A stretch of 64,000 nt of DNA, from positions 23,001-87,000 of the forward strand of contig CAYJWF010000003.1 of NCBI GenBank assembly GCA_964373805.1. Direction: 5' to 3'. Positions 1-64,000 of this stretch are shown piece after piece. The number at the start of each line of letters is the position of its first letter. The first letter of the stretch is position 1. The stretch comes from an uncultured Planctomycetia bacterium. GTDB taxonomy: Bacteria; Omnitrophota; Gorgyraeia; 1-14-0-20-64-10. The notes below the pieces were generated by a model. The model was not told the DNA's origin and made no database searches. It was given only the letters and a program-made list of their open reading frames with translations. A program made the position numbers and the translations under genes.

Positions 1-116
1 GTCAAGGCGAGGTTAACCTCTTTTACCGCCTCGATCCAGCGGGTGGGTTGGCCTAAGGTCCAGCGGCGTAAGGGAAACCGTTTGCTTAAATCGTTGGTCT
101 CTAAAATCGGTTCCAT
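1..116 (-). CDS. ABC transporter ATP-binding protein, OppF/DppF-type, N-terminal fragment truncated by window edge
   Basis: Hand translation of minus strand from ATG at 116: MEPILETNDLSKRFPLRRW...AVKEVNLAL, a typical OppF/DppF N-terminus. Not in ORF track because it runs off the window. Overlaps the stop of the upstream ATPase by ~16 nt. Confidence 0.6.
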   Translation of the reverse strand, partial: MEPILETNDLSKRFPLRRWTLGQPTRWIEAVKEVNLAL

Positions 117-934
117 GGAAGATTCTGTTTACCCTGGCCGACCTTGGGAATTGCTTTAAGAAGCGCCTGGGTATAAGGATGGCTGGGATTTCGGTAAAGC
201 TTGGACGTCTCGGCTGTCTCTACGATGCGGCCGGCCCGCATCACGGCCAGCCGATCCGAGAAGGGGGCCACCGCCATGAGGTCGTGGGTGATCAAAAGGA
301 TCGCCATCCCTAAGGAATTTCTCAGCTGCTTTAAGAGGGACAAGATCTCCGATTGGGTGGTTACATCCAGGGCCGTGGTCGGCTCATCGGCGATCAAGAG
401 GGCCGGTCGGCCGCTCAAGGCCATCGCGATCAGGACCCTCTGACGCATTCCCCCGGAGAGCTGATGCGGATACTGCCGCAGGCGTTCTTCTGGTAAAGGG
501 ATTTGAACTTGTTTAAGAAGTGCAACCGCTTTGCGCGAAGCGGCCTTCGTTGAGACCGGCTCGTAAAGCCGAATGCTTTCGCTCAGTTGTTCCCCGATGC
601 TCATCACGGGGTTTAAAGCGGCAAACGGATCCTGAAAGACGTAGGCGATTCCCCTGCCGCGGATCGCTCGAAGCTGCCTTTCCGAGAGAGAAGTCAGTTT
701 CTGCTGTTGAAAGAGGATTTGGCCGCGAACGATCCGAGCGAGAGGAGGCAGCAGCCGGCCGATGGAAAGGGCGAGCATCGTCTTTCCGCATCCGGACTCC
801 CCCACTAAGCAGAGGATCTCCTTCGGGCCCATTTCGAGGTCCACCCCATCGACCGCCCGGACAGGGGGTTCCAAGCGGGAGGAAGCGTCGATAAAGGTTT
901 GGAGATTCCGGATCGAGAGCAGAGGTGGGGCCAT
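101..934 (-). CDS. ABC transporter ATP-binding protein, OppD/DppD-type
   Basis: Walker A GESGCGKT, signature LSGGMRQRV, Walker B LLIADEPTTALD, H-loop ITHDL. ORF track gives 101..1120, but the first 62 aa are antisense-looking read-through. Internal ATG (MAPPLLSIRNL) at 934 makes an ATGA overlap with the upstream stop. Confidence 0.85.
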   Translation of the reverse strand: MAPPLLSIRNLQTFIDASSRLEPPVRAVDGVDLEMGPKEILCLVGESGCGKTMLALSIGRLLPPLARIVRGQILFQQQKLTSLSERQLRAIRGRGIAYVFQDPFAALNPVMSIGEQLSESIRLYEPVSTKAASRKAVALLKQVQIPLPEERLRQYPHQLSGGMRQRVLIAMALSGRPALLIADEPTTALDVTTQSEILSLLKQLRNSLGMAILLITHDLMAVAPFSDRLAVMRAGRIVETAETSKLYRNPSHPYTQALLKAIPKVGQGKQNLPWNRF

Positions 935-1650
935 CAAGAGGGAGAACGGAGGCGTCGGTTGAGACCATAGTAGCCGGAGCAGCGCAGCCACATGCCAAAG
1001 GAGGAGCTGGCCTTTTCGTGGATGCTGATTCGCCGCAAGGCCCATCGGTCGATGGGGAATCGCCGAGTCCCCCGATTGGTGGTGCAGGCGGCCCGGTAGC
1101 CGGCCTCTTTCGCCAGGCAAGCCACCTCGGCGGTAAAGCCGCCGCCGGGATAGCTTAAGGTGTCGACCGTTAACCCAAGGCTTCCTAAGATCTGCTTGGA
1201 CTTAAAAAGCTCCACCTGAGCATGGGTCAAGCTCAAGGAAGGCAGATAGGCGTGGTTAAGCGTGTGGCTACCGAAGGAGATCCCTTGGGTTGCCATCGTT
1301 CGGATCTGATCCTGGTTGAGAGAATTGGGTTTGCCGACGTTCTGGGCGATGAGGAAGATCGTCGCCGGGATTCGATAACGAATCAGAATGGGGCAGGCGT
1401 AGTCGAAGGTATCCTCCGTACCGTCATCAAAGGTGACCACGACCCCTTTGGGGTCGAGAGGCTTTTCCTTTTCGAGATGAAGGAGGAGATCCGACAGGGG
1501 AAGAGGCCGCCGTTTACGGGAGAGGATAAACATTTGTCGTTCGAAAGATTCCGGAGATAAGGTCGGGGTATCCGAAGACCTCTCCGGATGGATTCGGTGG
1601 TAAAGGAGGATCGGTGGATACCAGAGGGGATTCATCTTTTGGGGTCTCAA
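934..1650 (-). CDS. polysaccharide deacetylase, CE4/NodB-homology family
   Basis: ILLYHRI...VTFDDG...HTLNH motifs typical of NodB-type deacetylases. Stop overlaps the next start (ATGA). Confidence 0.75.
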   Translation of the reverse strand: MRPQKMNPLWYPPILLYHRIHPERSSDTPTLSPESFERQMFILSRKRRPLPLSDLLLHLEKEKPLDPKGVVVTFDDGTEDTFDYACPILIRYRIPATIFLIAQNVGKPNSLNQDQIRTMATQGISFGSHTLNHAYLPSLSLTHAQVELFKSKQILGSLGLTVDTLSYPGGGFTAEVACLAKEAGYRAACTTNRGTRRFPIDRWALRRISIHEKASSSFGMWLRCSGYYGLNRRLRSPS

Positions 1651-2462
1651 CCCGTTAGGGCCTTACGACCTGAAACGAGCAGGTAACGGCCGGTTCCCGG
1701 ACACCACGTTTGGGCCGCAAGGTCGGCCTTGAAGAGAAGATCCTCTCCCTCCGGATCGAGATGCTCCGGATTCACCACCCACCAGGAGAAGAAGCCAATG
1801 GGGGTAACGCTCAGCACCTCGACCTTTAACTCCCGATACCATTCCAGGAGCTGTTCCCTTTCCTGCCAGTTGTAATAGGAGTTTTCCAGCGTCCCTTCAC
1901 GGGCGCTGAGCAGGAGTTGGACCGATTTGAAATCTTTTCGTTGGAACGCCTCGGCCAGATAATAGCCGGTGGGACGGTGGGAGATAAAGCACAAACCTCC
2001 TGGACTGAGAACCCGGAGGAGTCCTTCCAACAGCTCCCGATGGTTGGGACGCAGGTACAACACCTCGCTGCAGATCACGGCGTCGTAAGAGTCGTTCGGT
2101 TGTCGCGGGAGCCATCGGGTTAAGTCGGCTCGGATCAGATGGACCGCAGCGCCAGCCTCTTGGGCATGCCGCCGGCAGCGGTGCAGGGCGAGCCCCGAGC
2201 TATCGACGCCGGTCACCTGGTGACCTGCCTGGGCCAGAGGGATCGCGAGCCTGCCGGTTTGGCAGCCGGCATCTAAGATCTTCCAAGGAACCTGTGGAAC
2301 CTGCTCCCGCAGGATCTGGTTCATCCGATTAAGATACAACCGGGCGAAGTACCGTTCTCCGGGATTCTCCCACATGTCGTAGTAGGTTGGCTCATCCCGT
2401 AAGATGGCCCGACGGATTTTTCGGGCCATCTTTGAGAAGGGGTCTCTCACGGGGTCCGCCAT
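1647..2462 (-). CDS. class I SAM-dependent methyltransferase
   Basis: C-terminal 271 aa of track ORF 1647..3173. Motif I ILDAGCQTGRLAI, acidic VDSS, motif II-like DAVICSEV. Start MADPV at 2462 preceded by GAGG Shine-Dalgarno. The upstream part of the track ORF is antisense to dppC. Confidence 0.7.
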   Translation of the reverse strand: MADPVRDPFSKMARKIRRAILRDEPTYYDMWENPGERYFARLYLNRMNQILREQVPQVPWKILDAGCQTGRLAIPLAQAGHQVTGVDSSGLALHRCRRHAQEAGAAVHLIRADLTRWLPRQPNDSYDAVICSEVLYLRPNHRELLEGLLRVLSPGGLCFISHRPTGYYLAEAFQRKDFKSVQLLLSAREGTLENSYYNWQEREQLLEWYRELKVEVLSVTPIGFFSWWVVNPEHLDPEGEDLLFKADLAAQTWCPGTGRYLLVSGRKALTG

Positions 2463-3262
2463 GCTCGCCTCAATCCCTCTGCGAGGAAGTGGCATCCCAA
2501 GACGGTGAAGAAGATCGCCGCTCCGGGAACGATCGTCAGCCACCAGGCAACGCCGAGGGTCGCCTTCCCTTCGGAAAGGATATTCCCCCAACTGGGGGTG
2601 GGAGGTTGGATCCCAATCCCTAAGAAACTTAAGCCGGATTCCAATAGGATGGCCGATCCGATCCCTAAAGGGATGCTGACGAGGATGGGAGCCATGGCGT
2701 TCGGCAAGAGGTGTCGAACGATGATCCGAAACCCCGAGGCCCCGATGGCTCGGGCGGCCTGGACGAAATCCCGTTCTTTTAAGGTCAAGATCTCCGCGCG
2801 AACGAGGCGGGCCAGGCCCATCCATCCGGTCAATCCGATGATCGCCATCAAATGAAAGACACCGGGCTCGAGAAAAGCGACGGCGGCTAGGATGAGGAAC
2901 AGAGTGGGAAAACAGAACAGGATGTCGACTACGCGCATGGCCAGCCAATCCACCCATCCTCCCTGGGTGCCGGCGATTGTTCCGACCGCGACCCCTATCC
3001 CGGTAGCCAGTCCCACGGCGAGGAATCCTATGCCTAAGGAGATGCGAGCCCCGTAGAGGATTCGGGCCAGTACGTCCCGACCCAATTGGTCGGTTCCGAA
3101 GGGATGCGTTCGGGAGGGAGCCGAGAGCGCCTCCTCCAGTCGGATCTCCTTGGGATCGGCGGGGCTGACCCAAGGGGCCAGCAAGGCTCCCGATAGAAAA
3201 CTGCCGAGAAGGATAAGACCGATCCAGCTCATGCCGTTCGGAGGGAAAACCGTCCGGGTCAT
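2447..3262 (-). CDS. ABC transporter permease, OppC/DppC-type
   Basis: C-terminal 271 aa of track ORF 2447..3835. Multiple TM segments and EAA-like loop (QAARAIGASGFRIIVRHLLPN). Start MTRTVFPP at 3262 in ATGA overlap with dppB stop. Confidence 0.85.
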   Translation of the reverse strand: MTRTVFPPNGMSWIGLILLGSFLSGALLAPWVSPADPKEIRLEEALSAPSRTHPFGTDQLGRDVLARILYGARISLGIGFLAVGLATGIGVAVGTIAGTQGGWVDWLAMRVVDILFCFPTLFLILAAVAFLEPGVFHLMAIIGLTGWMGLARLVRAEILTLKERDFVQAARAIGASGFRIIVRHLLPNAMAPILVSIPLGIGSAILLESGLSFLGIGIQPPTPSWGNILSEGKATLGVAWWLTIVPGAAIFFTVLGCHFLAEGLRRAWRTP

Positions 3263-4239
3263 GCGGTCTCCGCGGCGCGGATGCGGGGATCCGCGAAAGC
3301 GTAAGCGATATCGGCCAAGAGGTTCCCGAGAAGCGTTAAGGCAGCTCCCAAGGAGAGCAGCCCCATGATGACCGGATAGTCGCGGCTCATCACCGAGTCG
3401 AAGAAGAGCCGGCCCATTCCGGGAATCGCGAAGATCGATTCCAAAATGACCGATCCCCCCAACAGGCCCGGGATCGATAATCCGAGGAGCGTGATGAGAG
3501 GCAAAAGAGCATTCCGAAAGGCGTGCCGGTACAAAACAGCTCCCGGCGGCAAACCCTTTGCCCTGGCGGTGCGAATGTAATCCTGACGGAGAACCTCCAC
3601 CATTTGAGAGCGGACGTACCGGGAGTAACCGGCCAGCTCCCCGAAGGCGGCGATTCCAACCGGCAGGATGAGATGCCTCCCTAAATCGAGCCCCCGGTTC
3701 ATGGGACCCCATCGATCGGCTCCCAGGGAAAATAGGCCGGAGACTGGAAGCCACCCTAATCGGACACTCAGTCCATCCAGACACAGGAGGGCGACCCAAT
3801 AGGTGGGCAGCGCGAATCCAACGAAGGTCACCCACGTGACCGCGTGGTCAAAGACCGATCCTTCCCTGGCGGCGCTTGAGACGCCTAAGGGAATGGCGAT
3901 CCCAAGAACGAGAACGAGGGATAAGAGATTGATCGAGAGAGTGACCGGGATGCGCTCGAGGATCTTCTCGGCCACCGGCCGAGCGTCTCGAAAGGAAAGC
4001 CCGAAATCCCCTTTCAAGAGTCGACCCACCCAGGCCAGATACTGTTCGGGTAGCGGCCGGTCGAGGCCGTAGAGGGCGATCAACTGTTCCTTCGCTTGGA
4101 AAGAGACCTTCACGTTAAGATCGCTGATCACGTCGGTCGGTTTCCCGGGAGCCAGGTGCATCACGGCGAAGCTGATCAGCGTGATCCCCAGGAAGATCGG
4201 GATGAGGGACAACCCGCGTCGGATGAGAAACCGGACCAT
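3259..4239 (-). CDS. ABC transporter permease, OppB/DppB-type
   Basis: MVRFLIRRGLSLIPIFLGITLISF N-terminus, 6 TM helices, conserved YIRTARAKGL loop. Confidence 0.85.
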   Translation of the reverse strand: MVRFLIRRGLSLIPIFLGITLISFAVMHLAPGKPTDVISDLNVKVSFQAKEQLIALYGLDRPLPEQYLAWVGRLLKGDFGLSFRDARPVAEKILERIPVTLSINLLSLVLVLGIAIPLGVSSAAREGSVFDHAVTWVTFVGFALPTYWVALLCLDGLSVRLGWLPVSGLFSLGADRWGPMNRGLDLGRHLILPVGIAAFGELAGYSRYVRSQMVEVLRQDYIRTARAKGLPPGAVLYRHAFRNALLPLITLLGLSIPGLLGGSVILESIFAIPGMGRLFFDSVMSRDYPVIMGLLSLGAALTLLGNLLADIAYAFADPRIRAAETA

Positions 4240-5859
4240 CTATTCCTCCAATCGGTACCGCTGAAGATGGGGGGGGACGTACCAGTGGATCAGGTTCTGT
4301 CCGATCCCCAAGGGGGTCACCTCCACCTCTTGAAAACGTCGGTGGATCGCGGGTAAGCCATCGGGAACGTACAGGAAGCATACCGGCTGTTCATCGTAGA
4401 GCAACCGATGGAACGCGCGATAAATTTCCGCTCGCCGCTTCAGATCGAAGGTCAATCGCCCCTCGATGAGGAGTTGGTCGGCCTTGGGGTGAGAGAAACC
4501 TAGGAAGTTAAACTCACCGGGCTTTACCTTAGAAGAGTGCCAGAGGTCGTAGGGGTCCGGTTCCCGGGAGAGGGCCCAACCCAAGAGGATCGCTTCGAAG
4601 CGCCGCTTGTCGATGAACTCATGGAGGAGCGCCGACCATTCCAAGATTCGAATCTTGACGCGAATGCCCACGGAGCTTAAGCGACGCTGAATGATCTGAG
4701 CGGTTAATTCTCGGGAGAGATTCCCTTGATTGGTGAGAAGGGTGAATTCGAAGGGAGCGCCATCCCGATCCAGAATTCCGTCCCCATCGGTGTCGCGCCA
4801 TCCGGCTTGGGCGAGAAGGGTGCGAGCCTTCTCCGGATCGTAAGGAGCCGGATGGACGTCCGGGTTGTGCGCCCACGATTCCTCTGGGAAGGGGCCGGTG
4901 GACACCTTCCCTAACCCCAAGAGGACGCCTCGGATGATCTCGGATTTATCGATGGCCAGGTTGATTGCCTGGCGGACTCGTTTGTTCTGAAATTTTGGAT
5001 CCTTCAGGTTATACCCCAAGTAGGTGTATCCAAGGCTGGGATACTGAAATTTATGGAAATGCCGCGAGAATCGTTTCGTGTCCGTCATCCGGCTAAACTG
5101 TAACGGGGTCAAGCCGGCCGAATCGATCCCCTGAACTCCAAGCTCTAGGAAGATCGTGGCCTGATCCGGGACGATCCGAGTGACGGTGCCGTCCAGGTAA
5201 GGGCGCCCTTCAAAGTAGTCGGGGTTCGCCGTGAGTTCGATGCGATCTGCCCGAATCCAACGGTAAAACCGAAAGGGGCCGGTCCCTACCGGTCTTTCCC
5301 GGAATGGGGTTCGGGTTAACTCCTCTCCTTGCAGCAGATGCTTCGGGAGGATTCCCATTCCCCAGGAGCTTAAGGCTGGGGCAAACGGCTCCCGGTATCG
5401 AATCCGAATCGTATGGGGATCGACCACCTTAACCCAAGCCACCCGTTCAAAGTCCCCTCGGTAGGGGGTGGGAACCGAGGGGTCGATGAGCCGCTCGTAG
5501 GTAAAGGCGACGTCTTGAGCCGTGAAAGGGCGTCCATCGTGCCAGAGGACTCCTTCCTTAAGATGGAAAAGGATCTCTAACCCTTTCTCCCGGATCTCCC
5601 AGCTTTCGGCCAAGTCGCCCACTAAGGTTAAGTCTCGGTCGTACTTGACCAGGCCGTTAAAGATCAGTCCGCAGACCTCGGCCGAGGCGCTGTCGGAGGC
5701 AAGAATCGGAATCAAAGTGGAAGGTTCTCCCAAGCTGGCGGTGACGAGGGTATCCCCACGCGTGGGAACAAGGGTTTCGTCGGAAGTGTGGGCCAGCCGG
5801 GGCGAGGCTAAGGAAAATTGTGCGAGAAGAACCGCGGTAAAGAGATTCCGCTTATTCAC
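4240..5859 (-). CDS. ABC transporter substrate-binding protein, family 5 (peptide/nickel/oligosaccharide type)
   Basis: 539 aa with N-terminal signal peptide (MNKRNLFTAVLLAQFSLASP). Length and composition typical of DppA/OppA-family SBPs. Immediately followed by the permease genes. Confidence 0.8.
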   Translation of the reverse strand: MNKRNLFTAVLLAQFSLASPRLAHTSDETLVPTRGDTLVTASLGEPSTLIPILASDSASAEVCGLIFNGLVKYDRDLTLVGDLAESWEIREKGLEILFHLKEGVLWHDGRPFTAQDVAFTYERLIDPSVPTPYRGDFERVAWVKVVDPHTIRIRYREPFAPALSSWGMGILPKHLLQGEELTRTPFRERPVGTGPFRFYRWIRADRIELTANPDYFEGRPYLDGTVTRIVPDQATIFLELGVQGIDSAGLTPLQFSRMTDTKRFSRHFHKFQYPSLGYTYLGYNLKDPKFQNKRVRQAINLAIDKSEIIRGVLLGLGKVSTGPFPEESWAHNPDVHPAPYDPEKARTLLAQAGWRDTDGDGILDRDGAPFEFTLLTNQGNLSRELTAQIIQRRLSSVGIRVKIRILEWSALLHEFIDKRRFEAILLGWALSREPDPYDLWHSSKVKPGEFNFLGFSHPKADQLLIEGRLTFDLKRRAEIYRAFHRLLYDEQPVCFLYVPDGLPAIHRRFQEVEVTPLGIGQNLIHWYVPPHLQRYRLEE

Positions 5860-6163
5860 TCACGGGCGGCTTTTCTTCTGGGGCCGGTGGAACGACCGCT
5901 TTGGCCGGTACTTTCTCCAGGAGGGAGCGCCCCCGTTGAACGGAGAGGAAAGCCAAAGTAAACGAGGTCACCATAAAGATCGCGGCAAAGGCGGTGGTCG
6001 CCCGTGTCAGATACGCCGCGGCTCGGGTTCCAAAGATCGATTGCGCGGCTCCCCCTCCAAAGGCGTCGGCAAAACCTCCTCCCCGACCGGCCTGAAGCAG
6101 GATTACGGCAATCAGGACCACGCAGGCGAGGATATGGATCAAGAGCACTAACCCGTACAGCAT
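5852..6163 (-). CDS. secG: preprotein translocase subunit SecG
   Basis: 103 aa with two TM helices flanking a Gly-rich loop (LLQAGRGGGFADAFGGGAAQSIFG), the SecG signature. Confidence 0.8.
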   Translation of the reverse strand: MLYGLVLLIHILACVVLIAVILLQAGRGGGFADAFGGGAAQSIFGTRAAAYLTRATTAFAAIFMVTSFTLAFLSVQRGRSLLEKVPAKAVVPPAPEEKPPVSE

Positions 6164-6945
6164 GGGGATCCTTTCGCTCGTAAAGTGGATTCCACGATAG
6201 AGAGGAAGGCCTTTGGGTCTAAACTCGCTCCTCCGACTAAAGCGCCATCCACATTGGGTTTGTTCAAGATTTCACTCGCATTTTCCGGCTTGACCGATCC
6301 GCCGTACAGAATCCGAACCGCGTCGGTTTCGGTCCCACCAAACCGTTTGGTGAGCCACGATCGAATCTGCCCGTGGACTTCCTCGGCTTGGATCCCGGTG
6401 GCGTTGGCACCGGTTCCAATGGCCCAAACCGGTTCGTAGGCGATCACGACCTGACGATTTAACCGAGAGCCTTCCACCCCGTTTAAATCGGCCTCAAGCT
6501 GAGATTGAACCACCTCCCAGGTTCGTTTGCTTTTCCGTTCCGGGAGCGTCTCCCCCACGCAGAGAATGGCCCTCAAGCCTTCTTTTATAATAGTTAAAAT
6601 CTTTTTATTAATAACAATATCCGTTTCTCCCAGCGCATGGCGGCGTTCCGAATGTCCCACGATGGAAAAACGGCATCCCACCTCCTTCAGCATGGGGGCG
6701 GAGATCTCCCCGGTGAAGGCCCCCTGCAACTCCCAATGGAGGTTTTGCGCCCCCAAGGCGATGGGAGAGGCCTTTACGATCTCGGCCACCGTTGACAAGG
6801 CGGTAAAGGGAGGGCACAGAACCACCTCCACATCGGGCGATGGCGGCAGGCCTTTTAAGATCCTCTTGGCCAGCGCCGCCGCTTGGGTTAAGGTCCCGTT
6901 CATCTTCCAATTCCCCACAACCAAGGGAATTCGGTCCTTAGTCAT
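6148..6945 (-). CDS. tpiA: triosephosphate isomerase
   Basis: VGNWKMNG N-terminal motif, [26 protein letters not shown]. These are all TIM hallmarks. Confidence 0.92.
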
Positions 6946-8141
6946 AGGTCATTCTTCCGTAGGGCCGCTACCCCGGGTAAGATTTTCCCTTCCAGATATT
7001 CCAGGCTTGCCCCGCCGCCTGTGGAGACGTGGGTCATCCTGTGGGCTAACCCAAATTTTACCACTGCCGCGGCGGTATCTCCTCCCCCTACCACGGAGAT
7101 TGCCCCGGAGTTGGCCACGGCTTGGGCAATGGCCCGAGTTCCATGAGAGAACGGCTCCACCTCACAGACCCCCACTGGTCCGTTCCAGAGAATCGTCCGG
7201 GCCTTTGGGATAAGCCCGGTATAAGCGGCCACCGTTTTGGGACCGATGTCGACCCCTTCCCATCCCTCGGGGACGCCCGGCCTTTCCGTGGTTCGCGTGG
7301 GGGCATCTGGGGCGATCGATTTCGCCACGACGTGATCCAAGGGGAGTTTAAGATCGATCCCTTTTTGACGCGCTTTGTCGAGGAGCTCTCGGGCCACCGG
7401 CATCCGATCCTTCTCTACCGGAGAGCGGCCCACACCGATCCCCTGGGCGGCGAAGAAGGTGTACTGCATCCCGCCGCCAATCAGGATTCCATCCACCTGA
7501 TCGATCAAGCGGTCTATGAGCGGAATCTTATCGGAGACCTTCGCCCCTCCTAAGATCAACCAGTAGGGCCGCTCGGGATTTAACAGCACCTGGTCGAGCG
7601 CTTTAAGCTCCTTCTCCAGTAGGAATCCGGCCGCGGAGGGCAGAAGCTGGGCAACCCCCACCGTCGAGGCATGGGCCCGGTGGGCCGTTCCAAAGGCATC
7701 GTTCACGTAGAGGTCCCCTAACCGGGCCAAGGCTTGAGCGAAGGCGGGGGCGTTGGCCTCCTCTTCCGGATGGAATCGGAGATTCTCCAGAAGCAGCGCC
7801 CTCCCCGGTTTTAGGGCCGCGCCCTGGGCCTCGACCTCGGGGCCGATGCAATCGGCAGCCATCTCCACCGGTTGGCCCAGGAGACGCTGCAGGGATTCGC
7901 CCACCGGCCGCAGGGAGTATTCTCGAACCATTTTTCCATCGGGCCTCCCCAAATGGCTCATCAAGATGACCTTGGCTTGGGTTTCTAAGGCGTATCGAAT
8001 GGTCGGCAAGGCCGCTTCGATTCGGGTCGTGTCGGCGACCCGGCCGTCTGTAAGAGGGACGTTGAAGTCGACCCGGATCAGCACCCGACGCTGGTGGAGC
8101 TCTACGTCTCGGATCGTTCGCAAGGCCGTCGCGGTGGGCAT
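6942..8141 (-). CDS. pgk: phosphoglycerate kinase
   Basis: [12 protein letters not shown]-terminal motif, GGGDT...GGGASLE C-terminus. Track ORF extends to 8222 but would overlap gap. ATG at 8141 ([12 protein letters not shown]) gives a ~399 aa canonical PGK. Confidence 0.9.
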
Positions 8142-8149
8142 GAAAAGGT

Positions 8150-9175
<1,026 letters not shown>

Positions 9176-9188
9176 CTAAGAAAACTCC

Positions 9189-9217
9189 ATATTACCCCTT
9201 TCCAACAGTGGGATCAA
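9189..9217 (-). promoter_or_regulatory. candidate sigma70-type promoter for gap-pgk-tpiA-secG (and downstream dpp genes)
   Basis: Minus-strand reading of the 80-bp gap between fmt stop and gap start: TTGATC, 17-nt spacer, TAATAT. Then ~25-nt leader with AGAGGAGAA Shine-Dalgarno before the gap ATG. Confidence 0.45.
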
Positions 9218-9237
9218 GATAGGTGTTGCGAATCGGA

Positions 9238-10185
9238 TTAGGGGTGACCGGTGAGGACGGTTCCAACGGGAAGCGGGTGGCCGAGGAGGAAATCGGCGGC
9301 CTTAAGGACCTTTCCACCGGCCGGCTGAAGGCGGTTGATGCGCAGTTGCCCTTGGGCCGTCTGAACCCAGAGGCCGGCTTTGGGATCGGCCAAGACCACC
9401 GTGCCGTAAGGAACGTGCGGGTCGTGGCGACCCGGATCAGGCGTGGTGGCGATCAGCTTCAGGGATCTTCCATTCACCCAGGTCTGTGCCCCTGGCCAAG
9501 GTTGGACGGCCCGAATCCGGCGGTGGATCTCGAGGCAGCTCGACTTCCAATCGATGATCCCATCCCCTTTTTTCAGAACCGGGGCGTAGGTGGCCTCCTC
9601 TTCTTTCTGTGAGACGATCGGTGGCGACCCTAAGCCGATGAGGTCCAGACCTTTTAACATCAGGAGGCTCCCCAACTCGGCCAGTTTTTGGGAGAGGGTC
9701 ATGGCGGTATCTTCAGGGTCGATCGGATGCTTGGCCTGTAAGAGGATCGGCCCATGGTCCAGCATCTCGTCCAGTTGGAAAATCGTGATACCGGTCTCGG
9801 ACTCGCCAAGGAGGATGGCCCAAGGGATCGGGGCAGCTCCCCGGAATTTGGGCAGCAAGGAGGGGTGAAGGTTGTAGGCTCCTCGGGGAAAGAGCTGCAA
9901 CAGGGCCAACGGGAGGAGACGTCCGTAGGCCACTACCACGGCGACTTCCGGCTTGAGGCGTTGGATCTCTTTAAGGAAAGGGCTCGCCCTTAGGCTGTCA
10001 GGTTCCAGGACCGGCAGCTTGGCCGCTTGGGCCGCCAGCTTGACGGCCGAGGGGGACGGTCTCCTTCCCCGCCCTTGAGGGCGATCCGGTTGGGTCACCA
10101 CGGCCAACACCGAATGAGGGCTTTCGATCAGCCGCTGAAGAGCAGGAACGGCGAACTCAGGGGTCCCGAAAAAGAGTAGTTGCAT
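9238..10185 (-). CDS. fmt: methionyl-tRNA formyltransferase
   Basis: MQLLFFGTPEFAVPAL N-terminus, HPSLLPKFRGAAPI (SLLP motif), C-terminal domain. Track ORF 9238..10431 has an antisense-like N-extension. ATG at 10185 overlaps the def stop (TAATG). Confidence 0.85.
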   Translation of the reverse strand: MQLLFFGTPEFAVPALQRLIESPHSVLAVVTQPDRPQGRGRRPSPSAVKLAAQAAKLPVLEPDSLRASPFLKEIQRLKPEVAVVVAYGRLLPLALLQLFPRGAYNLHPSLLPKFRGAAPIPWAILLGESETGITIFQLDEMLDHGPILLQAKHPIDPEDTAMTLSQKLAELGSLLMLKGLDLIGLGSPPIVSQKEEEATYAPVLKKGDGIIDWKSSCLEIHRRIRAVQPWPGAQTWVNGRSLKLIATTPDPGRHDPHVPYGTVVLADPKAGLWVQTAQGQLRINRLQPAGGKVLKAADFLLGHPLPVGTVLTGHP

Positions 10186-10697
10186 TACACGGTAACCCGG
10201 CTTAAGGCCTTGGAGAGTTGGTGGTACGTTTGAAGCAGACGTCTCCTCGACCAGAACCCAAGTCGATCGATGAACAGATGTCCTTGAAGGTGGTCCACCT
10301 CGTGCTGCAGGATCTTGGCCAGCAGTCCATCCGCTTGAAGCGTGACCGGCCTCGCCTCTCGATCTAAACCCTTCGCGGTGAGCCGGACCGAGCGGGTAAC
10401 AGAGGAAGAAATGCCGGGCAAGGAGAGGCATCCTTCGGCAGAGGTGCCCCGGCCGCGGCGATCCGTTAAAACGGCGTTCAAGAGGACCAGCTCTTTTCCC
10501 GGTTGCCCGTCGGGACTGGCGACGAGGATGTTCCAGGGAGAGCCGACTTGGTTCGCCGCCAGTCCCACCCCTTGGGCAGCGTGCATGGTTTCGATCATGG
10601 CGTCGATCAGACGGTGGATCTCTTGCGTGACCTCCGTGACGGTAACGGCCTTTCGATGCAGCAGCGGATGAGGCTCTTTCAGGATTGGTCGAATCAC
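10185..10697 (-). CDS. def: peptide deformylase
   Basis: GVGLAANQVG, EGCLSLPG and HEVDHLQG are the three PDF motifs. Canonical def-fmt order. Confidence 0.92.
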   Translation of the reverse strand: MIRPILKEPHPLLHRKAVTVTEVTQEIHRLIDAMIETMHAAQGVGLAANQVGSPWNILVASPDGQPGKELVLLNAVLTDRRGRGTSAEGCLSLPGISSSVTRSVRLTAKGLDREARPVTLQADGLLAKILQHEVDHLQGHLFIDRLGFWSRRRLLQTYHQLSKALSRVTV

Positions 10698-10711
10698 GTT
10701 ATCGACTCACC

Positions 10712-12715
10712 TTAAAGGGGATCCACGTCGATGGTGAGGAGACAACCCTTTGGAGTAGGACAGGCCCGAAGGGCGGCCGATAACTCCTCATCCCATGATT
10801 TCTCGGATGGCCCTTTGAGGTGGATCTGCCAGCGGTAATGCCGACGCAATCGATAGGGAGTGGCAGGAGCCGGCCCCAACACCTCCACCTCAGGAGGAAG
10901 GTGGCTCCTAAAGAGCTCGGCACCTTTAAGAGCGTGGGAATGGGCCTTCTTCTCATTCATGGAGCGAACGGTCCATTGTACCAAACGGGTGAAGGGAGGC
11001 AGGCGCAATTGGCGTCGGATATTGATCTCCTGACGGTAGAAGGCGTCGTAGTCGTGGGTTTGGGCGGCCTGAATCGCGTAATGGTGCGGGGTGAAGGTCT
11101 GCACAATCACCCGGCCGGGAAGCGCCCCTCGTCCCGCCCGGCCAGCGACTTGAGTGAGGAGGTTAAAGGTTCGTTCGGCCGAGCGGAAAGCGGGCAGGTT
11201 GAGGGCGGTATCGGCCGAGATGACGCCCACCAAGGTGACTTTTGGAAAATCCAATCCCTTGGCCACCATCTGCGTGCCAACCAACAGATCGATTTTGTGC
11301 TCTTGGAAATCCTTGAGGATTCGTCCGTGGGATCCTCGGGTCTTGGTCGAATCGGTATCCATGCGGGCGATCGCCGCCTCCGGAAACCGTCGGGCCAATT
11401 CGCTTTCTACCCGTTCCGTCCCGGTTCCTTGGAACCGGACGTATTGCGAGCGGCAATGGGGACAGACGTCGGGCGCCGCGAGGGTGGCTTCGCAGTAGTG
11501 ACAAACCAAGAGGCGGCGCACCAGGTGGTAGGTCAAGGCCACCCGACAGGATTTGCACCGAAGGACCTCGCCGCAGCTTCGGCACTGAACGAAGGTAGAG
11601 AAGCCGCGGCGGTTTAAGAACAGAATCGCCTGTTGGCGGGCCCCCAAGGTTTCGGCCAAGGCATCCTCCAAAGCTCTCGAAAAGATTTTCCCTTGGTGTT
11701 TCAAAGAGAATTCCTCCCGCAGGTCGATCACCTCTACCTTGGGCAGAGGCACCGCTTCGATCCGCTGCCGAAGGGCAAGAAGTTTGAACCGCCTTTTCAT
11801 GGCGTGGTAAGTCGTTTCCATCGCGGGGGTGGCACTTCCTAATACAACGGGAGCTTGATTCTGTTGGGCTCGGTGGATCGCTACCTCCCGGGCATGGTAG
11901 CGGGGGGCGTCCTCCTGTTTATAGGAAGGCTCATGTTCCTCATCCACGACCACGAGGCCCAGGTCCCGAACCGGCGCGAAGACGGCCGATCGGGCTCCCA
12001 CCACGATCCGGGCAACTCCTCGCCGGATTCGCCACCATTCCCGCAGCCTCTGGCTTTCCAACAGACCGCTGTGGAGGACGGCGACCCGCTGGGACCCAAA
12101 TCGACCTTGAAAGCGCTCGATGGCCTGGGGCGTCAAGGAGATTTCGGGAACCAGAACGATGCTGGTTCGACCTTGGGCGAGCACCTCTTGGATCGCCTGC
12201 AGGTAAACCTCGGTTTTTCCGCTTCCGGTGATTCCGTGAAGAAGAAAGACTTGATGGCGGCGGTCCCCCATGGCGCGGACGATCGTTTTCAAGGCTTGTT
12301 CCTGTTCCGAGTTCAACTTTAACGGTTCCGTGGGTGGGAAGGAAGGGACCGGTTCCTCCTCTCGACCCTTCATCGTATGGAGACCTCTGCGCAGAGGTCT
12401 CGGCAGCGCCGTCTGAAGCGCTTCGCCCCAACCGGTTTGATAGGTGGAGGCGACCCAACGGGTCAGTTCCAGAAGCTCTGGGTCCAGGACCGGTTCCTCA
12501 TCCAGAATCTCGTCGATCGCCTTGAGGTGAGGAACCTCCGGACGATTGGGGAACCCGACGATCATCCCTAAGAGTCGTCGGTCGCGAAAAGGGACCCACA
12601 CCCGTTGGCCGATGGCGACCTTGCGCTTGAACGGTTGGGGGACCCGATAATGAAAGGTGGTCCGAATGGCGAGCGGCACGGCTACCTCTACGTACGCCTT
12701 CCCATGAAGGGTCAT
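10712..12715 (-). CDS. priA: primosomal protein N' (replication restart helicase PriA)
   Basis: Walker A GITGSGKTEVYL, DEEH box (VVVDEEHEPSYKQ), Cys-rich zinc-binding insert (CRSCGEVLRCKSCRV...CHYCE...CPHCRS), helicase C domain. Internal ATG (MTLHGKAYVEV) at 12715 in ATGA-type overlap with the upstream stop. Track ORF 10712..12964 is over-extended. Confidence 0.85.
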   Translation of the reverse strand: MTLHGKAYVEVAVPLAIRTTFHYRVPQPFKRKVAIGQRVWVPFRDRRLLGMIVGFPNRPEVPHLKAIDEILDEEPVLDPELLELTRWVASTYQTGWGEALQTALPRPLRRGLHTMKGREEEPVPSFPPTEPLKLNSEQEQALKTIVRAMGDRRHQVFLLHGITGSGKTEVYLQAIQEVLAQGRTSIVLVPEISLTPQAIERFQGRFGSQRVAVLHSGLLESQRLREWWRIRRGVARIVVGARSAVFAPVRDLGLVVVDEEHEPSYKQEDAPRYHAREVAIHRAQQNQAPVVLGSATPAMETTYHAMKRRFKLLALRQRIEAVPLPKVEVIDLREEFSLKHQGKIFSRALEDALAETLGARQQAILFLNRRGFSTFVQCRSCGEVLRCKSCRVALTYHLVRRLLVCHYCEATLAAPDVCPHCRSQYVRFQGTGTERVESELARRFPEAAIARMDTDSTKTRGSHGRILKDFQEHKIDLLVGTQMVAKGLDFPKVTLVGVISADTALNLPAFRSAERTFNLLTQVAGRAGRGALPGRVIVQTFTPHHYAIQAAQTHDYDAFYRQEINIRRQLRLPPFTRLVQWTVRSMNEKKAHSHALKGAELFRSHLPPEVEVLGPAPATPYRLRRHYRWQIHLKGPSEKSWDEELSAALRACPTPKGCLLTIDVDPL

Positions 12716-13395
12716 CACTTCTTGAGCTGTTCTAAGACCTTCTTCAAGTCGGCCCAGGCGGTCGGTTTGGCGGCAGGGTTTCGAAGAAGATAGGCCGGAT
12801 GAAAGGTCACCACGACCGGAATCCCCTGCCAGTGGTGTGTCTGTTCCCGGAGTTGATGCAAAGGGGCCTGGGATTCCAGCAGGGCCGTGGCGGCGGTCCT
12901 GCCTAAGGCGCAGATCACCTTCGGTCGGATGACCCTGAGTTGGGCCATCCAGAAGGGACGGCAAGCCAACATCTCATCCGGTTCTGGAGGACGATTCTGG
13001 GGGGGACGACACTTCACGACGTTCGTGATGTAGACTTCGGGTCTGCTTAGCCCCATGGCCTGAATCATCTTCGTGAGCAGCTCTCCCGCCGCGCCGACAA
13101 AGGGTCTGCCTTGGAGGTCTTCCTCTCGGCCGGGCCCTTCCCCCACGAAGACGAGGGACGCTTCCAGAGAGCCTTCTCCAAAGACCACCTTTTTTCTATC
13201 TTGGCTCAAGCGGCAGGCCCGGCAGCCCAGGGCTCGTTGCCGTACCGGCTCGAGGATCGATGTTTTTGAACCTTGGGGAGGAGAGCTTTTTCTGAGAAAG
13301 AGGGTGGTTACCCCAGATTCCTGGGTCCTTTTTAAGAAGGCTTTTGCCCCTCGCACAATCTCTCGGGCCTCGTCAAAGGATTGGTTGGGCATCAA
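12715..13395 (-). CDS. uracil-DNA glycosylase, family 4 (Fe-S type)
   Basis: Motifs FVGEGPGREED and the HPAYLLRN region, plus conserved Cys (GCRACRL...C). Typical of thermophile-type UDG family 4. Confidence 0.75.
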   Translation of the reverse strand: MMPNQSFDEAREIVRGAKAFLKRTQESGVTTLFLRKSSPPQGSKTSILEPVRQRALGCRACRLSQDRKKVVFGEGSLEASLVFVGEGPGREEDLQGRPFVGAAGELLTKMIQAMGLSRPEVYITNVVKCRPPQNRPPEPDEMLACRPFWMAQLRVIRPKVICALGRTAATALLESQAPLHQLREQTHHWQGIPVVVTFHPAYLLRNPAAKPTAWADLKKVLEQLKK

Positions 13396-14516
13396 AAGGG
13401 GCTAGACTCCATGGCCCAGCGAGCGATCTCAAACGCTGCCTCCGGGAGGCGCACTTCGGCTGCCCGTCGCCGCATCCTTTCCAGTGGTTCACCGTTCTCA
13501 TAGAGGTTTTCTACCAGGTGCGGGATCTCTTTCAGCTGATGAACCGCCTGAGCCGTTCCCAGGCTCGTGAGGACGCGCAGGTTGCGAGTCTCCTGCCCTG
13601 GAATGGCCGGAATCAGAATGAGCGGAAGTCCCTTCGTCATCGCTTCCGCACAGGTCAATCCCCCGGGTTTCGTGATCATGAGATCCGAGGCGTCCATGAG
13701 TTCGTCCACGTTGTCGACAAACCCGCAGACCTTTAAGGGATGGGGAACCGTAGGCTTTAGATTCTCCAAGGTTCGAAGGAGAGCTCCATTTTTCCCAGCG
13801 ACCACCACGATCTGGATTGGTTTTTGGACGCGCTGTAAAACCTGCACCAGAGAGACGACCGGTCCCAGCCCTTCCCCACCGGATCCGATGAGCAGGGTAA
13901 ACCGTTCGGGCTCAAGTCCCAATCGGTTCTTAAGATTGTTTCGGTCGTTCTTTCCCTTAAACTTGGGGTCCACCGGGATCCCGGTGACCCGAATTCGATC
14001 GGAAGGGATGCCCCGAGTCAGGAGCTCCTCCTTCGTCTGAGGGGATCCCACCGCGTAACCGTCCACCCCTGGAGAGATCCAGAGGATGTGTGGGAGGTAA
14101 TCGGTAATGACGGTGATCAACCGGGACAAGAGGCGACGCGTCCGTTTCAGATGCGCCGCTACCTCCATGGGGAAAAAGTGACTTCCAATCACGACATCCG
14201 GCTTGAGGGCAAGGAGGAAAGATTCCAGATCTCTTCCATGGCAGGCGTTGCTGAATCGATGGAGGGCCTGAACCGGCCCCATGAGAGGGCGTGCGTCCGT
14301 TAGGTAGTACAGGCCTCCCCAAAGAATGGGGGCCCGTTGAACAAGGTTGAGGTACCCTTGGGTGAAGCACCATCGGTACCAACGGTCGGCCTGGTCTAAG
14401 GCGTTTAGAAAGAAGAGCTCGGCTTCCGGCTCCAAGTGATGGAAAGCTACCGCCAAGGCTTGAGCGGCTTTCTCATGGCCGGATCCCGCCGGGACGTGGG
14501 TGATCACGATTCTCAT
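13392..14516 (-). CDS. GT28 glycosyltransferase, MGDG-synthase/UgtP-like (diacylglycerol glycosyltransferase)
   Basis: N-terminal MGDG_synth-like region (MRIVITHVPAGSGHEKAAQAL) plus C-terminal GT28 region (VVAGKNG...ITKPGGLTCAEA). Confidence 0.7.
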   Translation of the reverse strand: MRIVITHVPAGSGHEKAAQALAVAFHHLEPEAELFFLNALDQADRWYRWCFTQGYLNLVQRAPILWGGLYYLTDARPLMGPVQALHRFSNACHGRDLESFLLALKPDVVIGSHFFPMEVAAHLKRTRRLLSRLITVITDYLPHILWISPGVDGYAVGSPQTKEELLTRGIPSDRIRVTGIPVDPKFKGKNDRNNLKNRLGLEPERFTLLIGSGGEGLGPVVSLVQVLQRVQKPIQIVVVAGKNGALLRTLENLKPTVPHPLKVCGFVDNVDELMDASDLMITKPGGLTCAEAMTKGLPLILIPAIPGQETRNLRVLTSLGTAQAVHQLKEIPHLVENLYENGEPLERMRRRAAEVRLPEAAFEIARWAMESSPF

Positions 14517-15067
14517 GGGTGCCCCAGGATGTACCGGACCGCGCGGTCGAGGTCTTTGACCACCCGGTGGGGGCGAACAGACATGAATCGAGTTGAGGCG
14601 TGGGTTTGTTTTCCCGACAGGACTAGAATCGCCCGACAGCCGGCCTTCAAGCCCATCGCGATATCGGCCTCAGCGTCCCCCACCACGAACGATCGCTTGA
14701 GGTTGATCCCAAAGCGCTGGGCCGCTTTTTTAAGCAGCCCTGTTTTGGGTTTCCGACAGGAACATCCGGCGTCCGGGCGGTGGAGACAGTAGAAGACCGC
14801 GCGGATCTTTCCTCCGGCGGACTCGACTCTTTGGAGCATCCTCTGGGTAATATCGTTCAATTGATTTCGCGTGAGGATGCCACGCCCCACCGCCGACTGA
14901 TTGGAGACGACGATCACCTTCTTGCCGTGGGCCTTGAGCCTCTGAAGGGCCTCGAGGACGCCTGGAAGGAACCGGAACTGTTTCCAGTCCGTTACAAACC
15001 GAGTGGTTGGCGATGCATTGATGACCCCGTCCCGGTCTAGGAAGACCGCTCCCCTTTGGCTTCTCAT
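14513..15067 (-). CDS. gmhB: D-glycero-D-manno-heptose 1,7-bisphosphate phosphatase (HAD family)
   Basis: FLDRDGVIN motif I, VVSNQS motif II, Zn-binding Cys cluster (CLHRPDAGCSCRKP), GDAEAD motif. Confidence 0.8.
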   Translation of the reverse strand: MRSQRGAVFLDRDGVINASPTTRFVTDWKQFRFLPGVLEALQRLKAHGKKVIVVSNQSAVGRGILTRNQLNDITQRMLQRVESAGGKIRAVFYCLHRPDAGCSCRKPKTGLLKKAAQRFGINLKRSFVVGDAEADIAMGLKAGCRAILVLSGKQTHASTRFMSVRPHRVVKDLDRAVRYILGHP

Positions 15068-16035
15068 TCGGGATGAAAGGATCGGATTTTTGTTCTCCAG
15101 TAGTTCAAGAGATCTTCAACTGTTTTTCGCAGTGGGATCTGTGTCTTCCAACCGGTCTTCTCATAGAATTTCGTGCAGTCCCCTCGCAATACCGGGACGT
15201 CGCTCGGACGGAGTCTGCTTTCATCCACCTGGATGGAGATCGGTTTATCCGTCATTTCCAAAAGGGTCTCAAGGACTTGGCGAACGGAGACATCGGTTCC
15301 GGAACAGAGGTTATAAACCTCCCCCGGCTCCCCCTGTTCCAGGGCCAGCCAGTAGCCACGGACGATATCGCGGACATCGCTGAAATCTCGCCGGGCCTGA
15401 AGGTTTCCAACGAGGATGACCGGTTCTTGCTGTCCTGCTTCAATCAGGGCAATCTGTTTTGCAAAGTTGGAGGTCGCAAAGACTTCCCCCCGCCGTGGAC
15501 CGGTGTGGTTAAAGGCACGCGTTCGGACGATCTGCATCCGGTAGCTCTGCGTGTATTGATATCCCAACAGATCCTGGGCCACCTTGGAGACTGCGTAGGG
15601 GCTTAAGGGGCGCAGAGGGTTTGTTTCCTTGACGGGGAGCTCGTTCTCCAAAACCAGGCCGTACTCTTCGGAGCTGCCCGCTATTTGAATGCGTGTGGGA
15701 AGTCCGCTTTCACGGATGGCCTCCAGGAGATTGATTTGTCCCACGGTATTGGTGCTCATCGTTTCCGAGGGGGCAGACCACGACATGGGGACAAAGGACT
15801 GGGCCGCCAGATGGAAGACACGGTCCGGCTTCACCGCGGCGATCACCTGACGAACCGAAGAGGCGTCCCGCAGGTCGCACTCGTACATCTTGATCTTGCC
15901 CTTCAGATGTTCGATGTTGTCGGTCTTGCTTCGCCAGCGCTGGGTCCCGAAAACCTCGATGGCGCCTTGTGCCAGGAGAAACTCTGTCAGGTGACTCCCC
16001 ACAAAACCGGTGATCCCTGTTATGAGGACGCGCAT
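15064..16035 (-). CDS. NAD-dependent epimerase/dehydratase, GDP-mannose 4,6-dehydratase / GDP-6-deoxyhexose reductase-like SDR
   Basis: ITGITGFVGSHL Rossmann motif, YAVSK catalytic motif, 323 aa. Confidence 0.7.
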   Translation of the reverse strand: MRVLITGITGFVGSHLTEFLLAQGAIEVFGTQRWRSKTDNIEHLKGKIKMYECDLRDASSVRQVIAAVKPDRVFHLAAQSFVPMSWSAPSETMSTNTVGQINLLEAIRESGLPTRIQIAGSSEEYGLVLENELPVKETNPLRPLSPYAVSKVAQDLLGYQYTQSYRMQIVRTRAFNHTGPRRGEVFATSNFAKQIALIEAGQQEPVILVGNLQARRDFSDVRDIVRGYWLALEQGEPGEVYNLCSGTDVSVRQVLETLLEMTDKPISIQVDESRLRPSDVPVLRGDCTKFYEKTGWKTQIPLRKTVEDLLNYWRTKIRSFHPE

Positions 16036-16803
16036 TTAAGACTCCTTATGGTGGATGAGTTCCCAAACCTTTGTCCATTTTATGAAATGGACAAAACTGA
16101 ACAGCCCGGAAAAAATCAGCCCATGCCTCCCTTCCAGAAACCCCAGCTTCTTGACGTACATCTTCCAGAAAAGCTTGGCTGGTTTAACCATGATTTGATA
16201 GCGTAGATCCTTCTCGCAGATGCCGCCTTGGCGCTCAAAGATCTCCAGGGCCTCCAGGGTCGTGTAGCGGTTCTGTCGATCACAGAACTGTTCCAGGGAA
16301 TGAAAGGGATGGTGTTCGATCGGGGCCTCTAAGACCCCGATGGTTCCATCAACGATGAGGTCATGATGGACCCGTCCCCGGTAGAAGGCCTTGCCCCTTC
16401 TAAAGAAATGGAGGGAGTAGTGGTACCACCCGCCATGGCGCATCCGGTGGCCCAGGAAGAAGTTTAACCGGCGAAACCGGTAAGCGGCGTGAGAAGAGCC
16501 GTTCTCCAGGATCCGGCCTGCGGCCTGCCGGAACGATTCCGTCACCCGGTCATCCGCATCCAATTGGAGGATCCAATCCTTTGTTGCATGGTCGTTGCCG
16601 ATGTTTCTCTCTTGGCCGAAGTCCCCTTCAAATCGGTGGGTGATGACCTTGGTCCCATAAGAACGACAAATATCCGGCGTACCGTCTGTGCTTTCTCCAT
16701 CCACCACAACGATCTCATCCACCCACCGGATCGTCTCCAGGCAATCCCGGATCTGGAGGGCCTCGTTTTTGGTTAGGATAACGGCGGTGACGGTTTGGCG
16801 CAT
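16036..16803 (-). CDS. GT2 family glycosyltransferase (LPS core-type, WaaE/KdtX-like)
   Basis: VILTKNEA...VVVDGESTDGT...QLDADDRV. These are DxD-containing GT-A motifs. Confidence 0.7.
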   Translation of the reverse strand: MRQTVTAVILTKNEALQIRDCLETIRWVDEIVVVDGESTDGTPDICRSYGTKVITHRFEGDFGQERNIGNDHATKDWILQLDADDRVTESFRQAAGRILENGSSHAAYRFRRLNFFLGHRMRHGGWYHYSLHFFRRGKAFYRGRVHHDLIVDGTIGVLEAPIEHHPFHSLEQFCDRQNRYTTLEALEIFERQGGICEKDLRYQIMVKPAKLFWKMYVKKLGFLEGRHGLIFSGLFSFVHFIKWTKVWELIHHKES

Positions 16804-17555
16804 GTTTGGCGGGCAAGCCAGTACTTCGAGAAGCTTAAGAATTGGTACATGCCGGCGAGAACGGCCATGATAAAACCCAACAGCCCCTCTTTGTAACCTT
16901 CTTTTCCTCTATAGACTCGAAAAAATCGGTCCACGGTTCGCCAAAGCCCCTTGCCTACCCCCATCGATCGGCCGTCCCTCAGCCATTTTTTAGCCTCCAG
17001 GGTGGTCTGTCGATTGAGTTTGGCGACGAAGTCCTCCAGATCCCGATAGGAGTAATGGAGGAGGTCGTTTTTTAGACAACCGGTGTCCCCATCGAGGAAG
17101 GCCCTCGGGTGGACCTCCACTTCTTCATACCGAAAGCGCCCCTTTCGAAACAACCTCAACTGTGGGCTTGGGTAGAACCCACCGTAGCGTAACCAGTGCC
17201 GACCCAGGAAGTTCCGTCGGGGAATCGTGTAGCCGTGGCAGACCGGCGAACCTTCTAAGAGACGGATCATCTCTTCTCGAAGTTCCGGGGTCACCCGTTC
17301 ATCGGCATCGAGGCTCAAGATCCACTCTTGGGATGCCAAGCCGTAGGCGAAGTTGCGGTGCCTGCCCTCCACATCCATCTTTCGCTGGATGACGCGATCG
17401 GTAAACCGCCTGGCAATCGCCACCGTACGATCCGTACTAAAGTCATCCAGGACGATCAGCTCCGCGGCCCATCGGACCGATTCAAGACAGTCGGCGAGGC
17501 GCCCCTCTTCATTCTGGGTGATGACGACTACAGAGAGTGGGACAGGGCTTGGCAT
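16773..17555 (-). CDS. GT2 family glycosyltransferase, paralog of the previous gene
   Basis: LSVVVITQNEE...LDDFSTDRT...SLDADERV, with the same architecture as 16036..16803. Start assigned to internal ATG (MPSPVPLSVVVIT). Track ORF extends to 17612. Confidence 0.65.
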   Translation of the reverse strand: MPSPVPLSVVVITQNEEGRLADCLESVRWAAELIVLDDFSTDRTVAIARRFTDRVIQRKMDVEGRHRNFAYGLASQEWILSLDADERVTPELREEMIRLLEGSPVCHGYTIPRRNFLGRHWLRYGGFYPSPQLRLFRKGRFRYEEVEVHPRAFLDGDTGCLKNDLLHYSYRDLEDFVAKLNRQTTLEAKKWLRDGRSMGVGKGLWRTVDRFFRVYRGKEGYKEGLLGFIMAVLAGMYQFLSFSKYWLARQTCAKPSPPLS

Positions 17556-18622
17556 CGCTTGAGAAGTTCTTCCTCGGAAGGGGTCTCCAGAAGTTGGGCC
17601 CGATAGAGCCATCGGAGCCGCCTCAACCAGCCGGACCAGGTGGCATCGTAGCTGACGACGAGGTCAAACGGCTTCTTCCGTTTCAAGAGCAGACGCACGG
17701 TCCCTTGGAGTCGCCATCGATTTCCTTGGGTTGGAAGGCGGCTCACCTGCGCATGGGTTAAGATCTCTGAGGACAAGTTCTCGGATGGGGTCAGTAGGGT
17801 GAGCCAATGGCCTTGACGGGTGCAGTCCAACAGAACCTTCTGCCAACCGGGCTCGGTGGCGGTCTCCGTCCGCAAGGGCCCTAAGAGGATTCGTAGCCGG
17901 CGACCCCACCTTTCTTCAAACCGCTGGCGGTTCTTTTCAAAGGCCTCTTCCCAACCCGCCAGCTCCCTGAAGCTTGCCTTCTCTTCGTGAAACACATAGG
18001 CCGCACAGGCCCGTACAGATCGCAGGCCCTTTGCTTGGACCCGTCGGGACAGGTCATCGTCATCAAAGTTGCCCATGCCGAATGATTCGTCCAAAAGGCC
18101 GATCCGATCAAACAGCCGGCGTCTCGCCAGCAGGCAGAACCCCAGCGCGGTGGACAGCTCGGTCCATTGTCCGGACTGGGATTGGAGGCTCTTGGCGTAC
18201 TCACCAGGGGTGAGCCGGCCGGGGGAAAAACCGAGGGAATTGCTGGTGGGATTGACCAGGCCAATGGAGGAATCGGCTTGGGCTACCCGCAGCATCTCGG
18301 TGAGCCATCCCGGGGTGACGACGGTGTCGTTGTTTAAAAGGCAGACCCAGGGAGACTGGGAGGCTCGAATCCCTTGGTTCGTCGCCTGGATAAAGCCAAG
18401 GTTGGTGGCGTTCCGGATCAGGGTAACCGGTAACCGATTTTGGGTTTGGAAATGTTCGAGATACTCCTCCGTGGGGGGAGAAGATCCGTTGTCGATCAGG
18501 ATAAGACGGACCGGTTCCGAGGTCGATTCCAGAATGCTGTCAAGACAACGCTGGGTGAGCGCGAGCTTGTTCCAGATGGGGATAACGATATCGCAGACCG
18601 TGGCAAAGGTGGTTTCACTCAT
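17528..18622 (-). CDS. GT2 family glycosyltransferase with ~120 aa C-terminal extension
   Basis: IVIPIWNK...ILIDNGS...LLNNDTVV...NFDDDD, a typical rhamnosyl/galactosyl-transferase-like GT-A N-terminal domain. Confidence 0.7.
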   Translation of the reverse strand: MSETTFATVCDIVIPIWNKLALTQRCLDSILESTSEPVRLILIDNGSSPPTEEYLEHFQTQNRLPVTLIRNATNLGFIQATNQGIRASQSPWVCLLNNDTVVTPGWLTEMLRVAQADSSIGLVNPTSNSLGFSPGRLTPGEYAKSLQSQSGQWTELSTALGFCLLARRRLFDRIGLLDESFGMGNFDDDDLSRRVQAKGLRSVRACAAYVFHEEKASFRELAGWEEAFEKNRQRFEERWGRRLRILLGPLRTETATEPGWQKVLLDCTRQGHWLTLLTPSENLSSEILTHAQVSRLPTQGNRWRLQGTVRLLLKRKKPFDLVVSYDATWSGWLRRLRWLYRAQLLETPSEEELLKRCQALSHSL

Positions 18623-19731
18623 CCTTGGGTGAGCCCTCGGATCTTAAGTTCCTGGGTCGCCTGCTCGACTCGATCTTCGGCAACCTCTGGTTGGCCCCAC
18701 TCCACCAGTTGACTTAAGCCGCTTTTTAAGGAGACGGCTGGGTGAAATCCTAGGGTGCTCAGCTTAGAGATGTCGGCCAGACAATGGCGAATATCTCCGG
18801 CTCTAAATTGTTGGGTGAGCTGTGGTCGAACGGAAACCCGGAAGAGCTCGATTAAATTCTCAGCCATTTCAAGAATCGTGGTGGGCTGACCGGTCCCCAC
18901 GTTGAAGACCCCGTAGTCCGCCCGGCGGTTTTCCATGGCGAGGAGATTCGCCTGAACGATGTCTGAGACGTGGATAAAATCGCGGGATTGCCGGCCGTCC
19001 TCGAAAATCAAGGGGGGATGCCCATTTTTGATTCGCGAAGAGAAGATGGCGCAGACCCCGGTGTAAGGATTGGAAAGGGACTGCCGAGGTCCGTAGACGT
19101 TAAAGTATCGTAAGGCCACCGTTGGAATCGAATAGCTTCTGCCTACGGTGAGGCAGAGCTCTTCCTGGTCTCGCTTGGAGATCGCGTAGACAGAGGTGGG
19201 GGAGAGCGGCTTTTCCTCCAAGGTAAGAGAAGGTTCCACCGGCTGACGGCACCGGGGGCAAGTTATCTCCCATTTTCGTTCTTTAAGCTGTAGCTCGGAC
19301 CGAAGAGAAGGGAAAACCGGTCCGCATCGACCACAGCGGTAGGCCCCCTCCCCGTAGAGGCTCATGGAGCTGGCCACCACCAACTTCTGAATGGGAAAAC
19401 GCTCCTGGACAATCGTTTCCAAGAGTACCGCCGTTCCCACGACGTTGTTGGAGGTGTACTTCTCGATCTGATACATGGACTGCCCTACCCCCACCGAGGC
19501 GGCTTCATGGAAGATGATCTCTCGCTCCTGTAGGGCCTGTCGTAGCAACCGCCGGTCTCGGACATCCCCCCAGAGATATTCCGCCTTGGCGTTAAGGTAC
19601 GCAGGCCTCTTTCCCCCGTGCACCTGCTCCTCGAGGTTATCCAGGACCCGGACCGAATGGCCCTGCTGCACCAAGGCATCGACCAGATGGGAGCCGATGA
19701 ACCCCGCCCCTCCGGTAACGAGGATTCTCAT
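18619..19731 (-). CDS. NAD-dependent epimerase/dehydratase with inserted Cys4 zinc-ribbon
   Basis: VTGGAGFIGSHLV and YAISK motifs. About 50-aa insertion YRCGRCGPVF...WEITCPRCRQPV between the Rossmann core and the catalytic Tyr. Confidence 0.7.
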   Translation of the reverse strand: MRILVTGGAGFIGSHLVDALVQQGHSVRVLDNLEEQVHGGKRPAYLNAKAEYLWGDVRDRRLLRQALQEREIIFHEAASVGVGQSMYQIEKYTSNNVVGTAVLLETIVQERFPIQKLVVASSMSLYGEGAYRCGRCGPVFPSLRSELQLKERKWEITCPRCRQPVEPSLTLEEKPLSPTSVYAISKRDQEELCLTVGRSYSIPTVALRYFNVYGPRQSLSNPYTGVCAIFSSRIKNGHPPLIFEDGRQSRDFIHVSDIVQANLLAMENRRADYGVFNVGTGQPTTILEMAENLIELFRVSVRPQLTQQFRAGDIRHCLADISKLSTLGFHPAVSLKSGLSQLVEWGQPEVAEDRVEQATQELKIRGLTQG

Positions 19732-20571
19732 CTAGGGGATGATATCAAGCCCATGATAGGGATGCCCTTGCATAACAGAGGGCAAATCATCCGGAGGTTG
19801 ATACAGGACCCGAGGAAACTTCGGAGGATCCACCGGGTGGATATTCGTCATCTGCCGGTGATTTGGCCACTTAAGCCATACCCTCTCGTACCAGCCGTTG
19901 AGAATCTCCTGGGCGTGCGGGAAGGTGGCCAGTTTTTCCCGCATCCTTCCCGAGGAACGGGCGTAGGAGAAGTGGTAGAAGGCCGCCTCTTCCGGTGGGA
20001 ATTCGTAGATTGGCCCCAGGCTGTTCAAGTCGTTGATTCCCTGGAATCGGAGCCGATGGGGAAATGGGACCTTTAAGAGGCGTCTTACCCGGGTGAGCTT
20101 GAAGATGCGACGCGGTCTCCAGGAAAGCCTCTGCGGGGGAATTCGGTACCGGAAGGATCGCCAAAGGGTGTGACATTTCACGATAAAGGTGCCAACCTGC
20201 GGCCGTTTCATGAGCATTTCACGGATTCGTTCCAAATGATCCGGACGGTACACCTCATCCCCGTCCACCAGAAAGTAGTAGTCCATTCCTTCCTCGAGAC
20301 AACGCCTCAGGCCGGCATCTCGGTGTTCCATCTGAGAGGGCCAGGACCCCTTGATGATCTCCAACTTGTCGGGGAACTGTTCCGCCAACTGGTCCACGAT
20401 CTCCTCGGTGCGGTCGGGAGGATAATCGTGGGCAGAGATCCGGCCGTAGGCCGTGTAGGGGCCATTCCCCAGGCAGAGGATGACCCGATCCGCCATCGGC
20501 AGGAGGGAACGGACCGAATAGGCAATGTATTCCTCTTCGTTATAGATGCAGTAGACCGCCGCGATCTTCAC
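19732..20571 (-). CDS. glycosyltransferase-like protein (distant GT2/GT-A)
   Basis: KIAAVYCIYNEEEYI...YFLVDGDEVY (DxD-like). Start set to GTG (VKIAAV) at 20571. Track ORF begins 20670 but overlaps the upstream gene by ~130 nt. Start uncertain. Confidence 0.5.
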   Translation of the reverse strand: MKIAAVYCIYNEEEYIAYSVRSLLPMADRVILCLGNGPYTAYGRISAHDYPPDRTEEIVDQLAEQFPDKLEIIKGSWPSQMEHRDAGLRRCLEEGMDYYFLVDGDEVYRPDHLERIREMLMKRPQVGTFIVKCHTLWRSFRYRIPPQRLSWRPRRIFKLTRVRRLLKVPFPHRLRFQGINDLNSLGPIYEFPPEEAAFYHFSYARSSGRMREKLATFPHAQEILNGWYERVWLKWPNHRQMTNIHPVDPPKFPRVLYQPPDDLPSVMQGHPYHGLDIIP

Positions 20572-21565
20572 TCTTTCTACCTGGGTTAGACAGATCCACG
20601 CTGGGGCGGGGCTTTCCACCGACGATCTCCTCCCGAATGAGAAACAGGGGCCGGCTCTTGACCTCCTCAAAGATCACGGCCACGTATTCGGAGAGGGCGG
20701 CCAAGACCAGGGATTGGACAAATCCCATCATCCCGATCAAGGCGGTGGTGGTGGCCCACCCGGGCACGGCCAAATGGGTGAAGAGGCGTATCCCGATGGC
20801 GGTTAAGCCGATTAAGAAAAGGATTCCCCCGCACAAGAGAGAGAGGAGGCTGGCGTATCGAAGGGGAGTCTTGGAAAAAGAAATGAGCGCGGTTCGGGCC
20901 AGTCGGAGAAGGCCTCGCGCCCCCACGCGGCTTCGACCGTGGGCCCGGGCCGGTCGGTCGTAGGTGACCACCGATTGGGTACCCCCTACCCAAGCCCTTA
21001 AGCCCGCAAAATAGCGGTCCTTTTCCGGCAGCCGATTCAGGACGTCCACCACCTTCCGGTCCATGAGACAAAAGGTCCCCGCCTGGGCAGGGATGGGGGT
21101 TTCGGTGATCTTCTGAAACAGCCAGTAAAAGAAGGAGGTCCCTGCTTTTTTTACCGGATGACCTTCCCTGCTGGTTCGAAGGCCGTAGACGACATCGGCC
21201 CCGGAGCGCCATTGCGCGTAGAACTTCGGGATCAACTCCGGCGGATCCTGGAGATCTCCATCCAGAACCACGACCCCCTCTGCCTGGGCTAATGCGACCC
21301 CGGCGCTCAGGGCCGCCATGTGTCCGAAGTTCCGAAAGAGACTGACGACCCGGAGTTCTGCAGTTTCTCGGCTGGCGGCCACGAGACGCTGTTGGGTTTC
21401 ATCGCTGCTTCCGTCGTTGACCACGATAAACTCGAAAGTGACCTTAAGCGAACGGCAGCTTTCCACCACCCGCCGGACCAACTCCGAGACGACCTCTTCT
21501 TCGTTGAAGACGGGGACGACCACCGAGAGAACAGGTCGAGGTGAATATTGCTCAATCGACATGAT
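20540..21565 (-). CDS. polyprenyl-phosphate glycosyltransferase (GT2, ArnC/GtrB/DPM1-like) with C-terminal TM helices
   Basis: LSVVVPVFNEEE...FIVVNDGSSD...VVVLDGDLQDPPE, then two C-terminal TM helices. Start assigned to internal ATG (MSIEQYSPRP) at 21565. Confidence 0.75.
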   Translation of the reverse strand: MMSIEQYSPRPVLSVVVPVFNEEEVVSELVRRVVESCRSLKVTFEFIVVNDGSSDETQQRLVAASRETAELRVVSLFRNFGHMAALSAGVALAQAEGVVVLDGDLQDPPELIPKFYAQWRSGADVVYGLRTSREGHPVKKAGTSFFYWLFQKITETPIPAQAGTFCLMDRKVVDVLNRLPEKDRYFAGLRAWVGGTQSVVTYDRPARAHGRSRVGARGLLRLARTALISFSKTPLRYASLLSLLCGGILFLIGLTAIGIRLFTHLAVPGWATTTALIGMMGFVQSLVLAALSEYVAVIFEEVKSRPLFLIREEIVGGKPRPSVDLSNPGRKSEDRGGLLHL

Positions 21566-22325
21566 CGGGCTTTCTTCGGGGGACGATCGTCCCGGATTCT
21601 CGGCGCAGGAGGGCGATGAGACTGACCCCCCTTCGAAATCCATCCGGCCGCTTTCCTTCCAGCGCGTCGATCAAGACCCTGGTTTCTGCTGAGAAGATTC
21701 GGGTGAGCAACCCGTTCAAAATTCGAGGAGGCGTTTTAAAGTCGGTACCGTCTTCTCCAAAGCTTGTTCCCTGCCATCGATTCACCGCGCGAATTCCCCG
21801 AATCAGAGGATAAAGCAAAGCGTTGTAGTAAGACAAGAGGGCGACCGTGATGGGCAATCCCTCCCAAAGTTGTTGGAGGCGTCTCTTATCGTAACGCCGA
21901 TGGTGGCCAAAGGCCACATCGTGTTGGCTCCAAAGTTTGGGATCCGCCGGTACCGTAAGGAGGACGTAACTCGCCGGCGGCATCTTCGAAAGCCACTCGG
22001 AGAAAAACCAAAAGTCGTCATCGATGTGCTCCAATACATCCATGAGGAGAAGAAAATCGGCCTGAGAGGCCGCGCCCCCTAAGTCCATCGGTTGAGATCC
22101 GAAGACAAACGTGACGTGCCGGAACCTTTCTCTGGCTAGCCCAATGGCTTCTTCCGAGGGGTCCATCCCGATGCATGCGTAGTCGTTCACCAAAGAGGCG
22201 ATGTTCCCCCCGGTTCCACAACCGATGTCGACCATGACCTTGTCCGTGGAAGGGGGAACCGTTCGGTGGATGAGCTCGGTGACGATTTTTCGCCGGCCGA
22301 GAAACCACCAATGGCGTTCCTCCAT
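21552..22325 (-). CDS. class I SAM-dependent methyltransferase
   Basis: HWWFLGRR N-terminal motif common in polysaccharide-cluster methyltransferases. VDIGCGTGGN motif I, acidic GMDPS, LLLMDVLEHI. Start at internal ATG (MEERHWWF). Track ORF extends to 22469. Confidence 0.7.
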   Translation of the reverse strand: MEERHWWFLGRRKIVTELIHRTVPPSTDKVMVDIGCGTGGNIASLVNDYACIGMDPSEEAIGLARERFRHVTFVFGSQPMDLGGAASQADFLLLMDVLEHIDDDFWFFSEWLSKMPPASYVLLTVPADPKLWSQHDVAFGHHRRYDKRRLQQLWEGLPITVALLSYYNALLYPLIRGIRAVNRWQGTSFGEDGTDFKTPPRILNGLLTRIFSAETRVLIDALEGKRPDGFRRGVSLIALLRRESGTIVPRRKPDHVD

Positions 22326-22353
22326 CTGAGCATGCAAAGCGAATTGAGGCGTT

Positions 22354-23835
22354 TCATCCGAACTCCACTTTCCGTTGGTAAACCAAAACGGGAAGAGCCT
22401 TCGGATCGGATCGAAACCGGTGATAGCCCGGATCGGGACGATTCTGCCAAGGGATGTCCGGTGCGTCAAGAAGAATGGGTCGGTAGCGCCTCTGGATCTC
22501 CTGATGGTAGGGGCTGTTGAAGAATTCCAGGGAGATCCGGTCTCGTCGAATGACGATCCAATCGGGGTAAGTCTCGCGCGTAAACTCTCCCAGCCGTCGC
22601 AGCGGCTCCACCTTGAGACCCGTATAGAAAATGATCGGCATCTCTTCGTAAGGGGTTTTCACGACCTCCCCCGGCTTAGCGTTGGCCTTGAAGAACTCCA
22701 CCACCCCATCGATGGGTCCCCGATAGGGATGGGTCAGTTCTCCCAAGAACTCGATGAGAAGAGAACGCACCGGGACCTCCGGATGGGAGAGTTGTTTCTT
22801 GACCACTGGAATCTGAGCCGCCAGGATCGAGGAACCGGAATATTGGAGGAGATAAACCCAAGGCAGAAGAAAGATGAGATACCGGAAGTGGCGTTGTTCG
22901 GGAATGAAGATGAGGAAGAGGAAGCCCACTCCCAGCAAGCACCCCACGAGGCTCCAAGCCTGGCGGATACGAACCTCGGAATCTCCAAAGAGAGCTCGAG
23001 GAGAAGTTTTGGTGAGGGCCAAGAGGAGAGTCCAGAAAACAATGGGAACCACGAAGCGGTTCACCTGACGAAAATAAAATTCCAGGTGATGTCGGATTTC
23101 CAGCCCCAAGAAGGCGCGGTGGTGTTGCCCGCTTTGAAGGTAGATCATCCAAGGTACGGTCAGGAAGCCGACCGCCACGAGTAGGGCTAGCCCCCGGTTC
23201 AGTTGGGACGCCAAGGGGCGACTTAAGGCAAAGTGGAGTCCCAGAGCAGCCAGGGTGGCCGCGAATACCCCGTGGTCGGTATGGAACAGGAGAGCCAACG
23301 CCGCCATCAGCTCCAGGCCGGCCCACCTTCTTTCCCGGAGGAACCGCCAGTAGGCCAACGCGCTCCACAAGGAAAAGAAGACTGTGGGGGCGTAATATCG
23401 GCATTGGCGCATATGGAGAAGGAACGGCACGGAGGTTACCAGAAAGAGGCTTACTCCTCGAGCCAAGGAGATGTTTTGAAAGAGCCTTTTTACAACCGCG
23501 TAACTTAAAAGTAAGGCCGCCAGACCAAAGAGGGCGAAGGGAAAACGGGCAGAGACGGTGCCTTCTCCAAACAAAGAGAAGGAGGCCGCCGCCAAAACCA
23601 TCGGCAACCAAGAATGGTAAGTCCAGGCGTACCCTTCCCTCACGGGTAAGGCGGGGTTCACGTAATTTGCACCGTCAAAGGCCTTGGGATATCCGAATTG
23701 GAGGGTATGGCGGCCTAAAAGAGCCGTCTCCGCTTCATCCTGCCAGAGTCGGCCGTTACCTAAGTTGGTTAAAAGGAAAAGAGAACCGATCACGAGTAAC
23801 CCCAGGGCCCAAGGATCCGACTTAAGAAATTTCAT
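22354..23835 (-). CDS. GT-C fold membrane glycosyltransferase, ArnT/PMT-like (GT39/GT83 family)
   Basis: 493 aa, ~11 predicted TM helices. N-terminal loop with DE motif (GRLWQDEAETAL) characteristic of polyprenyl-P-sugar dependent GT-C enzymes. Sits next to the ArnC-like gene. Confidence 0.65.
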   Translation of the reverse strand: MKFLKSDPWALGLLVIGSLFLLTNLGNGRLWQDEAETALLGRHTLQFGYPKAFDGANYVNPALPVREGYAWTYHSWLPMVLAAASFSLFGEGTVSARFPFALFGLAALLLSYAVVKRLFQNISLARGVSLFLVTSVPFLLHMRQCRYYAPTVFFSLWSALAYWRFLRERRWAGLELMAALALLFHTDHGVFAATLAALGLHFALSRPLASQLNRGLALLVAVGFLTVPWMIYLQSGQHHRAFLGLEIRHHLEFYFRQVNRFVVPIVFWTLLLALTKTSPRALFGDSEVRIRQAWSLVGCLLGVGFLFLIFIPEQRHFRYLIFLLPWVYLLQYSGSSILAAQIPVVKKQLSHPEVPVRSLLIEFLGELTHPYRGPIDGVVEFFKANAKPGEVVKTPYEEMPIIFYTGLKVEPLRRLGEFTRETYPDWIVIRRDRISLEFFNSPYHQEIQRRYRPILLDAPDIPWQNRPDPGYHRFRSDPKALPVLVYQRKVEFG

Positions 23836-24913
23836 CGGCCCTTTCCTTCCCGAAAAGTTGATCGATGGTTTCTAGGACCTCTGCCACGGTTAACCCCTTG
23901 AGACAAGCGTTGTCCCAAGGGCACGGGGGGAATCGGAATCCCTGATAGCAAGGTCGACAGGCGAGACCTTTGGCCACGGTGCGATGACCGTTTCCCTGGG
24001 GCCCGTAGACCGTGCCGTCCACGGGCCCAAAGATCGTTACAGTCTTCGTTCCCACCGATGCGGCCAGATGCATGGGACCGCTGTCGTTGCCGATGACCAG
24101 AGCGCATCGTTTGAGAAGTCCAGCCAGGAGCAGGAGGGAGGGAACCTGGACCGCGAGGATCGCCGCAGAAGGCGAGAGGGTATGGGCAATGGCTTGACAG
24201 AGGAAGGCCTCTTCGGAATCTCCCAGCAGTAGGATCCGAGCCCGGTAGCGTTTGGCCACATGGGCGGCCACCTGAGCGAAGCGCTCGGCCGGCCACTGCT
24301 TGAAAACCGCCTGTGGCCCCCAACTGGCTCCTCCTCCCGGGACGATGCCGACGATGGAATCGCGGTCGCCGACGTCTTGAGATTTTAGGTACTCGGCCGC
24401 TTCCTCCCGGACCGTTTCTGGAAGGTCAAACGAATGACGGATCGAAACCCGCGGCCGGATTCCAAGAGGCGTCAAAAGCTCCAGATAATGGTGGGCCACC
24501 GGTTGGTGGTGGAATCCGTTCAGGGGAAAGCGGTCGGTGAGAAATTTCCCCCGTCCGTGGAAGTCAAAACCTATCCTCTTGGGGATCCCGGCCAGCCGGC
24601 CGGCCAACCCGTACTGCCATCCGAGCGAAAGGTCCACCAACACGTCGAAGGGCTGCTGTCGGATCGTATCGATGAGTTTCCCCAAATAGCGTAATCCCTC
24701 TAAGAGAGATTCACGCCAAAAGGCCCGAAATGTATCCTTTTCAAAAACGTAAACGCGATCGACGAACGGCCAGCCTTCCACCAGCTCGCTGGTTCGTCGG
24801 TTACAGAGAAACCCCAGGAAACCGTGGGAATCAAAATCCCGTAAGGCGTGAAGGAGGGGCAGCGTGGCTAGGACATCTCCAATTCCGAAGGGATTCGCGA
24901 TCAGGATTCGCAT
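23822..24913 (-). CDS. GT9 family glycosyltransferase (LPS heptosyltransferase-like)
   Basis: MRILIANPFGIGDVLATLPLL N-terminus and C-terminal GNDSGPMHLAA motif. Confidence 0.8.
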   Translation of the reverse strand: MRILIANPFGIGDVLATLPLLHALRDFDSHGFLGFLCNRRTSELVEGWPFVDRVYVFEKDTFRAFWRESLLEGLRYLGKLIDTIRQQPFDVLVDLSLGWQYGLAGRLAGIPKRIGFDFHGRGKFLTDRFPLNGFHHQPVAHHYLELLTPLGIRPRVSIRHSFDLPETVREEAAEYLKSQDVGDRDSIVGIVPGGGASWGPQAVFKQWPAERFAQVAAHVAKRYRARILLLGDSEEAFLCQAIAHTLSPSAAILAVQVPSLLLLAGLLKRCALVIGNDSGPMHLAASVGTKTVTIFGPVDGTVYGPQGNGHRTVAKGLACRPCYQGFRFPPCPWDNACLKGLTVAEVLETIDQLFGKERADEIS

Positions 24914-24932
24914 AAACTTTCCGAATGGAGGG

Positions 24933-25922
24933 CTATGTTTTTCCGGCCAGGGCGACGATGTTGGGAGCCAAAGAGCCGATGGACCCCATTCGGAGCCACC
25001 GCTCAGGCTTCGCTAACCAGTAGAAGAGGGAACGCCCCAGATGCCGCTTCCAGTCCATAGTCCAAGGAGATGGATACTGGTAATACTGCCCGACGTACTG
25101 ATGCCAGACCGGTGTCTGGATCGGTTTTCCTATTGTTATTCGAACTATGGAAAAACCGGCTCGCTCCAGCATGCGGACTAATGTCTTATCGGTGTAATGG
25201 ACAACGTGTTCATAAGAATCCCAGATACCCTGGGTTGGCCTTTTTCCCATGAGCTCGAGGGCCCTTTGTTTATAGAGGTTCCAGCGGCCGTTCGGCACCT
25301 TAACATAGAGGATGCCATCGTCCGCCAAGAATCGGTGGACGTCCTTTAAGAAGGGTAATGGCTCACCGATGTGTTCAAGGACATCTGAGAGCGCGATGAC
25401 GTCGAATGCCCGTTGTTCACATTCGGGAAGCTCATGGAGGAAACAGTTGTAGACGGTAAGGCCAAAATGCTGGACGGCCAGCTTTGAGATGGAGGGTGAT
25501 GGCTCAACGCCAACAGCGCTCCAGCCTTCTCTCCTAACGTGTCGAAGGAGCATCCCCATGTTGCAACCAACATCTAGAAATCTGCCGGAGGGTTTATAGC
25601 GTTTAATGAGCTCTAGCTCTTCGATATAGTTGGGGTCTCGATGGTGAGCAGCTTTTTCCTCGAATATAAGACGGGCCTCGGCGTAATACAGGTCGGGATC
25701 TCCCCAGTAGATTTTCTCAGGCGCCTTGATTCTCGGACATGCATAGAGGAGCGAACACGACAGACATCTGGAAATACCAATAGAACCATGCTCGGTATAA
25801 ATTTGCTTCCGGCGCTCACTCCTACAGAAGGGACACGGGACGGTCACCACTTCCTCGGGTGAATAATGATCCTTCTGGGTTCCGCCCCTGACGTAAGCCT
25901 GGGATTCTTCAATGAGTGGCAT
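24933..25922 (-). CDS. SAM-dependent methyltransferase with N-terminal Cys4 zinc-ribbon
   Basis: CPFCRS...CLSCSLLY zinc ribbon, then LDVGCNMGMLL motif I and DVIALSDVLEHI. Confidence 0.7.
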   Translation of the reverse strand: MPLIEESQAYVRGGTQKDHYSPEEVVTVPCPFCRSERRKQIYTEHGSIGISRCLSCSLLYACPRIKAPEKIYWGDPDLYYAEARLIFEEKAAHHRDPNYIEELELIKRYKPSGRFLDVGCNMGMLLRHVRREGWSAVGVEPSPSISKLAVQHFGLTVYNCFLHELPECEQRAFDVIALSDVLEHIGEPLPFLKDVHRFLADDGILYVKVPNGRWNLYKQRALELMGKRPTQGIWDSYEHVVHYTDKTLVRMLERAGFSIVRITIGKPIQTPVWHQYVGQYYQYPSPWTMDWKRHLGRSLFYWLAKPERWLRMGSIGSLAPNIVALAGKT

Positions 25923-26915
25923 TCAGCCGGTCCTCCGATGGCCTTGGATGGATAGGCTCTCCTGGACGGCAGCAGTCACTTCTTCAGGCACGGGGGAAAG
26001 AAGAAGATGGTGCCCTTCCCCTAGAGGACGCCATCGGGCAAGCAAAGATCCATGGTTGCACGGAGCGACCACAACGGTTGGGGTTCCGACGGCTGCTGCA
26101 ACGTGAACCGGCCCACTATCGTTTGATACCAGTACGGCGCATTGTTTCAAAAGAGCCGGAAGAATCCCTAGCGGGACTCGGCCGACCAGGTTTATATAAC
26201 CGGTAGAAAACATGGGTTTCGCTTCATCCATGGAGTGGATGGATTCTGGTCCTCCTATGACGACGATGGTATGCCCGCTTTTCTGAAGCAGACGGGTGAC
26301 TTCTCCAAAGGATTCCAGCGGCCAGCTTTTTTGAGGGTTGCTTGTCCAGGGATGGATGGCAATGGGGTGATGGCCTAGGGCAATACCACAAGCATTCATG
26401 AGCTGTTGGGCTTGACTTTCTTTCTCTGGATCGGTGGGTAGGTGTAAGGTCGATGGGGATGCCGGGATTCCTAAGAGGCGAACCAGTTCGAGATTATAGT
26501 TTACCTCATGGTGGTTTCTGAACACCTTGGTATCTGGAATGGACAAGGTCAGTAGAACTCCTAGTTTTCGATGGTAGCCAATCCGGGTGGGAATGCCGGC
26601 GAGAAAAGCGGCAACGTGAAATAGTTTGGTGGGATTAAGTATAATGGCACTATCGAACCTTTCCTTTCGCAGACGCCTTGCAACTCGAAAAGCTCCAACC
26701 CAACCCTTCCCTTCCTCAGGGGAACACGTCAGGATTCGATCGACGTCCGGATGCCCTTCGATGAGCGGCTCCAGGCCTTGCTGAACCAAGAGGGTGATTT
26801 GAGCTTTGGGGAAAGCCTCACGAGCAGCATGGACGGCCGGCAGACTCAAGAGCAATTCCCCCATCCGATCTGTCCGTACGAGCAGGATTCGTGATAGCGT
26901 TCGAGGTTCTTTCAT
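25923..26915 (-). CDS. GT9 family glycosyltransferase (LPS heptosyltransferase-like)
   Basis: ILLVRTDRMGELLLSLPAV N-terminus and SNDSGPVHVAAA motif. Confidence 0.8.
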   Translation of the reverse strand: MKEPRTLSRILLVRTDRMGELLLSLPAVHAAREAFPKAQITLLVQQGLEPLIEGHPDVDRILTCSPEEGKGWVGAFRVARRLRKERFDSAIILNPTKLFHVAAFLAGIPTRIGYHRKLGVLLTLSIPDTKVFRNHHEVNYNLELVRLLGIPASPSTLHLPTDPEKESQAQQLMNACGIALGHHPIAIHPWTSNPQKSWPLESFGEVTRLLQKSGHTIVVIGGPESIHSMDEAKPMFSTGYINLVGRVPLGILPALLKQCAVLVSNDSGPVHVAAAVGTPTVVVAPCNHGSLLARWRPLGEGHHLLLSPVPEEVTAAVQESLSIQGHRRTG

Positions 26916-26930
26916 GGAGTCCGCATGTTT

Positions 26931-28190
26931 TCACTCCTCCCTTATCTCTTCGGAACGTAAGATCTGAAGGCTCAAGCCAACCGCTAAGCCGGAGAGAACC
27001 CAGAAGAGCGTTGCTTGTCTTAAGGCGTAAAGGTTGGTATCAAAGATAGACTGGACCAGAAATGCGGCTATTCCCGCAACGAGCCCCAGGAGAAATAATC
27101 TCAAGTCCGGTGGAGCAGGTTTTCGAAGGGCCTTATTCCACACCATAAAAAGTGAACCCAAAAATAGGAGAAAACTTATTAAGCCGAGCAACCCCGTTTC
27201 TGCAGTAATCTGGAGAAGACAGTTATGGGCATAGGCAGGTCCGTTATTCGGAACATCGGCATAGTCGAGGTAATTTGCCATAAAGGTATTCAGTCCATGC
27301 CCAAGGAATGGCCTGTCCTGGATCATACGCCATCCCACTTTCCACATAACGTGCCTTTCTTGTAGACCGGCGTCTGAGAAAGCCAACATCTCGAAGAATT
27401 GGCCCTTTCTGAAGAATAAGACGGCTGAGCTCATGGCTAACGCAACACTGAGGCCGATTCCTACCATTCTTTTTCGTGAATAGATCAACAGAAGAGAAAG
27501 TCCAGCCCACAGACCAATCAGGGCTCCCCTCGAAAGAGTCCAGGCAAGGCATCCCAGAATAAGAAGCCCGCCTAGCCACCCGCTAATCCGAGTCTGTTTG
27601 GGACGACTCAGCAGATGAGCAAGCATCACAAGACCCACGACCATCAGAAAGGTGGCGAGGTCATTCGGGTTCTCATAGGGTCCTACCATTCGAGAATAGA
27701 CCAGCGCTCTATCCCGGATCGGGTCGCGTCCGGCGACCTGCTGTATCACCGCGTAGATCCCAACTAACCAGGCAGCGCCGAGTAAGGCCCGAAGGCTACG
27801 AGGAGCTACTGTAGGGTGGTCGGCTATCTCCATCACAATGACAAAAAATAGAAGATACTCGGCTGTTTTTCGAACAAGAGCTTGGATGCTGAGGAAGGGA
27901 TAGGTGCTGTAAGATACCGACCAGATGCAGACGCCCAGATAGGCGAACAGAGTGAATAAGATGGCCTGATTCGGCACGGATTTTACTAGGAGGGGCTCTT
28001 TCCTCCCAGGCCAATGCCATCCGATTAACCATGACACGAGCAGGAGCGGAAAGAGGATCTCGATCCCTGCCTTGGAGAACGGTATAACCCATAGAAGGCT
28101 GTAGAGAAGCCCACGAGCTATCCTTTGCATCCGGGGGGGTAAACCGTAGTTATTAACTTTCCCTCTGGGATCTAAATTCTCCCTGCGCAA
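26931..28190 (-). CDS. O-antigen ligase family protein (WaaL/Wzy_C domain)
   Basis: ~10 TM helices. Conserved periplasmic loop AHNCLLQITAETGLLGL and the upstream SRGAL motif. Alternative start at internal ATG ~28130. Confidence 0.7.
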   Translation of the reverse strand: MRRENLDPRGKVNNYGLPPRMQRIARGLLYSLLWVIPFSKAGIEILFPLLLVSWLIGWHWPGRKEPLLVKSVPNQAILFTLFAYLGVCIWSVSYSTYPFLSIQALVRKTAEYLLFFVIVMEIADHPTVAPRSLRALLGAAWLVGIYAVIQQVAGRDPIRDRALVYSRMVGPYENPNDLATFLMVVGLVMLAHLLSRPKQTRISGWLGGLLILGCLAWTLSRGALIGLWAGLSLLLIYSRKRMVGIGLSVALAMSSAVLFFRKGQFFEMLAFSDAGLQERHVMWKVGWRMIQDRPFLGHGLNTFMANYLDYADVPNNGPAYAHNCLLQITAETGLLGLISFLLFLGSLFMVWNKALRKPAPPDLRLFLLGLVAGIAAFLVQSIFDTNLYALRQATLFWVLSGLAVGLSLQILRSEEIREE

Positions 28191-29961
28191 GAGTACCGAC
28201 CACCTTCCAACTCAGGCCGTTTTCCTCACAATAGCCCTGAATTTGTTGAACAAGATCTTCGGGTGGTTGGCGTATGGCGATGAGAACTTCCCGAACGCCG
28301 AATTCCTGTACGACCTTCCCTAACCCCTGACGAGATCCGATGATCCGAATCCCGTGTATGCTGTCTCCCTGCTTGGTGAGATCGTCATCCAAGAAGCCAA
28401 CCACCCGATACTTTCCTGAACCGGCTAACTTCAATTGTTGAAGCAGGAGTTCCCCGGTGTCACCGGCTCCGACAATAAGAACGGGAATACCCCCTTGAAT
28501 GGAAGAGGTGATCCATTCGTTTAAGAGCGGTTCTATGATTCTCGCCCCGCTGACCGCTACGAACAGGAGAAGGCCATCAATAACAAAAACAGCTCGGGAG
28601 TACCCCTCAAAGCGCCACAGGTACAGCACGACGAGGGCCGAAAAAACGGACCCAACGATAACCGCTCGAAGTATGTTGGTCAGATCGGGTAGGCTGATGT
28701 ATCGCCACACTCCTCGATAAAGCCCGCACGAGAAGAAGCAGATCATCTTTACGGCAATGATCCAGGGAAGGGATCTTAAGATGAGAATTTCCAGATCCGG
28801 AGTGAGGGTCGCTTCGAACCGCAGCGCATGGGCGATGACATAAGAGGCGCAGATCAGTGCAAAATCCACGCAGACTTCCACGAGTCGCCGTTTATGCATC
28901 AGCATCGTTTCGATAAAGGCAACGCGTGATCCCATTACGGACGAAGAAACCCGTGTGTAAACGCGGACCTTGGCGAAGTAAGCTCCGATGACGAAGAGAA
29001 GTCCCGTGGCCAATATGGAGATGCCCGTTAGGGCCATGGGCTTTTGTTTGGATAACAGAATACTTATCGCCCCGCAGGAGGCGGTAAAGGCATAGAGGGC
29101 GAAAACAACCTGACGGGGGGTCAACCCAAGAATTCCTAACCGGTGGGAGAGGTGATCTGTGCCTCCTTGGAATGGATGCCGACCATTGAGAAGTCTTTGG
29201 ATGGTCACAAAACAGGTGTCGAAGATCGGCACCGCCAGCAAAAAGGTAGGCAGGGCTAAGATTCCCGCCAGGCGTGCTGGCTGGTGCCAGGTGCCCATCA
29301 AGGCGAGCGTCCCCAGACCCAGCCCTAAAACCTGGCTGCCCGTATCTCCCATGAAGATCTTTGCTGGCGGAAGGTTGTATCGAAGAAATCCTAATGTCGC
29401 TCCGCCCAAACTCGCAGAGATAAGGGCAACCAACCACTGTTGGGTCTCAAGGGCATGCCAGGCACAAAAGCTTGCCGCAATGACGCCAATCCCACCGGAA
29501 AGTCCATCCATGTTGTCCATCAGGTTAAAGGCGTTCATGACAAGAACAAGCCATCCGATGGTCAACGGAATGGTAAGCCATGGGATCACGATGTCGGCTT
29601 GGATGCCTGAGACAACGACGAGACACCCTGAAAGAATCTGAACAATCAGTTTCGAATAAGGATGGAGCCTCCGGAGATCGTCTACAAGTCCAGCAAGCAA
29701 CATGAGCACCCCTCCGAGCATCAGGCCGATCATCCGGGGATCCTTGTGGATTGCCCATCCAACGGCTGCCAAAAAGCCCAAGGCGATTGGAAGGCCGCCG
29801 AGACGGGCAACGACTCGGCGACCCCATCGATCTTGAGAGGGACGAGAAACACATCCGATGGAGATGGCAACTGTCCGTACCAAAGGTGTCAGGAGGATGG
29901 AAAAGAGGTAGGCTCCACTGCCTATCAACAAGATCTGTAACAGCGATGCGGCCAGCGTCAT
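28153..29961 (-). CDS. polyprenyl-phosphate N-acetylhexosamine-1-phosphate transferase (GT4 MraY/WecA family) fused to a C-terminal TM + Rossmann (CoA-binding-like) module
   Basis: N-terminal ~350 aa carry the WecA/MraY motifs DDLRRL, NAFNLMDNMDGL and IFMGDTGS. C-terminal ~250 aa carry 4 TM helices then IPVLIVGAGDTGELLLQQLK...YRVVGFLDDD. That resembles the N-terminal domain of WbaP/CapD-type enzymes but lacks their catalytic domain. Confidence 0.7.
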   Translation of the reverse strand: MTLAASLLQILLIGSGAYLFSILLTPLVRTVAISIGCVSRPSQDRWGRRVVARLGGLPIALGFLAAVGWAIHKDPRMIGLMLGGVLMLLAGLVDDLRRLHPYSKLIVQILSGCLVVVSGIQADIVIPWLTIPLTIGWLVLVMNAFNLMDNMDGLSGGIGVIAASFCAWHALETQQWLVALISASLGGATLGFLRYNLPPAKIFMGDTGSQVLGLGLGTLALMGTWHQPARLAGILALPTFLLAVPIFDTCFVTIQRLLNGRHPFQGGTDHLSHRLGILGLTPRQVVFALYAFTASCGAISILLSKQKPMALTGISILATGLLFVIGAYFAKVRVYTRVSSSVMGSRVAFIETMLMHKRRLVEVCVDFALICASYVIAHALRFEATLTPDLEILILRSLPWIIAVKMICFFSCGLYRGVWRYISLPDLTNILRAVIVGSVFSALVVLYLWRFEGYSRAVFVIDGLLLFVAVSGARIIEPLLNEWITSSIQGGIPVLIVGAGDTGELLLQQLKLAGSGKYRVVGFLDDDLTKQGDSIHGIRIIGSRQGLGKVVQEFGVREVLIAIRQPPEDLVQQIQGYCEENGLSWKVVGTLAQGEFRSQRES

Positions 29962-31781
29962 GTACGCCGAAACAAATGGGTAATCCCGTGTACGGAGGAG
30001 TACAGGAATAGACCGAAGCCGATAACCCCAATAAAACGAAAAGGTTCCGCGGAAAATCGGCCGAAACGCCAGAGGGTTTTTTGACTTTCCAATGGATAAT
30101 AGACGACTAGGCCGTTTGTGAGAGTCCCCTGGCTATCCAGGGAAAAAGCGCGTCGGATTCGAAGGTAGGAATTTCCAAGCCCGTTGTTGTAAAGATCCGT
30201 CCGTTCCTGAGGGCTAAGGAGCCGCCTCCAGATGCTGACCTCATCAATGCAGCCGTTCATATAGCCCCCGCCCTCGTGGAAATTGGAGAAACGGCCAATC
30301 GTGAACTCGAAAGGGCTGTCGTAGCTGGTTGTCTCCGGTGGCATCGTGGCCGTATCGATGGAGCCATTGTTAACCTGTATGGAGAGGGTATTCGGATCTA
30401 TCCCACTTGTCTGGTACCAGGCCACGATATAGTACCAAGTTCCAGTAGCAGGAGCACTAGAGTTGTAAGAACCAGTGGCCCAGGAGTTTAAACCGTTGCC
30501 TACCGTAAACTCAAAGACGTCCTGGCTGGGGCTGTAGCGTAGTAGATACTCATTAGAATGGGTCTTACTCGAATCTCCTTTGCTGGCGAAAATCATCTCC
30601 TCCTTGCTCTCTAAATAAACCCAGGCTGCCACCGTAAAGTCGACGTCCCCCATGCTGAGCTTCGGATTGTCTGGAGTACTGAGATACTGTGCTTCAGTCC
30701 GAACAAACTTAGCCGTTTTGCCTACTTTACCATCCACTGAGGTGACGTTGTTATGGTTCACAAGTTGGGTTTCACCATCACCCGGGTGGCTGGCGTCCGA
30801 AAGATTGGGCAGTGTCAAGAGCTGTGCCTTCCACGGATTTTCCTGGAAGAACCTGGCCTTCCAGCCTCTGTCTTCTGCGGCAGCGACCCAGACAATTTGG
30901 GGGAAGGCTGTTAAGGTGCTGGGCCAACGCCAGCTTTCCTTTCCGGCGGAAGCGACGAGGATAACCTTCTGACGAGCGGCATAGGCCGTCGTTTCCACCA
31001 AGCTTTGGGAGGCCCACCAACCTCCAAAGCTTAAGTTGATCATTTGAACTCCCTGCTTGACGGCGTAGGTAATGGCTTCGCAGATGGCTGCGGTCGACAG
31101 CCACGGACCGGATCCCACCCGTAACGGTAAGAAGAACAATTCCGTTTCCTCTGTTCCGGTGAGGATGGAAGAGATGACCTCGCTTCCATGAGATTTAAAA
31201 GCCCCTTCCCCACGGGGATCGGGGTCCCGTCCGTAAAAATCGTAACCCTGGAAATCATCGATGTAGCCGTTCCCATCATTATCGGTCTGATCGACTGGGA
31301 TTTCGCCGGCATTCTTCAGCAGCCGATCCGATAAGATGGGCTGCGTCAGATCAAAACCAGAGTCAATCACGGCTATGGAAAATCCTTTGCCGGCCGCTTG
31401 TCCAGTGACGATCGCTGATCCTTTGGTATCCACGGTGTGAAAGAAGGCTGTTAACTTGTAGTTCGGCTCAGCGTATACGACGGCCGGATAGGTGCGAAGA
31501 TGTTCGAGAACCTTCGCCACGGGTATCGACTGATTGAAGCTAACCAAGTAGAGTCCCCAGGGAGCGATTTCGCGCTCAATGGAGATATGGACCTCCTCTG
31601 TAATCTTTTTAAGTTGGGATAAGGGCGTTTCCAGATCAAACCTGACTAAGGCCTGCCCCGGCAGAAAATCCGGAGAGGCTTCCTCAATCCTTGCCTCTGC
31701 CGGGCAATCCTTCGCGTTTAGGATTTCCATGCAAAGGCAGATTGCGACGAACCAGAATACCCTACGGCTGACCATACACAC
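29958..31781 (-). CDS. secreted subtilase-like (S8) protein with degenerate active site, LamG/ConA-like lectin domain and C-terminal hydrophobic anchor
   Basis: Signal peptide. S8 Asp (AVIDSGFD) and His (HGSEV) regions and INLSFGG are present. The oxyanion Asn position reads SAGK, and no GTSxA serine segment was found. Instead a LamG-like domain follows (DVDFTVAAWVYL...IDEVSIWRRLLSPQERTDLYNNG). C-terminus AEPFRFIGVIGFGLFL...RRT resembles a PEP-CTERM-type sorting signal. Confidence 0.6.
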   Translation of the reverse strand: MCMVSRRVFWFVAICLCMEILNAKDCPAEARIEEASPDFLPGQALVRFDLETPLSQLKKITEEVHISIEREIAPWGLYLVSFNQSIPVAKVLEHLRTYPAVVYAEPNYKLTAFFHTVDTKGSAIVTGQAAGKGFSIAVIDSGFDLTQPILSDRLLKNAGEIPVDQTDNDGNGYIDDFQGYDFYGRDPDPRGEGAFKSHGSEVISSILTGTEETELFFLPLRVGSGPWLSTAAICEAITYAVKQGVQMINLSFGGWWASQSLVETTAYAARQKVILVASAGKESWRWPSTLTAFPQIVWVAAAEDRGWKARFFQENPWKAQLLTLPNLSDASHPGDGETQLVNHNNVTSVDGKVGKTAKFVRTEAQYLSTPDNPKLSMGDVDFTVAAWVYLESKEEMIFASKGDSSKTHSNEYLLRYSPSQDVFEFTVGNGLNSWATGSYNSSAPATGTWYYIVAWYQTSGIDPNTLSIQVNNGSIDTATMPPETTSYDSPFEFTIGRFSNFHEGGGYMNGCIDEVSIWRRLLSPQERTDLYNNGLGNSYLRIRRAFSLDSQGTLTNGLVVYYPLESQKTLWRFGRFSAEPFRFIGVIGFGLFLYSSVHGITHLFRRT

Positions 31782-32772
31782 TGACGTGGATATCGGGTGT
31801 GATCCCGTTTATCTCCTTTCGGTAGTAGGCGATGACGTTCTCAAGGATATCGTTGAGTTTCATGGTGGGGGAAAAGCCGACAAAACGGTTTGCCTTCGTA
31901 ATATCAGGCACTCGCCTCACCATATCTTCGAATCCCTCTTCATAGGCTTTATCGTAGGGGATGTAGGAAATCTGAGACCGGCTTTCGGTCAAGTCGATGA
32001 CGTGTTTGGCCAGCTGCTCAATGGAAACCTCCTCTTGACTCCCGATGTTGAAGGCCTCTCCTGCCGCCTCGGGTAATTCCATCAGCCTTGCCATCGCGAG
32101 AACGGCATCCTTGACGTAGAGAAAACAACGAGACTGTTTCCCGTTTCCATAGATGGTCAAGGGATCTCCTCGTAGGGCCTGCTGGACGAAACGGGGGATC
32201 ACCATGCCGTAGGCTCCCGTTTGACGGGGACCTACCGTATTGAACAGTCGGACGATCACGGTAGGAATTCCCTTTTCCTTCCAATACGTGTAGGCAAGGA
32301 TTTCATCAACCGCCTTCGATGTGGAATAAGCCCACCGACTTTTCAAGGGAGAACCCAGTATCCGATCCTCATCCTCTTTGAGAGGTCCATTGGTGTTCTT
32401 GCCATAAATCTCTGAGGTAGAGGTGATGAGGACTCGTCTCCGATAGCGGTGGGCCATATCCAGGACAATCTCGCTGCCTCGAATGTTTGTCGTCAATGAT
32501 TCCAGCGGATGCTTGATGATCAGGTCCACTCCCACGGCCGCTGCCAAATGAAAAACAGCATCGGAGCGCTCCACAAATTTGTCCACGAGACGCTCATCCA
32601 GAATAGAGCCCACTACCAGCTGGAAGGAGGGATGTCCCTTGAGTGGGTTGCAGTTTTCGACGCGGCCCGTTGAGAGATTATCGAGAACTACCACCTGATG
32701 TCCTTGAGCGATGAGAACCTCGGCCAAATGAGATCCGATAAAACCAGCGCCACCTGTAATGAGTACTCGCAC
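31762..32772 (-). CDS. NAD-dependent epimerase/dehydratase (UDP-sugar epimerase / decarboxylase-like SDR)
   Basis: ITGGAGFIGSHL and YSTSK motifs, 336 aa. Confidence 0.75.
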   Translation of the reverse strand: MRVLITGGAGFIGSHLAEVLIAQGHQVVVLDNLSTGRVENCNPLKGHPSFQLVVGSILDERLVDKFVERSDAVFHLAAAVGVDLIIKHPLESLTTNIRGSEIVLDMAHRYRRRVLITSTSEIYGKNTNGPLKEDEDRILGSPLKSRWAYSTSKAVDEILAYTYWKEKGIPTVIVRLFNTVGPRQTGAYGMVIPRFVQQALRGDPLTIYGNGKQSRCFLYVKDAVLAMARLMELPEAAGEAFNIGSQEEVSIEQLAKHVIDLTESRSQISYIPYDKAYEEGFEDMVRRVPDITKANRFVGFSPTMKLNDILENVIAYYRKEINGITPDIHVSVYGQP

Positions 32773-33992
32773 TAACCTTTTCCTCCTAACTGCTCATACA
32801 GCGTTGAGATATCCTGTATGAGCCGCTCCTGGTTGAATTCCTTTAGGGCGTAGGAACGGGCCGCTTCCCCCAGCTTCCTTCGGAGGCCGGCATCTGCTGC
32901 AACCAACTTCAGCGCGGCGGCCATCCCTTGCGCATCTCCCGGGCGGATGAGTATCCCTCGATCGGTGACTTCGTATCCGCCGCTCGGAATATCCGCCGTG
33001 AGAACTCCTTTGCCCTCTAACAAGTCACGAACCCCTCCGACGTCCATTGCGACAACGACACGGCCAGCCGCCATGGCCTCAATAAGACAAACCGGTGTCC
33101 CCTCATTCTGTGAGGTGAGACAGACGACGTCCAGGCACTCGTACCAAGTACGGAGATCTTTCTGCCAACCGATGAACCGAACGACCCCTGCGAGATCTCG
33201 CCTTCTCACCTCTTCCTCCAATTTTTCTCTCAGAGGCCCATCGCCTACCACGAAAGCCTCTACGGCATGGAGAGGGATCTGCTTGACGAACTGTCCTACC
33301 GCTTCAAGGAAGAGGCTTGGGTTCTTAATAGCAACCAGTCTGCCTACCAGGCCGCATCGGAAGACGCAGGAGCCATTCCGGGATGGAATCTTGGCCAAGG
33401 CAGACAGATCAATCCCCAGAGAGATCACTTGGACCTGATCCTCTCGACCGATTCCTTTTTCTAGAAGTTCCTGACGTATGGCTGCACTCACTGCGATAAG
33501 GCGGTCCGTATAAAGCGACAACCACCGTTCGAGAAAGATAAAAGCCCTTGTCAGCCAGGGATGGAAATAGCCTTCGAGAACATGCCCATGGAACGTGTGG
33601 ATCAGCACCGCCTTTTTCCCCGATGTTCTCCCGTAACCGATCCGGTTATACAGAATCCCCGCCAGGCGGCCTAGGGTTCCTGATTTGGCCATGTGCGTAT
33701 GGAGGATATCGGGCCGTTCTTTCCATACAATCAAAACGATTTGAAGCAGAGCAACAGCATCCGCCCAAGGGCGGATCGAGCGGCGAAGGCTCTTGATTTG
33801 AATGAGCCGTGTTGGGTGGCCCTTGAACCGCTCACTTAAATCACCTTCTCTCGCATCGGATTCTCCAACCACTAGACACGTGGAGAATCTTTCCGAATCC
33901 AGTCCGGCCGACAAAACAGAAGCGTGAACAGCCGGACCCCCAATATTTAAGCGGGTTAAAACCCTGAGGATCTTTATCACGGCTTGGCACAT
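32772..33992 (-). CDS. GT4 family glycosyltransferase (GT-B)
   Basis: N-terminal Glyco_trans_4-like region (LNIGGPAVHASVL) and C-terminal E..E motif region (SQNEGTPVCLIEAMAAGRVVVA). Confidence 0.75.
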   Translation of the reverse strand: MCQAVIKILRVLTRLNIGGPAVHASVLSAGLDSERFSTCLVVGESDAREGDLSERFKGHPTRLIQIKSLRRSIRPWADAVALLQIVLIVWKERPDILHTHMAKSGTLGRLAGILYNRIGYGRTSGKKAVLIHTFHGHVLEGYFHPWLTRAFIFLERWLSLYTDRLIAVSAAIRQELLEKGIGREDQVQVISLGIDLSALAKIPSRNGSCVFRCGLVGRLVAIKNPSLFLEAVGQFVKQIPLHAVEAFVVGDGPLREKLEEEVRRRDLAGVVRFIGWQKDLRTWYECLDVVCLTSQNEGTPVCLIEAMAAGRVVVAMDVGGVRDLLEGKGVLTADIPSGGYEVTDRGILIRPGDAQGMAAALKLVAADAGLRRKLGEAARSYALKEFNQERLIQDISTLYEQLGGKG

Positions 33993-34044
33993 CCATCCGG
34001 AAAAACGATTATAGCACTAATCACGCAATCGACCAAGGTCTCCA
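33993..34044 (-). promoter_or_regulatory. candidate sigma70-type promoter inside the glycan locus
   Basis: 52-bp gap read on the minus strand: TTGGTC, 17-nt spacer, perfect TATAAT. The GT4 ATG lies ~15 nt downstream, giving a very short leader. Confidence 0.4.
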
Positions 34045-34767
34045 TTAGGATGAAGGTCTAAAGAGTCTTAAGATCTCCATCTTCAGCCGAGGCCAGGGTT
34101 TCTGCCGTTGTATCCGGGAAGGATTGACGCCCAACTCAGAGACGGTTTCAAAATAGCGCTCGTAGGCGATGCCGTTGATCTGAAGCCCTTTGGCAGCGGC
34201 TCGGATGAGCTGAGGATCTCTCTGAAGTTCTTCCCAATGGGCTAACTGACCCCGTTCGTTGGTAAAAAAAATCCCGTTGGCTACATCAAAAAGGATTACC
34301 TTTTCTTCCCCTACCTGAACGACTGCCACAATGATCTGGTGTGAGAGTCCTTTGGCCTTCAAGATGGTTGAGCCTGTAGGGAAGCCACCATAACTTGCGA
34401 GCAGTGCGAAAGCCTCGGTCCTTTGATCGGGCGCTCCATATCCCCGGATGAGGACGTTGAGGATGTGGTCGTCTACAATGGGGAAATTGCCCGGGATCGG
34501 GCGTACGTTCTTCACCGTCCAGAAGAAAAGCTTCTCCAGTCTCTCTTGATCCGTGGTCGCCCCCTGCGTGATCTCTTGTGCTAAACGTCGGGCCTGGAGG
34601 TCGCGACTTACGAAATGGATGGCCTTCTCATACAGGGGAATTTCCTTACTCGACCAAACGAAATCTATCCCTGAGCGCGTTGTCACGGGCCAGCTCAGGA
34701 TTAAAGTTCCTGTCACGACGACAAGCGTTGCACCAATTCCCCAGTGAACCGAGCTCAATTTTTTCAA
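34045..34767 (-). CDS. membrane-anchored transglutaminase-like protein with substituted catalytic Cys
   Basis: Track ORF 34045..34980 overlaps the upstream gene by 216 nt. An in-frame TTG at 34767 forms a TTGA overlap with the upstream stop and is preceded by AAGGG. It would give (M)KKLSSVHW plus a TM helix. The TGase-like core is GATTDQERLEKLFFWTVKNV...RGYGAPDQRTEAFALLASYGG (Gly where the Cys is expected)...SHQ...FDV. Confidence 0.45.
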   Translation of the reverse strand: MKKLSSVHWGIGATLVVVTGTLILSWPVTTRSGIDFVWSSKEIPLYEKAIHFVSRDLQARRLAQEITQGATTDQERLEKLFFWTVKNVRPIPGNFPIVDDHILNVLIRGYGAPDQRTEAFALLASYGGFPTGSTILKAKGLSHQIIVAVVQVGEEKVILFDVANGIFFTNERGQLAHWEELQRDPQLIRAAAKGLQINGIAYERYFETVSELGVNPSRIQRQKPWPRLKMEILRLFRPSS

Positions 34768-36041
34768 CGAAGTGCCCTTTTTTGTCTCATGAACCAAATT
34801 CCGGAAAGTCGACCTCTTATCCACCCTAGGCTTATGGCAGCGAACAAGAGCAGGACCGGTTCTACCAGCCACCGGTGACGGCCATCCACGTAGTAAAGGC
34901 TTTGATAGGCGGCGATCGAGGATGCGTAAGCCAGAAGAAGAAGTAACGGTGTGTTCCTCCACTGTCGGCGTAAACGCCAAAATCCCGCCAGGATCAGGGT
35001 TCCTACAACGCTATAGTACCACCGGTACCAGCGGGAATAGGGAGGAGGATATTTCAAGCCGGCTTGTGGGGCGAACCACCAAAAGGTCTTCAGCTTCTTC
35101 CCATAGAGGCGGAGGGTCGAAAGCGGGTGGTCTTGGATAAATCTCCAAGCCTCTTGTTGGAACAACCGACTTTGGCCACCCTCGTCCAACTGGGAGAGCT
35201 GGCGGTAAAATGCCGGCGAGGCCGTGCTCAATACCGTCCTACCATCGGGTAGGTGAGCGGATCCGGATGCAAGGGGGTTGTTTCCCTGCCAGAAAGATTG
35301 GCTGGCCGAGGTGATAACGATGGGAAAGCGGTGGAGACGCAAGGCATTGCGGATAAGCCACGGGGTTACCAGGACGCCGGTAGTAAATCCCATTAGCCCC
35401 AAGAGTGCCAGAGTTTTCTGAGGCCGATCTCGAAATTCCCAGTAAAACCATCCGGTGGCCAATAGCAGAAAAGGGATGATGGTTCCTCTGGACAGGAGGG
35501 CAAAGCCGCTTGCGAGTCCAACGTGAAGAGCCATGACGCCCGTAGGTTCTTGCCGGAAACGCAACCAGGCCCATAAGACCCAGAGAAAAGCAAAGTGATC
35601 CAACGTCAGGGTATGGAGAAGACTCGAATAAAAAATTAAGGGAGGATGAAACGCCACCAACCAAGCTCCCGCGTCTGCCGCGTTGGGATGGGCTGGGAAA
35701 ACGTGATTTCCAATGGCGCGCACCTGAAGACAGGCGGCGGCGCTGATCAGACACTGGAGGATCAGCAAGGCAACCTGATGATGATGGGTCAGGGCGTAGA
35801 CGGCGGCACAGAAGAGGGGATAGGCGGGCAATAAGAAGGCACGGTAAGGTACACCGAGATGCTCAATGACAAACCCCTGCCCGGCTAGGAGGTTATTGGC
35901 GATGATCTCCATTTCTAAGGGAGTTGGATTGAAAAAATGCCCCAGCTGCCAGCCGACGACTAGTCGAATCGCAAAAGCTGTCAGGAAAAGAACAACGGTC
36001 TGTGTAACGGTGGACTTCGCTTGAGCGGGGATTGGATTCAT
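34764..36041 (-). CDS. polytopic membrane protein, GT-C/ArnT-like glycosyltransferase or polysaccharide polymerase candidate
   Basis: 425 aa with ~10 TM helices. Aromatic/His-rich loops. Family is not identifiable by eye. Confidence 0.45.
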   Translation of the reverse strand: MNPIPAQAKSTVTQTVVLFLTAFAIRLVVGWQLGHFFNPTPLEMEIIANNLLAGQGFVIEHLGVPYRAFLLPAYPLFCAAVYALTHHHQVALLILQCLISAAACLQVRAIGNHVFPAHPNAADAGAWLVAFHPPLIFYSSLLHTLTLDHFAFLWVLWAWLRFRQEPTGVMALHVGLASGFALLSRGTIIPFLLLATGWFYWEFRDRPQKTLALLGLMGFTTGVLVTPWLIRNALRLHRFPIVITSASQSFWQGNNPLASGSAHLPDGRTVLSTASPAFYRQLSQLDEGGQSRLFQQEAWRFIQDHPLSTLRLYGKKLKTFWWFAPQAGLKYPPPYSRWYRWYYSVVGTLILAGFWRLRRQWRNTPLLLLLAYASSIAAYQSLYYVDGRHRWLVEPVLLLFAAISLGWIRGRLSGIWFMRQKRALR

Positions 36042-37084
36042 GGGTGTGCGGCACGCAAGAGGGAACGCATCCGATGAACGTAGGTATGTTCCTTTAAAAC
36101 TCTGGCCCTGCCCCGTTGCGCGATGCGCGCCCGCTCATCGGGGTGGCGAAGGTAATATTCCGCCAAATCCTTGGCTTCTTCAGGAGAATGGTAGGCGGCA
36201 ATCTCCTGCTGGGGTTCGAGCAGCTCCTCCATTCCGGGAACGGCATCCATCAGTTGGAAAGCTCCCGTTGCCAACACCTCGAAGGTACGCAGATTCAAGC
36301 CGGCCTCATGGGTTTGATCGGAATGGATGTTCAGGCAGATTTTCGCGGCGCTGTAAATTCTGGCTGCGACGGTATCGGGGATGAAGCGTGAACTGCGGAC
36401 AATCAACCGCTGTGCGGGAAGGAGCAATCTGCGTGCCTCACCGCTGGTCCAGCCCCGCCCCCAGATGCTCAGGTCGAGATCGCAGAGGGCCCGAGCCATC
36501 TCAGCGCGCTTGGGATAATACCACGCGACCAAGGCGACGTCACAAGCGTAGCGCTTCTTTTCCATTCGACTTAATACCTGAGGTCGGTAGATGTTTTCAT
36601 CGCTGGCACAGGGTAGAAACTGGACATTGGGAGCACCTTCTGCACGGAGTCTGGCCATGTACGATCGATCGAAGATGAAGAAGATATCGTAGAGGGGTAA
36701 AAGGTCCTTCACCGGTTTTCGGAACGGGTCGTCGAGCCACCAAGTCAATAAGGGGCATCGAGCCAGGGCCTTCATCGACTGAACGACGTTTACCGAGAGG
36801 GAATGTCCCCAGAGGACCAGGATAAGATTGGGTCGTATCTTCGCAACGGTTCGAAGGAGCCTTTGGTCTCGAGCTTCATGCCAGTGGGATCTCCAGCGGT
36901 CAAGCCACTCGGTCAGTCCCGGAAGGGTAGGGGCGAGGGATCGAGCCCTGCGAAGCGTGAACCTGTCTAACGACAAACTCGTGGAGTAAAAGACTGAAAC
37001 CGACTGCCCCAACCGCTCGAGTGCCCGCGTGGTGTAGGTCGCCCACGGCATAAACAACGATGGAGCGATAAGCAATATGCGCAT
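36038..37084 (-). CDS. glycosyltransferase, CgeB-like / GT-B (Glyco_trans_1_2-type C-terminus)
   Basis: C-terminal region ICLNIHSDQTHEAGLNLRTFEVLATGAFQLMD is typical of CgeB/spore-maturation-type GT-B proteins. Confidence 0.55.
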   Translation of the reverse strand: MRILLIAPSLFMPWATYTTRALERLGQSVSVFYSTSLSLDRFTLRRARSLAPTLPGLTEWLDRWRSHWHEARDQRLLRTVAKIRPNLILVLWGHSLSVNVVQSMKALARCPLLTWWLDDPFRKPVKDLLPLYDIFFIFDRSYMARLRAEGAPNVQFLPCASDENIYRPQVLSRMEKKRYACDVALVAWYYPKRAEMARALCDLDLSIWGRGWTSGEARRLLLPAQRLIVRSSRFIPDTVAARIYSAAKICLNIHSDQTHEAGLNLRTFEVLATGAFQLMDAVPGMEELLEPQQEIAAYHSPEEAKDLAEYYLRHPDERARIAQRGRARVLKEHTYVHRMRSLLRAAHP

Positions 37085-37093
37085 AAGGAGAAA

Positions 37094-39220
37094 CTATGAG
37101 GCCGCGCCGACTGAGGCGTGGCCGGGGGTTGAACCCTTTGGCATAAGCGGGTGGCCCCTACGAGGGAAAAGGTCAGAGGTTATTAGAAAATCGTATAACG
37201 TGCTACAGGGGTTAACCTCCGAGGAATAATAGAGACGTTCCAGCAGGTCTGGCCAGCGGTTCTTTCGTTCAAGGACCCCTCCCTCTTCCTGGATGCATTT
37301 CGATAGGGCCCAGCGCAGGCTTTCTGCATCCTGGAAAAAGAACACACCCTCTTCGATGTCCCACATGGGCGACTGATCGTAATGCCTAGCGGTGTCGTAG
37401 ACAATCGGCATACTGCCGAAGGCGATGGCTTCTATTCCCACCGAGGTCGTGCCCGTAATGGTGGCTCGCGATGCGCTCCATAGATTGGAAGACCACGACT
37501 CGACCATGCCGTAGCGATGGAATCCTTGCCTTGCTGCAATCGTCGCTGCCTCTCGACGGACCGGACAGAGGGGATGATCCTTGATGAGAAAAAACGTTTT
37601 CGGAAACGCCTTTCCGGCCTCGAAGGCAAGCCTCAGGATGGCCACTGAATCGGTGCGAAGAAAGGTTGTTGCGATCAACACCGGCAGGCATCCCTTTGGG
37701 AGGTCGATGTCCCACTGTTTTAGACCATCTTCGAACTGGTGGCCTTGCCTGGCCAGGTGCCGGGGATGTCCTAGGCGAACCGGTCCAGTGAGTACCACTC
37801 GCTTCGGGGCCAGCCGTTCCTGCAGAATGTTCAGCGTCGTCTTCCCATTGACAGCAATCAAATCAGGCAGTGGTGCTAATCGCGGATTCCGGTCACCACC
37901 ATTTTGACGAATCTGGCCCCGGGGAAATCGGTAACCCAGGTGATTCTGACCGGTCAGACCCGTCTGCAGGCCAATGACCGGAACGCTTGGCTGAGCAGAT
38001 TTTAACCCGGCCGTGAAGGCTCTTTCCGTTGGTTGATATTCGAACGGGATGGTCATACAGCCGATGTTTCCCAACCGCGCGGCTAACCGACGGATGGCCT
38101 CTGCCGCACATAAATTAAAGGGGATCTCGGGACTCTGAATATCGTGCTCTATTTCCCTCATCAGTAAAGGGCCGACTTCAATGCCCCTGAAGTGAGCCGT
38201 CCGTTTTCGGCCTCTACGCCAGGATTGATAGGACCGTCTGCAGCTGTTGCCAAAACAGAAGCGCAACAGCTCCAGAAAGGTTAATTGGGATTCGAGCAGA
38301 ATGATCCTGGACTTGGTCATCTGACGACGCATCTGCCTTGACAGGAAAAGGATTTTGCCGGCATGGGTCATGGTCGTCGCCGCAAATACGGGGGGGTATC
38401 CATGGTCTTCCAGAAACTTCGGCCACTCACCAAACGATCGGTTGTGCCACTGTCCTGGCTGACGGAATTCCCACATCGATGGAAACAGCGTACAAAACAA
38501 GGCCCAGGACCGGGCAGGCGGTGGGACCCCACCGGCAGAGCCCGGTGCACCTTGCTCTGGCCCGGTTGGGGCGACATCCCGAGCAACCACCTTGCCTATG
38601 CCGGTGAGTCGCAGAACAACCCATCGTAAACATTGTTGCAGGCCAAACCACCATCGCCTGAGCCATGGGAACTGGCTTAAGGATTGGCGCAGTGTTCGCC
38701 GTCGTTTAGCCCGAATCACCCCGTCCAGCCGCGCGTTATAACGCTGGGCAAGCTGACGAATCGCTGGCACAACTGCAAGATCATCGGTTAAGAGCGTTAC
38801 CCGCTTAGGTCGATGCTCAGCCAATACTTGATCGATGATCTGTAACCGGTAAAGAAGATGAATCAGGGGGGTACGCATCGGACTCATCTCAGAGATCGGC
38901 ATGAGCCACCAAACGCCAATTTGACCCCGCCAGGTCCAAAGATCCCAAAGGCCATTTTCCCTGACGAATCGGTCGAGAAAGGGAGGGTACTCTTGGCGTA
39001 TTCGCCGGCGTGCTTCTTGTGCATAAGGAGTGGGTGAGATCCATCGCGCTCTGTCTCCAATCTCTTGAGGGATACCGTCACCCGCTTCCAAGGACGAAAA
39101 TTCCAACCATTGGACGGTGCATCCGTCTCTTTGCAGGGCCTGGAGGGTACGAAGGCGACTTCGTTTCGACTGCGCTTGCTCTGTCAAGCCGATAAAGAGA
39201 ATTTCTTCCCCGATTTTCAT
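37094..39220 (-). CDS. hypothetical protein, paralog A of a three-member family (putative transferase)
   Basis: 708 aa, unrecognised family. Shares an N-terminal EILFIG motif and a central IPFEYQPTE...VPVIGLQTGLTGQNH block with 46633..48471 and 61727..63808. Confidence 0.5.
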   Translation of the reverse strand: MKIGEEILFIGLTEQAQSKRSRLRTLQALQRDGCTVQWLEFSSLEAGDGIPQEIGDRARWISPTPYAQEARRRIRQEYPPFLDRFVRENGLWDLWTWRGQIGVWWLMPISEMSPMRTPLIHLLYRLQIIDQVLAEHRPKRVTLLTDDLAVVPAIRQLAQRYNARLDGVIRAKRRRTLRQSLSQFPWLRRWWFGLQQCLRWVVLRLTGIGKVVARDVAPTGPEQGAPGSAGGVPPPARSWALFCTLFPSMWEFRQPGQWHNRSFGEWPKFLEDHGYPPVFAATTMTHAGKILFLSRQMRRQMTKSRIILLESQLTFLELLRFCFGNSCRRSYQSWRRGRKRTAHFRGIEVGPLLMREIEHDIQSPEIPFNLCAAEAIRRLAARLGNIGCMTIPFEYQPTERAFTAGLKSAQPSVPVIGLQTGLTGQNHLGYRFPRGQIRQNGGDRNPRLAPLPDLIAVNGKTTLNILQERLAPKRVVLTGPVRLGHPRHLARQGHQFEDGLKQWDIDLPKGCLPVLIATTFLRTDSVAILRLAFEAGKAFPKTFFLIKDHPLCPVRREAATIAARQGFHRYGMVESWSSNLWSASRATITGTTSVGIEAIAFGSMPIVYDTARHYDQSPMWDIEEGVFFFQDAESLRWALSKCIQEEGGVLERKNRWPDLLERLYYSSEVNPCSTLYDFLITSDLFPRRGHPLMPKGSTPGHASVGAAS

Positions 39221-40149
39221 TGTGGGTCTGACGAGGGAGGGGATGTCTGGGGGGAAAGGCTGTTCATCTGCTCATGTATTTCCTCCAGACAATCCAGCAA
39301 TCCTTGCCCCATATCCAGGTAATAGTGGCTGACCAGCTTCTTCGCGATTTGAGGCCGAAAGGTATACGGAGTGACGGTATAGTGCGGGCTTTTGCCTTCC
39401 CTCTGTTGCGCAGGGTCGATGGGGCGAAACTCCACAAGGACATCTGACCCGACGATCTCTCGGATCATCTCCAGCAGATCTCGAACACGCAACGGATGAT
39501 GACCGGTTAAAACCACGTGTTCGTTCCGAAACGCAGGTTCAAGAACTTGCACGCTGGCACGAGATACATCGGCAACGTGGACGTACTCTCGCAGCTCATC
39601 GCCGGTACCCTGGAGGACCATGCGTCGGTCTCTTAAGGCCTGGATTAAATACTGTCGCACCCCATTGTCACTATCGGCTCGTCTTCCATAGATAGATCCG
39701 TAACGCAGAATCGTGTAATCGAGGCCAAACCATCGTTGGTACTCTTCCACGTAGAGTTCACAAGCTTGCTTGCTTGCCCGATAAAATCCGCCCGAATGTC
39801 CAGAGACATAGATCGTGCTGGCAAAGATGTATCTTTTCAGAGACGCGCGACGCGCCTCTTCCAAAAGAATGGCATTGCCCAAGATATTGTTCCGGACCGT
39901 CTCAACGGGATGTTCCTGTGCCTGATCGAGATCGGCAAGGCCTGCAAAATTGTAGGCGACCTCTTGTTTCTCCAGGATTCGCCGGACGGCTGCAGCATCC
40001 AGGATATCCCCCTGGACAAACCTTTGTCCCTGCCTCAAATAGGGAGAAGGCCTTAGGTCATAGATCGTCACTTCATGGCCTGCCTCCAAGAGTGCATCCG
40101 CTACATGACTTCCGAGGAAGCCGGACCCGCCAAACACAACCGCTTTCAT
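39217..40149 (-). CDS. NAD-dependent epimerase/dehydratase (SDR)
   Basis: VFGGSGFLGSHV and YRASK motifs. Start at internal ATG (MKAVVFGG) at 40149 in ATGA overlap. Track ORF extends to 40302. Confidence 0.7.
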   Translation of the reverse strand: MKAVVFGGSGFLGSHVADALLEAGHEVTIYDLRPSPYLRQGQRFVQGDILDAAAVRRILEKQEVAYNFAGLADLDQAQEHPVETVRNNILGNAILLEEARRASLKRYIFASTIYVSGHSGGFYRASKQACELYVEEYQRWFGLDYTILRYGSIYGRRADSDNGVRQYLIQALRDRRMVLQGTGDELREYVHVADVSRASVQVLEPAFRNEHVVLTGHHPLRVRDLLEMIREIVGSDVLVEFRPIDPAQQREGKSPHYTVTPYTFRPQIAKKLVSHYYLDMGQGLLDCLEEIHEQMNSLSPQTSPPSSDPQ

Positions 40150-40937
40150 TGTTCTGCTGCCTTCACGACTTGTCCCGTGTTCTCCAAGGCTGGTTTGACT
40201 CCGTGGGCTTTTAACCAGAACTCCACCAATGGAATCTGCCATTCGTAGTCCACATCGAGGCCCCCCCATTGCCTGAGCGGCCAAATTTTCTGTCCCATCC
40301 ATCTTTGCGGGAGCAACCCGCTCTTTAGATTTTCGAGGCAGCGTGGCCTGACGACAGACACTCCCATGTCTGCAAAATAGACATCCCCTTGCGAATCCCT
40401 GTCACAGCTTAAAGTGGTCGGATCTCCCCAGGCCTCAAACGGTACGAATGGATGGAGCAAACCGTCGGAGCCTAGTCGGCGTGCTCGGGGTGGACTCCAC
40501 ATGTTATAGACCGACACCGATACCGCAGAATCAATCTCTGGGCGTTTTCTAAGGACATCCACTCCTTCATCAATTAATGCCGAGGTAACCGTCGGGGCGT
40601 TGCAGAACAATAACACCATCAGCTCCAGATGCTTCCCCTCAGCCATCAGCTCATTACGGATGATCTGGTAACCGTGGACAAAGGCCTCTTCGCCTAGAGC
40701 TTCTTGAGTAGCCAGATGAGGTGGTCGATCGAGGATTCGTGCGCCGTATTGAATCCCAATCGCCTTGATGAGGTCAGAATCCGTGGACACAAAAACGCGA
40801 TCTACGCTCCGGGCCCCTTGTGATGCCAGCAGAGGATAAACCATAAGGGGGCGGCCAAGGATGGGAGTGAGATTCTTTCCCGGAAACCCCCTGCTTCCTT
40901 CCCGGCCTATAAGGAGCGCACAGATCATAGCTCTCAT
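40146..40937 (-). CDS. acylneuraminate (nonulosonic acid) cytidylyltransferase family protein (CTP_transf_3)
   Basis: ICALLIGREGSRGFPGKNLTPILGRPLMVYPL matches the NeuA/PseF/KdsB N-terminal glycine-rich nucleotide-binding motif. ATGA overlap at 40937. Confidence 0.7.
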   Translation of the reverse strand: MRAMICALLIGREGSRGFPGKNLTPILGRPLMVYPLLASQGARSVDRVFVSTDSDLIKAIGIQYGARILDRPPHLATQEALGEEAFVHGYQIIRNELMAEGKHLELMVLLFCNAPTVTSALIDEGVDVLRKRPEIDSAVSVSVYNMWSPPRARRLGSDGLLHPFVPFEAWGDPTTLSCDRDSQGDVYFADMGVSVVRPRCLENLKSGLLPQRWMGQKIWPLRQWGGLDVDYEWQIPLVEFWLKAHGVKPALENTGQVVKAAEQ

Positions 40938-42955
40938 CCTTCTTCGGAAAGCGACCGCGCTAACCCGATCGAGAAAGCCTCCATCAAATCGGGAGGGCCA
41001 AGCGTGACTCGGATGCAGTTGGCCAAACAAGGGGAATCAAAAGGCCCTTTAACCAAATAGCCGTGATAACGGAGTCTTTCTACTAATTGCGATGGGTCAC
41101 AGCGGCCTGCAACGCGCAGCAGCATGAAGTTCGTGTGGGTGGGCAGAGGAATCAACCCTAAGGCCTGGGCCCGTTTCGCCAGCCATTGTCCACCTGCTTC
41201 GACTTGGGCGACATAGTCGTCCATGATCTGAGGCTGCTTGAGGAGTTGACCTAGGCACATAATGGCTATGCTGTTGATATCATGGACTGACCGTACCTTA
41301 GAAAGATGGCTCATGACTTCAGGGTGTCCAGCAGAAAAGCCGATCCGTAGGCCTGCCAGTCCGGCTGCCTTGGAGAAAGACCGGATCGCCACCAGATGAG
41401 GGAATCGTTTAATCCAGGGAAGTATCGTGGTACGAGAGAATGGATAGTAGGCTTCATCAACCACCAGCAAGGCTCCTACCGAGGCTGTCCGATCAGCTAA
41501 CTGAAGCAGAACATCTTCCCCTAAGAGAGTTGCCGTTGGCTGGTTCGGGTTAGCGATCATGACCAAACGGACTCCTTCTGACACGCTACGGACCAATTGC
41601 TCGCCGTCCAGTACAAGGCTTTCGTTAAAGGAGATCTTCCGAGCCTTTGCATGAAACATCTGTGCATAAACCTCGTACATCGCGTAACTGGGATCCAGCA
41701 TCACCACGGTATCCCCTGGCTGGACGTAGGCTTGATAAAGGGCCTTAATGGCGGCATCGGATCCTGCCGTTAAGAGAAGCTGCTCTTCTGGGATGCCAAG
41801 CCATGCGCTCAACTGTTGGTAAAGCCCATGGGTGACGGGGTAATGGGTAAGCAACCGACTATGAAAGGATTGGCGCAGGGCGGTCATGAACTGTTCGGGT
41901 AACGGCTGCTGTCGCTCATTTCGATTCAGCCGGATGAGATTCTCCTGGGCACTTGGCTCCGGAGTCCGGTACAGCCCACTTAATCCAGGTACCGGCAGTG
42001 GGAGGGTCTTGGGACTCTCCACCGGAACGGGACCGGTTTCTGAGAACTTTGTGGCAACAGAAAAGATGGTATCGCAAAGCCAACGGGTTTTCAGACATCG
42101 GGCATATTCTTGATCGAGTTTCCAGTCGAATAGGTGGCTGTACTTGCCTTTCCCTCCCGGCTGTCCGGTGAGGAGCCAATGGATGTGATTGGAAAGATCG
42201 TAACGTTGCTCGGGAAACATTTTAAAACGAAAACCGGCCTGTTCCAAAACCCTGGCTAGCGTCCTGTGCGAGTAGTTGAAATAATGGGCCTTCTGCCAAT
42301 AGAACCGGTCGAAACTTTCCAGTTGGTAGAATCGCACTAAGGCGTCGTCTACGTTGGGCACTTCCATCGCCAACAGTCCCCCAGGCTGAAGCATATCGCG
42401 GAATTTGGCCAAACTTCTAACCGGTCTCTGCAGATGCTCGATCACATAGTAGGCCAGGATGAGATCAAAGCGTTCTTTCGCCACCTCATAAAGATTCGAA
42501 ACCGTCCGGATTCCCCGCCGATTGGCGTAATCCGCATAAAGCTTACCAGGTTCCACGCCAGTAATCGATGCCACGTAAGGCTCGACGGCAGCCAGCAGGA
42601 AACCGGTTGAACTTCCAATCTCAAGGACTCGCATGCTTGAACGCAGGTACGGCTGCAAGTGAACCAAACGGCGTTTTGCCTCCGCTTGGTTTTTCTTGAA
42701 GTGCTCTTCGGGCTCTGTCTCGCCAGGTCCTCCCCTCTCCTTCATGTAGTGCGCAAATTCAGCGCTGTAGAACTGCTTCTCCTCCTCTTCCATCATGGTC
42801 GGATGAATGAAGACAATCTCACAGGCGCTGCATCGACAGACAAAGGACCCGGGCATTCCCCAGACGGTATCGGCGATGCGATAGCGTGTTCCCCCATCTT
42901 GACAGAGCGAACATGGGATATCGACCTTGGGAGCCGTGTTGCTCCAGTTGGGCAT
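40934..42955 (-). CDS. bifunctional fusion: Zn-ribbon SAM-dependent methyltransferase (N) + class I/II PLP-dependent aminotransferase (C)
   Basis: N-terminus has CSLCQDGG...CRCSACEI then LEIGSSTGFLLAA motif I and LILAYYVIEHL. C-terminal ~370 aa has VVDEAYYPF and the SFSKAAGLAGLRIGF PLP-Lys motif, as in histidinol-phosphate/aspartate aminotransferase-like enzymes. Confidence 0.7.
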   Translation of the reverse strand: MPNWSNTAPKVDIPCSLCQDGGTRYRIADTVWGMPGSFVCRCSACEIVFIHPTMMEEEEKQFYSAEFAHYMKERGGPGETEPEEHFKKNQAEAKRRLVHLQPYLRSSMRVLEIGSSTGFLLAAVEPYVASITGVEPGKLYADYANRRGIRTVSNLYEVAKERFDLILAYYVIEHLQRPVRSLAKFRDMLQPGGLLAMEVPNVDDALVRFYQLESFDRFYWQKAHYFNYSHRTLARVLEQAGFRFKMFPEQRYDLSNHIHWLLTGQPGGKGKYSHLFDWKLDQEYARCLKTRWLCDTIFSVATKFSETGPVPVESPKTLPLPVPGLSGLYRTPEPSAQENLIRLNRNERQQPLPEQFMTALRQSFHSRLLTHYPVTHGLYQQLSAWLGIPEEQLLLTAGSDAAIKALYQAYVQPGDTVVMLDPSYAMYEVYAQMFHAKARKISFNESLVLDGEQLVRSVSEGVRLVMIANPNQPTATLLGEDVLLQLADRTASVGALLVVDEAYYPFSRTTILPWIKRFPHLVAIRSFSKAAGLAGLRIGFSAGHPEVMSHLSKVRSVHDINSIAIMCLGQLLKQPQIMDDYVAQVEAGGQWLAKRAQALGLIPLPTHTNFMLLRVAGRCDPSQLVERLRYHGYLVKGPFDSPCLANCIRVTLGPPDLMEAFSIGLARSLSEEG

Positions 42956-42957
42956 CG

Positions 42958-44046
42958 TTAGGAACCCTTCCTCGCCGGCTCAAGCCGCGAGATAGGCGCC
43001 TGAGAGAGGAGCTCCTGAGGATTGATCGGCCTTTTTTGACTAGTACAGAGACGAGCCGCCTCCAGGACAGCCAAGGTTCGAAGATTGTCCCAGGCGGGAG
43101 AGATGAGGGGCTCTGCTTGGGTTATCGCCGCATAAAAATTTCGCAATAGGGCCAGGTCCGAAAGATCGTATTGACCATTCCGGTCTCGGATCCTGACCTC
43201 TGAGGTCAAATCCACCGGCTTCTCATCGCCAGACCGCGAGAGATGAAGCGGCGGCTCACTGTATTCGCTTTCGTTAAACAAGGTTCCCAGCTCTCCCTCC
43301 ACCTGGAGGCTCTCCAGAGGTAGATGGCCATTTCGAGAAGAGAGTGTGGCCACGTAGCTTATCCCTACCCCTGCCTCTGTCTCCATCCAGAGCTGCATGC
43401 TGGAAGGGTATCGATAGCGACTCCAGATTGGCCGAAACGCGTGACCCTCCACCTGAATAATCTCCTGACCGAGGATGTATCGAAACAGGTCGAAGTGATG
43501 GATGGACATAGAAAACAGCAAGGGATCCGGTTCTTCAAACAGGTATCCTGGTAGATGGGACAGCTCTCGGTTGCGCAGATACCGAAAGAAGATGTGGGAG
43601 ACCTGACCGATGGCCTCCTCCGCAATCGCTTTTCGCAGCGCCTGGCCTACCGATTTTACTCGCCAATTCTGAACCACACCCAACACCCGGTGGCTTCGTT
43701 CAGCCAGTTGAGCCAAGCGAGCGCCATCCGAGAGATTTGTCACGAACGGCTTCTCCACCAGAACGTGGCAATTGGCCCGCAACCCTGCTTCTACGGTCGC
43801 GCCATGAGCATCGTTGGTGTTGCAAACGATCAATACATCCGGCTGGGTCTTTCTTAATAGATCATCCAGGTCACCGTATCTCTCTTGAGAGGAGATCAGT
43901 TCCATGGCCTGAGCGCGATCCAGCTCTTTCGGGTTGATATCCTGCACGCCTACCAAAATGAAACTGTCCGTTTGGCGTAGATGCCGCTGCCAGGCCGTTC
44001 GACTTCGGTTTCCCGAACCGGAAATGGCGACTCGCAACTGGGTCAT
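42958..44046 (-). CDS. Gfo/Idh/MocA family NAD(P)-dependent oxidoreductase
   Basis: N-terminal Rossmann (VAISGSGN), conserved EKP motif (VLVEKPF), C-terminal alpha/beta domain. Typical of sugar-nucleotide 3-dehydrogenases. Confidence 0.7.
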   Translation of the reverse strand: MTQLRVAISGSGNRSRTAWQRHLRQTDSFILVGVQDINPKELDRAQAMELISSQERYGDLDDLLRKTQPDVLIVCNTNDAHGATVEAGLRANCHVLVEKPFVTNLSDGARLAQLAERSHRVLGVVQNWRVKSVGQALRKAIAEEAIGQVSHIFFRYLRNRELSHLPGYLFEEPDPLLFSMSIHHFDLFRYILGQEIIQVEGHAFRPIWSRYRYPSSMQLWMETEAGVGISYVATLSSRNGHLPLESLQVEGELGTLFNESEYSEPPLHLSRSGDEKPVDLTSEVRIRDRNGQYDLSDLALLRNFYAAITQAEPLISPAWDNLRTLAVLEAARLCTSQKRPINPQELLSQAPISRLEPARKGS

Positions 44047-44984
44047 AAAGCAAACTTCTGGTGTGTGCGGGCCCAGTTCACCATTCGGCAGATGCCATCC
44101 CGGAGAGGGACCCGCGGTTCCCAGCCCAACCCCTTCCGGATAGCTCGGATATCGGCGAAAATAACCTCCTGGTCTCCAGGCGTCGCCTCTATTTGTCTGA
44201 TCGGATAATCTTCATGGAGTCCCATGGCCATGAGCAGTTCGGCAATTAAGGCGCGAACCGAAGTCCGACAGCCGCCGGCCACGTTCAAGACGCCTTTTGC
44301 CGGTCCTTCAAGCGCCATCTCCCAGGCGGTGACGACATCCTCTACATAAACGAAATCACGTATTCGATCCAAGGAACCCTTCACGATCAAGGGTTCCTGT
44401 TTGAGCAGATAGGCCAGATAGATGCTGACCATCCCCTGCTTCTGATCTTCTAGGTTTTGGCCAGGGCCGTAGACGCTGAACATGCGCAAGGAACATGTTC
44501 GCAATCTTTGGGCGGTGACGACTCGCAGGATCTGTTCAGCGCTGTGTTTCGATGCGCCGTAGTAAGATATCGGTCTTGGGTGGGTCACCTCTGAAACAGG
44601 TTGATCGCCCACGAGCCCGTAAACGGCCATAGAGCTGGCGTGCAGGAACGTGGGGATACCCTGTTCGATGGACCAAAGGGCCAAAGAAAGTGTCGAGCGA
44701 GCATTGGCATCGAAGTCATCCAAGGGATCTTCAAAGGATTTTTCGCCAGAGGATTGGCCCGCCAGGTGACAGACAGCCTTGTAAGGCCCACGGGGTAGTT
44801 CATGGGTGGAATCGGGCCTTCTCAGATCAACCTTAAGAAACTCTGCTTCCGGTGGAACGTTCTCTTTCGAGCCCGTGGAAAGATTATCTACGATGGTGAC
44901 GGAGTAGCCTTTCAAGATCAGTCGCCGTGCCAGATGGGATCCAATAAACCCCGCCCCTCCCGTGACCAAAATACGTCCTCGCAT
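44043..44984 (-). CDS. NAD-dependent epimerase/dehydratase (SDR)
   Basis: VTGGAGFIGSHL and YGASK motifs. Start at internal ATG (MRGRILVTGG). Track ORF extends to 45056. Confidence 0.7.
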   Translation of the reverse strand: MRGRILVTGGAGFIGSHLARRLILKGYSVTIVDNLSTGSKENVPPEAEFLKVDLRRPDSTHELPRGPYKAVCHLAGQSSGEKSFEDPLDDFDANARSTLSLALWSIEQGIPTFLHASSMAVYGLVGDQPVSEVTHPRPISYYGASKHSAEQILRVVTAQRLRTCSLRMFSVYGPGQNLEDQKQGMVSIYLAYLLKQEPLIVKGSLDRIRDFVYVEDVVTAWEMALEGPAKGVLNVAGGCRTSVRALIAELLMAMGLHEDYPIRQIEATPGDQEVIFADIRAIRKGLGWEPRVPLRDGICRMVNWARTHQKFAL

Positions 44985-44997
44985 TATGGGGTTCCTT

Positions 44998-45873
44998 TCA
45001 CTCCATGTCCTTGATCGACAAGAGGTCCCCGACGGTTTTCCCTTTGGGGTACTCAACGTTATCCAGATGAACCTGAGCCAGGATATCGTTAGGCAAATCC
45101 ATTAGGGTATCCGTCTTGCCCGAAGGCGTATCTCCCTTGCCGAGATAAACCACACAGTAACAGACCGACTTTACGGGCAAAATGGCAGATTCAGGTGGCT
45201 TCCCATAGTAACCGATAGCGACCAGGGTGCGAGGTCTTGGTTCCAACCCGTTATGGAGGAATTCAAATATGGCCTGAGGGTTGCTCAAGACGTAAGGGAC
45301 GACGGTCTGGCCTTCATGGATCGGATCCGCTGTTGGAAACCGCTTCTTCAACACCATGTGCGATGTCGATAGTTCGTATTGATAGGGAACCGATACAAGA
45401 CGAGGCAGGTCAAGGACACAACCCTTGGCGGCTACACGGTATAGTTCCTGGACGATCCTTTGATAATTCGGGTTATGGTTCAGCACCCCTGTGCACACCG
45501 CCAGATCAAAGCTTCCATCCGGGAAGGGTAAATGGGAGCCATCGTTAACTTCAAACTGTACCGACGGATAAAAGGACCTGGCCTTCCGGATCATTTCGGG
45601 TGAGACATCAAGCCCCACATAGCGAATCCTCCGATTTAGAGTTTGGAGAAGGCTTAGGAATCCTCCTGCTGCGCAACCGAAATCCAGGATGCTGGCGCAG
45701 TTTTTAAGGGCCGGCATGAGGAGTGCGCGCTCTGAGTCGTAAAGGTCACCGACGTTTCGGCGCTCCTTCGCATAGTATTCGACGATATTCGATTGAGACC
45801 AGGCGGTGAAATTGTTCTCAGCCTGTGAAACGGGATTCATAGGCTTGTCATCCATTCCGGTGAAATAAAACAT
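44998..45873 (-). CDS. class I SAM-dependent methyltransferase
   Basis: LDFGCAAGGFL motif I, acidic GLDVS, LAVCTGVLNH. Strong AGGGAG Shine-Dalgarno 6 nt upstream of the start at 45873. Confidence 0.7.
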   Translation of the reverse strand: MFYFTGMDDKPMNPVSQAENNFTAWSQSNIVEYYAKERRNVGDLYDSERALLMPALKNCASILDFGCAAGGFLSLLQTLNRRIRYVGLDVSPEMIRKARSFYPSVQFEVNDGSHLPFPDGSFDLAVCTGVLNHNPNYQRIVQELYRVAAKGCVLDLPRLVSVPYQYELSTSHMVLKKRFPTADPIHEGQTVVPYVLSNPQAIFEFLHNGLEPRPRTLVAIGYYGKPPESAILPVKSVCYCVVYLGKGDTPSGKTDTLMDLPNDILAQVHLDNVEYPKGKTVGDLLSIKDME

Positions 45874-46675
45874 TGGAAGCTCCCTTAAATTGCGGATGAA
45901 GATGTCCGTACCGGTAAGGGTAGCAGGCTGCTTCTTTAAAACCCCGATCCGACAAGAAGGTTCGAACCAAAGAAGATTGAGGATGGGCCTCGTCCAATTC
46001 TACTAAAAGGCTCTTTACGCTCCGGAGGCTCCCTTCGGCGCCCTGAAGGATAATCAACTCGGTTCCATCCACATCCAGCTTTAGGTGAGTTGGGGCGGGC
46101 AGCTTAAATTGCTCAACGAGGGTATCCAGGTCAAACGTTAATACAGCCGCGCTCGCGGCAGGATGAAAATCCCTGCCCCGGTAATCCTTCGCCTCGCCCA
46201 AGGCATGCAGGGCGCCTCCCGGCGTCAGATTCGCGTAATGAAAAGTGTCCAAACCTGTGGTGTTGGCCAAGGCAACGGGCAATGGCGTTACCCATCGTTC
46301 GAATCCGTTTAACGTCAGATTCGAGAGTAAACGGGCAAAATTGAATGCACTCGGTTCAATCGCCACAACCCGGACGAGTTCCTTCCAGTAAGAAGCGGCC
46401 ACCAGCGTGTAGGTTCCCACGTTTGCGCCGATGTCGTAGAAGACATCCCCCTTTTCCATCTCGCGTTCAATCCAGGCGACCATCTCCGGTTCCTTGCGAC
46501 AGGCATGTAACCGAGTGTGGTATTCCACTTCCGAGGAAACCCCTAATCGGATGGCGTGTCGATCGTAATCGAGCAGCCCGATGACTTGTCCCGGAAGGCC
46601 CAGCCGAAAATGAAGCTTGGCAGAAACACGTCTTAGATACCTGGAGATCGCTTCCACCATCGGTTTCCTAGACAC
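45848..46675 (-). CDS. FkbM family methyltransferase
   Basis: FYDIGANVGTYT motif diagnostic of FkbM-type O-methyltransferases. Confidence 0.7.
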   Translation of the reverse strand: MSRKPMVEAISRYLRRVSAKLHFRLGLPGQVIGLLDYDRHAIRLGVSSEVEYHTRLHACRKEPEMVAWIEREMEKGDVFYDIGANVGTYTLVAASYWKELVRVVAIEPSAFNFARLLSNLTLNGFERWVTPLPVALANTTGLDTFHYANLTPGGALHALGEAKDYRGRDFHPAASAAVLTFDLDTLVEQFKLPAPTHLKLDVDGTELIILQGAEGSLRSVKSLLVELDEAHPQSSLVRTFLSDRGFKEAACYPYRYGHLHPQFKGASNVLFHRNG

Positions 46676-48471
46676 CCGTCGCTCTGCAGGGCTATTTCTT
46701 CTGTGAGCCTTTTCGTCCAGTCATCCAGCCAGTTTTTCTTTTCACGCGCGTAGCGATCCACAAAAATGCTTCGGGCCTGTTGGATCTCTTGGCCTCTCCA
46801 CCACAGCTCGGGGTCATGACAAATCGCCTTGACCTTGACCGCTGCCTCTTCAGGTGAATTCCACAGGATACCAGCGCGACGGAGTTCTTCGAAATAAGGA
46901 ACGGCTTCATCTCGTATCTCCCACCTCTGAGGATCCCAGAACATCACTGTCGGAACATTCGCTGCCAAGATTTCTAAAAGGGGAGTGGATAAATGGTCAA
47001 CGACAACGAGACGGCTTTTCCGAAGGCTCCGACAAAACGGAGTGCCATTGCCGTCCCAACGCAATTCGGGAAACTCTGTGGAGTACCACTCTCGGAGCTT
47101 GTGCCCAAAGTGATGCCGATGGGGCCGAAAAAGGATAAGCGCACGCAGCGGATTGGGAAGCGCTCTTAAAAAACGAAGTTGCCAATCAAAATATTCCTGG
47201 AGCTGTGTTCCTTGGGGCGAAGAGTAGAAGCGGTAGAGATATCGAGGATTGGTTGTGGCAACAAAAAGGACACCCCGCATCTTCTGAGGATCCCGATGGC
47301 CCAGCCGATTCGTCAAGGAAGAAATTTGGAGAGAAGGTACGTTCTGCAGGTGTCCCTTCTTCTGATCGGCCCATCCCCATACGAGAAAAGAGTCCGATAC
47401 ACAGCGCTCATGTTGTTCCATCGGGGCCGCACGGTAGATCCCGTATCCGCCTCCATGTTGAACAGCGACCAACCGGCGTCCTTTTAGCTGGGCCTCCGCG
47501 GCCAGGAATTTGAACGGTTCGTTAAAATACCAGCCGTTTCCCGATACAATTACAGACGGAATTCTAGGGTTTTTTCTAAGCAGCTCCTTATGGGCTTGAT
47601 GGAATCCTTCACAATAGAGGGTCGGGAAATTCTTTGGCAGGGAGTTCACAAAGACAGATTCGAACCCGTTGACTGTAGGAAGTGCGGCAAGCCCATTCCG
47701 GCGGTGGTCAAAGATCGGGTTCCACGTGGTCTGGGTCCATCCACCCCTTGGCTTTAAGGGCAGGGCTCGCAGGCCACTGCGCCAGGCCAGGGTCCATGCC
47801 GTGATGCTGGAAACAGCGAGGTCACAAAGAGCGACCTCACATCGGCGACTCAAGAGTCCTTGGGCAACGTCCTCTAGCTGGTCAAGGCTCCGCCGGACTG
47901 CAACCTTTACCCAACCGGATCCAGCGGCTCTCAGCGTGGGCTTTTTCTTCACGGCCCAGTCGGGTTGCAGCTTTTGAGCTGGAAAGAAAAGCCCCATGGC
48001 TTGGAACAATTGAGAAAAGATCTGAAGATTATACGGATCCTCCCGGATGGAATCGATGTACTCCGATGTGTCCTGGGGGACATGGAACGATTGAGGGTCC
48101 AAAACAATCGTCTGCCATTTTGGATATTTATCGTAGGCCTCTAGGAGATGCATGTACCTATCGTAGGCAGCGTGAAGATAGTGAAAGAGCCATGGCCCTA
48201 CGAGTATCCGCCAATACCGACGATTAAAGCTCACTTGATGAACCCCGTTCAAGTAATCGCTCAAGTCAACCAGCATACGCTCATAGCATTCCTCGAGATA
48301 GCGGGTCGCGTGGAGGTGCCGGCTTCGATCATCCCAAGGGCTTGGCATCACCCGATACCGAAGAGGGTTCCACTCCGAGCGCCTGTCGTATCGAAGACAC
48401 CAAGAACCCAGGAAGAGGATTTCTTGGTTCTTATCCCAGAATTGGCTCAGCGCGGTTGTTGCCAGAAACAT
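46633..48471 (-). CDS. hypothetical protein, paralog B of the three-member family (putative transferase, LIC12162-like?)
   Basis: 612 aa. N-terminal EILFLG and central PSVIVSGNGWYFNEPF...RLVAVQHGGGYG block align with 37094..39220 and 61727..63808. Confidence 0.5.
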   Translation of the reverse strand: MFLATTALSQFWDKNQEILFLGSWCLRYDRRSEWNPLRYRVMPSPWDDRSRHLHATRYLEECYERMLVDLSDYLNGVHQVSFNRRYWRILVGPWLFHYLHAAYDRYMHLLEAYDKYPKWQTIVLDPQSFHVPQDTSEYIDSIREDPYNLQIFSQLFQAMGLFFPAQKLQPDWAVKKKPTLRAAGSGWVKVAVRRSLDQLEDVAQGLLSRRCEVALCDLAVSSITAWTLAWRSGLRALPLKPRGGWTQTTWNPIFDHRRNGLAALPTVNGFESVFVNSLPKNFPTLYCEGFHQAHKELLRKNPRIPSVIVSGNGWYFNEPFKFLAAEAQLKGRRLVAVQHGGGYGIYRAAPMEQHERCVSDSFLVWGWADQKKGHLQNVPSLQISSLTNRLGHRDPQKMRGVLFVATTNPRYLYRFYSSPQGTQLQEYFDWQLRFLRALPNPLRALILFRPHRHHFGHKLREWYSTEFPELRWDGNGTPFCRSLRKSRLVVVDHLSTPLLEILAANVPTVMFWDPQRWEIRDEAVPYFEELRRAGILWNSPEEAAVKVKAICHDPELWWRGQEIQQARSIFVDRYAREKKNWLDDWTKRLTEEIALQSDGCLGNRWWKRSPGI

Positions 48472-50503
48472 CCACCCTCCTCCCGTACGTCATTCTCCTC
48501 GTCAACCGCTGGATTCCTCCCAGCCTTTGGATCAGTTTGACCATCCCGGAGAGTTGGGTTCCATAACGAGTAAGGGCATCCTGTCTTAAGAGGACTTGCT
48601 CCTCACTGAACGTAAAGCTTAGCCAAATTGGGTCAGCCCGATGGTACGATCCCAGCGACGCCGAGGGATCATCGGTCAGCCAGGCGGGCAGATCAAAGCT
48701 GAAGCTTTCGCTCAGTGCCTCTGGGTGCGCAGTCAGTTGAAAAGCTCCCTCCATGCGACACAGGGTAAAACGCTTTAACTCCTCGAGCTCTTGTGGTTGG
48801 ATATCCCGCAGCCTTTCCTCTAAGAATTTTTCCGAGATGGCAAAAACCGTGTCCAGCCACTCTCGTGCAGCCTGGGATAGCATCCACGTTTTGTGCTTGT
48901 AAAGAACATTGCCGCCCGCCTCACCGGTGAGAAGCTTTTGGTAATGCTCAGGGCTGGAGTAAAAAGCGATGAGCTCCTCCTCGGAATCCCAAAGCTCGTT
49001 GAGGGTTTCAGAGGTAAAGCTATCAAAAATGGTCTTAACGGCTGCAGGCAGATGGGTGGTTTCACGATAAATGGCTTCGATCCAATCCGAGATTAGCAAT
49101 CGATGGGAGCGAATATATTTCTTAAGCGCTTCACAGAGAGTGCCGTTGTAGCAAAGGTCAATCACAAAGAGGAGTTTTCGGGATTCCAGGTAATCTTCTA
49201 GTGAAAAGGCGTTGGTCGCTACGGCGACTTCCTCGGTGTCAAATACGCAACGTCCATTGTAAGTTCCAAAATCAAGTGGAACCACCCGGTATTTTCGGAT
49301 AAAGCCATATTCCCGGATATAGGCATCGTTATCTTTGTAAGGCGTTCCATGCAACATTTGCAGCGTGTGTACGACGATGGTACTCACCTGAGAATCCAGA
49401 AGGTTTCGGATGCCTCCCAGATGCGAGATCCAGGTCTCGCCAGGCAAAGGGACAATCAGTTCAGCCACCTGCGGCCGCCCCTGGGAATTGAGCTCCTCGG
49501 AGATCGCCCGATAATGATCCAGTCGGATGTTGGACCTTTCGATCTTCTTTAACACGGTACTGTCCATCGATTGAACCGCCATGTTGATGATCAGGGTATC
49601 TTTTAGAATTCTCGTCACATCGATAACACGCTGCTTGCTATTTTTTCCGGTCCAGGCGGTTACCGAAAGAGGCCACCCATACCTTTCCTGAAGCCGATGC
49701 ATAAGTTCAGCCGTTTTGTAGTCTCGGGGAATCATGCCGAAATTGTTATCCGCGAGTGTCAGGTGTCCGACGCCCGCCCGTGAAGCCCGTTGAGCGACGT
49801 ATTGCCATTCCTCTTGCACGTATTGGTCGCTGAAAAAATCCACCCGATTGAAATACGAATTTCCCGCGTTACAGAAATTACAGGTAAAGGGACAGCCTCG
49901 CGCCGTCTCAAGCAAAGGCGCCAACCGGCCATCGAAGAATCTATCCAGAAGGCCCGTTGCGTATGGAGAGGGAATGGAGTCAAGATCTTTGATTCTTTCG
50001 ATGGATGGGCCGGAAAAGAATTCGCCGCTCTCCTTCTGGATGAATTGGCACCCTGCGATCGGCTTGGCCAGTACCTCTGGGTATTCCAAGCAAGAGAGGC
50101 GCTTTTCAATAACATTGGAGAAAGCGATTTCAGCCTCATAAAACGTATGACAATCCAATTGCGGCCTTTTGAGAAGAAATTCTCTTTGCTTCGATGGATC
50201 GAATGGGTAATTGGTTCCTCCAAAAACGGTTAGGATTTTTGGGTCAATCGATTTCACGAGTTCTAAGAAATAATAGGAAAGGTTGCTGTTCCACGTATAA
50301 TTACTGCAGCCCAAAACATGAGGGGCCCTCCGATCGATGGCCTCTCTTAAGTCCTCAGGATATTTAAAGAAAGACACCTCGATCTCGTTTCCAAATTTTT
50401 TGATCGCATAGGAACCGATCAGACCGATATTCAGAGGAAAGGCTTCTGTCGCAATTCCAACCCCCATGTGGGTCAAATCGGCAAGATAAATTCTTAGCGG
50501 CAT
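48431..50503 (-). CDS. B12-binding domain-containing radical SAM protein (class B radical SAM)
   Basis: N-terminal cobalamin-binding-like Rossmann region. CPFTCNFCN = CxxxCxxC radical SAM cluster motif at ~aa 200. Large C-terminal domain, 690 aa. Confidence 0.7.
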   Translation of the reverse strand: MPLRIYLADLTHMGVGIATEAFPLNIGLIGSYAIKKFGNEIEVSFFKYPEDLREAIDRRAPHVLGCSNYTWNSNLSYYFLELVKSIDPKILTVFGGTNYPFDPSKQREFLLKRPQLDCHTFYEAEIAFSNVIEKRLSCLEYPEVLAKPIAGCQFIQKESGEFFSGPSIERIKDLDSIPSPYATGLLDRFFDGRLAPLLETARGCPFTCNFCNAGNSYFNRVDFFSDQYVQEEWQYVAQRASRAGVGHLTLADNNFGMIPRDYKTAELMHRLQERYGWPLSVTAWTGKNSKQRVIDVTRILKDTLIINMAVQSMDSTVLKKIERSNIRLDHYRAISEELNSQGRPQVAELIVPLPGETWISHLGGIRNLLDSQVSTIVVHTLQMLHGTPYKDNDAYIREYGFIRKYRVVPLDFGTYNGRCVFDTEEVAVATNAFSLEDYLESRKLLFVIDLCYNGTLCEALKKYIRSHRLLISDWIEAIYRETTHLPAAVKTIFDSFTSETLNELWDSEEELIAFYSSPEHYQKLLTGEAGGNVLYKHKTWMLSQAAREWLDTVFAISEKFLEERLRDIQPQELEELKRFTLCRMEGAFQLTAHPEALSESFSFDLPAWLTDDPSASLGSYHRADPIWLSFTFSEEQVLLRQDALTRYGTQLSGMVKLIQRLGGIQRLTRRMTYGRRVDVSGNNRAEPILG

Positions 50504-51462
50504 GATTCCTTCTCGAGGCAGACAAAGTGGTAACCGCCCAGCGCCTTACTTCTTCCATCCAATTCAACCAGTTCTTTGAGAAAGGGTCGAATCGTATCAA
50601 TCCAATCCGATTTGATGGACCGGCGATTGGCTTCGCTCATCTTTTCTACCATTCGAATCAGGACGGGAAATAGGGGGCGCAGGCCGATGTCCCATACCCT
50701 CAAGGTCAAAGGAGAAAGATAGGAATGGTGCGACACCATCTTAAACCTGAGGCTATGGGAGAGCCTTCCCAATTCAGATTGAGAAATGGTCCAGCGGATG
50801 GATTCGCTTCTTCCTCTGTTTAACAAATGGAGAATGGGTGAGCCCGACTCTCTCCAGTGGTAACTCATGCAGTATTCCTTGAGCTTGGGATCCGGTAAAC
50901 ACAGGAAGGCCCGGCCTCCCCACCGGAGGATCCGCCACACCTCCTTGAGCGATGCCTCAGCCGAATTGAGCCAGTACAACATATTGGAAAAAATCGTCTG
51001 AAAGGATTCCTCCTGGAAAGGAAGCCCATGGTTGGCGTTTGAGGCAGCCACCCAACGATAGAATCCCAACGCTTCTGCCTGGCGTAATAAATTCGGTTTG
51101 CCGTCCAAGGCCCCATCGAATGAGGCCTCCGGTTTTCTTACGATCCAAGCCGGTTCGAAGGGAGCTCGAAGGCAGTCATACACGTCCCCATGGGTCCAAA
51201 AGCCCTTTACATCGACGTTTCGATACCAATCAAACTCCGGTGAGAACGATCCTCCCGCTGTGATGAAACTGAAAATTCCGTTCCCACAACCGAGGTCAAG
51301 CGATGGAGAATCGAACCTCACCGATGCAATCACAGAGGAAGCAATGGCATCCCATAACGCCGATTCGGGTCGAAGCCAGTGTACATTCAGATGCTCCTCA
51401 AGAAAACAGAATGGCCCCGCTTGAGATCCCCGTAAAGCTGGACTAGAGATTTGCTGAGGCAT
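50494..51462 (-). CDS. class I SAM-dependent methyltransferase
   Basis: LDLGCGNGIF motif I. Start assigned to internal ATG (MPQQISSP). The first 54 aa of track ORF 50494..51624 look antisense-derived. Confidence 0.6.
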   Translation of the reverse strand: MPQQISSPALRGSQAGPFCFLEEHLNVHWLRPESALWDAIASSVIASVRFDSPSLDLGCGNGIFSFITAGGSFSPEFDWYRNVDVKGFWTHGDVYDCLRAPFEPAWIVRKPEASFDGALDGKPNLLRQAEALGFYRWVAASNANHGLPFQEESFQTIFSNMLYWLNSAEASLKEVWRILRWGGRAFLCLPDPKLKEYCMSYHWRESGSPILHLLNRGRSESIRWTISQSELGRLSHSLRFKMVSHHSYLSPLTLRVWDIGLRPLFPVLIRMVEKMSEANRRSIKSDWIDTIRPFLKELVELDGRSKALGGYHFVCLEKESCR

Positions 51463-52078
51463 AGGCCTGCCTGCGTTGGAGCACCTTCTCTGCCAGCCAG
51501 AAGTCGAATTCATCGTCAATCTCGAGGTTTTGTTCTCGATCAGTGAACATTCGCTCGATTCGTGTTCCATACCGATCCCCTTGTTGGATGAGACTCGCTC
51601 TAATGACGTACACGTTTCCATCATCGCAAAAGAGGCCGGGCAACTCTTGGCGCCTCAACGTATTCTTCCCATACTCAACAGATTTACAGAGAAAGCCGGT
51701 CGCAAGGGAGTCTGCCTTTGTTTCGAGAAACCTCTCGATGCAACGATCGATGAGACCCGGTTCCCGAATAGGGGAAGTCGCCTGAAGGAGGACCACTATC
51801 TCTGCTGGGATCTGGGTGAGTACCTGTTGGAGAACGCTTAAGGTTGTCGCTTCGTCGCTGGCTAGGTGGTGGGGTCGGTGAATGAACTCACCTGTCCATC
51901 GCCGTGTCACCTGAGCAATCTCAGGGTCTTCCGTAGAAACGACATGCCGATCGAGAAGTCGGGAGGCCTTACCGGCTTCGATCGTCCAGGCGATGAGCGG
52001 CTTACCGGCCAAGATCCGGATATTCTTCCGAGGGACCCCTTTGCTTCCTCCCCGTGCGGGGGTTATTCCCAAGATCAT
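51443..52078 (-). CDS. acylneuraminate/pseudaminate cytidylyltransferase (CMP-nonulosonic acid synthetase family)
   Basis: MILGITPARGGSKGVPRKNIRILAGKPLIAWTIE is the canonical NeuA/PseF/LegF N-terminal motif. 211 aa. Confidence 0.75.
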   Translation of the reverse strand: MILGITPARGGSKGVPRKNIRILAGKPLIAWTIEAGKASRLLDRHVVSTEDPEIAQVTRRWTGEFIHRPHHLASDEATTLSVLQQVLTQIPAEIVVLLQATSPIREPGLIDRCIERFLETKADSLATGFLCKSVEYGKNTLRRQELPGLFCDDGNVYVIRASLIQQGDRYGTRIERMFTDREQNLEIDDEFDFWLAEKVLQRRQAYASANL

Positions 52079-52106
52079 CTTATTTTCTCTAGGCTCCTCG
52101 CCCTCA

Positions 52107-52772
52107 CTAAGTCCATTGATCCCGAATAACCATAAAGGCCTCCGCAGCGGAAAACCCGATTTCCATTCCGCGTTTTTGGGAAAGTACCTCGATCCCCTTA
52201 GGAGATCGAGGATGTGGGAACTCCCTGCTCTCCCTTACATAGGCCTTCAGCGCTTCGATCTTGCGATCAAGGAAATGGCTGATATCGACATAGAAATTCG
52301 GCTGAAAGGCATACTCCTGAAACGGCGGCGCCTGTTCCGTAGAAGAAGCCACTTCATAACAGAGCAGTCGTGGTACCTTTGGCTGTGCAATCGCTCGGCA
52401 GGCGACAAGTGTTGCCTGGAAAACCGCCCGGTGGTCCTGGTTGGAATCGCCTCGATGGTGTGTGTACACGATCGAGGGTTTTACCTGCTGCAGGCAGTTC
52501 TCCAATGGGACGATGATATCCAAAAGTCTTTCATCCAATAATTCATCCCTTAGATCAAGGAATCGCACGTCTTGATAGCCCAATACCTTTGCCGCCCGCT
52601 CAGCGGCCTCTTTCTCCTCTTGGACAATGGGAGGATCGAATCGGTGGTTATAGGCCCGTTTACAAGCGATACAGACCGTCACCGAATCGCCTGCTGCCAC
52701 GTGTTTGGCAATGGTTCCCCCTACCCCAAGTATCTCGTCATCCATGTGAGCCGCAAGGATTAACACCCTCAT
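52107..52772 (-). CDS. PIG-L/LmbE family N-acetylglucosaminyl deacetylase
   Basis: AHMDDE motif, HRGDSNQDH and the second His motif region. 221 aa. Confidence 0.75.
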   Translation of the reverse strand: MRVLILAAHMDDEILGVGGTIAKHVAAGDSVTVCIACKRAYNHRFDPPIVQEEKEAAERAAKVLGYQDVRFLDLRDELLDERLLDIIVPLENCLQQVKPSIVYTHHRGDSNQDHRAVFQATLVACRAIAQPKVPRLLCYEVASSTEQAPPFQEYAFQPNFYVDISHFLDRKIEALKAYVRESREFPHPRSPKGIEVLSQKRGMEIGFSAAEAFMVIRDQWT

Positions 52773-53764
52773 TCCGTTGTCCTCGCAGCCAGCACAAGTT
52801 GATCTCGAATCAGGCCCATGATTCTTTCGGCCCCCCGACCATCCACCAAACTCTTACCTCGTAGGCTCATTCTCTGTCTAGCTTGGAAATCTGCGGCGAG
52901 TCGATCAACGGTCTGATGAATCTTGGCGTCATTAAGGTTCCCGCCAAAACCAAGATTCACCACAGTCCCCATGCCCTCTAGTCTAAGGGCCGTCTCCACC
53001 TCAAAAGGCTCCCCACAAATGGCGATGGCAGGTGTCCCTACACAAGCCAATTCAAACAAGGTGATCCCACCAGCCGAAATGGCCAGATCGGCCTCGTGCA
53101 TCAGCCTGGCCAAATTTGTCGCATCGTGAATGTGGGTCAGATCAAGAGTGGAAGCCGCCAGCGCTTCCTTTAGTTGGGATTGGTGCCGAAAGGCCGGTCC
53201 CGTAACAACCCACACATGGGGACGGTGGGCCATGCCTTCCAATGCGCGGACAACCTTGGGGGTAAAACCATAGGTGTCACTTCCTCCCTGGGTGATTAAC
53301 AGTTTCTGAACCTGCCGTCGACTCGGTTTCTCCCGGCAGTGGAGCTTTTGGAATTCTCTCCTAAGCGCCATGTAAGAGATCTCGGTTACAGCCCGAGGGG
53401 TATGGTACAAAATGTTGATTCGCAGATCTGCAAGCTGTGCGCCCTCCGCCGTATCTTCCATGGTGACGACCAGGCCAGCAAGGCTCTTAAGGGCGCGGAT
53501 GTATTCGGGGAAGTTATTCAACTTGTTAACCACCACGACGTCCGGACAAAAGGATCGAAGAAACTCCTGTTCTTCCGACAATGAATGGAATCCATGGAAA
53601 CGAAGGCCTTCTTTTTCCAGAATCTCCTGGGCCTGCGTATCCTCAGAGATCATAAACGCCGTTTCATCCGAACGCCTCAGGCACTCCTTGGCCAAGGCGA
53701 TACATCCCCAGAGATCTCCCAGCCCTTGGCGGTGATTGCCTTCTGTTCGAAAGACGATTCTCAT
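52769..53764 (-). CDS. PseG-like UDP-sugar hydrolase (MurG-like GT-B fold; pseudaminic-acid-biosynthesis-associated family)
   Basis: MRIVFRTEG...GDLWGC N-terminus, LLITQGGSDTYGFT and AISAGGITLFELACVGTPAIAI blocks resemble PseG. Assignment is from memory of the family, not a search. Confidence 0.5.
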   Translation of the reverse strand: MRIVFRTEGNHRQGLGDLWGCIALAKECLRRSDETAFMISEDTQAQEILEKEGLRFHGFHSLSEEQEFLRSFCPDVVVVNKLNNFPEYIRALKSLAGLVVTMEDTAEGAQLADLRINILYHTPRAVTEISYMALRREFQKLHCREKPSRRQVQKLLITQGGSDTYGFTPKVVRALEGMAHRPHVWVVTGPAFRHQSQLKEALAASTLDLTHIHDATNLARLMHEADLAISAGGITLFELACVGTPAIAICGEPFEVETALRLEGMGTVVNLGFGGNLNDAKIHQTVDRLAADFQARQRMSLRGKSLVDGRGAERIMGLIRDQLVLAARTTE

Positions 53765-53768
53765 GGGG

Positions 53769-54788
53769 TCATTCCAACTTTTCCCAGGTAATGACCTCGT
53801 CCTTCCGGATGGCTTGCTTGGCGAGTCGGCCGATAACGGTCCGATAAAGCGAAGGGGCTACGCCCGTTCCAGGGCGCTTCAAAATAATCTGGTCCTCAGA
53901 GATCGCTTCCCCTGCCTGAATGTCACTACGAGCGATGGCGCTCTTCCGAGTCTGCAGCCGCATATTCTCCTCAGTGGGGGCTGGACGTTTCACCTCATCT
54001 CCTAGGGCTTGTTCAAGCTCCCGAACGGCTAAGACCAACGCCTTCATTTCCGGTGGATCTGCAGAGAAAAAAGCGTCGGGTGAATCCAGGTGCTTATCGA
54101 GAGTAAAATGGCGCTCAATCACCGATGCTCCTAAAGCGACAGCACCCAGCGGAACACTCAGGGTCATCGTGTGATCTGAAAAGCCAATCGGCGCCTTGTA
54201 CGCCTTTTGCAGGGCACGAATGGCCTTGAGATTAACGAGGTGAAGATCCTTGACCGGATAGTTGGAAATGCAGTGGAGAATGGCCACCTGGTTGTTTCCC
54301 GTGTCGAGGATAGCTCGCACAGCCTCATCGACCTCCGCTAACGTAGCCATCCCCGTTGAGAGAATAATCGTTTTACCCTTCTGGGCGACATAGCGGATGA
54401 ACGGGAGATTGGTCAGATCGTCCGAACCGACCTTGTAAGCCGGCACCTCAAGTCGTTCAAGGAGGTCCACATCATCAAAATAGCTGGGGGTTGAAAAGAC
54501 CATGATCCCACGGTTTCGAGCGTGAGCAAAAAGTTCACCGTGCGCTTGTTCAGAAAGCTCATATCTCTGGAATTCTTCAAATTGATTCGTGCCACCGGCC
54601 TCTGCTGGAAAATCGACCATTCGAGAAGTAACCGTTTCTGCCCTAAACGTCTGGAACTTCACAGCATCTACGCCGCATTCCATAGCAGCGTCGATAGTGG
54701 CCTTGGCCTCTTCCAGTGTATTAAAGTTATATCCGATCTCAGCGATAATGAAGACCGGTTGGCCTGTGCCGATGAAACGATCCGCCAT
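53769..54788 (-). CDS. N-acetylneuraminate/pseudaminate/legionaminate synthase family (NeuB/PseI/LegI), full length with C-terminal SAF domain
   Basis: PVFIIAEIGYNFNT (IAEIGxNHxG-like), AVKFQTF, KVGSDDLTN, ILSTGMATL, GFSDHT, IERHFTLD, then a C-terminal SAF/antifreeze-like region. Start at internal ATG (MADRFIGTG) at 54788. Confidence 0.8.
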   Translation of the reverse strand: MADRFIGTGQPVFIIAEIGYNFNTLEEAKATIDAAMECGVDAVKFQTFRAETVTSRMVDFPAEAGGTNQFEEFQRYELSEQAHGELFAHARNRGIMVFSTPSYFDDVDLLERLEVPAYKVGSDDLTNLPFIRYVAQKGKTIILSTGMATLAEVDEAVRAILDTGNNQVAILHCISNYPVKDLHLVNLKAIRALQKAYKAPIGFSDHTMTLSVPLGAVALGASVIERHFTLDKHLDSPDAFFSADPPEMKALVLAVRELEQALGDEVKRPAPTEENMRLQTRKSAIARSDIQAGEAISEDQIILKRPGTGVAPSLYRTVIGRLAKQAIRKDEVITWEKLE

Positions 54789-54816
54789 CTTTACCTTCTG
54801 CTGGAGGGTGGAAGGA

Positions 54817-55536
54817 TTATTCAAGGATTTTCTCCAAAGTTTGCGCGCCGATTCCTTTCAAGATATCGCCACTCCTTGGACCATGGTTGAATAGAAGATC
54901 AATAGCAGACATACAAGGCAGAAACGTTTCATGGAGCTGCTGATAAATGGGATGGTGGAACGCCTGAATTTGAACCTCAACGCCCTCACTGCGGAACTTC
55001 TCTAGGTCAAGGTAGGCTTTCCCTGAAATACCGGACAGATACCTTGAAGCCCCAACCTTCTGACAAATCTCTAGGTTCAAATCTCCCTTTCGTGCTTGGA
55101 TTCCAAGTTCCGAAGAACGTTTCAAGGGTACGGAGATCGCAAAGGCCTCCAGCAGGTACCGGATGATGGTTTCGTTAAGGTCAACAAGCCATTTCCATTG
55201 GCAGTGATACAGCTTTTCAAAAAATTCGGCGTGCGCAGGAAAAAAGCAGGCCTTCCGGTAACAATCCATCAGAAGACGTAAGCAGGTCCTTCGCCAATGA
55301 GGACTCCCCGTATTATCAATCTCAACCTGATTAATGGATTGCAGGTGTCTTCCCTTAATCAAGATGGGAACCGTAAGCCAGCGGAATCCTTCAGAGGATC
55401 GGATTCTGTTCCGGTTTTGGAAATACTGTTTTCTGTACTGCACATGATCCAGAAGAACCAATAGATCCACCTGCCGGGCCTTATCGAAAAAACCAAGCCA
55501 CGGAAGGTGCTCGGGTTGGTGGATGGTTACCGTCAT
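54817..55536 (-). CDS. WbqC-like family protein
   Basis: MTVTIHQPEHLPWLGFFDKARQVDLLVLLDHVQY is the conserved WbqC N-terminus. Start at internal ATG. The upstream 101 aa of track ORF 54817..55839 are antisense-like. Confidence 0.65.
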   Translation of the reverse strand: MTVTIHQPEHLPWLGFFDKARQVDLLVLLDHVQYRKQYFQNRNRIRSSEGFRWLTVPILIKGRHLQSINQVEIDNTGSPHWRRTCLRLLMDCYRKACFFPAHAEFFEKLYHCQWKWLVDLNETIIRYLLEAFAISVPLKRSSELGIQARKGDLNLEICQKVGASRYLSGISGKAYLDLEKFRSEGVEVQIQAFHHPIYQQLHETFLPCMSAIDLLFNHGPRSGDILKGIGAQTLEKILE

Positions 55537-55564
55537 CTGGCCTGCCTTTTTACCTGCCCGGGGT

Positions 55565-56641
55565 TTACTTCCCCACTTCCTGTGGTCGTCCCACCAGATC
55601 GTCCAAGACGATGGTTCTGCTTCCGATCTTCCGGGGAACCTTGACGGTTGCTCGAGGAAGATAACACACCTGACAGGGCTCGAAGGTTTCAACGCCTTTA
55701 GATCTTCCGTGCACCTGCCGGATTTCCCGCATCGGTTTCCCGTTCCAAATCTCGTAGAGAGACTGAATTCGGGCGTCTCCAATGGGCTGACGGCCCAATT
55801 CATCGTTGATACACATAAACGCGCGGCCATCCGAGCCAATCACAAGGCGCTGAAAAGGCACGGGACAGACAAAATTCTTCACGTACTGAATCTCCGTATC
55901 CTGGTGAAGATAATCCAACAGGGTGTTGACGCTGATCTCATCGGCTATAGCCTCAAACGTACTCCAGTAGTCCTCGGGATTTTCTTGGATGGCAGGCCAG
56001 ATCCCTTGTATCCTGACGACCGGCTTAACGCTCTTGTTTCTTTTTTTGATTTCAGCGAATTTCCGAATTTTATCAACCATCGCAGGGAATTGCGCCGGTG
56101 CCCGGATTTTCTCATACGTCTGCCCTACCCCATCGAAGGAGATGGTGAGCCAATCCATCTGGAGATTGACCATCTCTTCAAACATCTCCGGGGTAAGCCT
56201 CAGGGCATTGGTGAGGGAATCCACCTCTTTGATCCCCCTCTGTTTTGCGTAACGAATGCAATCCATGAAACGGTGGTTCAGGGTCGGTTCCCCTCGCCAG
56301 CTTAGGCGGATGGAATAGACGTGGTGATCCGCCAGTTCATCTACGATCCTACAAAAGAGGGAATAGTCCAGATTCGTGTGTGGGACGGTTTTTCGAAAGG
56401 CCTCGGTAACGGTATAACACATTGGACATTTCATGTTGCAGGAGGAAGAAAGCTCCAAATCGACATGATCCGGATAGGAACCAGCCAGCCGAAGCCGAGG
56501 ATAAAGGTGCCATCGCACGCGGTTCCAGAAATATCGGACCCGGTGCCCTTTCCCTCGGTTCCAATGAAATTGGGCATGTCTCCAAAAGCCGCTAGCGCCG
56601 AGGTCTGATTTATTTATCTGCATATTTCTCTTGTCCGCCAT
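55565..56641 (-). CDS. radical SAM protein with C-terminal SPASM/twitch Cys-rich domain
   Basis: CNMKCPMC = CxxxCxxC, then C-terminal CPVPF...C...CQVCYL cysteines. Start ambiguous: ATG at 56641 or 56623. Track ORF starts 56704. Confidence 0.65.
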   Translation of the reverse strand: MADKRNMQINKSDLGASGFWRHAQFHWNRGKGHRVRYFWNRVRWHLYPRLRLAGSYPDHVDLELSSSCNMKCPMCYTVTEAFRKTVPHTNLDYSLFCRIVDELADHHVYSIRLSWRGEPTLNHRFMDCIRYAKQRGIKEVDSLTNALRLTPEMFEEMVNLQMDWLTISFDGVGQTYEKIRAPAQFPAMVDKIRKFAEIKKRNKSVKPVVRIQGIWPAIQENPEDYWSTFEAIADEISVNTLLDYLHQDTEIQYVKNFVCPVPFQRLVIGSDGRAFMCINDELGRQPIGDARIQSLYEIWNGKPMREIRQVHGRSKGVETFEPCQVCYLPRATVKVPRKIGSRTIVLDDLVGRPQEVGK

Positions 56642-57638
56642 GATAATACAGGGGCACACACCAGTGGTTCTTGGCCACCCAGTCGGTGTTTGGCAGTTCG
56701 ACATCGCGGTGGAATATCCGGTGACACGGCTGGTCGTATACCTTACCGGTAGATTCCTTCACCGGTTCAAAGACAATGTACTTGTAGTAACCGGAGCTCA
56801 TCCCCTCCGGAAACGTTAGCCGGGAAGGATAGACAGGATCCAGAACCCTCTGGGCAAACTCTCTCTTCCAATCTACGATCTCTGGCATTCGCTCGACTTG
56901 GAGGCAACCAAGGGCTGCTGTAAATTCACTGATTCTGTAGTTAAGCCCTTCGATGGAGTAGCTCGGTTTCCCGTAGTTTCGATAGGATCGGGCAAAGGCT
57001 GCCAGTGTCTCATGTCGGGTCACCAGCATTCCCCCCTCCCCTGTCGAAATGGTCTTTGTGGCGGTGAAGGAATAGATCCCCGCATCCCCCCACGTTCCAG
57101 GCCTGCGACCGTTCCACTGGGCGCCATGAGCGTGCGCGCAGTCCTCCAGTAAGAAGATCCCCTGCTTTAGGCAATAGGCAGCGATGGCCGCCACATCAAA
57201 GGCGATGTGACCTCCGATGTGAACAAGCCATGCGGCGGTTGGACGATGCGCCTTAGCCTTGCGGACAAAGTCTTCGTAAGACATGCAGAGGTCTCTTGGA
57301 TTGCAGTCGACAAATTCCACACGACCCCCCGCCTTAAGCGTAGAAAGAGGAGTGGCCATGAAGGTATTGGAGGGACACAACACCACCTGGTCTCGAACAT
57401 GGGCGTACTCCAGGGCCGCCATGGCAGCCCCAGCCCAGCTTCCCGTCGCCACCGAAGGCAACCCGTTCCATAAGGACCAGAGCTCCTCAAAGCGAGCCGT
57501 AAATGGTCCTTCCGTCCAGCGTTGGGATGTCAGAATGCGGTCCCACATTTCATGAAGACGGTTCCTGTCCCGTTGGTCAAATCCGATGGCGAAGGCCATC
57601 GTTTGTTCCGGACACATCTTAAGGTCGGAGGGCAGCAT
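56610..57638 (-). CDS. DegT/DnrJ/EryC1/StrS family PLP-dependent aminotransferase (sugar-nucleotide 4-aminotransferase, PseC/LegC-like)
   Basis: Fold-type I sugar aminotransferase layout. The FTATKTISTGEGG block is where DegT-family enzymes carry their PLP-binding lysine. ~340 aa. Alternative start ATG ~57617. Confidence 0.7.
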   Translation of the reverse strand: MLPSDLKMCPEQTMAFAIGFDQRDRNRLHEMWDRILTSQRWTEGPFTARFEELWSLWNGLPSVATGSWAGAAMAALEYAHVRDQVVLCPSNTFMATPLSTLKAGGRVEFVDCNPRDLCMSYEDFVRKAKAHRPTAAWLVHIGGHIAFDVAAIAAYCLKQGIFLLEDCAHAHGAQWNGRRPGTWGDAGIYSFTATKTISTGEGGMLVTRHETLAAFARSYRNYGKPSYSIEGLNYRISEFTAALGCLQVERMPEIVDWKREFAQRVLDPVYPSRLTFPEGMSSGYYKYIVFEPVKESTGKVYDQPCHRIFHRDVELPNTDWVAKNHWCVPLYYHGGQEKYADK

Positions 57639-58563
57639 CTGCCTTATTCCAAGTTTGGATCTGTTGTTCCTGACGGGAGCGATACCAATCGATATAACGC
57701 TCTAGTCCATCTCGGAAGGTGGTGGTGGCCTTCCAGCCCAACTCCTTCTCCGCCTTGGCGCTGTGGACACGCTTGCCCGGAAAATCCCCTGGTCGAGCGG
57801 AGGTGGCCAGAACCTGAACGTCTCCTAAGATCTCCTGAAGGGTCTGGACAATCTGTTTAATGCTGATACGATCACTTCCATCCAGGTTGTAGATCTGGTT
57901 GACTGCACCGGGTTTCAGGCTCAGCACAATGCCTTCCGCTAAGTCCTCCACGTAAACAAACTGGCGGAACTGCATGCCGTCCCCTGCAACCGTTAGCGGC
58001 TCTCCCTTCAAGGCCCTGCCGACGAAAATGGGGATGACTGCCCCATCGCGCGCTCGCGGACCATAAGGAATGCCAAAGCGAAGGATCGTGTATTCCAAGT
58101 TGTACAGTACGGAATAGGCACGGCAGTAGTATTCGGAGGCAATCTTGGTGGCCGTATAAAGGTGCGAAGGGGGTGGGATCGGCGTCTCCTCATTCACCTC
58201 CGCATCGGGGCAATCGCTGTAAACCCAGCTGGTACTTCCATAGAGGAGGCGCTTGACACGACAGCGTCGTGCAGCCTCTAGAACACAGAGGGTACCCCGT
58301 GTATTAACGGTTTCTGCGTAGGATGGATCTTCCATGACCTCCTTGACATCGGCGACTGCCGCGAGATGTATGACGGCGTGGATTCCCGCCATGGCAATCC
58401 GGAGAGCCTCAACGTCCAGGATGCTTCCGATGAAATGTTCCACCTCTGTATGAACCGTTGAACGATGATGGTCAAAGATCAGGGGTGTAATCCCGTGCGA
58501 CATCAAGCGATCCACCACATGGGAACCAATAAACCCCGCGCCACCTGTCACGAGAACTCTCAT
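57619..58563 (-). CDS. NAD-dependent epimerase/dehydratase (GalE-like SDR)
   Basis: VTGGAGFIGSHVV and YTATK motifs. Confidence 0.75.
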   Translation of the reverse strand: MRVLVTGGAGFIGSHVVDRLMSHGITPLIFDHHRSTVHTEVEHFIGSILDVEALRIAMAGIHAVIHLAAVADVKEVMEDPSYAETVNTRGTLCVLEAARRCRVKRLLYGSTSWVYSDCPDAEVNEETPIPPPSHLYTATKIASEYYCRAYSVLYNLEYTILRFGIPYGPRARDGAVIPIFVGRALKGEPLTVAGDGMQFRQFVYVEDLAEGIVLSLKPGAVNQIYNLDGSDRISIKQIVQTLQEILGDVQVLATSARPGDFPGKRVHSAKAEKELGWKATTTFRDGLERYIDWYRSRQEQQIQTWNKADAALRP

Positions 58564-59573
58564 GCGACCGTTCCTTTTTGGGCAGACGCCAGATGCCGTC
58601 GAAGAAGCTCCAAAGCGGTCTTCGCCGCTTTGGTCTGAGATTCCACGGTGGCCCCTGCCATATGCGGTGTGATGACGATCTGCCCCCGTTGATGGTAAGC
58701 CAAAAGAGGAGAGTTCTTCTGCTGATGGGTTACCTCCCCGGCTAACACATCCAATCCAACGCGCAGATCCGGTCGCTTGGAAAGAACATCGGCCAAGTCC
58801 TGTTCAAGGATGACCTCTCCACGGGATGTATTGACCAGACAAGCCCCCCATTTCAGTCTTTCGAGAAAGGAGTGGTTAATGAATCCTGTCGTTTCAGGGG
58901 TAAGTCGACAGCAAAGACAGATAACTTCCGATCGGCTAAAGAGTTCCTCCAGCGATTCGGTGGGATAGACATCGGAGGTGACGTACGGATCGAAGTAGGA
59001 TACTCGAGCCCCAAAGGCAATGCAGTAATGGGCCAACCGCTGACCGATTCGCCCAAGGCCGATGATTCCCACCCGTTTACCCTGCAATTCGTGGCCTCGA
59101 AGTCGCTCCTCTCGATCCCGCCATCGCCCAGCAGAAACTTCTTGGATTGCTACATCGAGGCGGCGAAGGGTGTTCAGAAGTAACAAAAACGTGAATTCCG
59201 AGCTGGCCGAGATCTGCACGAGAGCGGCTCGATCATCCAAGAGGCTGTAGACGGAAACCCCTCGCCGGGTACACGCCTCCAGATCGATGTGGTTACAGCC
59301 GGTGGAGGGGGTAACCAACACGGACAGAGAAGGATACAGGTCCAAGATCGCCTCATCGATGACAAACAGTTGTCCAGGGTTTACCACCCATGCCGTAAGG
59401 TCCTCCGCAGGACTCAGCTCTTGACGACGCCAGATCTCTTTAAAGATGGTTGGGATCAAGGACTGGTAGGCCTCCACGAGCTTTCCGAGGAATTCAAACG
59501 GCGCACTAAAGAGGCACCATCCGGTTTTTACACCTGCGAGAGCCGTTGGGGAAGATGGATGGGGTGTCCCCAT
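58560..59573 (-). CDS. D-isomer-specific 2-hydroxyacid dehydrogenase family protein (NAD-binding)
   Basis: GIIGLGRIGQRLA dinucleotide-binding motif, conserved R/E/H catalytic arrangement (TSRG...ITPHMAG). Confidence 0.7.
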   Translation of the reverse strand: MGTPHPSSPTALAGVKTGWCLFSAPFEFLGKLVEAYQSLIPTIFKEIWRRQELSPAEDLTAWVVNPGQLFVIDEAILDLYPSLSVLVTPSTGCNHIDLEACTRRGVSVYSLLDDRAALVQISASSEFTFLLLLNTLRRLDVAIQEVSAGRWRDREERLRGHELQGKRVGIIGLGRIGQRLAHYCIAFGARVSYFDPYVTSDVYPTESLEELFSRSEVICLCCRLTPETTGFINHSFLERLKWGACLVNTSRGEVILEQDLADVLSKRPDLRVGLDVLAGEVTHQQKNSPLLAYHQRGQIVITPHMAGATVESQTKAAKTALELLRRHLASAQKGTVA

Positions 59574-59574
59574 A

Positions 59575-60318
59575 TCAAAGATTCCTCGCTACCCCGGAGA
59601 GGTTGTTCAAGGTTGCCTCTGCCATCATGGACAACTCCGGTCCCAGAGTCGTCAAAAGACGAAACTCATCTGGTGTAGCGCTTAAGATGTGATCGCGGAT
59701 AACCTGGGAAGTCTTATTCAACGTAAAGTGCTTCTCGATGTAACGTGCACCCCGAGCTGCAGCCAACAAACAAGCGGCGATTCCATGGCAATGGTCGCTG
59801 TAGCCATAATAGCCATCCGATCCAAAAAGCGGGGGGAAATCCGTTAGGTCCGAAGGATAGGTCGGGTATTTCGACCGGCAGTAAATGTAATGCAGGCGAT
59901 GGGCATCGGGCTGCCCGAATGGGAAACCAGGCCTGTCCCACATACCAAGCGAAACGTAGGTCGGCTTGCCCTCCGATAAGATCCGCTCGCATAAGGCGGG
60001 GTTGTCAACCACCGTCCTTGAAGCGATCTTGTATCGCTGCAATCCAATGCCCTGGGCAAGGGCGAGCCCTTCCTCCGTTATGAGGGAAGCTAACATCTCA
60101 ATGCCGATGCCCTCACACCAGGCCTTTAGTTGCCTAGCTTGCTTCTCATCGATCTGATTGATTTCCCCTGGATTGCAACGCCATCCGAACTGGAACTTCG
60201 CCAGTTCAGCGCCGGCCATCCTTGCCTGCCGGATCAGCTCGTAGGCCAGATCGAAATTGCCATCGTGGTTTAATCCGATCTCAGCAACAAGAACCATCTG
60301 TTTATCTGCTAAGGCCAT
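59575..60318 (-). CDS. NeuB-family TIM-barrel protein lacking the C-terminal SAF domain (divergent nonulosonic/ulosonic acid synthase-like)
   Basis: VAEIGLNHDGN, AELAKFQ, YKIASR, YVSLGM, YSDHCHG and IEKHFTLNK match NeuB barrel motifs. The protein ends ~40 aa after the barrel, 247 aa. Confidence 0.6.
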   Translation of the reverse strand: MALADKQMVLVAEIGLNHDGNFDLAYELIRQARMAGAELAKFQFGWRCNPGEINQIDEKQARQLKAWCEGIGIEMLASLITEEGLALAQGIGLQRYKIASRTVVDNPALCERILSEGKPTYVSLGMWDRPGFPFGQPDAHRLHYIYCRSKYPTYPSDLTDFPPLFGSDGYYGYSDHCHGIAACLLAAARGARYIEKHFTLNKTSQVIRDHILSATPDEFRLLTTLGPELSMMAEATLNNLSGVARNL

Positions 60319-60336
60319 CTTATGTTCTTTCCTCCA

Positions 60337-61737
60337 TCACATCGCAGTAGACAGACTTACCGTTCTTTGTAAAAGGATCTGTTCGATAAGCCAAGCGTCA
60401 TAAGGCGTTTTAATTTGATAGCTCTCGTGCCCGGGCATAACCACATGCCCAACTTTTCGACCGAGGAGGTCTTTCGCGGTCAACACATCGCGCCAGCATG
60501 CCTTGATCGCTCCATTGTCCACATACAGTGCTTCCCGCTCGATTCGTATCTGATGGTGCATGGCTGGGTTTAAGGGTGTGAGTCCATGGATGCCATGGAC
60601 ATAATGAAGTTTATAATCCTCATAGACGCTCAGGACGCTGTCTGTGTTATACAGGATGAGCGTGTCAATCGCTTCCCGGATATGTTCTGCTCGACGAAGC
60701 GGAGTATGAACATTCAGCAGAACAAGAATATCCGAGTAGACCCCGTGTTCCTCTTCCAGGCGGCGCACAGCATCCTCGGCTATTTCGCTTTCCAGGATCC
60801 GATCCCCAGAAAGTTCCACTGGCCGGAGCATCGCTAGGACTTCGGGAAAACGCCGACAGTATTCAACTACTTGCGGATCATCGGTAGTCACCAGCATGAC
60901 CTCAAAACTGCCAGTTTGTTGGGCGGCCTCTATGGTGTAATCAATCAGCAGGCGATCTGCCAACTTCGTCAGGACGATGTTCGGTAGAGCTTTATACGTG
61001 TTTTTAGCGGTCACAATCGCCACGGCACGGGGTGTACCGTTCCCACCTCTTCGTTCCACTATATCTCGCTTGATCCGACCTCGTGCTTGCAGCAATCGTG
61101 ATTCATCTTTTGTGAGTGACTCATCATGTTGCCGGTAGAAGAACAGAGGTGTGTGGACATTCGCTACGCCATAACGGTGTAGTATCTTTAGCCACAACTC
61201 ATAACCATCCTGGCTGTTGTAACGTTCGTCATATCCACCCAAGCTCTTGAGCGCCCGTTTACGGATTAAGGTGCCTGCGCCGTGCGCAGGAAGATCCAAA
61301 AGTTGTGCCTCTTGCCCAATCCGTTTACGCTGCTCAAGCCCTAAATAGTTGCCACGTTCATCTACATAGATGTAGTTCGGATAGACTAACGCCACCTCCG
61401 GATAGCGATCAAGATAAGATCCCAGGACAAGGAGTGCATTCTCATCCAGGTAGTCATCGGCATCCAGCCGCATGATATAAAGGCCACGGGCAATGGCAAG
61501 GGCCTCATTCGCAGACACCTGAAGACCCCGCACTTGAGGATGGGTGATGACGGAGATCTTTGAAGGGTTACTTGCCCGATAGGAGGCGGCAATGGCCGAC
61601 GTTTGGTCCTGCGACCCATCATCAATGATGATCAGTTCCCAATCAGGCATTGTTTGTAACAGTACGCTTTCTATCGCCTGGGCGAGGAAGTGTCCATACC
61701 GGTGGCATGGAATGTAAACGGTAACTCTACATTCCAT
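60337..61737 (-). CDS. fusion protein: GT2 glycosyltransferase (N) + acylneuraminate cytidylyltransferase-like CTP_transf_3 domain (C)
   Basis: N-terminus has VYIPCHRYGHFL...IIIDDGSQD...RLDADDYL (GT-A DxD). C-terminus has AIVTAKNTYKALPNIVLTKLADRLLIDYTIEAA, a NeuA/KdsB-like glycine-poor variant. Confidence 0.6.
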   Translation of the reverse strand: MECRVTVYIPCHRYGHFLAQAIESVLLQTMPDWELIIIDDGSQDQTSAIAASYRASNPSKISVITHPQVRGLQVSANEALAIARGLYIMRLDADDYLDENALLVLGSYLDRYPEVALVYPNYIYVDERGNYLGLEQRKRIGQEAQLLDLPAHGAGTLIRKRALKSLGGYDERYNSQDGYELWLKILHRYGVANVHTPLFFYRQHDESLTKDESRLLQARGRIKRDIVERRGGNGTPRAVAIVTAKNTYKALPNIVLTKLADRLLIDYTIEAAQQTGSFEVMLVTTDDPQVVEYCRRFPEVLAMLRPVELSGDRILESEIAEDAVRRLEEEHGVYSDILVLLNVHTPLRRAEHIREAIDTLILYNTDSVLSVYEDYKLHYVHGIHGLTPLNPAMHHQIRIEREALYVDNGAIKACWRDVLTAKDLLGRKVGHVVMPGHESYQIKTPYDAWLIEQILLQRTVSLSTAM

Positions 61738-63808
61738 GCCACACCTTTTCGTTGATAATCGGCACGGCCACTTCTCTGGTCTCTATCTCAAGAGGAATCT
61801 GTTGTTTTCTAGGTTGATCAGGGTAAGAATCGCCGCGCTGCACCCTGACGACCAAGCCCCAAATCGCCTCACGGAAGCGCTGAATATTCTGGCCATCGGC
61901 GAAGTAAGTCTGCTCATGGGCAAAACGCTCCCATTCGCAATCCAGGATGGGATGACCATAGAGGGCTCCCTTCATGGCGCGTACGAATTGATCGGCCTTG
62001 GTTATGACGAAGTCGGCCCCGTAATCACCAAAGGTCACTTCCCCTAATCCCTCGGTATCAAACGAAAAACATTTTTTCCCAGCCGCTCCCGCTTCGATAA
62101 CCACGGAAGAGGCTGAATTGCCGACCACAACATCAGCGACTGCAATCCATTCATAGGTAGAGAGCTCAACCGAATCCCAGATAACACGAGGGTGAGTCAT
62201 CAGAGACCGCAGGGACGGTTCGCCACGGTACCTTTCCAAGCTTTTCCGGCTGCGGGGTCGAAGGACGACCCATAACTCTGGAATGGCCTCTAGGGCTTGG
62301 AGGATCCCACGGTACAACTCTGGAAAACGATCTGGGATTTGATATTCAACATCAGCCGGATGAGTGGGTAATGTGACCAAAACCACGGCACCATGGATTC
62401 CCCACCGACTCCGTATCTGGGTACGTAGTGATCCGAGACTTTCTGGTTTTAGAGCTTGTACCACATAATCCAACCGATGATTTCCAATGGGCATACATTC
62501 AACAGCATCCCAATGGTGGCCGAACGCCTTTCTAAATCTTTCGTTCCATACACACAAACGATTCATAAACAGATAGCGGATCTCTGGAAATACATGGGTC
62601 AGAGAATTTGCGGAATGGTGTACACCGACGGTGGCTCTGCCAAAATGGTTTGCAACGATGGTTCGCATCACGCTGTTGGGCTCATAATCAGCGCACTCAA
62701 CGCGAACAGAGTACTGTACACGGCGATTGAACAATAGCTCCTTCAGCAGTGCCGACAAGATGAAGCCTGATGCAAGAACGACGGCAGGTGGTTCCATCAA
62801 AAGCGCGACAGGATTTTGGATAAGTGCCTTTGCCAAACTTGCTGCTAGTCTGTAGATCTCAGACCGATGAGACTTGTCCGCACGAAGGGTGACCGCGTCA
62901 AACCATCGGATTCCCCGTTGTGACATCAAACGTTCTTGTTCGGCCCGTTCTTCTGCGGTAAGCCTCCATGAACTGTAATAGAAGGCTACTGTATGGCTGT
63001 TTAATTCCCCACCGAAAAATGACTCATTATCCCATTGCAGCCGCTTCTTATCGGACAACTTCCAAACCAGAGGAACGACGACCGGTACGTTTACAACCGG
63101 CTGGTCGGGAACACCCGGATGAAAAGATCGAAAGATATGGCGAATCAACACCGCTGGCCAGACAGCCCCATTCATAAAAAGTGCCGTTATCCTTCGCCGC
63201 CACACGCTCCATGGATTGAGCATCCGAATAGATCGAGGAAACTGGGCTCCCTTGAGCTCGAAGTGGCGACGAGTCTGCCAAGGATCGTCATCTTCTGGAA
63301 TCAGGGTAATGGCGCCTTCCTCCTTCAGGAGATATTCTGCAAACCGATAGAACTGAGTTGCGGCATGGATGTATGGTAGCAGAAGTCTGCTGTACATCCG
63401 GTCCACAGCGTCATTCGCCACAATCTTGTACAATACCTGATAACTTTTCATGCACCGGACACGCTGCATGGCCGCTTCGACATAGACGTCGCTGGCGTAA
63501 AGATTCAACTGTCCCAGTCGGTTACGTGTGGCACGATCGACCCTACTGACCTGACCGCCTGCCAACCGGCGGAGCAACCACCATGTCAGCCGGTTCACCC
63601 GTCCTTCGGGCCGCCTATCCTCAAGCGTATAAGGGTCGAATACCAGAACTTTCTTTGCCTGTCGGATCTCGCGCCATGAAGCAACTATTCGGGCCAGGCC
63701 GACCGATTGTAATAAGACAATATCTCGGCTTCTATTGCTTTCCGGCATATTCTTCCACGAAGCCTCGTTCCATAATCTTGTAACTTTCTTCCGCCTTCTG
63801 CGGTTCAC
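61727..63808 (-). CDS. hypothetical protein, paralog C of the three-member family (putative transferase)
   Basis: 693 aa. Central block VRVECADYEPNS...RATVGVHHSANSLTH aligns with the other two paralogs. Start uncertain: an internal ATG ~63748 reduces overlap with the next ORF. Confidence 0.5.
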   Translation of the reverse strand: MNRRRRKKVTRLWNEASWKNMPESNRSRDIVLLQSVGLARIVASWREIRQAKKVLVFDPYTLEDRRPEGRVNRLTWWLLRRLAGGQVSRVDRATRNRLGQLNLYASDVYVEAAMQRVRCMKSYQVLYKIVANDAVDRMYSRLLLPYIHAATQFYRFAEYLLKEEGAITLIPEDDDPWQTRRHFELKGAQFPRSIRMLNPWSVWRRRITALFMNGAVWPAVLIRHIFRSFHPGVPDQPVVNVPVVVPLVWKLSDKKRLQWDNESFFGGELNSHTVAFYYSSWRLTAEERAEQERLMSQRGIRWFDAVTLRADKSHRSEIYRLAASLAKALIQNPVALLMEPPAVVLASGFILSALLKELLFNRRVQYSVRVECADYEPNSVMRTIVANHFGRATVGVHHSANSLTHVFPEIRYLFMNRLCVWNERFRKAFGHHWDAVECMPIGNHRLDYVVQALKPESLGSLRTQIRSRWGIHGAVVLVTLPTHPADVEYQIPDRFPELYRGILQALEAIPELWVVLRPRSRKSLERYRGEPSLRSLMTHPRVIWDSVELSTYEWIAVADVVVGNSASSVVIEAGAAGKKCFSFDTEGLGEVTFGDYGADFVITKADQFVRAMKGALYGHPILDCEWERFAHEQTYFADGQNIQRFREAIWGLVVRVQRGDSYPDQPRKQQIPLEIETREVAVPIINEKVWHGM

Positions 63809-63989
63809 GGCTGGGTGTAAGGATGAAGTTGCTGTCTTCCGTTACTGGGAGCCGAACCGCATCAACACCAGGGTCGTCTCGATGGCGCATAACCGAGTCC
63901 CTTAGTGACCAGTTCCCCTTATCGTCCTGTTCCCAAATCGATGAGGACCGCTTTGCATCGACCCATTCCCAAAACTCCCGCTCATTCAT
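63732..63989 (-). CDS. possible small hypothetical protein (85 aa) at window edge
   Basis: Only ORF-track support. Acidic/Trp-rich sequence, not antisense to any gene. May extend beyond the window. Confidence 0.25.
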   Translation of the reverse strand: MNEREFWEWVDAKRSSSIWEQDDKGNWSLRDSVMRHRDDPGVDAVRLPVTEDSNFILTPSREPQKAEESYKIMERGFVEEYAGKQ

Positions 63990-64000
63990 GTCCAGCCAAG

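Follow-up and report, generated by a model that had tools for sequence, protein, structure and literature searches.

Which sugar pathway is encoded at 50494-60318 of this window, the 64-kb stretch of DNA analysed here, and does it follow a known route? The genes form a tightly packed operon on the minus strand, with overlapping stops and starts, set in a roughly 50-kb LPS/O-antigen-type locus whose annotation includes an O-antigen ligase, heptosyltransferases, many glycosyltransferases and a LIC12162 transferase. An identical, independent contig carries the same operon gene calls. We set the true starts from orthologues and from the calls on that contig; several mechanical ORFs were overlong at the 5′ end. 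The operon and its neighbours contain the following features.

37094-39220 (−): 708-aa TIGR04326-like surface carbohydrate biosynthesis protein (TIGR04326 81.9 bits, cutoff 250)
40146-40937 (−): third cytidylyltransferase, in a separate sub-cluster at 37-46 kb (CTP_transf_3 42.4, PseF 61 bits)
46633-48471 (−): LIC12162-family transferase (TIGR04331 483.9 bits, passing the cutoff of 225)
48431-50503 (−): B12-binding radical SAM protein of the KedN5-like C-methyltransferase family, accessory (B12-binding and Radical_SAM)
50494-51462 (−): SAM-dependent methyltransferase (Methyltransf_11 31.8 bits)
51443-52078 (−): cytidylyltransferase of the CMP-ulosonate synthetase type, core (CTP_transf_3 91.9 bits)
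52107-52772 (−): PIG-L family de-N-acetylase, core (PF02585 80.7 bits)
52769-53764 (−): PseG-family NDP-sugar hydrolase-like protein (TIGR03590 106.4 bits, cutoff 153.55)
53769-54788 (−): ulosonic-acid synthase with NeuB and SAF domains, distinct subfamily (PF03102 281.8, SAF 47.6 bits)
54817-55536 (−): WbqC-family protein, 239 aa (WbqC 231 bits)
55565-56623 (−): BtrN-like radical SAM enzyme with a twitch/SPASM auxiliary-cluster domain (Radical_SAM and SPASM)
56610-57638 (−): DegT-family PLP aminotransferase, short form of 342 aa (PF01041 184 bits)
57619-58563 (−): extended SDR, GalE/UXS-like, core (Pfam Epimerase 188.8 bits)
58560-59573 (−): D-2-hydroxyacid dehydrogenase, PGDH-like, accessory (2-Hacid_dh_C 150.6 bits)
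59575-60318 (−): short NeuB-family synthase (NeuB domain, no SAF)
60337-61737 (−): GT2 fused to a divergent cytidylyltransferase-like domain (Glycos_transf_2 101.5, CTP_transf_3 29.8 bits)
61727-63748 (−): 673-aa "surface carbohydrate biosynthesis" protein, distantly LIC12162-like (no Pfam match)

The preliminary description had called this a nonulosonic-acid (NulO) gene cluster, and the ORFs and domains that it named all lie where it placed them, including two further CTP_transf_3 domains, at 40146-40937 and in the C-terminal half of 60337-61737. Its gene list missed the radical-SAM/SPASM gene (55565-56623) and the methyltransferase gene (50494-51462).

Relation to the Pse and Leg pathways

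Every equivalog HMM (PseB, PseC, PseG, PseI, PseF, LegB, LegC and NeuB_NnaB) scored below its cutoff in the window. The cluster thus departs from the canonical Pse and Leg routes, in agreement with the earlier suggestion. Among all chained ORFs of the 64-kb window we found no Polysacc_synt_2/PseB-type dehydratase, no Epimerase_2 (NeuC/LegG-type) epimerase, and no match to a GNAT or hexapeptide acetyltransferase; the absences of inverting dehydratase and acetyltransferase noted earlier therefore hold throughout.

The cluster shares with the Pse pathway of C. jejuni and H. pylori (PseB-PseC-PseH-PseG-PseI-PseF) a DegT protein, a PseG-family GT-B protein, NeuB+SAF and CTP_transf_3, and with them the logic of a free sugar that is condensed with PEP and activated with CMP. 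The Pse pathway differs in having a PseB-type inverting dehydratase and the PseH acetyltransferase, both lacking from the window, in which all four homologues fall under the equivalog cutoffs, Asp replaces the catalytic His of PseG, and a core radical-SAM enzyme, WbqC, PIG-L and a GalE-like SDR are added. The UDP-linked Leg pathway of B. subtilis (SpsM, C, D, G, E, F; PMC7439481) has a PseG-like protein, SpsG, outside a Pse pathway, as here, and each half of the window's fusion has a similar protein there, SpsA for the GT2 and SpsF for the cytidylyltransferase. However, the sps genes include a CapE/PglF-type dehydratase and an acetyltransferase and lack radical-SAM, WbqC and PIG-L genes.

A conserved core cassette

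Eight genes make up the core: DegT, the GalE/UXS-like SDR, the BtrN-like radical-SAM enzyme, WbqC, NeuB+SAF, the PseG-like protein, PIG-L and the cytidylyltransferase. This cassette recurs around related NeuB genes at 52 independent loci in more than 15 phyla, archaea included, and the clustering is therefore not due to chance. Counted within ±10-kb flanks on contigs that are often incomplete, WbqC is present at 44 of the 52 loci, the radical-SAM and PseG-like genes at 38 each, and PIG-L at 31, in 28 of which WbqC is found as well. The order DegT-SDR-radical SAM-WbqC-NeuB-PseG-like-PIG-L-cytidylyltransferase is kept in Nitrospirales, Nitrospira, Aquabacterium and groundwater MAG loci. PIG-L, described earlier as sitting among the cluster genes, is thus a conserved core member, and the radical-SAM enzyme and WbqC together are the signature of the cassette.

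The synthase, hydrolase-like and activating proteins are related to known NulO enzymes at a distance. NeuB+SAF (alternative TTG start at 54824) scores 347.6 bits against NeuB_NnaB (cutoff 399.65) and 289.7 against PseI (cutoff 340.25), and its PDB sequence matches are PseI (8h2c, 193 bits), then B. subtilis SpsE (1vli, 180 bits) and NmNeuB (160 bits); its subfamily comprises more than 100 clusters at 58% identity or above, which PGAP labels merely "family protein". The PseG-like family profile matches C. jejuni PseG best in the PDB (3hbm, E 1.4e-20, full length). MurG fits less well: its HMM gives 25.4 bits against 106.4 for TIGR03590, and in the profile comparison with the PDB MurG matches the C-terminal half alone. 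At the column of the catalytic His17, the window protein and its nearest group have Asp and distant members have His. The core cytidylyltransferase (PseF 99 bits, cutoff 205.7; KdsB-type 59) carries the canonical ARGGSKGVPRKN motif. The proposal of a ulosonic-acid module that depends on NeuB and encodes an enzyme of its own for CMP activation is supported.

The SDR matches GalE (4zrm), UDP-GlcNAc 4-epimerase (6wjb) and UXS best in the PDB, and its orthologue family has invariant GST(S/T)W-VYSD and YTATK motifs and lacks the T-D-E dehydratase residues; it is probably a UDP-HexNAc 4-epimerase or keto-reductase and not a 4,6-dehydratase. DegT, which keeps the SFTATK lysine, falls far under both relevant cutoffs (PseC 128.7, LegC 111.2 bits); its best PDB matches are DesI (2po3), the Kdo8N transaminase KdnA (5k8b) and scyllo-inosose/BtrR aminotransferases. 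KdnA and BtrR are roughly as near to it as any sugar-nucleotide transaminase. Between the DegT and WbqC genes lies that of the radical-SAM enzyme, whose family alignment shows an invariant CxxxCxxC motif and four further invariant Cys. Its profile matches BtrN of butirosin biosynthesis best (4m7t, E 1.4e-13), and the alignment includes all four auxiliary Cys; DesII matches at no better than 1e-3. BtrN, although about 100 residues shorter, is the best structural relative and likewise has a single twitch auxiliary cluster. In BtrN/BtrR, as in KdnB/KdnA of Kdo8N synthesis, an alcohol is oxidised and then transaminated; KdnB is an Fe-dependent alcohol dehydrogenase, whereas the cassette encodes a radical-SAM enzyme.

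WbqC has a predicted HUP/class-I-aaRS-like fold, nearest to BshC, MshC and class I aaRS catalytic domains, and is a candidate ATP-dependent N-acyl ligase. To our knowledge, the ligase chemistry of BshC itself is not firmly established. The best NCBIfam matches of PIG-L are BshB1 and BshB2. In the BshB/BshC and MshB/MshC systems an amino sugar is deacetylated and an amino acid is then ligated, and the placement of PIG-L alongside a protein with a BshC-like predicted fold, with the other evidence, suggests a similar step of deacetylation followed by ATP-dependent N-acylation. The likeness is limited: BshC has 540 aa against 239 for WbqC, sequence similarity is undetectable, and the BshB/BshC context is thiol biosynthesis, not NulO/LPS biosynthesis. 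Some WbqC-bearing loci also carry a formyl- or hexapeptide-type transferase, indicating that WbqC is not simply a PseH/LegH replacement. Similarly, distant cassette versions carry a GMD/LegB-like dehydratase and a PtmE-like nucleotidyltransferase, so that a radical-SAM step does not in general take the place of dehydration.

A proposed route and its alternatives

We consider it probable, on the strength of domain content and gene order, that the region belongs to a widespread, uncharacterised variant of NulO biosynthesis in an LPS/O-antigen-type locus. If so, it would represent an unstudied way to make and activate a sialic-acid-like nine-carbon sugar, with a radical-SAM and a tRNA-synthetase-like enzyme standing in for textbook steps. 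In the route that we infer, tailoring of an NDP-HexNAc would bypass the classical 4,6-dehydratase/acetyltransferase pair: the radical-SAM enzyme would abstract a carbinol hydrogen in the manner of BtrN, giving a keto or deoxy-keto intermediate, which DegT would aminate and/or the SDR would reduce or epimerise. PIG-L would strip an N-acetyl group, and WbqC would use ATP to re-acylate a free amine, the acyl donor being an amino acid or other carboxylic acid, perhaps a hydroxy acid that the neighbouring 2-hydroxyacid dehydrogenase may supply. The PseG-like enzyme, with Asp for the catalytic His, would free the sugar for condensation with PEP by NeuB, and the cytidylyltransferase would form the CMP-sugar. 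Methyltransferases, among them the B12 radical-SAM C-methyltransferase, would decorate the sugar, and the LIC12162 protein would transfer it to a glycan. The tailoring steps could act at the hexose or the NulO stage. A cluster in Ca. Kuenenia stuttgartiensis offers a parallel, with a deacetylase (and a formyltransferase) among its NulO genes and reported CMP-NulOs bearing a free amine, a non-acetyl acyl group and methylation (preprint 10.64898/2026.04.20.719630); a formyltransferase and PIG-L also occur together in the Azospirillum cassette (L031). The preprint describes legB, legC and legG homologues and does not mention radical-SAM or WbqC genes.

Alternatively, this could be an ordinary Pse or Leg pathway with its missing 4,6-dehydratase and N-acetyltransferase encoded elsewhere, and with the radical-SAM enzyme, WbqC and PIG-L as late decorations. 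Our view covers 64 kb of one metagenomic genome, and a dehydratase or acetyltransferase could sit outside it: the B. subtilis Leg pathway combines PseG-like SpsG with a dehydratase, spsM, encoded at a second locus (PMC7439481), legH of C. jejuni is encoded away from the leg genes, and the LegB-like and PtmE-like genes of distant cassettes fit the same explanation. We nevertheless regard it as unlikely. None of the window proteins reaches a Pse or Leg equivalog cutoff, the cassette SDR has no dehydratase residues, the PseG-like group of the window has Asp for the catalytic His, and in more than 15 phyla NeuB is co-inherited with radical-SAM, WbqC and PIG-L genes, an argument for core rather than optional steps. 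A quite improbable reading is that the core makes a small-molecule amino-sugar or aminocyclitol conjugate and not a glycan sugar, with a deacetylase and a BshC-like ligase as in bacillithiol or mycothiol synthesis, and a BtrN-like dehydrogenase and a BtrR-like transaminase as in that of butirosin. The nearest relatives of PIG-L (BshB), WbqC (BshC and MshC by predicted fold), the radical-SAM enzyme (BtrN) and DegT (BtrR and scyllo-inosose transaminases) would all suit it, as would an Aquabacterium locus that has kinase-like, MFS and binding-protein genes but within 10 kb lacks a glycosyltransferase. Yet NeuB+SAF, the PseG-like protein and a CMP-type cytidylyltransferase belong to the same conserved block, which in the window lies amid the O-antigen ligase, heptosyltransferases, glycosyltransferases and LIC12162 transferase, and the cassette has no BshA/MshA-type GT4 or inosose synthase.

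The second module and accessory genes

The short NeuB (59575-60318) and the extra cytidylyltransferase domains might be decayed or redundant duplicates without a function of their own, given that the short NeuB lacks SAF and about 30 residues and that the cytidylyltransferase domain of the fusion, while keeping DADD, has AKNTYxxLPN in place of ARGGSKG..RKN and so no canonical phosphate-binding motif (ARxGSK..KN). We judge this very improbable and already largely refuted: the family of the short NeuB comprises more than 100 clusters (64-78% identity), in which the metal and catalytic residues do not vary, the structure model is a confident, full (β/α)8, and the fusion gene directly precedes the short NeuB gene in 4/4 contexts. 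Moreover, identities between the paralogs are just 25% (NeuB pair) and 23% (cytidylyltransferases), so these are different old families and not recent duplicates, and the earlier term "duplicated" is misleading. Compared with the SAF-less NeuB of Leptospira (PDB 6ncs), the short family is about 50 residues shorter, has ASRT for GSGE at the position of catalytic Glu134, and is paired with the fusion.

This constant pairing indicates a separate second module, which fits the earlier idea of two ulosonic acids activated by separate enzymes. This module, made up of the fusion and short NeuB and perhaps also of the 2-hydroxyacid dehydrogenase and the 673-aa protein, probably makes and handles a different ulosonic acid. 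A 2-Hacid_dh gene also follows the short NeuB at one related locus (L059) and precedes DegT at another (L002). The 673-aa protein, with weak matches to TIGR04417 and TIGR04396, belongs to a family of about 190 representatives that hhalign relates to the LIC12162 family (probability 79%, E 1.6e-5).

The usual companions of the core are a methyltransferase and a LIC12162-family transferase. Orthologues of the methyltransferase (27-60% identity) occur at 15 of the 52 loci, and a LIC12162-family gene is close to the cassette at 14 or more. Such a gene is also found downstream of neuABC in Herbaspirillum (PMC6679464), and the window protein is a candidate transferase for the CMP-sugar. The B12-binding radical SAM gene, which overlaps both operon neighbours, scores 181 bits against NF033712, below cutoff. 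The 708-aa protein near the third cytidylyltransferase has no Pfam match. A 56%-identical orthologue of this cytidylyltransferase is the only one that tblastn found near the cassette of locus L020.

Gene content and fit to canonical pathways

The reported module of nonulosonic acid (NulO) genes is real: domain searches of the window ORFs recovered every listed domain where the preliminary description had placed it. Within the interval 50494-60318 that description omitted a radical-SAM/SPASM gene and a SAM methyltransferase gene, and its cautious reading of the pathway was largely right but incomplete.

Genes of the module and related genes in the window (coordinates, strand, assignment)
37094-39220, minus: 708-aa protein, TIGR04326-like
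40146-40937, minus: third cytidylyltransferase, CTP_transf_3 42.4 bits
46633-48471, minus: LIC12162-family transferase, TIGR04331 483.9 bits (cutoff 225), full length
48431-50503, minus: B12-binding radical-SAM protein of the KedN5-like C-methyltransferase family, downstream of the interval, in translational overlap with its neighbours
50494-51462, minus: SAM methyltransferase, inside the interval
51443-52078, minus: CTP_transf_3 cytidylyltransferase, 91.9 bits, ARxGSK..KN motif present
52107-52772, minus: PIG-L protein, best family matches BshB1 and BshB2
52769-53764, minus: PseG-like protein, TIGR03590 106.4 bits
53769-54788, minus: full-length synthase with NeuB and SAF domains
54817-55536, minus: WbqC domain protein (PF08889)
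55565-56623, minus: radical-SAM/SPASM protein, between WbqC and DegT
56610-57638, minus: DegT protein, PLP lysine kept
57619-58563, minus: GalE-like SDR, nearest GalE, UDP-GlcNAc 4-epimerase and UXS
58560-59573, minus: 2-hydroxyacid dehydrogenase (domain match)
59575-60318, minus: short NeuB, NeuB domain only, no SAF
60337-61737, minus: GT2-cytidylyltransferase fusion, C-terminal CTP_transf_3 29.8 bits (GA 22.6)

The poor fit to the pseudaminic (Pse) and legionaminic (Leg) routes noted earlier was borne out, as every Pse and Leg equivalog model scored below its cutoff. For the Pse route, the best SDR in the window reached 45.6 bits against PseB (TIGR03589, Polysacc_synt_2 type; cutoff 407.75), DegT 128.7 bits against PseC (TIGR03588; cutoff 423.5), the PseG-like protein 106.4 bits against PseG (TIGR03590; cutoff 153.55), and the full-length synthase 289.7 bits against PseI (TIGR03586; cutoff 340.25); PseF (TIGR03584; cutoff 205.7) gave 99.0 bits for the cytidylyltransferase at 51443-52078, followed by 61.2 and 56.8 bits. 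For the Leg route, LegB (TIGR04180; cutoff 475) scored 129.8 bits with the cassette SDR and no higher than 174 with other proteins of the window, and LegC (TIGR04181; cutoff 420) scored 111.2 bits with DegT. NeuB_NnaB (TIGR03569; cutoff 399.65) scored 347.6 bits with the full-length synthase and 108.5 with the short NeuB. The chained window ORFs contained no GNAT, hexapeptide or acetyltransferase Pfam match corresponding to PseH or LegH and no Epimerase_2 match corresponding to a LegG/NeuC-type hydrolysing 2-epimerase; the earlier failure to recognise a PseB/CapD-type dehydratase, or a GNAT or hexapeptide acetyltransferase, thus holds across all of these ORFs, the former at any meaningful score. 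Only the LIC12162-family protein passed a curated cutoff within the gene set.

At the superfamily level, the NeuB (PF03102) TIM-barrel domain carries the metal-binding His pair and the catalytic Glu/Lys residues, and the CTP_transf_3 domain (PF02348) at 51443-52078 exceeds its gathering score and has the N-terminal ARxGSK..KN motif. The domain of the fusion is also above GA, but its motif is replaced. Because the window is part of a metagenomic genome, steps that it lacks may be encoded outside it; B. subtilis, for example, has its Leg dehydratase gene spsM at a second locus (PMC7439481). The NulO cluster of Leptospira was considered as another instance of this cassette and rejected, since it is canonical Leg plus Neu.

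The core cassette across genomes and its signature enzymes

We conclude that the core cassette is a broadly distributed, uncharacterised variant of NulO biosynthesis, whose signature genes encode a BtrN-like radical-SAM protein, WbqC and PIG-L. The full-length NeuB subfamily (~344 aa) comprises more than 100 clusters at at least 58% identity, which NCBI names only "N-acetylneuraminate synthase family protein." The gene contexts of three relatives share the order DegT, SDR, radical SAM/SPASM, WbqC, NeuB+SAF, PseG-like, PIG-L, CTP_transf_3, with a 330-aa protein lacking a Pfam match as the PseG-like member and, often nearby, a LIC12162 protein and a methyltransferase. Scanning one genome per species yielded 51 loci, in Nitrospirota, Nitrospinota, several proteobacterial classes (including Sideroxydans and Pelagibacteraceae), Chloroflexota, Planctomycetota, Latescibacterota, Elusimicrobiota, Omnitrophota, Acidobacteriota, Bacillota, Armatimonadota, Fibrobacteria, CPR groups and the archaea Bathyarchaeota and Nitrosotalea. 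When window proteins were searched by tblastn in the ±10 kb flanks of 52 independent loci, many of these flanks being incomplete, WbqC was present in 44, DegT in 39, the radical-SAM and PseG-like proteins in 38 each, PIG-L in 31 and the LIC12162 family in 14.

Two sub-types are visible among the loci. The window's group is made up of nine loci with a NeuB identity of 52% or more. Their PIG-L proteins, and their cytidylyltransferases in the loci where one was detected, match the window's own at 50% identity or higher, and the cassette-type SDR was found in five of the nine; distant loci have SDRs of other types. The Azospirillum version, for instance, places a GMD/LegB-like SDR, a CBS-nucleotidyltransferase (PtmE-like), a formyltransferase and a Maf-like protein beside radical-SAM, DegT, NeuB, PseG-like, WbqC, cytidylyltransferase and PIG-L genes. 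Given the classical dehydratase of such distant versions, the radical-SAM enzyme must have some further role. Cultured carriers are Azospirillum formosense CC-NFb-7 and Aquabacterium sp. A7-Y, which make the system experimentally tractable. The neighbours in Aquabacterium (loci L004/L010, NZ_JAPFBW010000002.1) are an APH-like kinase, two long NDK-like proteins, solute-binding proteins, an MFS transporter and a fatty-acid hydroxylase, with glycosyltransferases not among them, and the cassette product may be used differently there.

The radical-SAM family has an invariant CxxxCxxC motif (C62/C66/C69) and exactly four further invariant cysteines (C253/C271/C317/C320), the arrangement of a BtrN-like twitch enzyme with a single auxiliary 4Fe-4S site. 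Its profile matched the butirosin dehydrogenase BtrN best in the PDB (E 1.4e-13), in an alignment that spans the twitch domain and places all four auxiliary-cluster cysteines. DegT and the radical-SAM protein could instead form a deaminating pair like DesI and DesII; DegT resembles DesI, the Kdo8N transaminase KdnA and the scyllo-inosose/BtrR transaminases to about the same degree, and the radical-SAM profile matches DesII at E 1e-3 versus 1.4e-13 for BtrN, making this pairing the less likely one. The SDR was also weighed as the missing 4,6-dehydratase. Its family invariants are GST(S/T)WVYSD and YTATK, and because the former is invariant the protein lacks the Asp/Glu pair of 4,6-dehydratases. 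We reject this assignment: STSW or STTW invariably stands in place of T-D-E, and the best PDB matches are epimerases and UXS.

Single-sequence PDB searches returned no match for either the PseG-like protein or WbqC. The PseG-like family profile matched PseG (3hbm) best, at E 1.4e-20; at the position of the catalytic His17 the window and its group have Asp (GLGD/GMGD), and distant loci the canonical His. Unlike this profile, that of WbqC still found no match in the PDB, and a Foldseek search of the WbqC model against the PDB gave nothing significant. WbqC shares some loci with formyl- or hexapeptide-type transferases and so does not simply stand in for PseH or LegH. We found no paper in the searchable open-access literature that ties radical-SAM enzymes or WbqC to NulO synthesis, and no functional study of WbqC/PF08889 or LIC12162 in the open-access literature, where LIC12162 appears solely as a candidate sialic-acid transferase family beside neuABC in Herbaspirillum (PMC6679464). 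The cassette offers both of these uncharacterised families a testable role.

The short-NeuB and third cytidylyltransferase modules

To the core cassette the window adds a second conserved module, made up of the short NeuB and the GT2-cytidylyltransferase fusion, and a sub-cluster with a third cytidylyltransferase. The preliminary description had spoken of duplicated synthase and cytidylyltransferase functions; a recent duplication is rejected, the NeuB proteins being 25% and the cytidylyltransferases 23% identical, as befits ancient paralogs. Nor is the short NeuB a pseudogene or remnant, since it belongs to a large family (~232 aa, more than 100 clusters, 64–78% identity) that keeps invariant counterparts of Glu25, Lys53, Lys129, Ser154, His215, Glu234 and His236 of NmNeuB; its identification as a KDO8P or DAHP synthase was likewise rejected. 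Where NmNeuB has Gly-Ser-Gly-Glu134, the short NeuB has an invariant Ala-Ser-Arg-Thr, and the long NeuB subfamily has Asp at the Glu134 position, a residue reported there for archaeal and eukaryotic synthases (PMC8208679).

In four of four contexts the fusion (460–482 aa) lies directly upstream of the short NeuB, and in two of the four a 2-hydroxyacid dehydrogenase gene follows. The GT2 domain keeps DADD, and the cytidylyltransferase-like domain is divergent, with AKNTYxxLPN replacing ARGGSKG..RKN. None of these genes occurs near the core cassette in the other loci compared, so they make up a separate, mobile module. In compared loci L060/L061 (10250-13930) a short-NeuB module adjoins a PEP mutase-cytidylyltransferase fusion, a TPP decarboxylase and an Fe-ADH, which together are a phosphonate (2-AEP/HEP-type) pathway and suggest phosphonate decoration of the same glycan. 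In compared loci L062/L063 (4839-6620), a 590-aa NeuB-cytidylyltransferase fusion immediately precedes, on the upstream side, the GT2-cytidylyltransferase fusion and the short NeuB, and a nearby NeuB+SAF gene brings the locus to three NeuB-family genes.

Upstream of the window's fusion, a 693-aa ORF (61727-63748) has its true start at M21, giving 673 aa, and belongs to a family of ~190 representatives with weak matches to "surface carbohydrate biosynthesis" models. BLASTP of this and the 708-aa protein found nothing to mark them as LIC12162 paralogs; profile-profile comparison gave a moderate link between the 673-aa and LIC12162 families (hhalign probability 79%, E 1.6e-5) and none to the 708-aa protein. 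By proximity, 61727-63748 pairs with the fusion, 46633-48471 with 51443-52078, and 37094-39220 with 40146-40937; each of the three cytidylyltransferase genes is thus close to a large uncharacterised putative transferase. The sub-cluster at 37094-46675 (minus strand) holds, besides the last of these pairs, FkbM and class I methyltransferases, a GalE-like SDR, a GFO/IDH/MocA oxidoreductase, another SDR and a methyltransferase fused to a HisC/CobD-like PLP enzyme (40934-42955), and has the appearance of a route to another CMP/CDP-activated unit.

A possible route and the setting of the locus

Sialic-acid-like sugars are found on LPS, flagella and S-layers and shape phage, immune and biofilm interactions. 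Mass-spectrometry surveys repeatedly detect NulOs that bear free amines or odd acyl groups or have extended carbon chains, the genes behind which are not known (10.64898/2026.04.20.719630). The cassette, which is spread over more than 15 phyla and occurs in nitrifiers, SAR11, archaea and anammox-type habitats, supplies concrete candidate genes for such chemistry.

From its gene content, the pathway would convert an NDP-HexNAc to a CMP-activated amino-nonulosonic acid and dispense with the classical pair of dehydratase and acetyltransferase. The radical-SAM enzyme would abstract hydrogen at a carbinol carbon to give a keto or deoxy-keto intermediate, which DegT would aminate and/or the SDR reduce or epimerise. 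PIG-L would free an amine that WbqC would re-acylate via an acyl-adenylate, following the logic of BshB/BshC and MshB/MshC, perhaps with an acid from the adjacent 2-hydroxyacid dehydrogenase. The PseG-like enzyme would then remove the nucleotide, NeuB add PEP and the cytidylyltransferase activate the product, before decoration by methyltransferases and transfer by the LIC12162 protein. Tailoring might take place on either the hexose or the nine-carbon acid, the latter as in Kdo8N. CMP-NulOs of Ca. Kuenenia bear one free and one formylated amine, and its NulO cluster includes a deacetylase and a formyltransferase (10.64898/2026.04.20.719630), independent support for such clusters yielding de-N-acetylated NulOs.

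Magnetospirillum contains unexplained CMP-activated C10 ulosonic acids (10.64898/2026.04.20.719630), and the B12 radical-SAM gene at 48431-50503 is a speculative candidate for chain extension to a C-methylated or C10 acid of this type. Such genes also lie beside NeuB genes in two of the compared loci (L060 and L062). That keto formation by the BtrN-like enzyme, acylation of a sugar amine by WbqC and C-methylation by the B12 enzyme jointly make up an undescribed amino-NulO route is a tentative proposal that we think will probably not hold in full. If it did, the keto group for transamination would come from a BtrN-like enzyme in place of an NAD-dependent 4,6-dehydratase, and the product could keep its C9 hydroxyl or undergo radical deoxygenation or epimerisation. 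No other aaRS/BshC-like ligase would have been shown before WbqC to use an amino or hydroxy acid for the N-acylation of a sugar amine, and this activity would account for the unusual N-acyl groups of environmental NulOs, and C-methylation would give a "C10" ulosonic acid as in Magnetospirillum.

The minus strand is the transcribed strand throughout the 64-kb window. Housekeeping genes (ABC peptide transporter, TIM, PGK, GAPDH, Fmt, PriA) occupy 1-13 kb, and a single very large glycan locus runs from ~13.4 kb to the window end, with GT2, GT4 and GT9 glycosyltransferases, a Wzy_C O-antigen ligase, a WecA-type initiating transferase and many SDRs and methyltransferases. G+C is ~0.57–0.61 over 1-16 kb versus ~0.51–0.55 over 26-64 kb, a fall typical of horizontally exchanged surface-glycan loci; the housekeeping part itself has ~0.58–0.60 and the distal part of the glycan locus ~0.51–0.54. 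No tRNA was found in the 64 kb. An identical copy of the module is present on independent metagenome contigs, and its genes have their closest relatives in MAGs of Nitrospirales and Nitrospira (51–76% identity), which makes a Nitrospirota bacterium the probable host.

Several other genes of the locus, all on the minus strand, were noted. The GalE-like SDR at 18619-19731 has its Pfam match split into two stretches by an insert of ~40 residues that contains two CxxC pairs (…YRCGRCGP…ITCPRCRQP…), zinc-ribbon-like in appearance. The WecA/MraY-family (Glycos_transf_4) protein at 28153-29961 carries a fused CoA_binding_3/EPS-sugar-transferase N-terminal-like region at its C-terminus, a domain combination that is unusual among initiating transferases. 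Between this initiating transferase and an SDR, in the middle of the glycan locus, lies a subtilase (29958-31781; Peptidase_S8) that combines a fervidolysin-like prodomain with a lectin domain of Laminin_G_3/ConA-like type. Finally, a GmhB-type heptose bisphosphate phosphatase adjoins a GDP-mannose-dehydratase-like SDR (GSSEEYG) at 14513-16035 and, together with two GT9 heptosyltransferases at 23.8-26.9 kb, suggests a 6-deoxy-heptose branch.

Follow-up and report, generated by a model that had tools for sequence, protein, structure and literature searches.

A SAF-less NeuB-family barrel protein in a conserved glycosyltransferase cassette is a putative 2-keto-3-deoxy-acid synthase

The 64,000-nucleotide stretch of DNA analysed here (the window) encodes NeuBshort, a 247-aa NeuB-family barrel protein (59575..60318, minus strand) that matches PF03102 only and has no SAF (antifreeze-like) domain. 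With moderate confidence, we favour the explanation that it is an intact, probably active SAF-less synthase that joins PEP to an aldehyde unlike ManNAc and belongs to a cassette with a GT2 glycosyltransferase. Metal-dependent condensation of PEP with an aldehyde is the chemistry of the NeuB family, and on the basis of its residues NeuBshort is a putative PEP-dependent, metal-dependent 2-keto-3-deoxy-acid synthase. It is a member of a large and old SAF-less NeuB clade of short proteins (approximately 215-290 aa).

The gene is real and intact, not a truncation. Its reading frame opens with ATG, with a GGAGG Shine-Dalgarno sequence approximately 12 nt upstream, and every NeuB barrel motif quoted in an earlier sequence-only reading is present in the 247-aa ORF: AEIGLNHDG (residues 12-20), KFQ (41-43), GMWDR (125-129), SDHCHG (174-179) and EKHFTL (195-200). 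No stop or frameshift interrupts the ORF, which is served by a ribosome-binding site of its own and is closely coupled to the adjacent genes. A single nucleotide separates its TGA stop (59575-59577) from the ATG (59571-59573) of a 2-hydroxyacid dehydrogenase gene, so that a SAF domain cannot fit 3' of NeuBshort. The absence of this domain, also claimed by the sequence-only reading, was borne out, as no SAF match was found in Pfam and none in any nearby frame. When the SAF region of the full-length paralogue was searched against the whole window by tblastn (E up to 10), SAF-like sequence was absent besides the paralogue's own 53772-53999, and a 15-residue stretch at 26096-26140 matched by chance. 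A frameshift hiding a downstream SAF domain, the artefact which that reading had named as a refutation, is excluded by this search, which finds no SAF near NeuBshort. Gene spacing, ribosome-binding site, tblastn result and orthologue lengths together rule out frameshift, truncation, pseudogene and assembly artefact as origins of the short chain.

Profile searches, proposed earlier for telling NeuB from SAF, place the protein in the former family and not in the latter. In Pfam, it matches PF03102 (NeuB) only (E 1.8e-27; 96.8 bits, cutoff 22.1), with residues 55-223 aligned to profile positions 52-226 of 241. The NCBIfam models TIGR03569 (108.5 bits, cutoff 399.65) and TIGR03586 (77.8 bits, cutoff 340.25) match over the barrel only and score far under their cutoffs, which puts NeuBshort outside the canonical NeuB/PseI equivalogs. 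An AF2 model (pLDDT 88, pTM 0.87) has a complete (beta/alpha)8 barrel, and a long C-terminal helix (residues 216-246) closes the chain. In a Foldseek search against the PDB, 6NCS ranked first, followed by PseI and NeuB (E ~1e-15), and the top matches were all NeuB, PseI or SpsE. A better match to a non-NeuB TIM-barrel family, considered in the sequence-only reading, was rejected, as DAHPS and KDO8PS are merely distant fold neighbours that appear only at ~1e-7. KDO8P and DAHP synthases perform a like chemistry (PEP and an aldehyde giving a 2-keto-3-deoxy acid) in a stand-alone TIM barrel without a cap, and their own acceptors are anionic (phosphorylated) aldehydes; however, they form another sequence family (Foldseek E ~1e-7 to 1e-5, 10-14% identity), and no Pfam or NCBIfam match connects NeuBshort to them.

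The same searches bear on the view that NeuBshort is a lyase or aldolase cleaving an ulosonic acid in reverse, or else a decaying truncated pseudogene or assembly artefact, which we hold to be most improbable. It can appeal to nothing beyond the missing SAF domain and the intact paralogue nearby. Lyase families are absent from the Pfam and NCBIfam matches, which place NeuBshort in neither DHDPS/NanA nor HpcH/HpaI, and no lyase occurs among the top 50 PDB fold matches. The reverse aldolase put forward in the sequence-only reading therefore finds no support, given that the PEP-phosphate-binding residues are kept as well and no similarity to lyase families exists. NeuB-family chemistry itself uses up PEP and is effectively irreversible. 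With an uninterrupted frame, its own ribosome-binding site, at least 120 orthologue clusters of equal length and no SAF remnant in any frame, the artefact or pseudogene reading is effectively refuted.

The short chain is widely conserved. Among 3056 homologues, the best 120 clusters comprise proteins of 224-260 aa that carry PF03102 only and are 64-78% identical; at least 120 orthologue clusters (56-78% identical) terminate at the same point, and the orthologous loci come from approximately nine phyla. In a library clustered at 50% identity, almost all of the top ~70 representatives are shorter than 270 aa, with P0134 (316 aa) as the sole SAF-bearing exception; apart from it, proteins of 330-350 aa first appear from E ~1e-26. 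The lack of the SAF domain is thus a clade trait. According to passages of a 2021 survey (PMC8208679), about 30% of NeuB homologues have no SAF domain, cluster in the tree and stem from environmental bacteria. NeuBshort fits the description of the 'Environmental NeuB without SAF' group in these passages, which assign the group no function, gene context or compensating residues. Full-text searches of the literature for a SAF-less NeuB that has been characterised, and for the cassette, gave only this survey and PMC3438082, with nothing on the NeuBshort orthogroup, and no SAF-less NeuB homologue with a determined function was found in the literature. The existence of SAF-less NeuBs is already known (PMC8208679, and probably PDB 6NCS), while the Arg101/Thr102 signature, its co-variation with Arg314 and the cassette of GT2-CTP-like fusion and dehydrogenase described below are new here and absent from the survey passages.

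Two groups of structures allow a direct comparison. With N. meningitidis NeuB (NmNeuB; PDB 1XUZ, 1XUU, 2WQP) and PseI (8H2C), NeuBshort shares PF03102 and the TIM barrel (Foldseek E ~1e-14, query-normalised TM 0.72-0.77) as well as the metal ligands, Glu25/Glu234 and the PEP-binding Lys53, Gln55, Lys129, Ser132 and Ser213, but identity is only 23-25% and the linker and SAF domain are missing. The best structural match, 6NCS (Foldseek E 1.8e-15, query-normalised TM 0.78, 28% identity), is a structural-genomics entry for a 290-aa chain, the 'N-acetylneuraminic acid synthetase' of Leptospira borgpetersenii. Like NeuBshort, it is a NeuB barrel shorter than the SAF-bearing enzymes of 330-350 aa, and it demonstrates that such a short chain folds and crystallises. 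It belongs to a different subgroup from NeuBshort: the Glu134 position is still acidic (K-I-A-S-C-D), and the beta2-alpha2 loop is longer. In L. interrogans, a related NeuB domain is fused to a phosphatase and has no link to a GT2 fusion (PMC3438082).

For the active site, NeuBshort was aligned residue by residue to NmNeuB (2wqp/1xuu), and contacts were read from a published list (PMC6795526) comprising Glu25, Gln55, Asn74, Thr110, Phe112, Lys129, Asn184, Tyr186, Ser213, His215, Glu234, Phe288 and Arg314. This alignment, suggested earlier as a check, showed that both the metal-binding His and the PEP-binding residues are kept. The metal-binding His215 and His236 of NmNeuB correspond to H176 and H197, and the catalytic Glu25 and Glu234 to E13 and E195; these four are invariant in 14 orthologues and occur in 86-100% of 104 short representatives. 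The PEP-binding Lys53, Gln55, Thr110, Lys129, Ser132 and Ser213 are represented by K41, Q43, S78, K97, S100 and S174, again invariant across the orthologues. Altogether, approximately 75 positions are invariant among the orthologues, including the catalytic set E13, K41, Q43, K97, S100, S174, H176, E195, H197 and D209. Judged by these residues, NeuBshort is probably an active enzyme.

The determinants with which NmNeuB holds its sugar have a different fate, as all four (Asn74 loop, Glu134, Phe288 and Arg314) are absent or replaced. Approximately 20 residues are deleted from the beta2-alpha2 loop, which carries Asn74 in NmNeuB, and Gly133-Glu134 has become an invariant Arg101-Thr102. Phe288 and the trans-acting Arg314 of the SAF domain have no counterpart because NeuBshort has neither linker nor SAF domain, the chain stopping at the position of the NmNeuB linker. 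Conserved basic residues (R47, R148, K150, R208 and H210) and the invariant Arg101 are sequence neighbours of known substrate-contact positions, and by this adjacency they may line the acceptor pocket. Arginine occupies position 101 in 62 of the 104 short representatives vs. three of 25 long ones. At position 102, 21 of the 25 long representatives have Asp or Glu, and the short ones mostly have Ser, Thr or Val. All three representatives of at least 300 aa with Arg101 have no equivalent of Arg314. One of the long chains, P0134, still has the SAF domain, but with K-S-P in place of K-R-P, and its barrel carries Arg101. This co-occurrence of Arg101 and a non-acidic residue 102 with a missing SAF arginine suggests that an arginine in cis replaced the one in trans. 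P0134 would then represent an evolutionary intermediate and a concrete route from a domain-swapped to a self-contained active site.

With regard to its gene context, NeuBshort lies in a conserved cassette, between a GT2-CTP-like fusion and, often, a dehydrogenase, and this cassette sits within surface-glycan or flagellar loci. The fusion gene, which joins GT2 to a non-canonical cytidylyltransferase-like domain, lies upstream in 24 of 27 orthologous loci. In the window it spans 60337..61737 (minus strand, 466 aa); residues 6-165 match Pfam Glycos_transf_2, and residues 240-360 match CTP_transf_3 weakly. Both DDGS and RLDADD, motifs of GT2, are retained. In the fused CTP-like domain, the equivalents of the cytidylyltransferase Lys21 and Asp209/Asp211 have become I/V and Q-I-K in all close orthologues; in distant relatives, the DxD equivalent is non-canonical but variable, some having the second Asp. 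A function as a normal CMP-sugar synthetase is unsupported, since the P-loop Lys and both Mg-binding Asp are replaced in the close orthologues. Downstream, a D-isomer-specific 2-hydroxyacid dehydrogenase (58560..59573, minus strand, 337 aa; Pfam 2-Hacid_dh_C, E 3.9e-44) is translationally coupled to NeuBshort through the 1-nt spacer. Its sRGe, LDVlagE and tPH segments align with PGDH 3ddn, and we take them to be the motifs with the catalytic Arg, Glu and His of the family. Such a dehydrogenase directly follows NeuBshort in 12 of the 27 loci. Fusions occur as well, between NeuBshort and 2-Hacid_dh in a single ORF (L026), NeuB and GT2 (P0186), and CTP_transf_3 and 2-Hacid_dh (L006). The clade-wide SAF-less state, the remodelled acceptor pocket and this three-gene cassette were overlooked in the sequence-only reading.

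Directly upstream of the cassette, a gene at 61727..63808 (minus strand) encodes a 693-aa protein without any Pfam or NCBIfam match at E up to 10. L010 and L011, both Planctomycetia loci, encode homologues with 28-30% identity, the one in L011 having a weak GT-B (Glycos_transf_1) match (E 0.008), and the protein may be part of the cassette module. Nearest relatives and synteny both place the window close to Planctomycetia-like MAGs. A relationship to the 696-aa orphan that stands in NeuBshort's place in L039, or to Pfam LIC12162, was considered and dropped, as no similarity was detectable.

The full-length NeuB-like paralogue mentioned in the sequence-only reading does exist approximately 4.8 kb away and carries a SAF domain. 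This NeuB/PseI-like synthase (53769..54824, minus strand, 351 aa; NeuB E 5.6e-84, SAF E 2.5e-12) is 26% identical to NeuBshort and keeps both an acidic residue (D) at the 'E134' position and the KRPG arginine. NeuB enzymes are domain-swapped dimers according to passages of the survey (PMC8208679), and the paralogue sits in the same operon-like cluster, so NeuBshort might be imagined as a non-catalytic or regulatory partner that forms a heterodimer with it. We consider such a pairing very improbable: the catalytic residues are all invariant across phyla, identity to the paralogue is low, the conserved companion of NeuBshort is the GT2 fusion and not NeuB, and a SAF-bearing NeuB lies within 10 kb in only ~5 of the 27 loci. 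The partner subunit proposed in the sequence-only reading is thus unsupported, with most orthologous loci having no SAF-bearing NeuB within that distance and NeuBshort itself possessing the full catalytic set. The paralogue belongs to a Pse-like pathway that runs in parallel within this cluster, and it is not a required partner. The cluster also holds PseC-, PseG- and PseF-like genes beside the PseI-like one, as well as a stand-alone CTP_transf_3 cytidylyltransferase (51443..52078, minus strand; Pfam E 6.6e-26), which is a candidate CMP-ulosonate synthetase of the cluster.

A third possibility of the sequence-only reading, a divergent ulosonic-acid synthase, fared better, supported by the invariant metal and PEP residues. 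NeuBshort also occupies the slot after the GT2-CTP-like fusion that SAF-bearing NeuB takes in related loci, and a canonical CMP-sugar synthetase gene (CTP_transf_3) directly follows it in L015-L019, i.e., in five of the six Myxococcales/Bradymonadales loci checked, L020 being the exception. The slot was counted in 63 metagenome loci with a GT2-CTP-like gene and enough downstream sequence. Directly after this gene, 11 loci have a NeuBshort orthologue and nine further loci a NeuB whose alignment to the paralogue extends into the latter's SAF region; the adjacent NeuB genes of L045 (at a contig end) and L099 do not align that far. In 32 of the 63 loci, no NeuB gene lies within 6 kb downstream, which counts against our best explanation.

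The shared slot also favours a more conventional reading, in which NeuBshort is a redundant or alternative nonulosonic-acid synthase that makes an ordinary Pse/Leg-type sugar from a 2,4-diacetamido-2,4,6-trideoxyhexose without a SAF cap. The PseC-, PseG-, PseF- and PseI-like genes of the cluster point the same way, as do the SDR and DegT genes that follow the dehydrogenase in the window and in L010, L011 and L013 (68-75% identity). With the NeuB/PseI sugar determinants missing or replaced and the scores far under the equivalog cutoffs, we nevertheless regard this reading as rather unlikely. Two loci also speak against it, L019 (Lujinxingia vulgaris) and L024, which lies among flagellar genes of a member of the Rhodospirillales (flgD-flgE / cassette / fliF-fliG). 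Among the ORFs annotated there, no hexose-modifying genes stand beside the cassette, and no dehydratase, aminotransferase or SAF-bearing NeuB occurs within 10 kb; no canonical CMP-synthetase gene was detected near the cassette in L024.

Another alternative starts from the dehydrogenase. NeuBshort could condense PEP with an aldehyde to a 4-hydroxy-2-oxo acid, which the dehydrogenase would reduce at C2 to a 3-deoxy-aldonic (2,4-dihydroxy) acid, and the product would be attached to another sugar as an acyl or ether group instead of serving as a CMP-activated glycosyl residue. The single NeuB-2-Hacid_dh ORF in L026, the 1-nt spacing in the window, the alignment of the Arg, Glu and His motifs with PGDH and the fused CTP-like domain without canonical catalytic residues are in line with this. 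Genes for acid handling or acyl chemistry are found near the cassette as well, namely an HpcH/HpaI aldolase in L026, an FkbH-like gene in L027, and an AMP-binding ligase and HMGL-like genes in L030. However, 15 of the 27 loci have no dehydrogenase, L015-L019 have the canonical CMP-sugar synthetase gene in its place, and the CTP_transf_3-2-Hacid_dh fusion in L006 links the dehydrogenase to cytidylyl chemistry. We therefore judge this alternative improbable.

In the SAF-less synthase that we favour, the aldehyde joined to PEP would be neither ManNAc nor a di-N-acetyl-trideoxyhexose and might be smaller or anionic; condensation would give a 2-keto-3-deoxy acid, and Arg101 in cis would do the work of the SAF arginine. 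This acid would then be either CMP-activated and transferred into a glycan, or reduced at C2 by the dehydrogenase, whether fused or adjacent. A sequence of synthesis, CMP activation and transfer is not straightforward, e.g., in L024, as the fused CTP-like domain has neither the canonical Lys nor the two Asp. The role of the dehydrogenase is ambiguous, as CMP activation requires the anomeric centre, which reduction at C2 would abolish. Since the cassette adjoins SDR, DegT and a full Pse-like pathway in the window and several Planctomycetia loci, a nonulosonic-type acceptor is possible. Reading the acceptor from gene context gave no decision, the contexts being too varied: some loci have flagellar genes alone nearby and others Pse-like genes, L031 has phosphonate genes (PEP mutase, Ppd, Fe-ADH), and AsnB-like amidotransferases occur in L002 and L019. 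Aldose phosphates, glyoxylate, tartronate semialdehyde, aspartate semialdehyde and phosphonoacetaldehyde were considered as candidates.

More tentatively, and as a possibility rather than an expectation, the cassette may be a self-contained 'make and attach' module for an undescribed acidic sugar or 3-deoxy-aldonic acid on surface glycans and flagella. Its barrel, with an internalised Arg101, would accept a new and probably anionic or small aldehyde, and the degenerate CMP-sugar-synthetase-like domain would have been recruited for donor binding or transfer. If true, this recruitment would amount to an ulosonate transferase of a new type.

Capsules, LPS, S-layers and flagella bear nonulosonic and other 2-keto-3-deoxy acids, which shape recognition by hosts and phages. 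Conservation in approximately nine phyla, the Arg101/Thr102 rewiring and the tie to a GT2 fusion and a dehydrogenase turn a 'truncated paralogue' into a testable problem of enzymology, and Lujinxingia vulgaris offers a cultured organism for asking which aldehyde is used and which sugar is made.

The short NeuB-type protein NeuBshort (247 aa) is encoded at 59575-60318 (-), and all NeuB motifs quoted for it in the sequence-only reading (AEIGLNHDG, KFQ, GMWDR, SDHCHG, EKHFTL) were found. The absence of a SAF domain was confirmed as well, as the Pfam domain search returned PF03102 NeuB as the sole domain (E 1.8e-27; residues 55-223 align to positions 52-226 of the 241-position profile). The NCBIfam equivalogs NeuB and PseI matched the barrel part only, with 108 and 78 bits, respectively, and thus under both cutoffs (400 and 340 bits). 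A GGAGG ribosome-binding site precedes the gene, and its TGA stop lies 1 nt ahead of the ATG of the next gene, a D-2-hydroxyacid dehydrogenase (58560-59573 (-)) well supported by Pfam, which leaves no room 3' of NeuBshort for a SAF domain in another frame. When this domain of the full-length paralogue was run against the window by tblastn (E up to 10), no SAF-like sequence turned up besides the paralogue itself; an additional 15-residue match at 26096-26140 was judged to be chance. With this gene spacing and no SAF remnant beyond the paralogue, the reading of NeuBshort as a frameshift or other artefact fails. The full-length relative that had been noted nearby is indeed present at 53769-54824 (-) (351 aa, NeuB plus SAF, 26% identity to NeuBshort).

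Active-site residues were assigned by alignment to N. meningitidis NeuB (NmNeuB), with the contact list taken from PMC6795526. The metal and PEP machinery is kept and invariant: Glu25, Lys53, Gln55, Thr110, Lys129, Ser132, Tyr186, Ser213, His215, Glu234, His236, and Asp247 of NmNeuB correspond to E13, K41, Q43, S78, K97, S100, Y151, S174, H176, E195, H197, and D209. In contrast, every sugar-positioning residue is absent or altered. The beta2-alpha2 loop carrying Asn74 is approximately 20 residues shorter, Gly133-Glu134 is replaced by an invariant Arg101-Thr102, and Phe288 of the linker and Arg314 of the SAF domain have no counterpart. According to work cited in PMC6795526, Arg314, which the partner subunit contributes through its SAF domain, is essential for catalysis. 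Conserved basic residues lie beside known contact positions in the sequence (R47 in the AKFQFGWR motif, R148, K150, R208, and H210) and may line an acceptor pocket, and the acceptor itself could be small or anionic. The AF2 model (pLDDT 88, pTM 0.87) has PDB 6NCS as its nearest structure (Foldseek E 1.8e-15), a 290-aa Leptospira 'sialic acid synthetase' and hence a precedent for a short NeuB-type chain, followed by PseI and NeuB, while DAHPS and KDO8PS matched much more weakly. The best-supported reading is that NeuBshort would be an active PEP-condensing synthase with altered acceptor specificity. With the condensing core intact and the gene boundaries tight, we regard a lyase or an artefact as highly improbable.

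The residues at positions 101 and 102 co-vary with the SAF domain. Across 104 short and 25 long representatives, position 101 is Arg in 62/104 short proteins, whereas it is mostly Gly or Ala in the long ones (Arg in 3/25); position 102 is mostly Ser, Thr, or Val in the former and Asp or Glu in 21/25 of the latter. Among representatives of at least 300 aa, 21 have an acidic residue 102, and 18 of these also have the SAF 'R-P' arginine; none of the three Arg101 proteins has it. One homologue, P0134 (316 aa, 49% identity to NeuBshort), still has its SAF domain, with K-S-P in place of the conserved K-R-P, and already carries Arg101-Thr102 in the barrel (A-S-R-T), so that it resembles an evolutionary stage between SAF-bearing and SAF-less proteins. 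This pattern points to a way in which the enzyme could have come to do without the SAF domain: an arginine may have entered the barrel in cis, after which first the trans arginine and then the whole SAF domain would have been lost. Because the sample is small, the route is offered as a hypothesis.

A search of 5.8 billion proteins yielded 3056 NeuBshort homologues, and the best 120 clusters all comprise proteins of 224-260 aa with PF03102 alone and 64-78% identity; about 75 positions are invariant across 14 proteins from these clusters. Scanning species-representative genomes gave 23 orthologous loci (53-70% identity) in Anaerolineales and Dehalococcoidia, Omnitrophota, Planctomycetia, Acidobacteria, 'Deltaproteobacteria', the Myxococcales and Bradymonadales group (with Lujinxingia vulgaris TMQ2 as a cultured member), Rhodospirillales, and Elusimicrobiota, and a Nitrospirota MAG protein is a further orthologue. 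A second scan scored the entire content of a library of 1.84 billion sequences, clustered at 50% identity. Nearly all of the approximately 70 best representatives were shorter than 270 aa, the one SAF-bearing exception being P0134 at rank 6; other than P0134, lengths of 330-350 aa set in at about E 1e-26. From this length pattern, SAF-lessness is therefore the trait of a large old clade and not a one-off truncation. A 2021 survey (PMC8208679) found about 30% of NeuB homologues to be without SAF, these stemming from environmental bacteria.

The gene neighborhood is conserved as well. In 24/27 non-redundant loci with a NeuBshort orthologue, a GT2 plus CTP_transf_3-like fusion gene of approximately 470 aa (60337-61737 (-) in the window) lies directly upstream, the sole near-universal neighbor, and in 12/27 the dehydrogenase follows directly downstream. 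Rosetta-stone fusions join all the domains of the cassette two by two: NeuBshort and 2-Hacid_dh share one ORF in L026 (1645-3423, 592 aa), CTP_transf_3 and 2-Hacid_dh are fused in L006 (6702-8462, 586 aa), and P0186 (429 aa) combines a short NeuB with part of a GT2 domain. A canonical CTP_transf_3 gene holds the dehydrogenase slot in five of the six Myxococcales/Bradymonadales loci checked (L015-L019, not L020). That NeuBshort and the dehydrogenase form a 3-deoxy-aldonic-acid pathway would suit their adjacency and fusion, but given the dehydrogenase's presence in only 12 of the 27 loci it is considered quite unlikely.

The GT2-CTP-like gene was also followed in 63 metagenome loci with enough downstream sequence. 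A NeuBshort orthologue came directly downstream in 11, a NeuB whose alignment to the paralogue extends into the SAF region in nine, and another adjacent NeuB in two (L045, at a contig end, and L099), while 32 had no NeuB within 6 kb. As a SAF-type NeuB occurs in the same position, NeuBshort fills a slot that belongs to genuine nonulosonic-acid synthases. An ordinary synthase of this kind without its cap would match the slot, with the altered sugar-positioning residues on the other side of the balance, and we hold it to be unlikely. In Rhodospirillales/Alphaproteobacteria MAGs (L024 4789-15450; also L022 and L023), the GT2-CTP-like gene and NeuBshort, as a two-gene core, are inserted with flgD-flgE on one side and fliF-fliG on the other, a hint that the core may act in modifying flagella; no sugar-pathway genes were found among the annotated neighboring ORFs. 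The GT2-CTP-like gene there has a putative N-terminal extension of approximately 130 aa. NeuBshort occurs independently of SAF-bearing NeuB genes, and a function as partner subunit, for which the paralogue in the window would be the candidate, is very improbable.

Other neighbors vary. The cassette adjoins phosphonate-biosynthesis genes at L031 12250-15930 (also L032), namely a cytidylyltransferase-PEP mutase fusion, a phosphonopyruvate decarboxylase-like TPP enzyme, and an Fe-ADH, along with a second 2-Hacid_dh and then a LIC12162-family (PF27859) protein; such a protein also lies near the dehydrogenase in L001. A 696-aa orphan, different from the 693-aa one of the window (61727-63808), fills the NeuBshort position in L039. 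An MsbA-like ABC exporter gene often follows NeuBshort or the dehydrogenase, with ABC_membrane and ABC_tran confirmed by Pfam in L002 (10699-12489) and L008 (11690-13456) and the assignment presumed from synteny with L008 in L014 (11661-13427) and from sequence reading in L039 (10645-12426), which points to a lipid-linked or soluble product that is exported.

The GT2 half of the partner fusion keeps the DDGS and RLDADD(Y/W) motifs with an intact DXD. Its other half aligns to CMP-Neu5Ac synthetases (6ifd, 8e-11; 1eyr, 5e-9), but the P-loop reads A-K-N-T-Y-x-x-L-P-N-I-V-L instead of A-R-Q-N-S-K-G-L-P-L-K-N-L in NmCSS, with Lys21 changed to Ile/Val, and the D-I-D with its two Mg2+-binding aspartates is Q-I-K. 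In NmCSS, Lys21 and these aspartates are catalytic residues. Orthologues of the fusion are present in loci L001-L026 and L033-L112; both replacements hold in all close orthologues, while in distant members the DxD equivalent is non-canonical but variable, with the second Asp kept in some. The domain is under selection, yet no canonical CMP-sugar synthetase; a possible role is CMP-sugar binding or transfer.

Around the cassette, approximately 13-64 kb of the window form one minus-strand surface-glycan cluster of about 50 kb. It comprises a GT4 initiating transferase with a CoA_binding_3 domain, Wzy_C, two GT9 heptosyltransferases, GT1, and PMT_2-like genes, several methyltransferases, B12- and SPASM-type radical-SAM enzymes, and a Pse-like pathway (DegT, WbqC, NeuB plus SAF, PseG-like, PIG-L, CTP_transf_3). 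A methyltransferase-aminotransferase fusion (40934-42955 (-)) and an S8 peptidase with a LamG domain (29958-31781) are embedded in it. Three large ORFs at 61727-63808 (693 aa), 46633-48471 (612 aa), and 37094-39220 (708 aa), all (-), have no Pfam match, nor has the first an NCBIfam match; they are candidates for new glycosyltransferases or polymerases, and the L011 homologue of the 693-aa protein shows a weak GT-B match. At 54817-57638 (-), ORFs overlap by 95 nt (DegT/radical-SAM-SPASM) and 275 nt (radical-SAM/WbqC), and the DegT-like ORF is short (342 aa, profile 5-251 of 360); the starts were probably over-extended by the ORF caller, or DegT may lack its C-terminal part.

As a PEP-condensing synthase, NeuBshort would pass its product to the adjacent transferase and dehydrogenase machinery. 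NeuB homologues without SAF and one short NeuB-type structure (6NCS) were already known. Full-text literature searches found nothing on the orthogroup signature, the co-variation with Arg314, or the cassette with its pseudo-cytidylyltransferase-GT2 fusion and dehydrogenase, which are new here. NeuBshort is a well-defined, testable lead for enzymology rather than a surprise.

What the first reader, a model, noticed from the sequence alone, without database searches (positions are those of the whole stretch)
60337..61737. GT2 glycosyltransferase fused to a CMP-sugar synthetase-like domain
The N-terminal ~215 aa are a GT-A fold with a DxD motif. The C-terminal ~250 aa resemble acylneuraminate/KDO cytidylyltransferases. 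A protein that both activates an ulosonic acid with CTP and transfers a sugar would be an unusual activation-transfer fusion. Alternatively the C-domain is a non-catalytic CMP-sugar binding module presenting donor to the GT.
Basis: seen in the sequence. Interest (0 to 1): 0.6.

Follow-up and report, generated by a model that had tools for sequence, protein, structure and literature searches.

The report
Glycosyltransferase fused to disabled CMP-sugar synthetase
The gene really encodes a sugar-transferring enzyme fused to a copy of a sugar-activating enzyme, but that copy has lost the residues needed for activation and sits beside a separate intact activator, so it probably binds the activated sialic-acid-like sugar rather than making it.

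Summary
Window 60337-61737 (-) encodes a 466-aa protein with an N-terminal GT2/GT-A domain (Pfam 101 bits; invariant LDADD and QDG) and a C-terminal domain homologous to CMP-NeuAc/Pse/Kdn synthetases (Pfam 29.8 bits; Foldseek TM 0.86 to 6ifd).

The "activate and transfer" reading is not supported. Throughout the family the residues essential for cytidylyl transfer are replaced: K21 to I/V/L, N22 to V, Q104 to S/N, D209 to Q, D211 to K/R. The cytosine-reading Arg71 (R305) and carboxylate-binding Arg165 (R398) are kept, and new invariants (E400, R401, H431) line the same pocket.

The fusion is common (at least 278 species genomes, many phyla). It lies in a conserved three-gene set with a NeuB-type synthase and a separate cytidylyltransferase homologue (intact P-loop where inspected): 35/35 and 33/35 of well-covered loci. 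The window has two such canonical enzymes of its own.

Best reading: it is the glycosyltransferase of a nonulosonic-acid glycan module, and its C-domain is a repurposed CMP-sugar-binding site, possibly a metal-independent transferase site. The family is uncharacterised and I found no literature on it. Moderate interest.

The parts
60337..61737 (-). Whole gene: 466-aa GT2 + cytidylyltransferase-like fusion protein
   Evidence: ORF. Identical gene call. Domain hits. 120 full-length homologues.
61108..61728 (-). GT2 / GT-A glycosyltransferase domain (residues ~4-210), with DxD (D92, D94, D95) and putative catalytic base D177
   Evidence: Pfam PF00535 at 101.5 bits. 6p61 at TM 0.90. D92, D95 and D177 are invariant and D94 is D in 120 of 121 homologues; the RLDADD and QDG motifs are conserved across all 80 loci (one locus reads RLDPDD).
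61030..61107 (-). Helical linker (residues ~211-236), the least conserved part of the protein
   Evidence: Model helix at 212-230. Mean entropy 1.84 bits, against 1.13 for the GT2 domain and 1.49 for the CT-like domain.
60373..61029 (-). CMP-nonulosonate-synthetase-like domain (residues ~237-455) with a remodelled active site. Motifs: K245-N246-T-Y248 ... I254-V255; R305; N342-V-H344-T-P-L-R348; R398-x-E400-R401-E402; N408-G; H431; Q441-I-K443
   Evidence: Pfam PF02348 at 29.8 bits. Residue-level alignment to 6ifd and 1eyr. Foldseek TM 0.86. Residue census.
59575..60318 (-). Short NeuB-type synthase (247 aa, no SAF domain), 19 nt downstream. This is the syntenic partner of the fusion.
   Evidence: Pfam NeuB at 96.8 bits. 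Catalytic and metal motifs retained. A NeuB-family gene lies within 400 bp on the same strand in 42/80 loci and is present in 35/35 well-covered loci.
58560..59573 (-). D-isomer 2-hydroxyacid dehydrogenase, a recurrent third gene in window-type loci
   Evidence: Pfam 2-Hacid_dh_C at 150 bits. Present in 14-17 of 80 loci next to the NeuB partner.
51443..52078 (-). Canonical NeuA/PseF-like cytidylyltransferase of the same operon (PARGGSKGVPRKN, LLQATSPIR, EIDDEFD)
   Evidence: NCBIfam PseF at 99 bits. Alignment to 1qwj and 6ifd.
40146..41030 (-). Second canonical cytidylyltransferase in the locus (GREGSRGFPGKN; LDVDYE)
   Evidence: Pfam CTP_transf_3 at 42 bits. Translation. phmmer.
53769..54824 (-). 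Full-length NeuB + SAF nonulosonic acid synthase, the second synthase of the locus
   Evidence: Pfam NeuB at 281.8 bits plus SAF. NCBIfam NeuB at 347 bits.
61727..63808 (-). 693-aa protein of unknown family whose stop overlaps the fusion's start by 11 nt (probable translational coupling). It is not a conserved partner.
   Evidence: ORF. Only a weak TIGR04417 hit. No PDB relatives. Homologue near the fusion in only 5/80 loci.

Best explanation
The protein is the glycosyltransferase component of a conserved three-gene module for a nonulosonic-acid (sialic-acid-like) glycan. The module consists of a NeuB-type synthase, a separate canonical CMP-sugar synthetase, and this fusion.

The N-terminal GT2 domain is an ordinary metal-dependent (DxD) inverting transferase. 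It adds a sugar from a nucleoside-diphosphate sugar.

The C-terminal domain descends from a CMP-nonulosonate synthetase but can no longer carry out Mg/CTP-dependent cytidylyl transfer. It has lost the triphosphate-, ribose- and Mg-binding residues. It keeps the arginine that reads cytosine and the arginine that binds the sugar carboxylate, and it has gained its own invariant His/Glu/Arg residues in the same pocket. It therefore most likely binds the CMP-activated ulosonic acid made by the neighbouring enzyme.

My preferred mechanism is inferred, not shown. I propose that this pocket is a second, metal-independent transferase site that adds the ulosonic acid next to the sugar added by the GT2 half. 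The metal-ligand positions (D209/D211) are filled by uncharged or basic residues (Lys/Arg in the window's clade), which together with the invariant Arg348/Arg401 could stabilise the CMP leaving group, and His431/Glu400 could act as the base. The protein would then be a two-site enzyme analogous to bifunctional capsule polymerases.

Shown: the domain homology, the loss of catalytic residues, the retention of the cytosine and carboxylate contacts, strong purifying selection, and the synteny triad. Inferred: CMP-sugar binding. Speculative: catalysis by the C-domain.
For: 1. Residue mapping by HMMER alignment to 6ifd and 1eyr:
- R12 to K245
- G13-G14-S15 to N-T-Y
- K21 to I254
- N22 to V255
- Q104 to N342
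- D209 to Q441
- D211 to K443
- R71 = R305 (retained)
- R165 = R398 (retained)
- N175 = N408 (retained)

2. Published function of those residues:
- K21A abolishes activity. N22 binds the ribose hydroxyls. R12, G14, S15, K16 and K21 bind the phosphates. Mg2+ sits on D215 (= D211). R71 gives cytosine specificity. R165/169 binds the sialic acid carboxylate (PMC6580227).
- D209A is inactive. D211A lowers kcat 15,000-fold. Q104N/E/L lower it 800- to 20,000-fold (PMC2901514).

3. Census of 121 homologues:
- K21 position is I/V/L in 118.
- D211 position is K/R in 117.
- D209 position is Q/R/N in 112.
- R305 is present in 121/121 and R398 in 115/121.

4. Across 80 genome loci down to 39% identity, none has the full canonical set. 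R348, E400 and H431 are invariant and R305, R401 and N408 nearly so.

5. An exhaustive HMMER search shows a clean split. Stand-alone proteins of ~230 aa are canonical. Proteins of ~455-480 aa are remodelled and carry LRxER(E/D) plus H431.

6. The C-domain is under strong constraint: 38 of 219 columns are at least 95% conserved, against 59 of 206 in the GT2 domain.

7. Synteny: NeuB in 35/35 and a separate CT-like gene in 33/35 loci with at least 9 kb on each side. The three genes are contiguous in varying order, or the CT and NeuB are fused into one ~530-aa protein.

8. The window has two canonical CTs for its two synthases.

9. No other candidate ulosonic-acid transferase is consistently present. 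The LIC12162 family occurs in only 10/35 well-covered loci.

10. An MsbA/PglK-type exporter lies directly downstream in 19 loci.
Against: - No biochemical data exist for any member.
- The residues that replace the catalytic set (N246, Y248, H344, K443) are fixed only in the window's clade and vary in the 40-45% identity clades. This fits a binding role as well as or better than a conserved catalytic mechanism.
- No known glycosyltransferase family uses a cytidylyltransferase-derived domain, and the domain matches no sialyltransferase model.
- The window itself also carries a LIC12162-family transferase and other GTs that could be the ulosonic-acid transferase.
- Metal-binding residues have moved position within this superfamily before: CKS uses D98/D225 where CNS uses D209/D211. 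An unorthodox but active synthetase is therefore not strictly excluded.
Confidence: 0.5

Rival explanations
1. The C-domain is non-catalytic: a pseudoenzyme that only binds a cytidine nucleotide or CMP-ulosonic acid, or the ulosonic-acid end of the acceptor. It could act as an allosteric switch that licenses the GT2 domain when activated sugar is available. It could act as an acceptor-recognition module. It could also be a dimerisation or docking scaffold, possibly pairing with the neighbouring canonical cytidylyltransferase through the domain-swapped 'dimerisation' loop.
For: - Catalytic residues are lost but the cytosine and carboxylate contacts are kept.
- The P-loop and the residues replacing D209/D211 drift between clades, as expected if only binding matters.
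- The most invariant motif (R398-x-E400-R401) lies in the loop that, in CMP-NeuAc synthetases, reaches into the partner protomer's active site.
- A canonical CT is almost always adjacent.
Against: - Conservation is very high for a mere scaffold: 38 columns are at least 95% conserved, concentrated in pocket loops.
- The family-specific invariant His431 and Glu400 are typical of catalytic rather than purely binding residues.
- No other transferase is consistently linked to the synthase + CT pair.
Confidence: 0.3
2. One reading: a genuine activation-plus-transfer enzyme. The C-domain would be an active but unorthodox cytidylyltransferase, with a relocated metal site or a Lys-assisted mechanism. 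It would activate the product of the adjacent short NeuB-like synthase.
For: - The NeuB-type synthase is the tightest syntenic partner.
- Metal ligands are known to occupy different sequence positions in CKS and CNS enzymes.
- K245 conservatively replaces R12, and acidic invariants (E400, E402, D366, E373) exist that could in principle bind metal.
- In the window no canonical CT lies directly beside the short NeuB.
Against: - K21, N22, Q104, D209 and D211 are all replaced. Single substitutions at these sites abolish activity or cut it by three to four orders of magnitude.
- In divergent clades the whole P-loop loses every basic residue, e.g. 'VPVVVDAGFTPGNPF'.
- 33/35 well-covered loci encode a separate CT, often fused directly to the NeuB.
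- The window has two canonical CTs for two synthases.
- NCBIfam scores are far below every cytidylyltransferase equivalog cutoff.
Confidence: 0.12
3. The C-domain holds CMP-ulosonic acid as the acceptor, not the donor. The GT2 domain would then glycosylate the still-activated sugar, producing a CMP-linked disaccharide for another transferase to use.
For: - Retained CMP-sugar-type contacts lie next to an apparently active GT2 site in one polypeptide.
- Modification of nonulosonic acids at the CMP-linked stage is known in other pathways (my own knowledge, not tested here).
Against: - It requires a further, unidentified transferase in every locus, and none is consistently present.
- No precedent was found in the literature searches.
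Confidence: 0.06

Closest known systems
CMP-N-acetylneuraminate / CMP-pseudaminate / CMP-Kdn synthetases (NeuA, PseF; PDB 6ifd, 1eyr, 9ftc, 9t4z; Pfam CTP_transf_3)
   Same: The C-domain has the same fold (TM 0.78-0.86) and recognisable sequence homology over the whole domain. It includes the dimerisation insert, the RPxEL cytosine-binding arginine, the (S/T)PLR motif, the carboxylate-binding arginine and NGA.
   Different: The catalytic Lys21/Asn22, Gln104 and both Mg-binding aspartates are replaced throughout the family. The domain scores 56.8 bits against a 205.7-bit equivalog cutoff. It has extra invariant residues (E400, R401, H431). It is always fused behind a GT2 domain, whereas canonical enzymes are stand-alone proteins of ~230 aa.
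Soluble GT2 / GT-A glycosyltransferases such as the Leptospira GT 6p61, B. subtilis SpsA/EpsE/TuaG, and the A2 domain of chondroitin polymerase K4CP
   Same: The N-domain has the GT-A fold, a DxD motif and a conserved acidic base, with strong Pfam, PDB and Foldseek matches. SpsA also sits in a legionaminic-acid locus with a NeuB (SpsE) and a CT (SpsF), and was shown not to be the Leg transferase (PMC7439481).
   Different: Those enzymes lack the C-terminal cytidylyltransferase-like domain. All NCBIfam hits are far below equivalog cutoffs, so the donor and acceptor cannot be assigned.
Two-domain bifunctional glycan synthases (E. coli K4 chondroitin polymerase 2z86, Pasteurella heparosan synthase PmHS2 8viw). 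By function only, the Neisseria meningitidis W/Y capsule polymerases that fuse a hexosyl- and a sialyltransferase (my own knowledge).
   Same: Two Rossmann-like nucleotide-sugar-binding domains lie in tandem in one soluble polypeptide. Foldseek aligns 430-540 columns to K4CP and PmHS2. The proposed logic of alternating two sugars is the same.
   Different: The second domain here is not a DxD GT-A and not a known sialyltransferase fold family. The overall superposition is poor (rmsd 14-21 A), so only the individual domains match. Polymerase activity is untested.
Bifunctional or pseudo-domain CMP-sialic acid synthetases: bacterial NeuA with a C-terminal esterase domain, and vertebrate CMAS with an inactive phosphatase-like C-domain (my own knowledge, not tested here)
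   Same: These are precedents for the cytidylyltransferase fold occurring in fusion proteins, and for catalytically silent domains being retained in this pathway.
   Different: In those proteins the cytidylyltransferase domain is the active one and the partner domain is accessory. Here the cytidylyltransferase-like domain is the one that has lost the canonical chemistry.

Membership tests
Glycosyltransferase family 2 (Pfam PF00535, GT-A fold, inverting) | Sequence match above the curated threshold | tested here: met
   101.5 bits against a gathering score of 23.3, residues 6-165.
Glycosyltransferase family 2 (Pfam PF00535, GT-A fold, inverting) | DxD metal/nucleotide-binding motif | tested here: met
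   L91-D92-A93-D94-D95. D92 and D95 are D in 121/121 and D94 in 120/121. RLDADD is conserved in all 80 genome loci (one locus reads RLDPDD).
Glycosyltransferase family 2 (Pfam PF00535, GT-A fold, inverting) | GT-A three-dimensional fold | tested here: met
   Foldseek TM 0.90, rmsd 2.5-3.0 A to 6p61. N-domain pLDDT is ~90.
Glycosyltransferase family 2 (Pfam PF00535, GT-A fold, inverting) | Conserved acidic catalytic base C-terminal to the DxD | tested here: inconclusive
   D177 in the QDG(Y/H)ELW motif is invariant (121/121; 80/80 loci). Its spatial equivalence to the catalytic base of solved GT2 enzymes was not checked on coordinates.
Glycosyltransferase family 2 (Pfam PF00535, GT-A fold, inverting) | Glycosyl transfer from an NDP-sugar | not testable with these tools
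   Needs an enzyme assay.
CMP-nonulosonate / CMP-Kdo synthetases (Pfam PF02348 CTP_transf_3; NeuA, PseF, KdsB) | Homology and fold of the nucleotidyltransferase domain | tested here: met
   Pfam 29.8 bits against 22.6. phmmer to 6ifd at E 1.7e-10. Foldseek TM 0.86.
CMP-nonulosonate / CMP-Kdo synthetases (Pfam PF02348 CTP_transf_3; NeuA, PseF, KdsB) | Score above a curated functional (equivalog) cutoff | tested here: not met
   PseF 56.8 against 205.7. KdsB subfamily models 20-26 against 193-255.
CMP-nonulosonate / CMP-Kdo synthetases (Pfam PF02348 CTP_transf_3; NeuA, PseF, KdsB) | P-loop (A/P)-A-R-x-x-S-K-G-x-x-x-K-N that binds the CTP phosphates and ribose (R12, S15, K16, K21, N22) | tested here: not met
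   The motif here is T-A-K-N-T-Y-K-A-L-P-N-I-V. The K21 position is I/V/L in 118/121 and the N22 position is V/A. The loop is degenerate in divergent clades. The window's own stand-alone CTs keep the motif.
CMP-nonulosonate / CMP-Kdo synthetases (Pfam PF02348 CTP_transf_3; NeuA, PseF, KdsB) | Two acidic Mg2+ ligands (D209 and D211 in NmCNS) | tested here: not met
   Q441 and K443 here. The positions are Q/R/N and K/R in 112 and 117 of 121. A few distant members keep one Asp, and none keeps the whole canonical set.
CMP-nonulosonate / CMP-Kdo synthetases (Pfam PF02348 CTP_transf_3; NeuA, PseF, KdsB) | Gln of the QxTSPLR motif (Q104), with a sugar-binding and catalytic role | tested here: not met
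   N342 here; S/N/G across the family. Q104N in NmCNS loses 800- to 20,000-fold in kcat.
CMP-nonulosonate / CMP-Kdo synthetases (Pfam PF02348 CTP_transf_3; NeuA, PseF, KdsB) | Cytosine-specific Arg (R71) and carboxylate-binding Arg of the dimerisation loop (R165) | tested here: met
   R305 in 121/121 and R398 in 115/121. Roles taken from PMC6580227.
CMP-nonulosonate / CMP-Kdo synthetases (Pfam PF02348 CTP_transf_3; NeuA, PseF, KdsB) | CTP + ulosonic acid -> CMP-ulosonic acid + PPi activity | not testable with these tools
   Needs an enzyme assay. Predicted absent.
Known ulosonic-acid transferases (sialyltransferase families, Maf, KpsC/KpsS-type, LIC12162 family) | Sequence membership in any such family | tested here: not met
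   No Pfam or NCBIfam hit other than GT2 models and cytidylyltransferase models. A LIC12162 profile does not hit the fusion.
Two-GT-A bifunctional synthases (K4CP / PmHS2 type) | Two GT-A domains, each with its own DxD | tested here: not met
   The second domain has no DxD. The 'DID' position reads Q-I-K. The global superposition is poor, at rmsd 14-21 A.

The most novel reading that the evidence does not exclude
The C-terminal domain is a previously unrecognised type of metal-independent CMP-ulosonic-acid glycosyltransferase that evolved from a CMP-sugar synthetase. The metal ligands would have been swapped for basic residues, and a His/Glu base gained. The fusion would then be a self-contained two-site enzyme that lays down a hexose-nonulosonic acid unit. 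Together with its synthase, activator and often an ABC exporter, it would form a portable module that spreads sialic-acid-like surface glycans across many environmental phyla.
Probability: 0.25. Interest if true: 0.8.

Novelty: new variant of a known kind. Interest (0 to 1): 0.45.

Why it matters
Transferases for nonulosonic acids (pseudaminic acid, legionaminic acid and relatives) are the least understood step of these pathways. In most environmental bacteria they are unidentified.

This fusion family is widespread. It occurs in hundreds of species-level genomes across Planctomycetota, Chloroflexota, Omnitrophota, Myxococcota, Proteobacteria, Nitrospinota, Elusimicrobiota and others. It is the only glycosyltransferase consistently linked to the synthase + activator pair.

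If its synthetase-derived domain binds or transfers the CMP-sugar, three things follow:
- It would give a genomic marker for these glycans.
- It would be a clear case of an enzyme active site being repurposed from making a nucleotide sugar to using it.
- It would be a candidate new glycosyltransferase family for chemoenzymatic synthesis.

If the domain is merely a regulatory pseudoenzyme, it is still a tidy example of pathway coupling, but of narrower interest.

A practical point follows either way. Automatic annotations that call these proteins 'CMP-N-acetylneuraminic acid synthetase' (seen) are probably wrong.

Tried and rejected
1. 'The fused domain is the locus's activating enzyme.' Rejected after finding separate cytidylyltransferase homologues (intact P-loop where inspected) in 33/35 well-covered loci and two canonical ones in the window.

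2. Random decay of a dead domain. Rejected because the domain is nearly as constrained as the GT2 half, and the substituted positions are themselves conserved.

3. Searching for split versus fused arrangements. The exhaustive HMMER search gave a clean dichotomy: canonical stand-alone versus remodelled fused. Short remodelled hits cannot be told apart from contig-edge fragments, so a true stand-alone remodelled domain remains unproven.

4. Co-variation of pocket residues with the type of NeuB partner (short, long or CT-fused). Differences exist, for example at positions 342, 344, 412 and 443, but they are confounded with phylogeny. I do not use them as evidence.

5. Looking for an obligate alternative ulosonic-acid transferase. 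The LIC12162 family is present in only 10/35 well-covered loci. The 693-aa upstream protein is not conserved with the fusion and has no detectable relatives in the PDB.

6. Literature. Four full-text searches and five papers gave no description of this fusion.

7. AFDB Foldseek was unavailable.
Full report
**1. Observation**

The minus strand of window 60337-61737 carries an intact 466-aa ORF. An independent gene call on another assembly of the same sequence gives the identical protein and the same neighbours.

Residues 6-165 match Pfam Glycos_transf_2 at 101.5 bits (gathering score 23.3). Residues 240-360 match CTP_transf_3 at 29.8 bits (gathering score 22.6). NCBIfam's PseF model covers 239-447 (E 2.4e-15), but at 56.8 bits against an equivalog cutoff of 205.7.

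Sequence search of the PDB finds GT-A enzymes for the first half (6p61, E 5e-22; chondroitin polymerase). It finds CMP-NeuAc synthetases for the second half (6ifd, 1eyr).

An AlphaFold2 model built on 25 homologues has mean pLDDT 84 and shows two alpha/beta domains joined by a helix. Foldseek matches the N-domain to 6p61 (TM 0.90). It matches the C-domain to CMP-NeuAc, CMP-Pse and CMP-Kdn synthetases (TM 0.78-0.86).

**2. The fusion is a family, not an oddity**

The 120 best database homologues are all full length (54-71% identity), and all but three carry both Pfam domains. A scan of one genome per species confirmed a relative in 278 genomes. The 80 loci kept span Planctomycetota, Chloroflexota, Omnitrophota, Myxococcota/Bradymonadales, Verrucomicrobiota, Acidobacteriota, Alpha-, Gamma- and Deltaproteobacteria, Nitrospinota, Elusimicrobiota, Bacillota and Actinomycetota, plus one bin labelled Nanoarchaeia.

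Sources that name these proteins call them 'glycosyltransferase' or 'CMP-N-acetylneuraminic acid synthetase'. I found no paper describing the fusion.

**3. The GT2 half looks active**

D92, D95 and D177 are invariant and D94 is D in 120 of 121 homologues. The motifs RLDADD and QDG are conserved in all 80 genome loci down to 39% identity, with one locus reading RLDPDD.

**4. The cytidylyltransferase-like half has lost the canonical chemistry**

HMMER aligns the domain without gaps through the P-loop to 6ifd and 1eyr. The mapping, with family frequencies from 121 homologues, is:

| NmCNS residue | Window residue | Family composition |
|---|---|---|
| R12 | K245 | K 114, R 6 |
| G13-G14-S15 | N246-T247-Y248 | N246 in 120, Y248 in 107 |
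| K16 | K249 | variable |
| K21 | I254 | I/V/L in 118 |
| N22 | V255 | V/A/I in 121 |
| Q104 | N342 | S 88, N 27, G 6 |
| D209 | Q441 | Q/R/N in 112 |
| D211 | K443 | K/R in 117 |

The literature establishes what these residues do:
- K21A abolishes activity.
- R12, G14, S15, K16 and K21 hold the phosphates.
- N22 holds the ribose hydroxyls.
- Mg2+ sits on the D211 equivalent (PMC6580227).
- D209A is inactive, D211A lowers kcat 15,000-fold, and Q104N/E/L lower it 800- to 20,000-fold (PMC2901514).

As an internal control, the window's own stand-alone enzymes keep these motifs:
- ORF 51443-52078: PARGGSKGVPRKN, LLQATSPIR, EIDDEFD.
- ORF 40146-41030: GREGSRGFPGKN, LDVDYE.

In the 40-45% identity clades the P-loop degenerates further, for example to 'VPVVVDAGFTPGNPF'. 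No member of the 80 has the complete canonical set.

**5. The domain is nevertheless strongly constrained and keeps the specificity contacts**

R305 (= R71) hydrogen-bonds the cytosine base and gives CTP selectivity. It is invariant in the 121-sequence set. R398 (= R165) binds the sugar carboxylate from the dimerisation loop and is present in 115/121.

R348 (in PLR), E400 and H431 are invariant, and R305, R401 and N408 nearly invariant, across all 80 loci. H431 lies in the strand corresponding to beta-11, which lines the nucleotide pocket. E400 and R401 flank the 'catalytic arginine' loop.

38 of 219 C-domain columns are at least 95% conserved, against 59 of 206 in the GT2 half and 3 of 26 in the linker.

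An exhaustive HMMER search with the C-domain alone gave 6197 cluster representatives at E <= 1e-3, 755 at <= 1e-10 and 29 at <= 1e-30. It shows a clean dichotomy:
- Stand-alone proteins of ~230 aa are canonical (PARGGSKGxPxKN, QPTSPLR, DxD, no His431).
- Proteins of ~455-480 aa carry the remodelled site plus LRxER(E/D) and His431.

The pattern is loss of the triphosphate, ribose and Mg contacts with retention of the cytosine and carboxylate contacts. This is what one expects of a site that still recognises CMP-ulosonic acid (or CMP plus the sugar) but no longer uses CTP.

**6. Genomic context**

I clustered the neighbour ORFs across the 80 loci. The most frequent partners were:

| Partner | Loci (of 80) |
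|---|---|
| NeuB-family synthase | 53 |
| SpsF/KdsB-like cytidylyltransferase with intact P-loop, ~250 aa | 31 |
| MsbA/PglK/HepA-type ABC exporter | 19 |
| Asparagine-synthase-type amidotransferase | 18 |
| LarA-like racemase | 18 |
| D-2-hydroxyacid dehydrogenase | 14 |
| LIC12162-family transferase | 13 |

The synthase, the canonical CT and the fusion are contiguous in several orders: CT-FUSION-NeuB, NeuB-CT-FUSION and FUSION-NeuB-CT. In about 15 loci the CT and NeuB are fused into one ~530-aa protein placed directly upstream of the fusion.

Among the 35 loci with at least 9 kb on both sides, 35 have a NeuB-family gene and 33 have a separate CT. One of the two exceptions has a CT that my filter discarded because of ORF overlap. 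Among the 42 loci with at least 5 kb on each side, 36 have both within 5 kb.

In the window the fusion is followed 19 nt downstream by a short NeuB (247 aa, no SAF domain). Its catalytic and metal motifs AEIGxNH, KFQ, SDH and EKHFT are retained. A 2-hydroxyacid dehydrogenase comes next. Further down the same operon there is a full Pse/Leg-like set:
- 4,6-dehydratase/epimerase
- DegT aminotransferase
- radical SAM/SPASM protein
- WbqC
- NeuB + SAF
- PseG-like protein
- PIG-L deacetylase
- NeuA-like CT

Further downstream come methyltransferases, a B12-radical SAM enzyme, a LIC12162-family transferase and the second canonical CT. The locus therefore encodes two synthases and two canonical activators. 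The fused domain is surplus to activation.

**7. Interpretation**

What is shown:
- The protein is a GT2 fused to a CMP-nonulosonate-synthetase homologue.
- That homologue lacks the residues required for the family's reaction.
- It is under strong purifying selection.
- It belongs to a conserved triad with a synthase and a genuine activator.

What is inferred: the C-domain binds the CMP-activated ulosonic acid.

What I prefer, but cannot show: the pocket has become a second, metal-independent transferase site. The positions of the metal ligands (D209/D211) are occupied by uncharged or basic residues (Lys/Arg in the window's clade), and together with the invariant Arg348/Arg401 these could stabilise the CMP leaving group. 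The invariant His431/Glu400 could act as the base.

Three considerations favour this reading:
- CMP-sugar transferases are typically metal-independent and lack DxD (discussion in PMC7439481). The GT2 site is therefore an unlikely user of a CMP donor.
- The triad otherwise lacks a dedicated transferase. LIC12162 proteins are present in only 10/35 well-covered loci.
- A two-site enzyme plus the frequently adjacent exporter would make a self-sufficient module.

**8. Rivals**

- A purely non-catalytic binding, regulatory or docking pseudoenzyme (about 0.3). It is favoured by the clade-to-clade drift of the replacement residues.
- A genuine but unorthodox synthetase (about 0.12). It is kept alive only by the fact that metal ligands have shifted position between CKS and CNS enzymes.
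- A site that holds CMP-ulosonic acid as the acceptor for the GT2 half (about 0.06).

**9. Comparison and membership**

The protein is a GT2 member by every criterion testable here. It is a homologue of the CMP-nonulosonate/Kdo synthetase family but should not be filed as a functional member. The P-loop, Gln104 and both Mg ligands were tested and not met, and the equivalog scores fail.

It is not a member of any known sialyltransferase-like family. It only loosely resembles two-GT-A synthases such as K4CP and PmHS2, where the match is domain by domain and the global rmsd is 14-21 A.

**10. Verdict**

The finding is real, and the headline interpretation is probably wrong. What remains is a widespread, uncharacterised glycosyltransferase family with a repurposed synthetase domain.

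It is not surprising enough to rank high on present evidence. It is, however, a concrete and testable candidate for the missing transferase of environmental nonulosonic-acid pathways.

- Interest: 0.45.
- Novelty: new variant of a known kind.

Noticed in passing
L060:8363-9955 (also L053, L055, L058, L059, L065, L066, L069, L070, L074-L078; L040-L044 downstream): Proteins of ~530 aa fuse an N-terminal cytidylyltransferase with an intact P-loop ('IPAKxxSxRLxxKN') to a full NeuB + SAF synthase. This is a genuine synthase-plus-activator fusion, sitting directly beside the GT2-CT-like gene.
   Followed up: partly
window 58560-59573 (-); L065:7071-8366 and 17 other loci: Either a D-2-hydroxyacid dehydrogenase (14-17 loci, including the window) or a LarA-like nickel-dependent 2-hydroxyacid racemase (18 loci) recurs next to the module. 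This points to unexplained 2-hydroxyacid chemistry tied to these ulosonic-acid genes.
   Followed up: partly
window 59575-60318 (-): The NeuB partner is a short form (247 aa). It lacks the SAF domain that supplies the N-acetyl-binding arginine, but it keeps the catalytic and metal motifs. Its substrate may therefore be a sugar that is not N-acetylated. About 240-aa versions occur in 10-18 related loci.
   Followed up: partly
window 61727-63808 (-): A 693-aa protein with no Pfam domain and no PDB relative, and only a weak C-terminal hit to the 'PFTS motif' polysaccharide family. Its stop codon overlaps the fusion's start by 11 nt, which suggests translational coupling. It accompanies the fusion in only 5 of 80 loci.
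   Followed up: partly
window 40146-41030 (-): A second canonical cytidylyltransferase (GREGSRGFPGKN, LDVDYE). It is overlapped at both ends by longer ORFs, and its true start is probably the Met near 40937.
   Followed up: partly
window 46633-48471 (-): A strong member of the LIC12162 transferase family (484 bits against a cutoff of 225). This is an uncharacterised family of ~600-aa proteins found in 14 of the 80 related loci, and a possible alternative ulosonic-acid transferase.
   Followed up: partly
window 34764-56704 (-): The whole stretch is one long minus-strand glycan-derivatisation locus. It contains several SAM methyltransferases, an FkbM methyltransferase, a B12-binding radical SAM enzyme (KedN5-like), a radical SAM/SPASM protein, WbqC, a methyltransferase-aminotransferase fusion (673 aa) and a PMT_2-like membrane protein. 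Together these suggest a heavily modified nonulosonic acid.
   Followed up: no
L055:11563-13365 and 18 other loci: An MsbA/PglK/HepA-type ABC exporter lies about 160 bp downstream of the fusion in 19 loci. This is consistent with export of a lipid-linked or polymeric glycan.
   Followed up: no
window 54817-55839 and 55565-56704 (-): The mechanical ORF list over-extends WbqC (340 aa against 239 aa in the independent gene call) and the radical SAM gene (379 against 352 aa). This creates apparent long overlaps that are probably not real.
   Followed up: yes
P0143, P0174, P0128, P0195, P0121: Unusual relatives of the C-domain. P0143 (315 aa) keeps the 'DID' metal motif together with the family-specific His431, so it may be an evolutionary intermediate. 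Proteins of 508, 588 and 1043 aa carry the remodelled domain at their C-terminus behind longer N-terminal regions. P0121 (240 aa, 63% identical) could be a true stand-alone remodelled domain or a contig-edge fragment.
   Followed up: no
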